Shown here: positions 1-34,234 of the stretch, piece by piece
Layout of the letters: every line of letters begins with the position of its first letter
Numbering within the stretch: position 1 is the stretch's first letter
NCBI GenBank assembly: GCA_018812345.1
Contig: JAHJDR010000176.1
Location: forward strand, 1-34,234
From: a bacterium
Lineage (GTDB): Bacteria; UBA10199; JADGCS01
DNA length: 34,234 bases
Reading direction: 5' to 3'
Made by a program: the position numbers and the translations under genes
The notes under the pieces: model-generated
The model's input: only the letters and a program-made list of their open reading frames with translations
The model's database searches: none
What the model was told of the DNA's origin: nothing

Positions 1-1
1 G

Positions 2-20
2 CCCTTCGACAAGCTCAGGG
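2..20. repeat. REP-like mini-hairpin CCCTTCGACAAGCTCAGGG
   Basis: Imperfect palindrome (CCCT..AGGG stem) of a type I recognise as a dispersed REP-like repeat; directly followed by TCTAACG/TCTAGCG heptamer units. Confidence 0.6.
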
Positions 21-58
21 TCTAACGACGTCTAGCGTGTTGTTTGCTAGCCCCCCCC

Positions 59-86
59 TTAAGCCCTAAGCCTTTAGCCTTGCGCC
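59..86. repeat. Degenerate heptamer array (TTAAGCC CTAAGCC TTTAGCC TTGCGCC)
   Basis: Four 7-nt units; same family, reverse-complemented, as the array at 6407-6448. Confidence 0.75.
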
Positions 87-127
87 CTATAACATCTCCC
101 CTCGAACCTGCGATCCTGAGTTCATAA

Positions 128-156
128 TAGACAAATCCCCCTAAGTATTGTATATC
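128..156 (+). promoter_or_regulatory. Putative sigma70-type promoter of the Omp85 gene
   Basis: TAGACA-N17-TATATC about 30 nt upstream of the ATG. Confidence 0.4.
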
Positions 157-187
157 GTTAGTACATTTTTCCTAGCACTTGTTTTTT

Positions 188-2878
188 ATGATGAAATGTC
201 GACGATACATTTTTATCCTCGTTTTATTGTGTTTATGTCCCTATTTAGGGTACTCCCAAATTCATCTTACAGAGATTAATCTAAAATATGACGGTCCAGA
301 AGAATTTAGAAATAATCTCGATACAACGCTACAGTTTGCCCGTGAAAAACAAACATCACGAGAGAATCTTGTTTCAGAGCTTGATCGTCTTGGGCAATCA
401 GGTATTTTTAGTGTTTTTGAATATGATTTGATTCCAAAAGGTGCTGATAATTACCTGCTTGATTTGACGATTGTCAAACCAAAGCAAATTCGTAATCTTG
501 ATGTGAGTGGCAATTATCCCTTTTTATCAAAAAATATTACAAAATTAATCCCTCTCCAACCTGGATCTGGTTTTAACAAAGATCTCATTCAAGATTCTAT
601 AGATGCTATTGATAGCTATCTTGAAAAATATGGTTTCTATAAGTCTCAAATTACTATTGATGTGGAAGAGGTTCAAGAACACGATGTTGTTGATCTTCAC
701 ATTAGATTAAAGCGGGGAAGAACCTATCATATTGATAATATCTATATTGAGGGAAATGAAAATATTTCAGACAAACGCATTCGCAATAAAATATCTCAAG
801 GATCGCGATTTCGCATGAAGCGTTTTAAGAAGAATTTGAAAAGCATTCAAAGCCTGTATGCCAAAAAAGGTTTTATTAAAACACGTGTGAAAGCTCAGCG
901 ACTTGAATTTAATGATAATACTGGGAAAGTTGATATTTATTTAACTATTCGTGAGAACAAGCATTTTAAACTCGTTATCAAAGGTAATACCTATTTTGAT
1001 AAGCAGTATGTGAAAGCTGTGACAAGACTTAAGGAATCACGTGCTTATGATCGTTATGCCATTAGAAGAGCCAAGAAAAGACTTGAACGTTATTATGAAT
1101 TACGTGGTTTTCCTGATGCTCTGATTGAAACTGAAATTATCAAACCAGATAAAAAATCTGTGATAGCACAATTTACCATCACACCTGGTACGCGTGTCGA
1201 ATTGCAGCGTATCAAGTTTATTGGGAACAAAAATATTAGTGATAAAAAACTTAAGAAAGCTATGGATTCTAAAGAGTCCAGCCTTATGGAACGGGCTTAT
1301 TTTTCTGAAGATAGGCTGAAAAAAGATCGTGATTTATTGGCAGATGTTTATCATCGCAATGGTTTTTTCAATGTTCAAATCAGTTCACCTGATATTTATG
1401 TGAATGACTTTGGCGATCAGAAAAGAGCTACGTACACGATAACTGAAAGAGAAGAATATTATATCAGTAAGATTGAATTTAGCTCAGAAGATTTATTAGA
1501 TAAAGAAGCTCTTCTCAAGAAAAGTGAATTGAAAACAGGTAAGAAATTTAGAGCTGATAAAATCGATAAAGCTCAAACGAAAATTTATAATGAAATATTA
1601 AACCAAGGCTATGCTTATGCTCAGATGTCGGCTGACAAAAGAGTACATCCAGATGGTGTGGATATACAATTTAATATTGAAAAGGGTCCCAAAGTACATA
1701 TTCGATCTATCATTGTTGATGGCAACCTCATTACGAGAGAAAAAACCATTAGAAATAACTTGAAAATCAAGGCTGGAGATACTTTTGTCTATGACAAAAT
1801 GCTTGATGGTCAGCTAAACTTACGACGCTTAGCCTCTTTTTCATCTGTTCGCATAACGCCTCTTGGGTTTGAAGAAAAAAGTAGTGAAATAGATCTGGTT
1901 GTGAGTGTGACAGAACGCAAGACCGTTTCCATGAATATACAAGGTGGTTTTGATAGTCGTCACCTTGTTACCGGTGAATTTAATTTCACTAAGTATAATT
2001 TATTTGGCACTGGTCGCCAGCTCAATGGTCGTTTTATTGGGGGACCCAAATATGATCGTATGGAAATGACTTTTTTCTCGCCGCGTGTTTTTGGTGCTAG
2101 TTGGAATCTTTCTATTCAAGGTTTTGGTCAGTATGAAGACGAAGTGTTTTTTACAGCTTTTAGTTATGGTGCCTTTGCAAGCACATTGAAAAACTTTGGT
2201 GCTCATTGGACATTTGGTTTTAAGGAACAAGTCGCACAGACAGAAGTGTTCGAATCAAAATCTGATGTGGCACAGCTGGGTGACTCCTTATTTGATAACA
2301 CATTTAACGAATTTCAAATGTCATTACTCTTAGATTATCGCGATAATTTTTCTGATCCGCAAAGAGGCTTTTATGTGCTCGCACAAAACGAATTGAATAC
2401 AGATTTGCAAAGTGTGTCGAACAACTTTAATACCTTTAAGTTTAACATTAACCACTATTATGGTTTTCTCAGAAGATTTACTTTTGTGAATACGTTTCGC
2501 TATTGGCATACATTTGATATTAGTAGTAACCCTCGTATTCCTGTTAATAAACTTTTCTTTATGGGTGGGTCCGATACGGTACGCGGTTTTCCAGAAGATA
2601 GTATTGACCCCTCTGGTGGCACGATCATGATGATCTATAATGGTGAGTTGCAGTACCGCATAACGGATGCTGTTAAAGTAGCAGCCTTTTTTGATGCTGG
2701 TGTCATTGGAGATGATGTGAACATGTTAACCAGAAGTGATATTAGAGAATCTGCTGGCGTTGGTTTGCGCTATTTCACACCCATTGGACCCATTCGTCTC
2801 GACTGGGGCTTTATCCTCGATCGCCAGCCTGGCGAACCTAAACAACGTATCCATTTTTCATTTGGCTATTTTTTCTAG
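188..2878 (+). CDS. Omp85-family outer membrane assembly factor (BamA/TamA-like) with about 7 POTRA domains
   Basis: Signal peptide; repeated POTRA motifs (e.g. GRTYHIDNIYIEGNENISD, GPKVHIRSIIVDGNLITRE); barrel motifs FFMGGSDTVRGF and GVGLRYFTPIGPIRLDWG; C-terminal FSFGYFF. ATG at 188/191 preferred over the TTG at 179. Confidence 0.93.
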   Translation: MMKCRRYIFILVLLCLCPYLGYSQIHLTEINLKYDGPEEFRNNLDTTLQFAREKQTSRENLVSELDRLGQSGIFSVFEYDLIPKGADNYLLDLTIVKPKQIRNLDVSGNYPFLSKNITKLIPLQPGSGFNKDLIQDSIDAIDSYLEKYGFYKSQITIDVEEVQEHDVVDLHIRLKRGRTYHIDNIYIEGNENISDKRIRNKISQGSRFRMKRFKKNLKSIQSLYAKKGFIKTRVKAQRLEFNDNTGKVDIYLTIRENKHFKLVIKGNTYFDKQYVKAVTRLKESRAYDRYAIRRAKKRLERYYELRGFPDALIETEIIKPDKKSVIAQFTITPGTRVELQRIKFIGNKNISDKKLKKAMDSKESSLMERAYFSEDRLKKDRDLLADVYHRNGFFNVQISSPDIYVNDFGDQKRATYTITEREEYYISKIEFSSEDLLDKEALLKKSELKTGKKFRADKIDKAQTKIYNEILNQGYAYAQMSADKRVHPDGVDIQFNIEKGPKVHIRSIIVDGNLITREKTIRNNLKIKAGDTFVYDKMLDGQLNLRRLASFSSVRITPLGFEEKSSEIDLVVSVTERKTVSMNIQGGFDSRHLVTGEFNFTKYNLFGTGRQLNGRFIGGPKYDRMEMTFFSPRVFGASWNLSIQGFGQYEDEVFFTAFSYGAFASTLKNFGAHWTFGFKEQVAQTEVFESKSDVAQLGDSLFDNTFNEFQMSLLLDYRDNFSDPQRGFYVLAQNELNTDLQSVSNNFNTFKFNINHYYGFLRRFTFVNTFRYWHTFDISSNPRIPVNKLFFMGGSDTVRGFPEDSIDPSGGTIMMIYNGELQYRITDAVKVAAFFDAGVIGDDVNMLTRSDIRESAGVGLRYFTPIGPIRLDWGFILDRQPGEPKQRIHFSFGYFF

Positions 2879-2879
2879 T

Positions 2880-2911
2880 GTCTCGATGTCACGATGTCTC
2901 GATGTCTCGAA
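2880..2911. repeat. Octamer tandem array (GTCTCGAT x4, degenerate)
   Basis: GTCTCGAT GTCACGAT GTCTCGAT GTCTCGAA starting 1 nt after the Omp85 stop. Confidence 0.85.
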
Positions 2912-3060
2912 ACAATCAAAATATCTTGTAATAACAACCGGTTAAGATGCTAAATTCCTGACATTAATCTTATTCCCATCACTTGACCCAAAGCAATCGC
3001 ACTGATAACAGATAACCACTTATTAATGATGTGTTTTTGATTTTTCCTAAATGGTTTTCT

Positions 3061-3095
3061 TAACGGAAAACGGATAACGGAAAACGGAAACCGAA
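3061..3095. repeat. Five-unit AACGG heptamer element
   Basis: TAACGGA AAACGGA TAACGGA AAACGGA AACCGAA just before the AGGAG RBS. Confidence 0.85.
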
Positions 3096-3110
3096 TACAA
3101 GGAGAACAAT

Positions 3111-4199
3111 ATGAAGATATTTGTCATGGGTATTGGGTTATGCGGCACGTTTCCCGCTTCTGGCGGCCAATCGTATCGTGAACTCATAGCACGCGCAGCG
3201 AGTCAGGCATATTCAGATGCAGGCATTACAGCCGATCAACTCGATGGTGCCGTTAGTATCGAAGAAGATTTAATTTCTGGATACTCGATTTCTGATGAGT
3301 ATGTACCTGATCAATTAGGTGTGGTGAAGAAATCAGTGTATACCATTTGTGGTGATTTCCTCCATGGTTTGAATTCTGCTGTGATGACACTCAAAACAGG
3401 CCAATATAAAATGCTTGTTGTTGAAGGTTATTCAAAGGCCAGCAACTGTCTCACAAAAGATGAAACATTAACTTTTGCCTATGATCCCACATTCAATCGC
3501 CTCGGTGTATCACCTCACTATTTAGCAGGTATTGAAATGCAGCAACTTCTTGCTGACGGCAAATATACTAAAGAAGATGTCGCTAATGTGGTCGTGCAAA
3601 TGCGTAAGAATGCACTGGCTAATCCACAAGCTGCTTATGGCACAAACCTCACAATTGGTGATGTTCTGGGTGCGAGACCTGTGGCTGAACCTGTGACTGA
3701 AAATATGATTGCTCGTCATGCAGATGCTTCTATAGCCCTTGTTATTGGAACAGAAGAAGTGGTTAAGAGTGCTAAAAATCCTGTGTGCATCAGTGGTATG
3801 GGTTGGACAAGTGGTAACTCTATTATTGAACGACGTCCCCATAATATTTCTGAAGGCACAAAAGCGGCCGCACAAATGGCTTTTAGTGAAGCTAAGATTG
3901 CGAATGCTAAAGACTGTGAGGTGCTTTATGTTTCTGATCTCTATGCCCATCGTGCCCTCATGCACATGGATGCTTTAGGTCTTGAAAAAGATGCTATTGA
4001 GCGCATTAACCCTGATGGTGGTGTGCTTGGTATGGGCGATCTTTTTGAAGCTAACAGTGGTGCGCGTGTTTATGATGCTGTCCAACAATTACGTGGTCAT
4101 GCAGGTACGCGTCAGATTAACAATGCTAAAAAAGCCATGGTTCAAGGATGGCGTGGGCTTCCCACTGATTCCTGTGCTGTTACTGTTTTAGAAGCCTAA
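3111..4199 (+). CDS. Thiolase-fold (SCP-x/Ltp4-like) protein, non-canonical subunit
   Basis: Thiolase-like motifs (AYSDAGIT, RKNALANPQA, INPDGGVLG, AVQQLRGHAGTRQI); AGGAG RBS; lacks the HDCF and GHP motifs. Confidence 0.85.
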   Translation: MKIFVMGIGLCGTFPASGGQSYRELIARAASQAYSDAGITADQLDGAVSIEEDLISGYSISDEYVPDQLGVVKKSVYTICGDFLHGLNSAVMTLKTGQYKMLVVEGYSKASNCLTKDETLTFAYDPTFNRLGVSPHYLAGIEMQQLLADGKYTKEDVANVVVQMRKNALANPQAAYGTNLTIGDVLGARPVAEPVTENMIARHADASIALVIGTEEVVKSAKNPVCISGMGWTSGNSIIERRPHNISEGTKAAAQMAFSEAKIANAKDCEVLYVSDLYAHRALMHMDALGLEKDAIERINPDGGVLGMGDLFEANSGARVYDAVQQLRGHAGTRQINNAKKAMVQGWRGLPTDSCAVTVLEA

Positions 4200-4210
4200 A
4201 GGAGATCAAC

Positions 4211-6406
4211 ATGACTAAAATGAATAAAAGAGTAGCTTGTATTGGAGCTGGTATGACGCGTTTTGTGCGCCGCGCACAAGAGTCAACTGGCGAACTCGCT
4301 TCTTTAGCTGTGGAAATGGCGTTGAAAGATGCGGGACTCACCATGAACGATATTGATTCCGTGTGTTTGGGAACAGCCCCTGATGCCTTTGATGGTATTC
4401 ATATGAAAGGGGAAAATCTTATCGCTGGTAGTGGTGGAGCAAATAAACCTTATATGCGTCACTTTGTTGGTGGCGGAACCGGTGTGTTTTCACCGATTCA
4501 CGGTTGGATGCATGTGGCTTCTGGTCAGTTTAAAACCTGTTTGGTTGTGACTGAAGAAAAAATGAGCCCCTGTAATCCTCATCCAGCAGGTGCGTTTAAA
4601 ACTATTTTTGATCACACAACAGAACAACCATTAGATCTTACGTTGATCCATATTTTCGCCATTGAAATGGCGCGCTTCATGCATAAGTATGGTTATAAAG
4701 AAGAAGAGTTGGCATTGATTTCGGTTCAAAATAAACTCAATGCCATGGACCATCCCGCAGCTCAAATTGCGCAACAAATTACTGTTGATGATGTGATGAA
4801 TTCCAAACTCCTCTCATGGCCTGTTAAACGTCTTGATATTAGCCCCACATCAGATGCGGCAGTAGCCATTGTGTTATCTAATGAAGATGTCGCTAGAGCG
4901 CAAACGAAGCACCCTGTCTTTATTGAAGGTGTTGGTTATCGTTTAGACACAGCTTATTGGTGTACACGTGACTTAGCTTATCCTGATTATGTTGAATTAG
5001 CTGCCCGTGATGCCTATAAAATGGCTGGTATTACATCACCAGAACAAGAAATAGACATTTTCGAGCCTTATGATCCTTTTGATTATAAAGCCTTACATCA
5101 CATGAATGGTTTATTACTCGATAAGAGTGGTAAAAAAGTTAAAGAACTTCTGTTCAGTGGTTCGTTCGCACGTGATGGTTCACATCCTCTCTGCCCATCT
5201 GGTGGTGCTTTGGGTGTTGGTAATCCTATTGCGGCAACAGGGCTGATGAAAATTGCTGAGCTCTACTTCCAACTTTCTGGTCAAGCTGGTAAACGCCAGG
5301 TTAAAAAAGATTGTCGTCGTGGTGTGGCACAAGCTTGGGGTGATCTCATGCAAGTGGGAACTGTTGTTGTCATGGGTAATGACGAAGCTGTTCGTGGTCG
5401 TAAAACATTCTGGAGCGAAGCCGTACCAGAGCAATTGCCTGGTACAGCAATTAAGAATCCTCAAGATGTTCCTCATATGTCTTATACACCCGATCTCAGA
5501 TATTCATGGGATAATGGTTACGCCTTAACAACATACTTAGATGGTTTTAAAAATGGCAAAATCCGTGGTAGCAAATGTTCTTCATGCGGTCGCATGATGA
5601 TACCTGCTCGTTCTTTCTGTGAACTGTGTAACCTGAAGGCTGTTGAAGACTATTATGATCTTCCTGATTCAGGAACCATCGAAACATTCACACTCTCTCA
5701 TGTTGACTGGGATAGTTCTATGTTACCCGATGGACAGATCAATATGTTTGCGGTTATTTCCATTGATGGCGCGGCTAAAAAAATGGGTCTTGTACACCGT
5801 TTAGGTGATGTTGATCCTAAAGATGTCAAAATTGGTATGCGTGTAAAAGCTGTTTGGAAACCTGAAAATGAACGTGAAGGCAATGTCCTTGATCTGAAAT
5901 ATTTCAGACCGCTCAAAGATGGTGAAGCCATTGGAGAGCCCAAACGCATTAAACCCGTTGAAATGGATAGTACAACAGCTAAAGCCTTCCCAGGCCAGAT
6001 CCCCATGAGTTATATTTATACAGCGGGTATTGCTGGAGCTAAGTTCTATAATGACTTTGCACAAGGTAGGGTTTCGGGAACATGGTGTGAACACTGTCAA
6101 AAGGTTCATCTTCCAACAGCCTCTTTTTGTGAGTACAGTTTGAAAAAACTTGATCCCACAAAAGATGCTCGTGAGATTGATGCCAAGAGTGGTGTCATTG
6201 CCTCATACACTGTGGTACATGATGATCGTTCCGGTCACCAAATGGATAAGCCTCAAGTGGTTGTACAAATCAGCTATCCAGAAGCTGTGGGAACAATCTT
6301 TGGTAAACTAGAAACAAGTGATGTCACAGCTGTTAAGGCTGGTATGAACGTTGAGCTTATTCCATCAAGAACTGTTGGAGAAGGGTTGATGTTTAAGACT
6401 TGTTAA
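4211..6406 (+). CDS. Thiolase-fold (Ltp3-like) protein fused to two DUF35 Zn-ribbon/OB-fold domains
   Basis: N-terminal about 390 aa thiolase fold (SPTSDAAVA, EPYDPF, PSGGALGVGNPIAATG, QLSGQAGKRQV); then CSSC...FCELC plus OB-fold (DVKIGMRVKAVWKP) and CEHC...FCEYS plus OB-fold (VKAGMNVEL); GGAG RBS. Confidence 0.9.
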   Translation: MTKMNKRVACIGAGMTRFVRRAQESTGELASLAVEMALKDAGLTMNDIDSVCLGTAPDAFDGIHMKGENLIAGSGGANKPYMRHFVGGGTGVFSPIHGWMHVASGQFKTCLVVTEEKMSPCNPHPAGAFKTIFDHTTEQPLDLTLIHIFAIEMARFMHKYGYKEEELALISVQNKLNAMDHPAAQIAQQITVDDVMNSKLLSWPVKRLDISPTSDAAVAIVLSNEDVARAQTKHPVFIEGVGYRLDTAYWCTRDLAYPDYVELAARDAYKMAGITSPEQEIDIFEPYDPFDYKALHHMNGLLLDKSGKKVKELLFSGSFARDGSHPLCPSGGALGVGNPIAATGLMKIAELYFQLSGQAGKRQVKKDCRRGVAQAWGDLMQVGTVVVMGNDEAVRGRKTFWSEAVPEQLPGTAIKNPQDVPHMSYTPDLRYSWDNGYALTTYLDGFKNGKIRGSKCSSCGRMMIPARSFCELCNLKAVEDYYDLPDSGTIETFTLSHVDWDSSMLPDGQINMFAVISIDGAAKKMGLVHRLGDVDPKDVKIGMRVKAVWKPENEREGNVLDLKYFRPLKDGEAIGEPKRIKPVEMDSTTAKAFPGQIPMSYIYTAGIAGAKFYNDFAQGRVSGTWCEHCQKVHLPTASFCEYSLKKLDPTKDAREIDAKSGVIASYTVVHDDRSGHQMDKPQVVVQISYPEAVGTIFGKLETSDVTAVKAGMNVELIPSRTVGEGLMFKTC

Positions 6407-6448
6407 GACTTATGGCTTAAGGCGCAAGGCGTAAGGCGTAAGGTTTTG
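6407..6448. repeat. Degenerate heptamer array (GGCGTAA type)
   Basis: GACTTAT GGCTTAA GGCGCAA GGCGTAA GGCGTAA GGTTTTG directly after the stop codon. Confidence 0.8.
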
Positions 6449-6480
6449 GGCCCTAGTCTCAGTCAATTTAATCTTTAGTG

Positions 6481-6513
6481 ATGCCCGGTCTACTTTTGTG
6501 GGCCGGGTATTTT
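6481..6513 (+). terminator. Probable intrinsic terminator hairpin
   Basis: ATGCCCGGTCTAC-TTTT-GTGGGCCGGGTAT stem with G-U pairs, followed by a short T run. Confidence 0.6.
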
Positions 6514-6514
6514 A

Positions 6515-6979
6515 ATGATGGAAAAATCACTTCAAGAAACATTTGCCCCACATAATGCGTGTTTTGGTTGTGGGCCTTCTAATGCAAAAGGTTTGGGTTT
6601 AAAAAGTTATGTAAAAGATGGGTATACTTTTGCCACGTTTAAACCGGAAAAACACCATGAGGCTTTTGAGGGTGTTTTGTGTGGTGGTATTATTGGGACT
6701 CTCATGGATTGTCACTGCAATTGGGCTGCTGCTTATTATCTCATGAAAGATAAAGAATGTGATCATCCGCCATGCACGGTGACAGCTGATTATGCAATCA
6801 AACTATTGCGCCCAACCCCAACTGATGAGCCAGTACAGCTTAAAGCAAAATTAGTATCTATAAAAGGGGAGTGGGCAAAAATTGAGGGTGAGTTACTATA
6901 TAAAGAAAAAGTTTGTGCCACATGCCAGGGCACTTTTGTTGCCGTAAAACCAGGTCATCCTGCTTATCATAGGTGGTAG
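6515..6979 (+). CDS. PaaI-family (hotdog-fold) acyl-CoA thioesterase
   Basis: CFGCGPSNAKGLGL, GVLCGGIIGTLMD and TVTADYAIKLLRPTP motifs. Confidence 0.9.
   Translation: MMEKSLQETFAPHNACFGCGPSNAKGLGLKSYVKDGYTFATFKPEKHHEAFEGVLCGGIIGTLMDCHCNWAAAYYLMKDKECDHPPCTVTADYAIKLLRPTPTDEPVQLKAKLVSIKGEWAKIEGELLYKEKVCATCQGTFVAVKPGHPAYHRW
6938..6979 (+). repeat. Direct repeat copy 1 (3' end of thioesterase, VAVKPGHPAYHRW*)
   Basis: 35/42 nt identical to 8524-8565. Confidence 0.9.
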
Positions 6980-6985
6980 GGGCAT

Positions 6986-7831
6986 CTACTTAAAGCATAA
7001 TTCTTTATTTCGGAAATATTCATCAAGATAATTATCTAGATAAGGTTTAACAAAATCAGGGTTCATAATAAGAGGTTCGAGATCAGAACGAAAAGCATGA
7101 AATTGATTTTTTAGGTTTTTTACTTTTTTAGTTAGTCTATTATCAACCTCTTCAAGTGATACAGATTCATTTAGCATGTTAGACAATCTTTTGAGGTTTG
7201 GTTTTATGCCTTTTTTGATAAACCATAATAAATCAAAGTAATCACGACCTTTGATAGTTGCTGAATTATCTTTACCCTTAACAAAAGATCTTCTTAACAC
7301 AGCATGTATTTTCCCAGCCATGAGATCAGGCAAGCTATAGTGTTTTGCAATATAATTGAACCCGAATTGACTTTGTGTAGAGGTAATAACTTCATAGTTT
7401 TTAGAAGGAATTGGGGAAAGGTCTAGCTTTATGTATAAAAGATTGCTTTCACTAGGGGTAGCTAGATTAATCTTTTGAAGAACTGGAAATTTAAGCAAGA
7501 GCTGTTGTCCTTTTTGTTTAATGCTAATAGACATATCTTTGCACTGATATCTTTGTTTAAAGAATTTACTAAAACCATCCGCAAACATATCAATATCTAC
7601 TGATTTGATAAAATCAAAATCAATATCTTCTGACAATCGATCTAGTTCATAGAAGTGTCTAAGACAGGTGCCTCCAGTAAAGATGAGGTTTTTGTTGTAT
7701 GTAGGCGTTGTGTAAATATAGAAGAGGGCATAGACTTGAAGATATTCTTTGAGTATGTTTTTGATGTAATCTTTTCTTAATCCTTTTTGGATTTCTTGAA
7801 GCGCAATATTTTCCAGTTCCTTGTAAATCAT
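6986..7831 (-). CDS. abiEii: AbiEii/AbiGii-family nucleotidyltransferase toxin (type IV TA)
   Basis: LIFTGGTCLRHFYELDRLSEDIDF signature, LMAGKIHA, KGRDYFDLLW; ATGA overlap with the upstream antitoxin gene. Confidence 0.92.
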   Translation of the reverse strand: MIYKELENIALQEIQKGLRKDYIKNILKEYLQVYALFYIYTTPTYNKNLIFTGGTCLRHFYELDRLSEDIDFDFIKSVDIDMFADGFSKFFKQRYQCKDMSISIKQKGQQLLLKFPVLQKINLATPSESNLLYIKLDLSPIPSKNYEVITSTQSQFGFNYIAKHYSLPDLMAGKIHAVLRRSFVKGKDNSATIKGRDYFDLLWFIKKGIKPNLKRLSNMLNESVSLEEVDNRLTKKVKNLKNQFHAFRSDLEPLIMNPDFVKPYLDNYLDEYFRNKELCFK

Positions 7832-8472
7832 AGAGTATCCTTTAAAATATTTGTAAGATTAAGGTATTTTTTAATATTAGTTCTTTGGCAATAGATACTA
7901 AACTCTTTAAAATCCTTATTTGAAAACTCGTCTAGATTTAGTCTGAATGATTCAATGAGTTCATTGTTAATGACAGGAGTACGATAAGTCTTGAGATAGA
8001 GATAATCAAAAAGGGCTTTTGCTTTGGTTGCTATTTTAATTTTGTATTTGCCTTTCTGGACTATGTTATATCCGTAGAATAAATCTGTTTTGACGTTTCT
8101 ATAAATATAGTAACCAAGTTTGTTTGAATAGTTTCGAGGTGTTTTTAAGGTAATGGATGTGATGCCATAGACAGCTTCTGTTAAGATATTATAATTTTGC
8201 AGGACATATTCTGTTGAGAGATAAGAGGGTTCTCGTAGTTTATTAGCAATAAAAGCTAGATAGTTATCTTTATCAAATTCTAGGTCAAAAAAAGACTTTG
8301 TAACGTAGAGACCCTTTTTGAGTTGAATGATTATGTCCTGTTTTAACCAACGATTAATGTTGGAATAGAGGCTGTTTTTTGATATCTCAACTATCTGTGA
8401 AAGGGTATTGAGATCAAAATAGCTAAAAGATTTAAGGTTTTCGATGTTTTTAAGTTGATTCACAATTAGCAT
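7828..8472 (-). CDS. abiEi: AbiEi-family antitoxin / transcriptional regulator
   Basis: N-terminal wHTH (RWLKQDIIIQLKKGLYV), PSYLSTEYVL, IATKAKALFDYLY; coupled to the toxin gene; exact start uncertain. Confidence 0.85.
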   Translation of the reverse strand: MLIVNQLKNIENLKSFSYFDLNTLSQIVEISKNSLYSNINRWLKQDIIIQLKKGLYVTKSFFDLEFDKDNYLAFIANKLREPSYLSTEYVLQNYNILTEAVYGITSITLKTPRNYSNKLGYYIYRNVKTDLFYGYNIVQKGKYKIKIATKAKALFDYLYLKTYRTPVINNELIESFRLNLDEFSNKDFKEFSIYCQRTNIKKYLNLTNILKDTL

Positions 8473-8502
8473 GTATTATATACTAATTGTGGAATAAGTC
8501 AA
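8461..8502 (-). promoter_or_regulatory. AbiE promoter with inverted-repeat operator
   Basis: Minus strand TTGACT-N16-TATAAT; perfect 9-bp inverted repeat CACAATTAG (8461-8469)/CTAATTGTG (8483-8491) spanning the -10 box. Confidence 0.6.
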
Positions 8503-8523
8503 GCTGATAAATTCTATTGAATT

Positions 8524-8565
8524 GTAGCTGTCAAACCCGGCCATCCTGCGTATTATAGGTGGTAG
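8524..8565 (+). pseudogene. Direct repeat copy 2: orphaned thioesterase 3' end (VAVKPGHPAYYRW*)
   Basis: Translates to the same C-terminal peptide with one substitution; ends 1 nt from the convergent pilT stop. Confidence 0.85.
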
Positions 8566-8566
8566 A

Positions 8567-9661
8567 TTATTCACCCATATCTTTAGGCTCAAGTTTTACA
8601 TTGATTTCTTGAAACTTTTTAATCAAATCTTCTTTATCAACGCATTTAAAATAGGCATCTTTTGGTTCAACCACTTTATTTTTCACTAATTCTTGAAGGC
8701 TGGCATTGAGCAAAATACACCCATTAGCACGGTTCATCTGCATGAGAGATTCTAATTGATGCGTCTTACCATCACGAATGTTTGCGGCAATGGCATGGGT
8801 CATTATGAGCACTTCCAGAGCGGCCACACGCCCACCACCAATTTTCTTGAGTAGATTTTGGGCGATAACACCTTTTAGTGTTTCAGAGAGCATCATACGG
8901 ATTTGAGGTTGTTCTTCAACAGGAAACTGGTTGATTAAGCGGTCAACGGTTGTGGCTGCCGTAGTGGTGTGCAATGTTCCAAAAACTAAGTGGCCTGTTT
9001 CCGCTGTTTCAATGGCAATACGGGTTGTTTCTAAGTCACGCATTTCACCAACTAGAACAATATCTGGATCCTGACGGAGAGCCGCGCGCAGCGCTCTACT
9101 AAAACTTTCTGTGTGGTTATGTACTTCACGTTGATTGACCAAGCATTTGTAGTTGGGGTGCGTGAATTCAATGGGATCTTCAATTGTCAGAATATGATCA
9201 GAGCGCATTTTATTAATATGATCAACCATTGCGGCTAGAGTTGTTGATTTACCACTTCCTGTGGGACCTGTCACAAGAACCAAGCCTTTTGGAAGGGTAC
9301 AAAGTTTTAAAATATGTTCCGATAAACTAAGCTGTTCAGCTGTGATAATTTCTTCAGGAATGATACGAAAAACAGCACCAATACCTTTTCTATCAGCAAA
9401 AATATTCGCACGAAAACGGCCAACGCCTTCGAGTTCATAGGCAAAATCTGTGTCTGAACAGTCATTAAATTCTGTTAGATTTCTTTCAGGCATGATTTCT
9501 CGTAGCACTCTATCGAGAACATCATTTGTGAGCACCGCTTCCCCTTCAATCGGCTGCATTTCACCATCAATTCTTAGTACAGGAGGGCTAGACACACTCA
9601 TATGTATATCACTGGCTTTATTATCTTTCACAAGTCTAAAATATTTGTCCATTTCTGCCAT
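8567..9661 (-). CDS. pilT: Type IV pilus retraction ATPase, PilT/PilU family
   Basis: ASDIH, GPTGSGKSTTLAA, TIEDPIEF, LRQDPDIVLVGEMRDLET, AETGHLVFGTLHT; AAGGAG RBS. Confidence 0.93.
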   Translation of the reverse strand: MAEMDKYFRLVKDNKASDIHMSVSSPPVLRIDGEMQPIEGEAVLTNDVLDRVLREIMPERNLTEFNDCSDTDFAYELEGVGRFRANIFADRKGIGAVFRIIPEEIITAEQLSLSEHILKLCTLPKGLVLVTGPTGSGKSTTLAAMVDHINKMRSDHILTIEDPIEFTHPNYKCLVNQREVHNHTESFSRALRAALRQDPDIVLVGEMRDLETTRIAIETAETGHLVFGTLHTTTAATTVDRLINQFPVEEQPQIRMMLSETLKGVIAQNLLKKIGGGRVAALEVLIMTHAIAANIRDGKTHQLESLMQMNRANGCILLNASLQELVKNKVVEPKDAYFKCVDKEDLIKKFQEINVKLEPKDMGE

Positions 9662-9725
9662 GGAAACTCCTTGTAATTTAATAACTTATTACTATATTTT
9701 AGAGGTTTTTGATGAAATTGCAATG

Positions 9726-9758
9726 AAAAAAAAGAGCGCCAGCAAATGCTAGCGCTCT
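9726..9758 (-). terminator. Intrinsic terminator of the metallopeptidase gene
   Basis: AGAGCGCTAGCA-TT-TGCTGGCGCTCT stem followed by a T run on the minus strand. Confidence 0.8.
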
Positions 9759-9807
9759 CTAACCCTAAATACCCAAGGCTGTTTAACCGTACCCCAAAAA
9801 TTGAAAA

Positions 9808-11400
9808 TCAATCCCTTATTACGTAACCCCCCATAAGGCCGTCACTGCCTACTGTTATTGTGAGTGATCCCCCATTATCGTTGATGTCTTGACCAGAAAT
9901 GTTCAAGTACATCATGGAAAGTCCTGAAAGTGTGTCTGTAAAGTTTAAAGATGAAATGCTATGTTCGTTAGGACCTGAAAGAGTGGTGCTTCTATTGTCA
10001 TCTTGTGTGCTTCTTAAGTTAATGCCCTTGAAGTTATATTTGCTATTGGATGTTGTTCCCGTGTTAGAAAGATAAACAGCTAAACTAAATTGTCCCATCA
10101 CTTCTTGTAAGTCTTCTTCATCAGCTGAGTCGCCATAGAGGGCTGTAGCAACATTATCGAGACCTGTTTTATCTGTATCAAGTAAGAGATCAATGAGATC
10201 AGCGCCATCATGAACATTGCTTAAATTACCGATTTCAGCTTGTTCATAGATATAACGTAAGAAGAGGTAGGTGCCACCGCGTTGCGATAGTGAACTACCA
10301 CAAGAGAAACACGTATCTGCTACATTAGAAAGATAAGAGCTTACGCGTGAGGGATTTTCAATGCTTGTTTCAGTCATATAGCCTGTACTATCAATACTAG
10401 AGATATCTTCTGCAAGATGTGACAAACCTTCATTTAACCATGATTCTTCTGAACTACTACTATTGAGAAAATAGTGTTGGTTGAAGTTAATCATATGTTG
10501 AAATTCGTGGGGGAGTACTGTGGGGTAAATATTTGACATACAAAATGACTTGGTAAGAGCTGTACCATGGTCACCATCTTCATCAGGTACGAGGGTATAG
10601 AATACTTCCATTTCATTACTAACGCTGTATTGAGAGTCATCAAAGAGATCTACGGCATAGAAGAATCCTGTTACAATACCACCGGCACTGGCACCAAGTT
10701 CATTAACCGCTTGTGTAAAGAGAACGGCAAATTTACCATTACTATCTACATCAGACTCAGTTCCAAAGAGATTTTGCAATTGTGTGACTTCAAAATTATC
10801 TGCGAGCTCTTCAAGGTCATCGTCATTTATGGCATCCTCATTACGGGTATCTACATAAAATTCAAAATGGCTTGTGGTATAACGTAGTTCAGCAGTGATC
10901 GTGTCATAACTTGACGTAGAAGAGAGCGAGCTGAGTACTTTAAATGATTTTGTAGAGCCAACGCTTGTAGCATACTTTAAGAAAGAGCTTTTACCTTCTG
11001 ATGCGATGGCAGCATCATCAGAGATATTGCTTTCAAGAGATCTTATTTGTTGATGAAAGTCTTGAGTAATATCTTCTTCAAGATTGGCTTTTCCTAAGAA
11101 TTGAGAAGAAACATCTGGAGCTGACGTGCCAAGTTGAACGCCTGTAGCACTTGAGCTGGAATTATAACTATAAAGAACAAGCATGATGTCTTCATCATCT
11201 TCTACATCTGCTAAAGTAATCTCTGTTGAAGAGTTTTCTGAGAGGGTAAGGGCACTGATATTTCCAGCAACAACGCTGGTTGAGCTTGCAGAGGAATCTG
11301 AGGAGGATTCAAAAGAAGCGCTGCCACAATTTATAGAGATGAGCGCAACAATAATCATGATTCCTAAATGTGCTTGTTTATGTAATGCCCTTGTTGCCAT
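9808..11400 (-). CDS. Secreted/lipoprotein zinc metallopeptidase (M30-like gluzincin)
   Basis: HEFQHMINF zinc motif with downstream WLNEGLSH; DVDSNGK and GFFYAVDL motifs; hydrophobic signal with Cys (ISINCG) and Ser-rich linker. Confidence 0.82.
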   Translation of the reverse strand: MATRALHKQAHLGIMIIVALISINCGSASFESSSDSSASSTSVVAGNISALTLSENSSTEITLADVEDDEDIMLVLYSYNSSSSATGVQLGTSAPDVSSQFLGKANLEEDITQDFHQQIRSLESNISDDAAIASEGKSSFLKYATSVGSTKSFKVLSSLSSTSSYDTITAELRYTTSHFEFYVDTRNEDAINDDDLEELADNFEVTQLQNLFGTESDVDSNGKFAVLFTQAVNELGASAGGIVTGFFYAVDLFDDSQYSVSNEMEVFYTLVPDEDGDHGTALTKSFCMSNIYPTVLPHEFQHMINFNQHYFLNSSSSEESWLNEGLSHLAEDISSIDSTGYMTETSIENPSRVSSYLSNVADTCFSCGSSLSQRGGTYLFLRYIYEQAEIGNLSNVHDGADLIDLLLDTDKTGLDNVATALYGDSADEEDLQEVMGQFSLAVYLSNTGTTSNSKYNFKGINLRSTQDDNRSTTLSGPNEHSISSLNFTDTLSGLSMMYLNISGQDINDNGGSLTITVGSDGLMGGYVIRD

Positions 11401-11412
11401 ACTATTAATATA

Positions 11413-11429
11413 AGCAATTAAAGGGCCAA
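11413..11429 (-). promoter_or_regulatory. sigma54 (-24/-12) promoter motif
   Basis: TTGGCCCTTTAATTGCT (GG-N10-GC); 13 nt from the GC to the ATG. Confidence 0.7.
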
Positions 11430-11566
11430 AGCTGAATTAAGCAACAAAAACAAGGAGGTAGCGCAATTTCCCTGTTCGCGCGTTACATTTTAAATATAAA
11501 AAGATATATATAAATTGAAAGATTTATATGTAGATTTGAAGAAAGTGCCTGACGTATTATATAAAA

Positions 11567-11630
11567 CGTACTGCGTATTGCGTACTGCGTTGTGCGTCGT
11601 GCGCTTGCCCCGTTTACGGGGTACTGCGTT
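11567..11630. repeat. CGTACTG-type heptamer array with an 18-bp hairpin insert (11604-11621)
   Basis: CGTACTG CGTATTG CGTACTG CGTTGTG CGTCGTG CG[CTTGCCCCGTTTACGGGG]TACTG CGTT. Confidence 0.8.
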
Positions 11631-11633
11631 TTT

Positions 11634-11712
11634 GAATAGAGAATAATCAATAACCAAGTCTTTTCTTTACTTGGATATTGGATATTGATTATTGGATATT
11701 GTTTATTGAAGT
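11634..11712. repeat. Inverted pair of TTGGATA-type heptamer arrays
   Basis: GAATAGA GAATAAT CAATAAC CAAGT on the left; TTGGATA TTGGATA TTGATTA TTGGATA TTGTTTA on the right, next to the ATG. Confidence 0.75.
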
Positions 11713-11719
11713 TACTTAT

Positions 11720-13036
11720 ATGAAAGATATACTTGGAAAAACATTTACCTGCCCGGGTTGTGGGCAAGAGCATACAATTGATACGAAAGAACTCATTTAT
11801 GGGGGTGATCTGTTTAATTCTTTAATAGAGAAATTGCGTCTTGAAAAGGCTATTAAGAATATTACTTTGATTGCTGATATCAGAACAATGACTCTTTTGG
11901 GAAAAGATGTTGCTAGTCACTTAGTAAAAGCGGGCTTCAGCATGAATACAGTGATTGTTCCTGATGTGAATGGTCACTCACCTCAATGTGATGATACAAC
12001 AAGGCTAAAACTGATCACTCAGATTCCTGATTGTGATGCTTTATTGGCAGTCGGTAGTGGTGTGATAAATGATCTCACAAAATGGATTGCTCATGAACGC
12101 AGCCTTCCTTACTTTGTGGTAGCCACAGCAGCATCCATGAATGGTTATGCCTCTGCTAATGTTGCAGCATCACTTAATGGTGTGAAGGTTTTGATTAGTG
12201 CTACAGCACCACAATATGTTTTTGCTTCTCCTGAAATTATTGAGCAAGCCCCTGCAGAGCTTACCAGTGCTGGTTTGGGTGATGCTTTAGCAAAACCTGT
12301 GTCTACTGCTGATTGGAAGTTGAATAATATTTTATTCAATGAGTATTTTTGTCCTTTTGCTGTTGAGATTGTGGAGCAATTTGAATCCCTTTATTTTGAT
12401 TGTCCAGAAAAAATTAATAAAAAAGATTCTCAAACCATGAAAGCTCTTTTTAATGCCTTGTGTTACTCTGGAATCGCCATGACAATAGCGGGCACAAGTG
12501 CTCCGGCTTCTGGTGGTGAACACTTACTGTCACATACACTAGATATGTTAGCTTATCGTGATGGCAAAGAGCATGACTTGCATGGCCGGCAAGTGGGTTT
12601 GGGCACTGTATTGTCAGCAGCTCTTTATGAAGACGTTTTTAAACAAGAAAACATAACGTGGCAAAAACTCCCACGCGCTATTGATGAAAACTTTTGGGGT
12701 TCGCTATCAGAGGAAGTGGGCAAGCATTATCAGGATAAACTTGTGAAAGCAGATCAGGCCTATGAGCTTCTTAAAGAGCCTGGTAAATGGGATGAAATCA
12801 AAAAAGAAATTCAACCATATTTGCGTGATGCGCAGAAGATAAGAAACTGTCTAAAGGAAGCGGGCGCTGCCTATCGCATTGAAGATATTTGTGACTTAAG
12901 TGAAGAAGAGTTTACCAAAACATGGCTAAGATCCCATCAAATGAGAGCACGGTTTACGATATTGGATTTGGCTTTTATGGCTGGGGTGTTACCACACCAC
13001 ATCTTCAACTTGATTAAGCACATTCGCATACCGTGA
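11720..13036 (+). CDS. sn-glycerol-1-phosphate dehydrogenase (EgsA/AraM family)
   Basis: AVGSGVINDLTK, ATAASMNGYAS, AGLGDALAK, SGGEHLLSH, LHGRQVG; N-terminal CPGCGQEH. The ORF-track extension from 11678 is translated repeat. Confidence 0.9.
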   Translation: MKDILGKTFTCPGCGQEHTIDTKELIYGGDLFNSLIEKLRLEKAIKNITLIADIRTMTLLGKDVASHLVKAGFSMNTVIVPDVNGHSPQCDDTTRLKLITQIPDCDALLAVGSGVINDLTKWIAHERSLPYFVVATAASMNGYASANVAASLNGVKVLISATAPQYVFASPEIIEQAPAELTSAGLGDALAKPVSTADWKLNNILFNEYFCPFAVEIVEQFESLYFDCPEKINKKDSQTMKALFNALCYSGIAMTIAGTSAPASGGEHLLSHTLDMLAYRDGKEHDLHGRQVGLGTVLSAALYEDVFKQENITWQKLPRAIDENFWGSLSEEVGKHYQDKLVKADQAYELLKEPGKWDEIKKEIQPYLRDAQKIRNCLKEAGAAYRIEDICDLSEEEFTKTWLRSHQMRARFTILDLAFMAGVLPHHIFNLIKHIRIP

Positions 13037-13513
13037 GGCTACGAAGAGGTAGTCTGATAGGCGGTTCAAATACATTACACATAAAGGATCTACCACATCC
13101 TTTTTCGCCAATGTCACACATTTGCGTTCTGCGCGACGGCATGTGGTGCGCGCCATGTGGAGTATGCTCGCCAGTTTTGAGCCACCAGGGAGTATGAAAT
13201 TTTTAAGAGGTGGCAATTTTTCTTCATGTTGATCAATAAAAGTTTCTAAAGCCTGGATATGTTTTTCACTAAGATCGATTTTATCTTTTTGTCCTTTAGA
13301 GAGAAGAGAACCCAAAGACATAAGGTCTTTTTGAATAGTAACTAATTGTTCCTTAAGCGTCTTATCATCTGTATGGCTCGCAGCAAGTCCCAATGTGCTA
13401 TTGAGTTCATCAACATCACCATAAGAATCAACGCGTAAATGATCTTTTTCAACTCGAGACCCATCACAAAGACCAGTAGTCCCATCATCACCAGTTTTAG
13501 TATAGATTTTCAT
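12989..13513 (-). CDS. pduO: ATP:cob(I)alamin adenosyltransferase, PduO/MMAB type
   Basis: MKIYTKTGDDGTT, YGDVDELNS, FILPGG, ARTTCRRAER, YLNRLSDYLF. Confidence 0.95.
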   Translation of the reverse strand: MKIYTKTGDDGTTGLCDGSRVEKDHLRVDSYGDVDELNSTLGLAASHTDDKTLKEQLVTIQKDLMSLGSLLSKGQKDKIDLSEKHIQALETFIDQHEEKLPPLKNFILPGGSKLASILHMARTTCRRAERKCVTLAKKDVVDPLCVMYLNRLSDYLFVASRYANVLNQVEDVVW

Positions 13514-13989
13514 AATTCATTTTCCTTCTTAATGGCCTCTAGTTCTTCAACAATGACAAGATCTCTATGACGACCTAAAGTTTTTTTTGCTTTTATGAGA
13601 TCTTCTAGAGAGATAACAAAACAACGTCCCCCAAACAATTCTATTTCCTGAGAATTTTTGAGAATATCATAGTAATCACCAACACCTTCAACTTGAGTGA
13701 TAATATCAAGCACTCCTAGATCTGTTTCTAAATGTAAGTTATTAAATTTTTCAACATTTTGGTTATCTCGTTGAAATTGTGGTTTTTCTTTTTGTTTTCT
13801 ATGTCTTGGATTAATTGGTTCTAATGTTTTTTGTAGTAATATAATTTGTTCGTTAGATAATGTGAGGCAAATATCAATATCACGTGTTGTTTGATTGCAT
13901 CCGTGTATGACAGCAGCAAAACCTCCTACAATGACAAAGTCGATAGGGCTATGAATAAGAAATTTAAGAAGGTCTTGAAGATCTTGCAT
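13510..13989 (-). CDS. Small nucleotidyltransferase-fold protein (putative toxin)
   Basis: FVIVGGFAAVIHG...TTRDIDI, ISLEDLIKAK, GRHRD motifs. Confidence 0.8.
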   Translation of the reverse strand: MQDLQDLLKFLIHSPIDFVIVGGFAAVIHGCNQTTRDIDICLTLSNEQIILLQKTLEPINPRHRKQKEKPQFQRDNQNVEKFNNLHLETDLGVLDIITQVEGVGDYYDILKNSQEIELFGGRCFVISLEDLIKAKKTLGRHRDLVIVEELEAIKKENEL

Positions 13990-14155
13990 TCTTTTGTCTA
14001 CCTTTGCCTTTTATAAGGTTGATACAATTGAGTGTTTTTTGGTGTTGAATAACTCGAGCTTCATAAGAAAGCTTAAGATTATCTCGAAGAAGCCAGATAT
14101 CAATTTCTGCATGTTCTTTGGATAGTATTGTATGATTCTTACTAGCTGATTTCAT
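13964..14155 (-). CDS. Small protein, putative partner/antitoxin of the nucleotidyltransferase
   Basis: 63 aa overlapping the NTase start; IDIWLLRDNLKLSYEARV motif; TATAAT 5 nt before the ATG. Confidence 0.6.
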   Translation of the reverse strand: MKSASKNHTILSKEHAEIDIWLLRDNLKLSYEARVIQHQKTLNCINLIKGKGRQKNARSSRPS

Positions 14156-14217
14156 TGATGATTATACTAGATTTTGCAGATAAAAAAAGCAACCATGAAA
14201 AGGCCTACCCATTTTTG

Positions 14218-16116
14218 TTAACTCTGCAAAGCAATGATCAGCTCATTGAGCTTTTTAACAAAACCTGCTGGGTCTTTGAGTTGACCACCGTCACTTAATA
14301 TGGCTTGATCATAGAGTACATCAGACCAGGCTTGAAATTGTTTTTCATCTTTTTCGTCAGCCAATTTCTTTAAAATCATATGATCAGGATTGATTTCTAG
14401 GATAGGTTTATCAGTATCCATTTTTTGACCAGCGGTTTCAAAGAGACGTTTTAAACTGGGATCTAAATCATTTTGATCCGAGACAATACACGCTGGAGAT
14501 GTTGTGAGTCTTTGTGATACTTTAACTTCTTTAACAGTATCTTTAAGGGCTGTGCTCAGTCTTTTTGTGAGCTCTTCGTGGGTTTTGTCTGCGATGCTGT
14601 CTTCTTTTTTGTCTTCGTTTTTGTTAGTGCCATCTTTATTTAATTCAATATCGCCCTTAGACACTGATTGCAGTTTTTTACCTTTGTATTCACTCAGATG
14701 TGTAACCATCCAATGGTCCACACGGTCAGACAGTAATAAAACTTCAATTTCTTTTTTTCTAAAAATTTCTAAAAGAGGTGAGTTTTTGCCTGACTCAAAA
14801 GTGTCTGCTGTGATGTAGTAAATTTTATCTTGGTTGGGTTTGAGGCGGAAGATATAATCATCTAAAGAGACTTCTTGAGTGTTTTTGTCATCAAAAGTTG
14901 AAGAGAAAAGAGAGAGCTTGGCAATGCGTTCTTTATTGGGAAAATCTTCAACAACACCTTCTTTGAAAATAGCACCAAACTCTTTCCAGAACTTCGCGTA
15001 GTTTTCCTTTTTGTTTTTGGCCATATCCTCAAGGTGATCGAGTGTCTTTTTGACGGCGGTATTTCTAATAGATGAGATGATTTGATTTTCCTGTAATATT
15101 TCTCTTGAGATATTAAGTGGTAGGTCATCAGAATCAATCACACCACGGATAAAACGCAAATAACGAGGCAGAAGTTTGTCTGATTCATCCATAATAAAAG
15201 TTCGTTTTACATAAAGTTTAACGCCAGTGGGATGCTCTTTTGTCCATAAATCAAAGGGAGCTTTTTCAGGGATGTAAAATAAAAATGAGTATTCCAAAGT
15301 GCCTTCCATGCGGGCATGGATGTGGGTAAGGGGATCACCAAAGTCATGTGCTACGGTTTTATAAAACTCTTTGTACTCTTCATTCTTAATACCTGCTTTT
15401 GGTCTTCTCCAAAGAGCGCTGGCTTTATTAACCGTTTCTTCTTTTGTTGTTTTTTGTTTGTTTTCATCTTCTTCTTCTACAGTCATTGTGATGGGAAGGG
15501 AGATGTGATCTGAGTATTTTCGAATGATTCCTTTTAAAGTCCAGGCATCGAGAAATTCATCTTCGCCTTCCCTGAGATGTAGGGTAACATCTGTTCCGCG
15601 ATCTTCTTTATCATTTTTTGCGATGGTGTAATCACCTTCACCAATTGATTCCCAAATAATTCCTTCAGCTTTGTCTTCGCCTGCCTTACGTGTTTTAAGA
15701 GTTACCTTGTCCGCAATAATAAACGAAGAATAAAAACCCACGCCAAATTGACCAATGAGGTTGGCATCTTTTTTGTTATCACCTGTCAAAGATTCAAAAA
15801 ACTCTTTTGTGCCAGATTTAGCAATCGTACCAATATTTTGTATAACCTCATCGTGAGTCATGCCAATACCATTATCAGAAATCGTGAGTGTACGGTTTTC
15901 TTTATCAAAACTTATGTGAATTTTGAGGTCACTTTTACCTTCATAGAGCTTTTCATCAGAAAGAGCTAAAAATCTGAGGCGATCACACGCATCTGATGCG
16001 TTTGAGATGAGTTCTCGTACAGAAATTTCTTTATTGCTGTAGAGAGAATTGATCATAAGTTTCAGTAATTGTTTAACTTCTGCTTGAAAGCCATGGGTTT
16101 GTTTATCTGTAGTCAT
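14218..16116 (-). CDS. htpG: Molecular chaperone HtpG (Hsp90)
   Basis: FQAEVKQLL, RELISNASDA, DNGIGM, IGQFGVGFYS, DLPLNISRE, LEINPDH. Confidence 0.98.
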   Translation of the reverse strand: MTTDKQTHGFQAEVKQLLKLMINSLYSNKEISVRELISNASDACDRLRFLALSDEKLYEGKSDLKIHISFDKENRTLTISDNGIGMTHDEVIQNIGTIAKSGTKEFFESLTGDNKKDANLIGQFGVGFYSSFIIADKVTLKTRKAGEDKAEGIIWESIGEGDYTIAKNDKEDRGTDVTLHLREGEDEFLDAWTLKGIIRKYSDHISLPITMTVEEEDENKQKTTKEETVNKASALWRRPKAGIKNEEYKEFYKTVAHDFGDPLTHIHARMEGTLEYSFLFYIPEKAPFDLWTKEHPTGVKLYVKRTFIMDESDKLLPRYLRFIRGVIDSDDLPLNISREILQENQIISSIRNTAVKKTLDHLEDMAKNKKENYAKFWKEFGAIFKEGVVEDFPNKERIAKLSLFSSTFDDKNTQEVSLDDYIFRLKPNQDKIYYITADTFESGKNSPLLEIFRKKEIEVLLLSDRVDHWMVTHLSEYKGKKLQSVSKGDIELNKDGTNKNEDKKEDSIADKTHEELTKRLSTALKDTVKEVKVSQRLTTSPACIVSDQNDLDPSLKRLFETAGQKMDTDKPILEINPDHMILKKLADEKDEKQFQAWSDVLYDQAILSDGGQLKDPAGFVKKLNELIIALQS

Positions 16117-16208
16117 TTTTTGTTCCTTTAAGTACGTAAGAGGTTAAGTTTGTTAGTTTGTTCATTAATAATATTGATTTAGTTATTGTCAAGGTTTTGA
16201 GTCACAAT

Positions 16209-16239
16209 ACGCTAGACGCTAGACGCTAGACGCTAGACG
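16209..16239. repeat. Perfect heptamer array (ACGCTAG)4+
   Basis: Four exact units plus ACG, abutting the hflX stop codon. Confidence 0.92.
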
Positions 16240-17511
16240 TTAAGTTCTAGTAAGTGTTGAATATTCCGCGTATTTATTTTTCCATTTCTGGGGTAGGTTG
16301 ACCGTTACCAGGGTGCCTTCTTCTATGTTTTCACTCTCCATGACTGAGCCATGGGTGTAGATATCATTTAGAATTTTGCCTTTATCATGAGGGATAAGAA
16401 GGTTCATAACATTATAATAATGCTTATTAAGAGTTGTCTCAATTTTAGTCTGAAAATCATCAAGTCCTATTTCCTTAAGGCTAGATATCCTGGAAAGTAA
16501 TTCTTTGCTCTCATCAAAATGGCTTTTTTCTTGTTCTTTATCTATCAAGTCAATTTTATTCATGACTTTGATAATGGGTTTGTTGCTGAGTCCGAGTTCT
16601 TTAAGAATTTGTTCTACGGTTTGTATTTGTTGTGTGCGATCAGGATGACTGGCATCAATAACATGGACCAAAACATCTGAGTCAGCAACTTCTTCAAAAG
16701 TTGATTTGAAAGATTCAATGAGTTGGTGGGGCAGGTTGCGTATAAAGCCAACAGTATCTGAAATAAGTATGATTTGTCCTGAAGGTAATCGCAGTCTCTT
16801 TGTTTTGGGGTCGAGAGTTGCAAAAAGCTTATCCTCAGCGAGTTCATGAGCCTTGAGGAGGCTATTAAACAGTGTTGATTTGCCGGCATTTGTATAGCCA
16901 ATGAGCGAAACAGTTGGGATGGGTACAGCTTGTCTTTTGTTGCGATGAATTTCACGGGCGCGTGTGACTCGTTCTAGATTTTTTTTGAGCATGACAATGC
17001 GTTCACGAGCACGACGCCTATCAACTTCTAGTTGTGTTTCACCAGGGCCTCTAAAGCCAATACCACCTTGTGATTTCTTTAAATGTGTCCACGCACCGAT
17101 GAGTCTTGGCAGCAGATACTGGTATTGTGCAAGTTCAACTTGCAGTTTACCTTCTTTAGAACGAGCGCGTTGCGCAAAAATGTCAAGAATCAGGCCTGTA
17201 CGATCCACGACACGTATTTGCCACGTTTTTTCTAAGTTTCTGTTTTGAACAGGTGTTAGGTCTGTATCAATGATAATAAGATCAGGTTTAATAATAGCAA
17301 AGCGTTCTTTGAGTTCTTCTACTTTACCTTTGCCTAAAAACGTGGCTGTGTTAAATTGGCGTATTTCAACAAAGATATCTCCCATCAATACAGCGCCGGC
17401 TGTTTGGGTGAGATTTTTAGCTTCATCAAAACTTTCTAACGCATCATATTTATGAGTTTTACGATGATGATAAATGCCAATGACGTAGGCTTGTTCTGTT
17501 GTTTTATTCAA
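16240..17511 (-). CDS. hflX: Ribosome rescue GTPase HflX
   Basis: DRTGLILDIF, EGKLQVELAQ, RGPGETQLE, GYTNAGKST, LFATLDP, DTVGF, NKID. Confidence 0.97.
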   Translation of the reverse strand: MNKTTEQAYVIGIYHHRKTHKYDALESFDEAKNLTQTAGAVLMGDIFVEIRQFNTATFLGKGKVEELKERFAIIKPDLIIIDTDLTPVQNRNLEKTWQIRVVDRTGLILDIFAQRARSKEGKLQVELAQYQYLLPRLIGAWTHLKKSQGGIGFRGPGETQLEVDRRRARERIVMLKKNLERVTRAREIHRNKRQAVPIPTVSLIGYTNAGKSTLFNSLLKAHELAEDKLFATLDPKTKRLRLPSGQIILISDTVGFIRNLPHQLIESFKSTFEEVADSDVLVHVIDASHPDRTQQIQTVEQILKELGLSNKPIIKVMNKIDLIDKEQEKSHFDESKELLSRISSLKEIGLDDFQTKIETTLNKHYYNVMNLLIPHDKGKILNDIYTHGSVMESENIEEGTLVTVNLPQKWKNKYAEYSTLTRT

Positions 17512-17537
17512 TTTGATTCCAATTTAAAATATATACT

Positions 17538-17589
17538 GTCTAGCGTCTATCGTCTATTGTCTATCGTTACGCTAGACGACAGACGATAG
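17538..17589. repeat. Head-to-head CGCTAGA-family heptamer arrays
   Basis: GTCTAGC GTCTATC GTCTATT GTCTATC GT / AC GCTAGAC GACAGAC GATAG. Confidence 0.85.
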
Positions 17590-17599
17590 CGCGCATTGA

Positions 17600-20500
17600 T
17601 TACATAAACCGAACAACCTTGTCATCAAATAACTGATTGATGTGATATTGCAAAGGTTCGCAGGCCATGGCCCTATATTGTGAGGGCAGTTCTACAATGG
17701 CGTCATAGTCATCTGTTTTGTTTGCGTGGATATAGATGCGACTTTGACCTTGGTATTGATGAAGTATTTCCATGGCTTTGGCAATGTTTTTAGATGTGAG
17801 TTGCTTAAGTGGGATGTGTAGATGAACACTGCGTGTTGTCTGTTTAAGTTTTTCACTTAAAAGAACAATGTTTTCCAAAAAAAGTTTTCCACCGGTCTCT
17901 GATCTTTCGACCCTACCAGAAATAACCAAAGGATGTTCCGATGTAATGAGGTCTTGGCATTTTTTTAAAGCTTTGGGGAAGACAATGACTTCAATGGGGC
18001 CTAGTAAATCTTCAAATTGCAAGAACGCCATTTTATCGTTCTTTTTCGTGAGGACGGAACGCATGCTTGTGATCACACCACCAATGGTAACTTCTGTCCC
18101 TGAGGGGAGTTGATGAATTTGTTTTGTGTTATGCGTGGTGAGCTTGTGTAAATTATCTTGGTAGACTTTTAAGGGATGGCCAGAAAAGTAAAATCCAAAG
18201 ACTTCTTTTTCAAAGGTCAGTTTCTCTTTTTCTGTCCAATCCATATCATTTTTGATTTCAAGTCCCACAGGTAATTGTTCATCTAAATCCAGTGATGCAA
18301 ATAAGTTGCTTTGTCCCAAAGCTTCATCGCGTTGTTTTTTTGCTGCGGCATTGACTGTTTGTTCTATGGCTGTAAATAAACCTTGGCGTGGCATTTTAAA
18401 ATCATCAAAAGCACCTGCTTTGATGAGAACATCAATAACCTTTTTTGTTACGCGCCTGAGATCAACTCTGGAACAAAAGTCATAAAAAGATTGAAAGGGA
18501 CCGTCTGTATTGCGTGTTTCAATAATGGATTCAATGGCCGCACCGCCAACGCCTTTTAAGGCAGCTAGTCCATAACGAATATGCTTTTCAGCGGCGACAG
18601 AAAACTCAGCTTCACTCTCATTAATATTAGGTGCCAACATTTTAATATCTGCTTTTTTGGCATCATCTATGAACAAGAGAATCTTATCTGTGTCTTCCAT
18701 TTCCGTCGACATTATTGCTGCAATGAATTCTGTTCTATGATGAGTTTTTAACCAGGAGGTTTGATAGGAGATGAGGGCATAGGCTGCTGAATGTGATTTG
18801 TTGAAACCATATTCGGCAAATTTGGCCATGAGATCAAAAATATCTTCTGCTATTTTGGGATCAATTTTATTTTTCTCCGCTCCAGATAAAAAACGTTTTT
18901 TCTGGGCTGCCATTTCTGAAATAATTTTCTTACCCATGGCGCGTCTTAACAGATCAGCTTCACCAAGAGTGTAGCTTGCCAAAATGGAAGCTATTTGCAT
19001 TACTTGTTCCTGGTAGACAATAACACCATAAGTGTCTTTGAGAATTTCATTTAAACTGGGATGCATGTAGGTGATGTCTTTTTTTCCTTTTTTTCGCTCA
19101 ATAAAGTCGTCTACCATGCCAGAGCCAAGAGGACCAGGGCGATACAAGGCAACAAGGGCAATAATATCTTCGAAACAGTTAGGTTGCAGGCGTTCCATAA
19201 GATCACGCATGCCTGCCGATTCGAGCTGGAACACACCAAAACCATCACCTTGTGATAAAGCATGAAAAACAGCTTCGTCATCCATGGGAATGGTCGTGAT
19301 GTCGATGATGAGATCTTTTGTTTTTTTAATATATTTTATGGCTTTATTAATGACGGTCAGTGTGCGTAGTCCCAAAAAGTCAAATTTAATGAGACCTATT
19401 TTTTCCGCACATTTCATATCGTATTGAACAACAACATCATTGTTAGAACCTTTGTACAAAGGTGCGTGCTCCCATAAAGGCTTATCTGTAATGATGACGC
19501 CAGCAGCATGTACAGAAGCATGTCTGTTAAGACCTTCTAGTCTCATGGAGACATCAAGAAGGCGATGATCTGTTTCATCGTTTTCATAACGTTTTTTAAG
19601 CTCTGGTTCTGTTGCAATAGCATCTTTAAGTTTTATGCCTAACGTGTTGGGAATGAGTTTTGCCAGTTTATCAACATAGTCATATTCTAAATCAAGAACA
19701 CGACCAACATCTCTGATAACAGCACGAGCTTTCATCTTACCAAAAGTAATGATTTGAGAGACATTGACATATTTCTCAGTGACATACTCAATCACAGCAG
19801 CACGACCTTCTTGGCAAAAATCAATATCAAAGTCAGGCATGCTAATACGTTCAGGATTCAAAAACCGTTCAAAAAGAAGATTGTAGGGGATGGGGTCTAT
19901 ATCTGTAATGCGTAATGAATAGGCGACCAGTGAACCGGCACCAGAACCACGTCCAGGACCAACAGGTATTTTCTGTTTTTTTGCCCAGTTAATGAAATCA
20001 GCAACAATAAGGAAGTAACCAGCAAACCCCATGGAGTTAATGACGCCAATTTCATGTTCTAAACGATTTTGATAAGCCTGCCAATCATCATCTGTCATGG
20101 AAGATAATTTTTGTATTTGATCCCAACGTTCTTTTAATCCAAGGCGTGCAAGGTCAGCAAGATAATCGTCGAGTGTTTTGTTTTCAGGTGTTTCATATTT
20201 TGGTAGATGATAAGTTCCGTATTCAAAATCAAAATTACATTTACTAGCAATATCGATTGTATTTTTTAGAGCTTCTTCACAGTGAGAGAAGTCTGCTTGC
20301 ATTTCATCTTGTGATTTAAAGTGATAGCGATCTGTTGAAAACTTGAGAGCGTCATAGGGTGAGGTGACAAAGGGTGCTATTTGAATAGAGCGTAAAATTT
20401 CAAAGGCTTCAGCATCATCAGGATTCATGTAGTGAATATTGTTTGAGGCGACGAGGGGCAGGCCTAAATCTTTCGCAAGCTGAATAAGAGTATCATTTGT

Positions 20501-21052
20501 TTCTGGTTGATTCGGCAGGCCATTGTTTTGCAATTCCAGGTAAAATCTTCCCGGAAAAAGTTGCGCGTAATTCTGTGCGGCTTTTTTGGCGTCATCATAA
20601 TTATCATTATAAATATGATGATTAATTTCTGAATTATAGCCAGATGATAGAGCTATCAAGCCATTTTGGTATTCACGCAGTAAGTTAAAATCAACACGGG
20701 GTTTATAATAAAAACCTTCGAAAAAAGATCGTGTGATGAGTCGTGATAGATTTTTGTAGCCGATTTCATTTTGAACCAGAAGAACCAGTTGCCAATAAAC
20801 ATCCTGACCGCGAACAAATTTTTTAATTGTATGATCATTGTAGGAAGGAATGTAGACTTCACAGCCCAAGATAGGCTTTATCCCTGATGCTGTGGCAGTA
20901 CTAAAAAACTCAACAGCGCCATAGAGATTGCCATAGTCTGTAATGGCAAGTGCAGGCATATTGTATTCTTTTGCTCTGCTAATAGCATCTTTTGTTCGAA
21001 CAGCACCATTGAGGAGGCTGTATTCTGTGTGTAGATGGAGATGGCAATACAT
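17600..21052 (-). CDS. dnaE: DNA polymerase III alpha subunit
   Basis: HLHLHTEYS, GPGRGSGAGS, SMPDFDIDF, KFDFLGL, YGFNKSH, OB-fold C-terminus. Start set at MYCHLH because the 10 extra codons are heptamer repeat. Confidence 0.98.
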   Translation of the reverse strand: MYCHLHLHTEYSLLNGAVRTKDAISRAKEYNMPALAITDYGNLYGAVEFFSTATASGIKPILGCEVYIPSYNDHTIKKFVRGQDVYWQLVLLVQNEIGYKNLSRLITRSFFEGFYYKPRVDFNLLREYQNGLIALSSGYNSEINHHIYNDNYDDAKKAAQNYAQLFPGRFYLELQNNGLPNQPETNDTLIQLAKDLGLPLVASNNIHYMNPDDAEAFEILRSIQIAPFVTSPYDALKFSTDRYHFKSQDEMQADFSHCEEALKNTIDIASKCNFDFEYGTYHLPKYETPENKTLDDYLADLARLGLKERWDQIQKLSSMTDDDWQAYQNRLEHEIGVINSMGFAGYFLIVADFINWAKKQKIPVGPGRGSGAGSLVAYSLRITDIDPIPYNLLFERFLNPERISMPDFDIDFCQEGRAAVIEYVTEKYVNVSQIITFGKMKARAVIRDVGRVLDLEYDYVDKLAKLIPNTLGIKLKDAIATEPELKKRYENDETDHRLLDVSMRLEGLNRHASVHAAGVIITDKPLWEHAPLYKGSNNDVVVQYDMKCAEKIGLIKFDFLGLRTLTVINKAIKYIKKTKDLIIDITTIPMDDEAVFHALSQGDGFGVFQLESAGMRDLMERLQPNCFEDIIALVALYRPGPLGSGMVDDFIERKKGKKDITYMHPSLNEILKDTYGVIVYQEQVMQIASILASYTLGEADLLRRAMGKKIISEMAAQKKRFLSGAEKNKIDPKIAEDIFDLMAKFAEYGFNKSHSAAYALISYQTSWLKTHHRTEFIAAIMSTEMEDTDKILLFIDDAKKADIKMLAPNINESEAEFSVAAEKHIRYGLAALKGVGGAAIESIIETRNTDGPFQSFYDFCSRVDLRRVTKKVIDVLIKAGAFDDFKMPRQGLFTAIEQTVNAAAKKQRDEALGQSNLFASLDLDEQLPVGLEIKNDMDWTEKEKLTFEKEVFGFYFSGHPLKVYQDNLHKLTTHNTKQIHQLPSGTEVTIGGVITSMRSVLTKKNDKMAFLQFEDLLGPIEVIVFPKALKKCQDLITSEHPLVISGRVERSETGGKLFLENIVLLSEKLKQTTRSVHLHIPLKQLTSKNIAKAMEILHQYQGQSRIYIHANKTDDYDAIVELPSQYRAMACEPLQYHINQLFDDKVVRFM

Positions 21053-21053
21053 T

Positions 21054-21090
21054 TTCGGTTTCCGTTGTCCGTTGTCCGTCATCCGTTATA
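21054..21090. repeat. Five-unit AACGG heptamer element (reverse orientation)
   Basis: TTCGGTT TCCGTTG TCCGTTG TCCGTCA TCCGTTA TA, 1 nt from the dnaE ATG. Confidence 0.85.
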
Positions 21091-21149
21091 ATAACTCAGA
21101 TTTGCAAGGCAATATATTTGTCTTTCAAAGGGGTTGTGTCAACGGTTAA

Positions 21150-21186
21150 TTCGGTTTCCGTTGACCGGTATCCGTAGTCCGTTATA
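21150..21186. repeat. Five-unit AACGG heptamer element (second copy)
   Basis: TTCGGTT TCCGTTG ACCGGTA TCCGTAG TCCGTTA TA. Confidence 0.8.
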
Positions 21187-21249
21187 TGACTGTATAATAA
21201 CTTGTGTATAATCAGATAAACTGTTAAGTGTCTAATTATATTAATCAAT

Positions 21250-21284
21250 TAACGATAACCGGAAAACGGTAACCTAAAAACGAG
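21250..21284. repeat. Degenerate AACGG heptamer array before pfkB
   Basis: TAACGAT AACCGGA AAACGGT AACCTAA AAACGAG running into the RBS. Confidence 0.65.
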
Positions 21285-21290
21285 GGAATT

Positions 21291-22208
21291 ATGAGTATTA
21301 CAGTTGTTGGCTCAGTGGCCTTAGATACAATTGAAACATTATTTGGAAAAATGGAACGTGGTTTAGGTGGTGCGGCAATGCATTTTTCTGTAGCTGCGAG
21401 TTTTTTCACAGATATTAACTTAATTGGCGTTGTAGGTGGTGATTTTCCTCAAGAACACATTGATTTCATGAAAAAGCGAAATATTGATCTCACTGGTTTG
21501 CAAGTAGAGATGGAAGGGAAAACGTTTCACTGGATTGGTCGCTATGATGAAGATGTGAATAGTGCGATAACACTCGAAACGCATCTCAATGTATTTGAGA
21601 CCTTTAAACCTGTTGTTCCCGATAAATACAAAAATCCTGATTTTTTGTTCTTAGCTAATATACATCCCGATCTACAATTGCATGTGATTGCTAATGCCGG
21701 AAAACCAAAAATGATAGCCATGGATACAATGAATCTGTGGATTGATATTACTAAAGATATACTCAAAAAAGTTATCCAAAAAGTAGATTTGGTTTGTATT
21801 AATGACCAAGAAGTAAAGATGCTGACAGGCAATAATAATCTTGTTTGTGGTGCCAGGGAAATTCAAAATATGGGGCCCAAAACCGTTATTGTGAAACGGG
21901 GTGAATATGGTGCTGTTCTATTTCATGAAGAAAAAATATTTGCCGCACCGGCATTGCCCATTGAAGAAGTGAAAGATCCTACAGGAGCTGGCGATACCTT
22001 TGCCGGTGGTATGATGGGTTATTTAGACCAATGTCCAGAAGTGACTTTTGACCATTTAAAGACAGCCATAATTTGTGGTTCTGTTATGGCGAGCTTTAAT
22101 GTTGAAGAGTTTGGTTGTAACCGTCTTAGAAAATTAACAAAGGATGATATCAGCAAGCGTTTTGCTGACTTTCAGGCCTTAGGCCAATTTGATAGTATGT
22201 CCTTATGA
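21291..22208 (+). CDS. PfkB-family carbohydrate kinase
   Basis: VVGSVALD, LGGAA, VKRGEYGA, DPTGAGDTFAGG. Confidence 0.95.
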   Translation: MSITVVGSVALDTIETLFGKMERGLGGAAMHFSVAASFFTDINLIGVVGGDFPQEHIDFMKKRNIDLTGLQVEMEGKTFHWIGRYDEDVNSAITLETHLNVFETFKPVVPDKYKNPDFLFLANIHPDLQLHVIANAGKPKMIAMDTMNLWIDITKDILKKVIQKVDLVCINDQEVKMLTGNNNLVCGAREIQNMGPKTVIVKRGEYGAVLFHEEKIFAAPALPIEEVKDPTGAGDTFAGGMMGYLDQCPEVTFDHLKTAIICGSVMASFNVEEFGCNRLRKLTKDDISKRFADFQALGQFDSMSL

Positions 22209-23554
22209 AAGTAAATCGTGCAGAAATGCTTTTACACAGTATCACGCGTTTGCTGAGTCGCAATGCGGATGCTAATATTCGCCGTATTTTGGCAAAATCT
22301 CATCCGTCAGAAATTGCTTCTGTTATTCGTCAGTTGCCTGATGATGATGGTGTTCACGTTATTAAGCAAATTCGAGATACGGTACGTGAACCTGAAACCT
22401 TTGTTGAGCTAGAAGGTAAATTTATTCAAACCTATTTAGATAATACAGACGATAAAAATCACATAGTAAAAGTCATGCAAGAGTTGCCTGATGATGAAGT
22501 GGCGAACCTTCTTGCCGAAGTTAATGGAGAAACAGCAGAAGAAATTTTATCGCTTATGAAGACATCCAAGCAAGAGGATGTGAGCGAGATTTTACAGTAT
22601 GGTGAAGATACTTGTGGCCGTATCATGGCCGTTAATATTCATAAATTTAACCAAAAACTGACTGCCAAAGAAGCGATTAGCATTATTCAAAACAGCAAGC
22701 ATGTGGAGAGTATTTATTATATTTATGTTGTTGATGATGATAATCATCTTGTGGGTGTGATTTCTTTGCGGCAATTGTTGCAGGTACAAGGCGATAGGGT
22801 TCTCAAAGACTTTATGGTGCGTGAATTGGTCAGTGTGAATGTTTATGAATCACAGGATAAAGCGGCCACATTTGTTGAAGACTATAATTTTGTCAGTTTG
22901 CCTGTCATCGATGATGATGGTGCTCTGATGGGCATGGTGACTGTTGATGATGTGATTGATTATATTCGTGAAGAAGCACAAGATGAAGTCTTACAAATGG
23001 CTGGTGTAGAAGCCGAAGCTATAGATGATTTTTCATATTTGCGCGCTTTTGGTTCACGTGTTTCATGGTATGGACTTCTTTTCATTGCAGGCGTTCTTTG
23101 TAGTGAAATTATTCTTTATTACTTTAAAGATGTTCCTCAGAAGCTTACTTATTTGTGTTTTGCTCCTTTAGTTTTGCGCTTATGTGGCAGTATGGCTACA
23201 CAAGGATTAACCTTTGTGACGCAAGGGTTGTTTGATGAAGATATTGAGCGCAGTCGCTCTATTAGAGCCTTTTGGGGGCAAATGTTAATCACATTGCTAG
23301 TGACTTTGCTTTTTGCTGGTGTGGTTTTTTGTTATGCTTTCTTTAGGTTTTTGGAACCAGCATGGACATCTTTTGGTATGAGCATTGGTATTTTAGTTGT
23401 TACGGTTATGTCAATATTTGTTGGTGTTATGTTACCCCTTATTTTTAACAAACTCAATATTGATCCTCAGATTGCCAGTTCGCGTGTTATTCACGTTCTC
23501 ATGGATGCCTTAAGCTTACTGATCTTTTTTGCCTTTTTATTTGGCTGGAGCTAA
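22205..23554 (+). CDS. mgtE: Magnesium transporter MgtE
   Basis: MgtE N-domain (HPSEIA), tandem CBS domains (YYIYVVDDDNHLVGVISLRQLL, LPVIDDDG...GMVTVDDV), five TM segments, DPQIAS and the conserved TM5 Asp. Confidence 0.92.
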   Translation: MKVNRAEMLLHSITRLLSRNADANIRRILAKSHPSEIASVIRQLPDDDGVHVIKQIRDTVREPETFVELEGKFIQTYLDNTDDKNHIVKVMQELPDDEVANLLAEVNGETAEEILSLMKTSKQEDVSEILQYGEDTCGRIMAVNIHKFNQKLTAKEAISIIQNSKHVESIYYIYVVDDDNHLVGVISLRQLLQVQGDRVLKDFMVRELVSVNVYESQDKAATFVEDYNFVSLPVIDDDGALMGMVTVDDVIDYIREEAQDEVLQMAGVEAEAIDDFSYLRAFGSRVSWYGLLFIAGVLCSEIILYYFKDVPQKLTYLCFAPLVLRLCGSMATQGLTFVTQGLFDEDIERSRSIRAFWGQMLITLLVTLLFAGVVFCYAFFRFLEPAWTSFGMSIGILVVTVMSIFVGVMLPLIFNKLNIDPQIASSRVIHVLMDALSLLIFFAFLFGWS

Positions 23555-23555
23555 G

Positions 23556-24179
23556 ATGGAACAACATAGCGGCATTATCCTTAAAAAATTATCTTACAGC
23601 GAAGCTGATGAGATTATCACAGTATTGTTTAAAGGCATTGGTATCAAACGTCTTTTTGTTCGCGGATCCCGTAAGTCAAAGAAGCGTTTTGGCGGTTTGA
23701 TTGACCATTTTGCTCATTTAAAATTCTTTTTTTCCTCTCACAATAAGGGACTAAGTTCTCTTACAAGTGTTGAAGAATTTCATGAAAGCATGCAACGTGA
23801 TTTATGGACCCTTGGTCCCAATTTTGCTTATGCTTCACTATTATCTGAATTTATCTGTGAGTTTACACCTGAAGATGGTGATGATCATGGACTTTATGAT
23901 CTTTGGTTATCTCTTTATAATGAATTAAAACAAAAAGAACTAACTCCCGACATGGCGACAAATTATTTTATCATGTTTTTAAGACATGTGGGTTATGCAC
24001 CAGACTTTATAGAGCACTTTCAAGAAGGCCATTCTCAGGCTGTAGTAGATAATGAGTGGATGTCTTTATTAACTGATTTGGTTAGTTTTGCAGAAAAGAT
24101 TATGCAGAAACCCTCCCGAGCCGCCCCTTTTTTTCTCTCAACGCTAGACCCCGAAAACGGGGCAGGCGATAGACGATAG
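23556..24179 (+). CDS. recO: DNA repair protein RecO
   Basis: GIILKKLSYSEADEIITV and RGSRKSKKRFGG N-terminal OB motifs; follows mgtE; short C-terminus without Zn finger. Confidence 0.88.
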   Translation: MEQHSGIILKKLSYSEADEIITVLFKGIGIKRLFVRGSRKSKKRFGGLIDHFAHLKFFFSSHNKGLSSLTSVEEFHESMQRDLWTLGPNFAYASLLSEFICEFTPEDGDDHGLYDLWLSLYNELKQKELTPDMATNYFIMFLRHVGYAPDFIEHFQEGHSQAVVDNEWMSLLTDLVSFAEKIMQKPSRAAPFFLSTLDPENGAGDRR

Positions 24180-24183
24180 ACGA
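24142..24183. repeat. CGATAGA heptamer array with an 18-bp hairpin insert (24149-24166)
   Basis: CGCTAGA [CCCCGAAAACGGGGCAGG] CGATAGA CGATAGA CGA, overlapping the recO 3' end. Confidence 0.82.
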
Positions 24184-24193
24184 AGCACGAGGA

Positions 24194-27100
24194 TCAATAC
24201 CAAATTCTCCCCACAGCAGGTACTTCGGCATCTAAACTTTCACTATAAATCCATCCTGTATAGAGGATGCGATCATCAGATAAGATGCTTATGTTATTGA
24301 CACCTTCATTAACTGTATCGCCTACCTCAAAAATAACCGTGCCATTAGTACCAAATTGATAATTCAGCTGACCATTTGCTTTGTATTGTTGGATAACACG
24401 ATAGGTCTTGATGCCACCATCATTGGTGATACTAAACCCAGCCACAATCATTTTTCCACTGGACATAAAATCTAAACTCACAGCTTCAGCATTGCCACCA
24501 GCAATAGGATCTTTAATGACAAAGCCATTTATTCCAAAGGTTGTATCAAGTGTTCCATTTGGTAAGTAACGTGCGATAAGAAATAGTTTTGTTCCTGCTG
24601 TTGTATGGGTAGCCGTGCCACAAATGTAGATTTTATTATCGTAGATTTCAATGTCATCAATGATAGCACTGTGATGAGGTACTCCTGTAATGACCTTGCC
24701 ATTGAGGCCAAAAGAAAAATCCAAATTACCATCCTCTGAGTAGCGTGCGAGTATCAAGCGTTTTCTGCCAGCTACAAAATCAAAGCCACCAACGACAATC
24801 TTTTTATCGGTTTGAATGGCAACAGCTCTGGCTTCTTCTAATGCGCCAGGTGTGAAATTAAGCACGCGCAGGCCATCATTTCCAAAGGTTGTATCAAGTA
24901 CACCTTCAGTGGAATACCTGCTTATTGTTAGTGCCTGATCAGCATCAAGTTGGATATAACCGACACCGACAATATTGTTGCCTTGTTGTGCCATTGCCAT
25001 AAGGCGATTATTTTTTAGACCGATATCGTGTGCGTAAACGCCTATACCTCTAAAGGTTTCATCCAATGTCCCATCTGCATTATAGCGTGCTAAAAAAGCA
25101 TCTTCAGTAATGTCGCCACCATTGTCAATCTCAGCCCAACCACTAATAATAGTTTGGCCTGTAGTAGGTAGGTAAATCATGCCTGTGAGTTGTCCATTGT
25201 CACCTATGGAAGTCGTTGTATATCCTGTTTCCTCACCAAAATTTCCCATGAGATTTCCCGAACTGTTAAATTTGCTGATAAAGAAATCATTAGTTAATGT
25301 TGTGCCAGCTATAATAAAGGAGCCTCCATTTACCATTTTACCTGCTTGCGCTTGTCCTTTTATATTTAAAAAGGCTGTTCCATTATTATTTTTGAAATCA
25401 GGATCTGGTTGGCCATGAGCGGCAACGTAGATTGTGCCATCAGCTGTGTTTTTTTCTTGATCAGTAACACTGACTATGGCTGTGCCTGGGCTCATAGGTG
25501 CTCGGTAACTACCCGTAAACTCATTTATGTGACCAATTCCAGATTTGAGTTGAAATTTATAGGGTGGTCGTCCATCAACCCCTCTGATAGCAGTATTTGA
25601 GCCTTGACCGACATATATCCCTGTTGGAAATACATTTAATACATCAGGATTTTTGATAAGATCATTAGAAAGATTAAGCACGCCCACTTGATTGGGTTCA
25701 TCAGGCGCCAGCCGGTAGCGATAGGCTACGATATCGAGATTGAAATTTGAGGGTAGAGGGGCATGTCCAATTGTTATAAAATAGGTTTCCTCATCTTCCA
25801 AATCAAACATGCCAATCACAGGAGCTAAGGATCCTTCAGCTTGATTTGTTGTTGTTTGAAACGCTATGTAAGATAACTCATCATTTGATAATAGAAAGAA
25901 CTGTGATAAATTCATGCCCACATCAATAAGAGTTCGCGAACTATCTGTGTTTATGTTGACTTCACAAATATTATTAATGCCTGTTTCTGCATCTTCACAA
26001 TGGTAGTATATTAATTCGTTTCGTGCAGTGGGATTGCCCATGTAAGTAATACTTCTATTGATTTCTTTCCAATCTGTAACATCAGAGTCATAGCCATCAA
26101 GGATCTCTTCAAGGTTAGCTCTGATGAGATGATAATCATTACTAGTGTCTTTTCCAACAAGAATTATAGTGTACTGATTCATCCAATCAAAATCTAGTAT
26201 GGCAAAATCTATATCTTGATCTTCAAGAATAACATCCATGTGTTCATCTTTATCCACAAAATATATAACAGGAATAATACTATTTTCACCTGTGTAGGGG
26301 TTCAATCGACTGGCATTGTAGAGAATGTATTCACCTGAAGGATGAATTTTAAATATGGGTCGCTTTAGTGTCGTCTGCAAATCAATTTCTGTGATATCAC
26401 CTAATCCATTAACCTGATAAAAAATTTGCTCAGCATCAAAGAAATGTAGCTCATAGGGAGAACTAATCATTGACTGGGATAAAACAGACGTATCAATAAA
26501 GGGTTCTGGATACCCGCCAATAGCAGGTAGTGACCACAAAGCAGTTTGACCATTATCTTCGATTACAGAAAAAACAACTTCACTTTTCGGCAGTTCCCCA
26601 TCATCTTTATCAATGTTTAAAAAGGCCATACCGCGATCTTGTATATCAACCATGGCGTGAACTGATTCGTCGGAAAAGGTGATGTTGCTTGCATTCCACA
26701 CGTCAGAATCAACACCTGTAATAAATACATTAAACGTGTAATGCGGGATCAATGGGTGAGGTGGATTAATTTTCAGGAAAATGGGTGCACTCGCTTGGAT
26801 ATCATCAACGATTTCTTCAGAATCAGTGGCGACAAGAGCGACAATTTCTCCAATAAGAGATTCCTTAAATTGCAGTGTGAAAAGGCAATCCTGTGACAGA
26901 TTTGGCGTGAGAATATCAGTGGTTTTGCCTTTGTTATTGATTACGAGAATTTTGCCACATTTATTGTCAACACGATGGAAGAAGAATGTACCCACAATGG
27001 CTTCACTAGTGGGATTACCTCCTTTGCCGAGATATTTTGGTGCGCTAAGTTGTGGTGTTAGGCTTGCCTCTTGAAAAGAAACACTGGTGGCATCAATACC

Positions 27101-27316
27101 ATCTGTATTTTTGGCTATGGTAACGGGGATACTAATTGAATCCATGCCATAGGCTTCTGCGTCTTCGTATGTGATGGTCGCACTTTGATCAACTCCATTT
27201 AATGGATTACATGACATGGCCCCACCCACAGCCGCATCAGGTCCCACACATTGAGTTGTGGCGTTGAGCATGGAAAAAAGGATAAATATGAGTAAAAGAG
27301 TGCGCCTGAGTCGCAT
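24194..27316 (-). CDS. Large secreted/surface protein with C-terminal delta-60 repeats
   Basis: Signal peptide; repeats LARYNADGTLDETF, SRYSTEGVLDTTFG, ARYSEDGNLDFSFG, ARYLPNGTLDTTFG; Ig-like segment GRPPYKF...TGSYRAP; beta-rich middle region. Confidence 0.85.
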   Translation of the reverse strand: MRLRRTLLLIFILFSMLNATTQCVGPDAAVGGAMSCNPLNGVDQSATITYEDAEAYGMDSISIPVTIAKNTDGIDATSVSFQEASLTPQLSAPKYLGKGGNPTSEAIVGTFFFHRVDNKCGKILVINNKGKTTDILTPNLSQDCLFTLQFKESLIGEIVALVATDSEEIVDDIQASAPIFLKINPPHPLIPHYTFNVFITGVDSDVWNASNITFSDESVHAMVDIQDRGMAFLNIDKDDGELPKSEVVFSVIEDNGQTALWSLPAIGGYPEPFIDTSVLSQSMISSPYELHFFDAEQIFYQVNGLGDITEIDLQTTLKRPIFKIHPSGEYILYNASRLNPYTGENSIIPVIYFVDKDEHMDVILEDQDIDFAILDFDWMNQYTIILVGKDTSNDYHLIRANLEEILDGYDSDVTDWKEINRSITYMGNPTARNELIYYHCEDAETGINNICEVNINTDSSRTLIDVGMNLSQFFLLSNDELSYIAFQTTTNQAEGSLAPVIGMFDLEDEETYFITIGHAPLPSNFNLDIVAYRYRLAPDEPNQVGVLNLSNDLIKNPDVLNVFPTGIYVGQGSNTAIRGVDGRPPYKFQLKSGIGHINEFTGSYRAPMSPGTAIVSVTDQEKNTADGTIYVAAHGQPDPDFKNNNGTAFLNIKGQAQAGKMVNGGSFIIAGTTLTNDFFISKFNSSGNLMGNFGEETGYTTTSIGDNGQLTGMIYLPTTGQTIISGWAEIDNGGDITEDAFLARYNADGTLDETFRGIGVYAHDIGLKNNRLMAMAQQGNNIVGVGYIQLDADQALTISRYSTEGVLDTTFGNDGLRVLNFTPGALEEARAVAIQTDKKIVVGGFDFVAGRKRLILARYSEDGNLDFSFGLNGKVITGVPHHSAIIDDIEIYDNKIYICGTATHTTAGTKLFLIARYLPNGTLDTTFGINGFVIKDPIAGGNAEAVSLDFMSSGKMIVAGFSITNDGGIKTYRVIQQYKANGQLNYQFGTNGTVIFEVGDTVNEGVNNISILSDDRILYTGWIYSESLDAEVPAVGRIWY

Positions 27317-27329
27317 GCCTTATATTATA

Positions 27330-27346
27330 TGCAATTACCATTCCAG
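27330..27346 (-). promoter_or_regulatory. sigma54 (-24/-12) promoter motif
   Basis: CTGGAATGGTAATTGCA (GG-N10-GC); 14 nt from the GC to the ATG. Confidence 0.68.
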
Positions 27347-27497
27347 TTTAAACCGAAATATAACCCCGTAACCCTATGATATTATTAGCCCCCAATTTAC
27401 AATCTATGAACACTAGGCAACTTTTGCTTCTTTTCTATGAACATGTTCTCAAATTGGAAGAACATTCATTTTCATTTATGTATTTTTCAATTTTCAA

Positions 27498-27571
27498 TTC
27501 GCAGTCCCACAGGGACTGCGAAAGTCCCAGTCCCAGTCCCATCGAGACTTAAGAGACACGAAATGGGACTG
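27498..27571. repeat. AGTCCC/GGGACT palindromic repeat cluster
   Basis: Perfect 11-bp stem TTCGCAGTCCC-ACA-GGGACTGCGAA, (AGTCCC)3, then CAGTCCCAT...ATGGGACTG. Confidence 0.8.
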
Positions 27572-27620
27572 ATAAAAAAAAATAAGACAAGTAAAATCAA
27601 CAAGATAAAAAATACGCAAG

Positions 27621-27637
27621 TTGGCATGACTCATGCT
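27621..27637 (+). promoter_or_regulatory. sigma54 (-24/-12) promoter motif
   Basis: TTGGCATGACTCATGCT (GG-N10-GC); 13 nt from the GC to the in-frame ATG at 27650. Confidence 0.68.
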
Positions 27638-27649
27638 TTAGGTATGAGT

Positions 27650-28792
27650 ATGAAAAACTTAACATCAAATATAATAAATAAGGCCAGAGATCTTTCTTTT
27701 AATCAGACAACAAATTACATCCATTATGAAGAAGCCCAGATGATGCGGCTTATTAAAGATCTTGTTGATCATATTCTCCAAGAGCCTCCTAAACAAGAGG
27801 TGAGTCTTAAACCAGGTAAGCCGCGTTTTGTCGTTCCCTACAATATTAATGACAAAGCCGCACAATATAAACCTTTGCCCTTTAGAGATGGTTTGCGAAA
27901 GTTTGAAACAGGTGATTTATCTGATCCAGAAGTAAAAAGTGAGCACAGAAATCAAAGTGGTTTATCCTATGAGAAAAAAACAGGTTCTCTTTTTGTGGAT
28001 GGTATTGATGTGTCTGACATTAAACAAGGGAGTGTTGGTGATTGCTATTTTTTAGCAGCATTGACTTCTATTGCAAACATACAGCCAGATTTTATCACAC
28101 AAAACATTCGTCAAAATACAGATAATACTTATACAGTAGGCTTTCACAAAATTAGCATACCCAGCAAACGCGTTCTCTATGATGAGAAAGGCCCCTATTA
28201 CCAAGCCATTCGTGAAACAGCTAAATACTGTATCGATAATGAGCTTCCTCAATGGTATGGAAATAATCTGTATGCACGTGGTGAAAATAGTGGTGAGCTT
28301 TGGGCAGCGCTTTATGAAAAGGCTTACGCAGCTTATAAAGGCGGAAGTTATGATGATATTAATGGAGGAACTATTGCAACAGCATATTTTGATTTACTGG
28401 GTGTCACGTCCAAAACCCATAAGCACCAAGGTAGTATTGAAACAACATTGTATAATACAATTCAAACAGCTTTAGATAATAAGAATCCTGTTGCTGTGGG
28501 TATTGGACCGGATGAAAATGGTGCCCATTTAAGTGAAGAGGGTCTTGTGTATAATCATGCCTATTCTGTTTTAGATGTTTTTGAGCAAGAGGGAGTCAAA
28601 TACATTACCCTGAGAAATCCCTATGGGTATCAGGAATGGAATGGCGATGGCGCTGATACAAAAAATGATGGTATCTTTAGCATGCCTTTTTCCGCTTATA
28701 AAGATAATTTCTATGAAACAACAATTGCTGATTATACAAAATATGATGGCATATACGATCCATACGCCCATCCAAAGTATCGGTTGAATTAA
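27650..28792 (+). CDS. Calpain-like cysteine protease (peptidase C2)
   Basis: DIKQGSVGDCYFLAAL (Cys), ELWAALYEKAYA, NHAYSV (His), LRNPYG (Asn), NDGIF. Start uncertain; the extension from 27437 translates repeats and promoter. Confidence 0.9.
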   Translation: MKNLTSNIINKARDLSFNQTTNYIHYEEAQMMRLIKDLVDHILQEPPKQEVSLKPGKPRFVVPYNINDKAAQYKPLPFRDGLRKFETGDLSDPEVKSEHRNQSGLSYEKKTGSLFVDGIDVSDIKQGSVGDCYFLAALTSIANIQPDFITQNIRQNTDNTYTVGFHKISIPSKRVLYDEKGPYYQAIRETAKYCIDNELPQWYGNNLYARGENSGELWAALYEKAYAAYKGGSYDDINGGTIATAYFDLLGVTSKTHKHQGSIETTLYNTIQTALDNKNPVAVGIGPDENGAHLSEEGLVYNHAYSVLDVFEQEGVKYITLRNPYGYQEWNGDGADTKNDGIFSMPFSAYKDNFYETTIADYTKYDGIYDPYAHPKYRLN

Positions 28793-28866
28793 TGACAATT
28801 GACAATAGGCAATAAGCGATTTGCGATTTAAATTGCCGATAGCCAATTGTCATTTGCTTATTGTCA
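28793..28866. repeat. Head-to-head TGACAAT-type heptamer arrays
   Basis: TGACAAT TGACAAT AGGCAAT AAGCGAT TTGCGAT-TTAA-ATTGCCG ATAGCCA ATTGTCA TTTGCTT ATTGTCA, starting at the calpain stop. Confidence 0.85.
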
Positions 28867-28897
28867 ATCATGAACATTGTTATCATTCCTGTTATAG

Positions 28898-28947
28898 TGT
28901 TACCTATGTATCCGGTCTATTATGTAACCTATCTATCCGGTTCGGAC
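28898..28947. mobile_element. Possible orphan IS481-family terminal remnant
   Basis: Two 19-bp direct repeats 25 bp apart (TGTTACCTATGTATCCGGT / TGTAACCTATCTATCCGGT) resembling IS481-type end repeats as I recall them; no transposase nearby. Confidence 0.45.
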
Positions 28948-29065
28948 TCTTTGTAAGTGTCCAAATATTACACAGATTTGTTAAGTCTACTTTACAGGTT
29001 ATACAAAGCGTTTAATAAATTATTTCTATCCTATTGAAAAATAAGAGTAAAATAATTTTTCGCTT

Positions 29066-29082
29066 GTGGCATAGTCTATGCA
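29066..29082 (+). promoter_or_regulatory. sigma54 (-24/-12) promoter motif
   Basis: GTGGCATAGTCTATGCA (GG-N10-GC), about 75 nt upstream of the ATG at 29159, which has an AAGGAG RBS. Confidence 0.62.
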
Positions 29083-29158
29083 TCTTCTAGAAGACGATCG
29101 GGTAAAATTGTTAGCAACATATCATGTTTAATTTCGATAATATGTAAGGAGTAAGGAT

Positions 29159-31252
29159 ATGTCACAAATAGTTCTACAGCCAAATCAGGCGCCACTAACA
29201 GGTCAGGAAATGGAATACCTGGGTTATGATGTCTCGCGAAATGACATCATTGGGGTTCCTGAGCTCAAAAAGTCAGGTCAACTCGATGAATTTGTTTCCC
29301 GTTATCTTTACACAGAAGATACAGGCATTGCTTTATTTTATGCCCAGAGATCTACAGTACAACTTGAAGGCAAGATTAAAAAACTCATCAAAGAAATACT
29401 TTCAGGTTGGGAACAAAATCCAGAGACGATAACTAAAACATGGGGTTTTGATGAAAGTGATATTAGCCGCTTTCAAAAATGGCTCGATAATGGATTGAGC
29501 AATGCTTTGGATACTGTAGAGAATGAAGATTTATTTTTGTCCAAAAGCGATTATGTGACTTATGCCAGTAGTGAGGACAAACCTATTCGTAAAAGTCGTC
29601 TCGAAACTATTGGTAAGCTTGATGAGTTTATTGGTTTATACATTCGCACTAAACGCTATGTCCCAGAAAGAACTGACAAGTACTATGATAGCAAGCTTGA
29701 TAATGGTTTGCGTTATCAAATCAGGGACTACCTTCTCATTCTCGTCGGTGAAGATGATTTTGCCAAACAGTCACTAACCCAACAGTTAGGTCTCAATCAA
29801 AGTGATGTACATAAGTATCTTTTTCAAGAATGGCTCTTAACAGATTTTAATCTTGATTCTATTTCTGTATATGGTGGCTTTAATTTTGATATGGGTCAAA
29901 GTCTTTCCTATGGTGATGAAATCGATGCTGACGGTGATCTTACCTATATTTACGATGTTGATGAGAACAATGCGAGCGCGGGCATTGAAGCTGAGATTCA
30001 TGGTCAAAAGACACTTGGAAAAGAGGGGTTTATTAGAGGAGAGCTTGGCGTTGAAGGAGAACCCATTGCTGTTGTTGAGCGCTATGAAACTGTGAGATCA
30101 TTGGGGGAAGGTGATGAAATAGAAGAACCAGAACTAGAAACTGTGCGTTCTGCTGGTGTAAATGTTGATGGCGAACTCCAAATTGGTCGCATAGATGGTA
30201 AAGTGGAATTTGAGGTTGGCGCTGGGGGTAACTTTGATTTTCATGACATGCCGAATGAAGATGTGCAAAGCTTTGATGTGGAAGCTGAATTTGATGCCAA
30301 TGATTTCTGAACCTCAGGCACTGCCTTTGGAGCTTCTTTTGAGCACGAACAAAACTTTTACAATCCTCCCGCGGAAGAGGATGTTGACGAATATTATCAA
30401 GCGCATTCGGAAGAAACTGCTGTTGATGTGGATATGGAATATACAAATCCACAGGATGTGCGCATTACAGGATCCTATGACTTTGATCGTGATGAGAGTA
30501 AAAAATATTATCGTCAAGAGGAAGAACAAACCCATCGTGGTGCTGTGAGTTTGCACGTGCCGCTCACACAAGATGATGAAAAAAGAAATCATACGCTTGA
30601 TGTAACTGTCAGTGCTAAACACAGAACGCGTGATAAATATAGATCTGACTTAGAGGCTCGTTATCAACAAACGCGACATTCAGCGGCACTTTATACAGGA
30701 TTAAATTTGGATTTGCATGATGACTTTTCCATGACAATGGCTGCCTATGGACAAGTAATGAAATCGGAAGGAAGCCAAGAATATGTGATGCCCTACGTTG
30801 AAGGAACTTTATCATTAGATTACACACCTGGAAAATTTAGTTTGGGTTCTGAGGTTACGGTAGGTGGTGATTGGGGAAATGTTACTTACAATGATTTGAG
30901 TTATTCGGGCATTGATGATTCGTATTTAGCAGAGCTACCCACAAGAAGTGAGTATTTTAATGCCAATGCTTCTCTGCGGATGAGCTATGCTCCACGCGAT
31001 TTCTTGAGCTTCAGTCTCAGTGGTTGGGGTGGCTATGAAATGTCGCAGAGCTATCAAGATCATAATCATATGTGGGTGGGCGCCAGAACTTCTTATGGGA
31101 TGCGCCTAGCCCAGAAAAAGCATGCCGACTGGCTCTCCTGTTATGTTTCCTACAGCTACTATAATGGTGATTCGATCAATTATATTGATTTAATAGATAA
31201 TTGGCATGGACACTCAGTAAGCGGTGGTTTGAGTTATGAACGAAAATTTTAA
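29159..31252 (+). pseudogene. 697-codon ORF (helical repeat N-terminus plus beta-barrel-like C-terminus) interrupted by one in-frame TGA at 30308-30310
   Basis: ORFs 29159-30310 and 30428-31252 are in the same frame and the 39 intervening codons are stop-free; alternating beta-strand pattern; ends GGLSYERKF. Confidence 0.75.
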
Positions 31253-31289
31253 CATTTGATTTATATTAAGCAATTTGCTTACCTTCTTA

Positions 31290-31324
31290 CGCTAGTCGCT
31301 AGTCGCTAGTCGCTAAACGCAAAG
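31290..31324. repeat. CGCTAGT heptamer array
   Basis: CGCTAGT x3 CGCTAAA CGCAAAG running into the GAGGTG RBS of abgT. Confidence 0.88.
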
Positions 31325-31333
31325 AGGTGCCTT

Positions 31334-32812
31334 ATGTTAGAACGTTTTTTCCAATGGGTCGAACGCACAGGTAATCGCTTACCACATCCACTTTGGCTTT
31401 TTATTTACATTATTGTCGGTGTTCTTTTTATTTCCCTCTTAGCAGGGCTTTTCAAACTGAGCGCTATTAATCCCAAAAATGGTGAAGAAGTTGTTGCTGT
31501 GAATATTCTCTCAGCAGATGGTCTGCGTTATTTTGTCATGAACATGGTGAGCAACTTCTCGCATTTTGCACCCTTAGGTCTTGTTGTTGTTATGATCATG
31601 GGTGTTTCCATTGCTGAAAATACAGGGTTCTTAGAATCTCTGATTAAAACAGCCATACAAAAAGTTCCTAGCGGCCTGGTTATTCCTGTTATTATCATTG
31701 CAGGTGCATGTGGTAATGTTGGCTCTGATGCCGGCATTGTTGTGGTGCCGCCAATAGCAGCACTGATATTTAAACGTATGGGTAAACACCCTTTGGCTGG
31801 TCTTGTCTTAGGTTATGCCGCTGCGACAGCTGGCTTTACAGCAAACCTTTTGCCAGCAGGAACCGATGTTCTTCTGAGTGCGATTTCAACAGAAGCTTTG
31901 CAAAGCGTTAATCCTGGTGGTGCTGTTCCTGTTACGGCAAATTATTATTTCATGATTGTTTCTACTTTTATGTTGGCCATAGTAGGTACTTACGTTGTGA
32001 AGAAGTATACGCTTAAAGAAGTGGGACCCATGCCCCAAGATGATACTAATATTGGCACTGATCAAGTGAGCTCTAAAGAAAAGAAAGCTTTGAAGTGGGC
32101 GTGTATAGCAGGATTGATTTATGTACTTGTTTTACTCATGACGATTATCCCTGAAAATGGCATATTACGACACCCTGATCCTAACTTGTTTACACGGTCT
32201 CCTTTTTTTAGAGGTCTTATTCCCATTTTATTTTTCTGGTTTGCTATAATGGGTTATGTTTATGGTAAAATCTCAGGATCAATTTCCAAGAGTGCTGATT
32301 TAGCTAATGCCATGACAAAGGGTGTTGTGAGCATTGCCCCCTTTATTGTGCTGACCTTTGCCATTGCTGAGTTTATTGAACTCTTTCAGTATAGTCGTTT
32401 GGATCAAATCATCGCTATTTATGGTGCTATATTATTGTCCCATATGCATTTACCAACAACAATTCTTCTGACGTTATTTATTTTAATGAGTCTATTTGTG
32501 AATCTTTTTATTGGCAGTGGGTCTGCTAAATGGGCGATGTTTGCCCCTGTTTTCATTCCCATGTTTTATCACATAGGTATCTCTGCAGATCAAGCACAGC
32601 TCGCCTATCGTATTGGCGATTCCATTACCAATGGCGTGAGTCCGTGTTACACTATGTTTCCCCTTATTATTGGCTGGGTCATGCAGTACAAAAAAGATGC
32701 GGGTATTGGCACTGTATTTAGCCTGTTATTGCCTTACACGCTATTCTTTGGTGTGGCTTGGATTATCATGTACATTTTTTGGTCGCTTTTAGGGCTGCCT
32801 ATTGGATTATAG
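31334..32812 (+). CDS. abgT: AbgT-family transporter
   Basis: VERTGNRLPHP, NFSHFAPLG, GFTANL, NYYFM, GSGSAKW, AYRIGDSITN, GIGT. Confidence 0.95.
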   Translation: MLERFFQWVERTGNRLPHPLWLFIYIIVGVLFISLLAGLFKLSAINPKNGEEVVAVNILSADGLRYFVMNMVSNFSHFAPLGLVVVMIMGVSIAENTGFLESLIKTAIQKVPSGLVIPVIIIAGACGNVGSDAGIVVVPPIAALIFKRMGKHPLAGLVLGYAAATAGFTANLLPAGTDVLLSAISTEALQSVNPGGAVPVTANYYFMIVSTFMLAIVGTYVVKKYTLKEVGPMPQDDTNIGTDQVSSKEKKALKWACIAGLIYVLVLLMTIIPENGILRHPDPNLFTRSPFFRGLIPILFFWFAIMGYVYGKISGSISKSADLANAMTKGVVSIAPFIVLTFAIAEFIELFQYSRLDQIIAIYGAILLSHMHLPTTILLTLFILMSLFVNLFIGSGSAKWAMFAPVFIPMFYHIGISADQAQLAYRIGDSITNGVSPCYTMFPLIIGWVMQYKKDAGIGTVFSLLLPYTLFFGVAWIIMYIFWSLLGLPIGL

Positions 32813-32814
32813 AT

Positions 32815-34014
32815 TTAAGCAAGCACCTTTTCCAAACTATCTAAAATCAAATCAACTTCTTCTTTTGTGATAATCAATGGTGGTGCAATGCGTATCACTT
32901 GTTCATGAGTTTCTTTGGCTAAAATGCCAAGCTTCAGAAGTTTTTCACAAAAAATTCTGGCTGGTCCTGATTCTTTTTTGATTTCTATGCCAATGAAAAG
33001 ACCTTTGCCTCGGATTTCTTTTACATGATCAGTCTTAATAGCAGCCAGTTTTTCAAACATGTAATTTCCTAAAGAGTAGGAATTTTCAGTGAGCTTTTCA
33101 TTTACAATCACATCAAGAGAGGCTTTGGCTACAGCAGCAGCCAAGGGATTGCCACCAAAAGTTGAACCATGAGAACCTGGTGTGAACACACCGAGAACAT
33201 CTTTTGACGCGGTCACAGCAGAAACGGGATATACACCGCCACCAAGGGCTTTGCCTAAAATAAGCATGTCAGGTGTGACACCATCTTCGTGTTGATAACA
33301 GAAAAGATTACCAGTACGTCCTAAACCTGTTTGAATTTCATCAAGCACAAAGAGAACATTGTTTTCTTTGCACAGTTCATAGGCTTGTTTCAAAAAACCA
33401 CGAGGAGGAACCATGATGCCAGCTTCGCCTTGAATTGGTTCTAGCATAAAGGCCACAGTGTTTTCTGTTATCGCATTTTTTAATTGCTCGATATTACCAT
33501 AATCAATGACTTTAAAACCAGGAGTGAAAGGGCCGTACCCATCTTTGTAAAGAGGTTCAGAAGAAAAGCCAACAATGGTTGTTGTACGTCCATGAAAATT
33601 GTCATGACACACAATGATTTCTGCTTTATCTGGGGCAACTTTCTTTTTATCATAACCCCATTTACGAGCGGCTTTAATAGCTGTTTCCACAGCTTCAGCA
33701 CCTGTATTCATGGGAAGAGACATTTCCATGCCTGTGAGTTCACAGAGTTGTTTGAGAAAACCAGTCATTTGATCATTGTGAAAAGCGCGTGATGTAAGAG
33801 TCATTTGATCAGCTTGTTTTTTGAGCGCGTTAATAATGATAGGGTGTCGATGACCTTGGTTAACGGCTGAATAGGCACTAAGACAATCCATGTATTTATT
33901 ACCATCAATATCCCAAACCCAAATGCCTTCGCCTTTGGAAAGAATAACTTCGAGTGGGTGATAATTATTCGCACTGTATTTATGATAATCATTTATATAA
34001 TCTTGTGTGTTCAT
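32815..34014 (-). CDS. rocD: Ornithine--oxo-acid aminotransferase
   Basis: [74 protein letters not shown]. Confidence 0.97.
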
Positions 34015-34234
34015 GACTCTCCCAATAATAGGTTAAAATTTGAATGATAACCCTATGCTAAACTTGGGAATTGTTGGCAATGGTTTTTGTTGATTTGGGA
34101 ATTGGTTCTCAGGGTCGCGGGGGCGCAGGGGAAATTGGTCGGCCCCGTCAGATAGGTCAGACATCTTGGAGGGCTGATGTGAATGAAACAGTAATAATTA
34201 CAATGAATTAGAAGCTTGAGCGAGCGCGAATAAA

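Follow-up and report, generated by a model that had tools for sequence, protein, structure and literature searches.

A hairpin module of 18-20 nt, in which the 4-nt foot CYTG precedes a 5-bp stem (CCCCG/CGGGG) closed by a T-rich loop of 4-6 nt, is dispersed as an inserted element through the bacterial genome analysed here. Target statistics, unoccupied paralogues, nested copies and a species-specific burst together bear out the proposal of an earlier note, made from two copies, that these hairpins form an ultra-small inserted family preferring one heptamer phase. We favour the reading, at a probability of roughly 55%, that the element is an ultra-small non-autonomous insertion module of the SDR kind described in cyanobacteria, putatively moved in trans by an enzyme that nicks and joins single-stranded DNA.

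The window, that is the whole 34,234-nt stretch of DNA under analysis, carries two copies of this module (Table 1) that are identical at 16 of 18 bases and lie 12.5 kb apart, as had been claimed, and the family pattern matches the window at these two places compared to 0 matches in 100 shuffles. For both copies the predicted DNA fold is a stem of 5 bp closed by a loop of 4 nt (first copy ....(((((....))))), -4.9 kcal/mol, z -2.7; second copy -5.8 kcal/mol, z -3.1). Excision of either copy restores the 7-base register of its surroundings, reading TCGTGCG^TACTGCG at the first site and TCTATCG^TCTAGCG at the second, exactly as the earlier note had it. A lone heptamer on the 3' side, as at both sites, is the commonest arrangement in the genome (36 of the 70 core copies defined below). 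The description of a different mini-hairpin at positions 2-20 held in part: a real dispersed family stands there, with 21 copies genome-wide that mostly share a TCTAG…TCTAACGACG frame, but the sequence at 1-20 folds no better than its shuffles (-1.4 kcal/mol, z -0.14), so that the label of mini-hairpin is unjustified.

Table 1. Module copies, heptamer arrays and the dispersed host repeat, located by window position or by contig of the same genome.
Feature	Location	Strand	Sequence or unit	Remarks
Family-2 module	1..37	+	…GCCCTTCGACAAGCTCAGGG then TCTAACGACG + TCTAGCG	truncated by contig start
Left host heptamers of first copy	11567..11603	+	TACTGCG, TATTGCG, TACTGCG, TTGTGCG, TCGTGCG	read T-N4-CG; TRF calls period 7 at 11567-11597, within this array
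Family-1 module, first copy	11604-11621	+	CTTGCCCCGTTTACGGGG	foot CTTG, stem CCCCG/CGGGG, loop TTTA
Lone heptamer right of first copy	11622..11628	+	TACTGCG	register shared with left array
Unoccupied array	16209..16239	-	TCTAGCG	4.4 units; example of a potential target without insert
Unoccupied array	17538..17567	+	GTCTATC	4.3 units; TRF call
Lone heptamer 3' of second copy	24142..24148	-	TCTAGCG	
Family-1 module, second copy	24149-24166	-	CCTGCCCCGTTTTCGGGG	foot CCTG, stem CCCCG/CGGGG, loop TTTT
Host heptamers 5' of second copy	24167..24183	-	TCTATCG x2	TRF period 7, unit CGATAGA
Host repeat, empty	C241, C216, C251, C255, C283		AAAGGTG-ACGTTC-CACTTT	
Host repeat, filled after GGTG	C66, twice	one strand	AAAGGTG-ACGTTC-CACTTT	
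Host repeat, filled after AAGTG	C311, C54, C300, C420	other strand	AAAGGTG-ACGTTC-CACTTT	

Searching the genome revealed 38 strict copies, and a pairing-based scan recovered 81, of which the 70 with a CCTG, CTTG or TCTG foot make up the core set. The strict and core copies are distributed over 54 of the 435 contigs, and the pattern matches the genome 69 times compared to 0 times for a reversed-pattern control. The family is therefore not confined to the two copies of the window, and the preference for CG^T seen there persists as a strong bias of the flanks to G^T: among the core copies the base at -1 is G in 66, that at -2 is C in 52 and T in 14, and on the downstream side +1 is T in 56 and +2 is C in 55. 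The heptamers to the left and right agree at at least five of seven positions in 51 of the 70, 30 touch a TRF-called period-7 array (expectation 1.8%), and 60 adjoin at least one in-phase T-N4-YG unit, the remaining 10 having none on either side. The polarity of the element relative to the T-N4-YG heptamers is always the same, and the copies are spread over five or more heptamer families and also occupy sites outside arrays. They show no tendency to cap longer arms of inverted heptamers, an exact 8-nt inverted flank match being found for 4 of 70 copies and 6 of 66 controls.

Direct evidence for insertion comes from a dispersed non-heptamer host repeat, AAAGGTG-ACGTTC-CACTTT, which exists in three states in this genome, empty or filled on either strand (Table 1). 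The filled versions match their empty paralogues exactly, with no duplication visible, and both filled sites correspond to the first loop position past the 5' arm of the hairpin predicted for the host repeat. The element also enters itself: in C420 one copy sits at CCCCG^TTTG within another, and nested copies recur in other genomes among the matches listed (L010 and L027, and also L142 and L166). We conclude that the whole unit was inserted in one polarity directly 3' of a G, which is usually part of YG, and that any target duplication is limited to a single base. It enters T-N4-YG arrays where two units meet, other small hairpins where the 5' arm passes into the loop, and the loop of its own copies. 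The claim of insertion without target duplication stands to the extent that the empty paralogues are exact, but a duplication of a single G remains compatible with them, since G is the last base of left flank and element alike and the cut may equally be C^G. Likewise, heptamer arrays do act as landing pads as far as phase preference goes, but the term is too narrow, because stem-loop junctions of a non-heptamer repeat, and other repeats in Bacteroidota metagenome-assembled genomes (MAGs), are used as well.

Neither window copy has an unoccupied allele among the Logan contigs, which are assembled sequences from which rare variants are dropped; the copy at 24149-24166 is spanned unchanged by contigs of three runs (X2, X3 and X5) and that at 11604-11621 by one contig, from run X2. 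Several Logan contigs terminate inside the element, and assemblies break off into contig ends at these modules and arrays. Genomes of the same genus align with the window in its coding parts alone, at 67-70% DNA identity, so that orthologous intergenic sites are not comparable.

The host is an uncultured groundwater bacterium. Across 93 species genomes of its phylum, none of which contains a photosystem reaction-centre gene, the T-loop form of the module occurs 44 times in this genome, once in a congener and once in each of five others, and is missing from 86, which indicates that the element has multiplied recently in this one species. The heptamer arrays follow the same pattern: the genome holds 1105 period-7 arrays, which are intergenic and cover 1.1% of it, and the TCKMKCG array unit has 179 matches here compared to 0-4 in each of 30 relatives, a near-confinement to the species from which we infer that arrays and element expanded together. 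Outside the phylum, three Bacteroidota MAGs (G031-33) contain 40, 46 and 16 matches to the module, with 0-1 in controls; these MAGs encode 54-127 T9SS tail domains, compared to 0 in the present genome. Among the matches listed, the identical 18-mer has multiple copies in MAGs of the unrelated Bacteroidota and Ignavibacteria, where it lies in other host repeats. Many singletons listed by the genome-collection scan are explained by codon coincidence with CPVCG zinc fingers. A phage vector was considered and rejected, as all 14 single matches on viral contigs are such CPVCG zinc-finger codon strings, 8 of them belonging to one conserved phage gene motif. BLAST of the element with its flanks against a plasmid collection gave three weak hits, at chance level. 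In the literature covered, which included few subscription journals, such modules are described for no organisms other than cyanobacteria.

The outer pair of the stem alternates between C-G and T-A. In genome G007 it is T-A in 12, C-G in 4 and C-A in 1 of 17 copies, with no T-G, and at the loci of the three Bacteroidota MAGs a T at this pair is matched by A in all six copies that have it. This covariation involves a single varying pair, however, and could equally reflect the amplification of one double-mutant subfamily. The element lies on the strand of negative GC skew at 43 of the 62 loci left after de-duplication (p = 0.003), whereas arrays of the same type without an element are split 99 to 82; the result is soft, as the contigs are short and skew is a mere proxy for replication direction, but the bias hints at a replication-linked step. 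In relation to genes, 53 of the 70 core copies lie outside crude ORFs, and no bias of polarity with respect to the direction of flanking genes is found (18, 16, 13 and 13 copies in the four arrangements). Modules and arrays also alter the 3' ends of ORFs, for example that of recO in this genome.

Several other explanations have to be weighed against movement by an SDR-like mechanism. The earlier note likened the element to REP sequences handled by HUH nucleases, and a true REP family, whose hairpins are cut and pasted by the genome's own Y1 proteins (RAYT or IS200-like), would account for the layout of foot and GC hairpin, for insertion without duplication and, as a single-strand mechanism, for the GC-skew bias. 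The comparison describes the architecture fairly, and the genome does encode candidate enzymes, with six Y1_Tnp matches above the Pfam cut-off and one below, whose translations contain an HYH-type motif, which we take to be the HUH motif, and an RYIHxNP region, presumably that of the catalytic tyrosine. Yet the gene flanked by these hairpins that the note had proposed to look for did not appear: none of the seven Y1 genes shares a contig with a copy or bears these hairpins in its flanks, which contain GGGGTCA-type repeats instead, and the 15 Y1_Tnp matches in G031-33 are all more than 1 kb from any listed copy, the shortest distance being 2.6 kb. Y1_Tnp is present in 26 of 31 relatives without tracking the element, one genome (G002) having seven matches and no element, and the long, weak-scoring proteins of this genome (220-344 aa, 19-59 bits) share no obvious subfamily with the classical forms of G031-33 (about 147-181 aa, up to 141 bits). 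Nor are the copies organized as REPIN doublets, since the 11 neighbour pairs within 300 nt among the 81 copies comprise 6 direct and 5 inverted ones, and two of the latter stem from a single palindromic locus counted once per strand, leaving only three real inverted pairs. We therefore regard a REP family served by these Y1 proteins as unlikely. Still less probable, and in our view hardly credible, is an RNA copy that is reverse-transcribed and then inserted, a route reportedly suggested for SDR elements. The outer-pair T-G, the commonest variant among 103 loosely matched copies of this genome (11, compared to 2 T-A), fits tolerance at the RNA level as a G-U pair, but the reverse transcriptase of this genome is represented by one broken match with three stops and a fragment over profile positions 111-205, G033 has 16 copies and no reverse transcriptase match at E <= 1e-5, and the polarity of the element is unrelated to that of neighbouring genes. 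The contigs of the four small GIY-YIG matches in this genome contain no family-1 copy, the hairpins that flank these genes being different ones, and such genes are present in all seven genomes searched; thus none of the Y1_Tnp, reverse transcriptase and small GIY-YIG genes searched is linked to the element.

Spread without dedicated mobility, in which one or a few ancestral insertions were propagated among arrays by unequal exchange, gene conversion and tandem duplication, has support in that part of the spread is plainly not transposition: the element and one heptamer are tandemly duplicated in three neighbour pairs (C37, C277 and C383), and family 3 shows a similar duplication in C241 and C379. 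Array length also varies between samples, a contig of run X5 having 28 extra bases (4 units) behind position 11581; conversion between arrays would preserve the fixed polarity and phase; and subfamilies partly track array family, the CTTG/T-stem subfamily being concentrated in GTGCG-type arrays, where 7 of 10 copies are CTTG, compared to 8 of 25 in arrays of the TCTAGCG type (p = 0.06, Fisher test). Such processes do not readily explain, however, why five different heptamer families with nothing in common but T…YG all carry the consensus form, why a non-heptamer repeat is filled on both strands next to exact unoccupied paralogues, why copies lie inside the element's own loop and in other host repeats of unrelated phyla, and why 10 core copies have no adjoining T-N4-YG unit, and as a full account we consider them improbable. 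A functional cis-element under selection, for example a site bound by a protein, a hairpin that ends or processes transcripts, or a signal for replication or priming, with recurrence reflecting recruitment, seems to us more doubtful again. It agrees with the mainly intergenic position of the copies and with a hairpin conserved through switches from C-G to T-A, and the identical 18-mer in distant phyla could mean a conserved binding partner. Against it, orientation is indifferent to flanking genes, the hairpins of the window copies have no trailing T-run, the window has no match to an Rfam family, and function does not easily account for nesting or for copies inside other repeats; the near-absence from the sister species and from 86 of 93 phylum genomes is more in keeping with an invader than with a housekeeping signal.

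Under the SDR-like reading that we prefer, the targets would be spots where DNA becomes transiently single-stranded, the module would be recognised through its foot and hairpin, and a strand-specific enzyme acting in trans would nick and rejoin single-stranded DNA in a manner tied to replication. This putative enzyme need not be a RAYT and may be encoded outside the binned contigs. A bolder version, possible but in our judgement doubtful, would make the 18-nt hairpin the smallest horizontally spreading mobile DNA known, an invader of a small candidate phylum, Bacteroidota and Ignavibacteria that enters any hairpin when extruded, or any heptamer repeat when slipped, where the 5' arm meets the loop, through a single-strand nick-and-join activity distinct from RAYT, perhaps that of a general host enzyme or a plasmid-borne one. 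If so, heptamer arrays and hairpin modules would constitute one co-expanding repeat system, and the enzyme could be found by comparing element-rich with element-free sister genomes. No sequences smaller than SDR-type elements have been proposed to move, and the question of how 18-27 nt are copied to new sites dates from 2008. The present family extends the phenomenon beyond cyanobacteria, provides a natural contrast (44-70 copies in one species, one in its congener, and the same module in unrelated phyla) and follows a simple target rule, insertion after G at a heptamer junction or at the junction of a hairpin's 5' arm and loop; this combination of a non-cyanobacterial host, contrast and rule makes the search for the enzyme tractable by comparative genomics and oligonucleotide assays.

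The element shares features with several classes of small repeats. Like MITEs it is non-autonomous and multi-copy, but MITEs exceed 100 bp and have terminal inverted repeats and target duplications, whereas here one hairpin follows a 4-nt foot, with neither terminal inverted repeats nor a visible duplication. In the IS200/IS605 family, as modelled for the TnpA of IS608, insertion leaves no duplication and follows a short specific sequence on its 3' side, the ends carry a hairpin with a few foot bases, and orientation is tied to the replication strand. Insertion 3' of the target (YG^ in 66 of 70), hairpin plus foot, and strand-linked orientation are common to both; the element differs in being a single 18-nt hairpin instead of two distinct ends, in having no coding capacity and no tnpA, and in having only two conserved target bases (YG), and the direction of its skew could be matched to the IS608 rule only with knowledge of the active strand. 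With the REP/REPIN-RAYT system (Bertels & Rainey 2011, PMC3116915) it shares a short, GC-rich and mostly extragenic hairpin, a conserved 5' tetranucleotide, many copies and insertion without visible target duplication. It lacks a hairpin-flanked RAYT gene, inserts into repeat arrays and the loops of hairpins, has about half the length of a REP and occurs as singletons rather than inverted doublets. The STRR heptamer arrays of filamentous cyanobacteria are likewise intergenic period-7 tandem repeats; in the present genome such arrays are the target and not the element.

The closest likeness is to SDR1-8 of Nostoc punctiforme and other heterocystous cyanobacteria, very small dispersed repeats of which several are predicted hairpins. 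These are reportedly often embedded in tandem heptamer repeats or other small elements, and nested copies are said to occur. A size of a few tens of bases, many copies, embedding in heptamers, filled and unfilled versions and nesting are all encountered here, although the module is somewhat shorter (18-20 nt) than SDRs, which measure 21-27 nt. The plasmid pNPUN01 of N. punctiforme (354 kb) contains no family-1 copy, and an array-interruption scan found no recurrent insert in its 36 period-7 arrays. SDR5 is 21 nt long and the function of SDRs and the enzyme that moves them are reported to be unknown (PMC13756078), and SDR5 inserts between bases 3 and 4 of HIP1, i.e. after GCG (PMC4390886), so that both it and our element insert precisely at a defined step. 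SDRs have been reported as confined to the Nostocaceae (PMC5861425), whereas the host of the present element lies outside the Cyanobacteriota. Set beside the Nostocaceae SDRs by description rather than by consensus sequences, the element is of the same kind, found in a non-cyanobacterial phylum.

The two inserts of the window are identical at 16 of 18 positions, and each interrupts a heptamer array: the copy at 11604-11621 has TCGTGCG on one side and TACTGCG on the other (an array of GTNNTGC type), that at 24149-24166 is flanked by TCTATCG and TCTAGCG, and deleting either restores the 7-base period. Folded as single-stranded DNA, both present four unpaired bases followed by a 5-bp stem with a 4-nt loop, at -4.9 kcal/mol (z -2.7) for the first copy and -5.8 kcal/mol (z -3.1) for the second. 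The coordinates, identity and register reported in the earlier note, made from the sequence alone, were confirmed; its search pattern matched twice in the window compared with 0 matches in 100 shuffles, and the genome search for further copies, which it had named as a refutation test, returned 38 matches. The family-1 feature is genuine and far exceeds what chance would produce, and its reading as a mobile mini-element in heptamer arrays is largely right. A further mini-hairpin had been placed at positions 2-20; the sequence at 1-20 does belong to a different dispersed family (family 2), but its predicted fold is no more stable than those of shuffled sequences (z -0.14).

Coordinates of the features discussed (window positions unless a contig of the host genome is named)
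Feature	Location	Strand	Remarks
Family-1 copy CTTGCCCCGTTTACGGGG	11604-11621	+	Read from window sequence; pattern match
Family-1 copy CCTGCCCCGTTTTCGGGG	24149-24166	-	Read from window sequence; pattern match
Family-2 module	1-37		Cut by contig start
recO-like ORF	23529-24179	+	Crosses module and heptamers; stop codon within array
Small GIY-YIG nuclease gene	C404:2832-3041		Just downstream of tRNA gene
Small GIY-YIG nuclease gene	C117:3027-3239		Just downstream of tRNA gene
Y1_Tnp gene	C117:413-1366		About 320-340 aa, with long C-terminal extension
Y1_Tnp gene	C14:1-323		As above
Y1_Tnp gene	C120:17296-18288		As above
Y1_Tnp gene	C15:20233-20646		As above

Across the host genome assembly (3.06 Mb in 435 contigs, 97% complete, 39% G+C), a looser family-1 pattern gave 69 matches and its reversed control none. 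A structure-based scan whose sole conditions were a YYTG foot and pairing of an xCCCG stem identified 81 copies, 70 of which carry a CCTG, CTTG or TCTG foot and are referred to as core copies; their loops measure 3-6 nt, most commonly TTTG (37) and TTTTA (13). The core copies are spread over 54 contigs whose G+C content (0.392, versus 0.387 in the remaining genome) matches that of the genome, and are therefore not contamination. Crude ORFs are overlapped by 17 of the 70 in the manner of the recO-like ORF, in which residues 13-160 of 216 are homologous to RecO; since this frame reads through the module and heptamers, its C-terminal residues are encoded by repeat DNA.

The base preceding the core copies is G in 66 of 70, preceded in turn by C (52 copies) or T (14), and the two bases on the 3' side are T (56/70) and C (55/70). 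In 51 copies the seven bases on the left and the seven on the right agree at no fewer than 5 positions, and the heptamers read T-N4-YG with a single polarity for all copies. Period-7 arrays number 1105 and occupy 1.1% of bases, yet 30 of the 70 core copies touch one, against an expectation of 1.8%, and at least one in-phase unit adjoins 60; exactly one heptamer lies on the 3' side in 36 copies, and 0 to 8 units on the 5' side. The host units fall into at least five families (TCTAGCG/TCTATCG, TCGCTCG, TCGTGCG/TACTGCG, TTCAGTG and TCTCACG). The left flank ends in G, as does the element, which makes both G^T and C^G valid readings of the cut and a 1-base duplication possible.

Evidence for insertion comes from a dispersed repeat, AAAGGTG-ACGTTC-CACTTT…, found in three states: empty (C241, C216, C251, C255, C283), occupied by the module after GGTG (two instances in C66), and occupied on the opposite strand after AAGTG (C311, C54, C300, C420). 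Filled and empty copies match exactly over 23-32 nt with no duplication. When the unoccupied repeat is folded in silico, both insertion sites fall where the loop starts, directly after the 5' arm. A nested copy in C420 likewise sits just after the 5' arm of another module, at CCCCG^TTTG, and nested modules occur in other genomes too. The dispersed repeat is itself a small hairpin, AAAGGTG-ACGTTC-CACTTTCGGACACAAAAGGTACC…, which occurs 18 times by 15-mer search and is a second target of families 1 and 2, family 2 occupying the same site in C66, C417 and C216. The initial 15 bases of the repeat occur as four tandem units in C216.

Five groundwater and biofilm metagenome runs, represented by assembled contigs and not by reads, contain most of the region. 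The copy at 24149-24166 is spanned with the element in contigs of three runs (X2, X3 and X5) and that at 11604-11621 in X2; no contig of the five runs lacks either element. In one X5 contig the array behind window position 11581 is longer by 28 bases, or exactly four heptamers, so array length varies between samples while the element is retained.

The host phylum is small, and we examined 93 species genomes, all of one class, none of which encodes a photosystem reaction-centre gene (a Synechococcus control was positive). The T-loop form matched 44 times in the host genome, once in its congener, once in each of five other genomes, and not at all in the other 86. Related hairpins with loops starting in C occur in two genomes of the same order, G007 (17 copies) and G006 (5), as blocks of larger composite repeats outside heptamer arrays. 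At loci L117-L137 of G007, a CTTG-hairpin lies in a composite repeat of about 60 nt, GGACACCCTGAG-(hairpin)-TCCCGCTACGCGG-TGATCGAAGGGTC, and a second composite type is framed by CCCCCTCC…GGAGGGGG, a layout in which small modules are therefore nested in larger hairpins. TCKMKCG arrays of at least 3 units number 179 in the host genome, compared with 4 in G002, 2 in G010 and none in the remaining 28 of 30 relatives; the array unit sequence is as species-specific as the hairpin module, and both being concentrated in one genome, they have co-expanded in this lineage. We conclude that the family-1 module has been inserted, at a definite target, and has multiplied in a burst.

Beyond the phylum, the exact 18-mer, which as codons reads Cys-Pro-Val-Cys-Gly, was found in species-representative genomes mainly as singletons among the matches listed, many coding a CPVCG motif; several further matches came from three MAGs labelled 'Bacteroidetes bacterium', and an Ignavibacteria MAG contained nested copies. 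The single matches scattered over many unrelated genomes and 14 viral contigs (loci L008-L111 and L189-L202) are zinc-finger codons and not the element; one phage gene motif, CPVCGGKDRFRFDN, makes up 8 of the 14 viral matches. The three Bacteroidota MAGs just named (G031-33) are rich in the element, with 40, 46 and 16 module matches versus 0-1 for the control. They encode 54-127 T9SS tail domains, compared with none in the host genome, and therefore represent another lineage; their host repeats are of GTCATTTCGAC…GGAGGG^AGAAATCCC type, and G precedes the module in 27 of 30 fetched loci.

Two other modules also interrupt the arrays. For family 2 (…CCCTTCGACAAGCTCAGGG+TCTAACGA), about 21 copies were counted in the host genome. 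The end of C49 (minus strand, near 4719) holds a family-2 module with the same downstream bases as the window start (…tctaacgacgtctagcgtgttgtttgct); this repeat is the probable cause of a break in the assembly, and the window contig and C49 may abut. The 20-nt module of family 3, CCGCGCCTGCCTCTGGCAGG, has a 6-bp stem (CCTGCC/GGCAGG) and 12 copies (C81, C116, C121, C239, C241, C289 and C379 among the contigs), inserted at GCG^TCTAGCG; 11 of the 12 lie at YCG^TCTAKCG-type junctions of TCTAGCG, TCTATCG or TCTGTCG arrays, the exception in C76 being outside arrays, and in two cases module plus heptamer are tandemly duplicated.

The orientation of the module relative to flanking genes is unbiased (18, 16, 13 and 13 across the four arrangements), and this independence counts against a transcript-level role. 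The element lies on the strand of negative GC skew in 48 of 70 copies, or in 43 of 62 loci once neighbours are merged (p = 0.003), with same-type arrays devoid of the element splitting 99 to 82; such a bias argues, modestly, for a step that is strand-specific and linked to replication, with skew serving only as a proxy on short contigs. We read the element as a non-autonomous module that inserts after a G, and infer that this happens where DNA is transiently single-stranded, in slipped heptamers or hairpin loops, and that a strand-specific nick-and-join enzyme would carry out the insertion. The outer stem pair alternates between C-G and T-A (in G007, 12 T-A, 4 C-G, 1 C-A and 0 T-G, n = 17), and in G031-33 all six module copies with T pair it with A, which fits selection on the hairpin, though a single amplified subfamily could be the alternative. 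Part of the spread is clearly non-transpositional: element and heptamer units are tandemly duplicated, and module subfamilies track the array family in part.

As to the enzyme, the earlier note had pointed to the architecture of REP sequences handled by HUH (RAYT) nucleases; for such an attribution we found no genomic support. None of the seven Y1_Tnp matches in the host genome, which include genes on C117, C120, C416, C243 and C123, shares a contig with a module copy, their flanks being GGGGTCA-type repeats; in G031-33, 0 of 15 matches lie within 1 kb of a listed module copy, and Y1_Tnp occurs in 26 of 31 relatives irrespective of the element. The extended Y1_Tnp genes of the table are bracketed by short direct repeats containing GGGGTCA, those of C117 and C14 are near-identical copies, and the group resembles a small family of mobile genes in its own right. 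Reverse transcriptase is limited to one broken and one partial match in the host genome, and G033 gave no match. Small GIY-YIG genes showed no link to the module either: they are present in all seven genomes searched and, in the host genome, flanked by other hairpins; those on C404 and C117 have perfect hairpins of their own, e.g. GTACCTGTAAACGGTAC. Viral contigs were likewise discarded as a source, their module matches being coding look-alikes only.

Among known systems, the closest kind to the module is the small dispersed repeats (SDR) of Nostocaceae (Elhai et al. 2008). SDRs are reportedly 21-27 nt long, with hairpin families among them, and are said to lie often within tandem heptamers or small transposons and to include nested copies. 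We file the module as an instance of this kind in a new phylum; no family-1 copies occur in the N. punctiforme plasmid pNPUN01. SDR5 is a 21-nt element of unknown function from a few heterocystous cyanobacteria (PMC13756078) and is inserted between bases 3 and 4 of GCGATCGC (PMC4390886); among HIP1-rich cyanobacteria, no SDRs were detected beyond Nostocaceae (PMC5861425). The likeness to REP/REPIN-RAYT systems is one of architecture only; two of their defining features, a repeat-flanked RAYT gene and inverted doublets, are not found with the module. The literature searched, which covered few subscription journals, contained no report of modules of this sort outside cyanobacteria. For the SDR kind, the present case sharpens the target rule and contributes both a burst specific to one species and the occurrence of the same 18-mer in different phyla.
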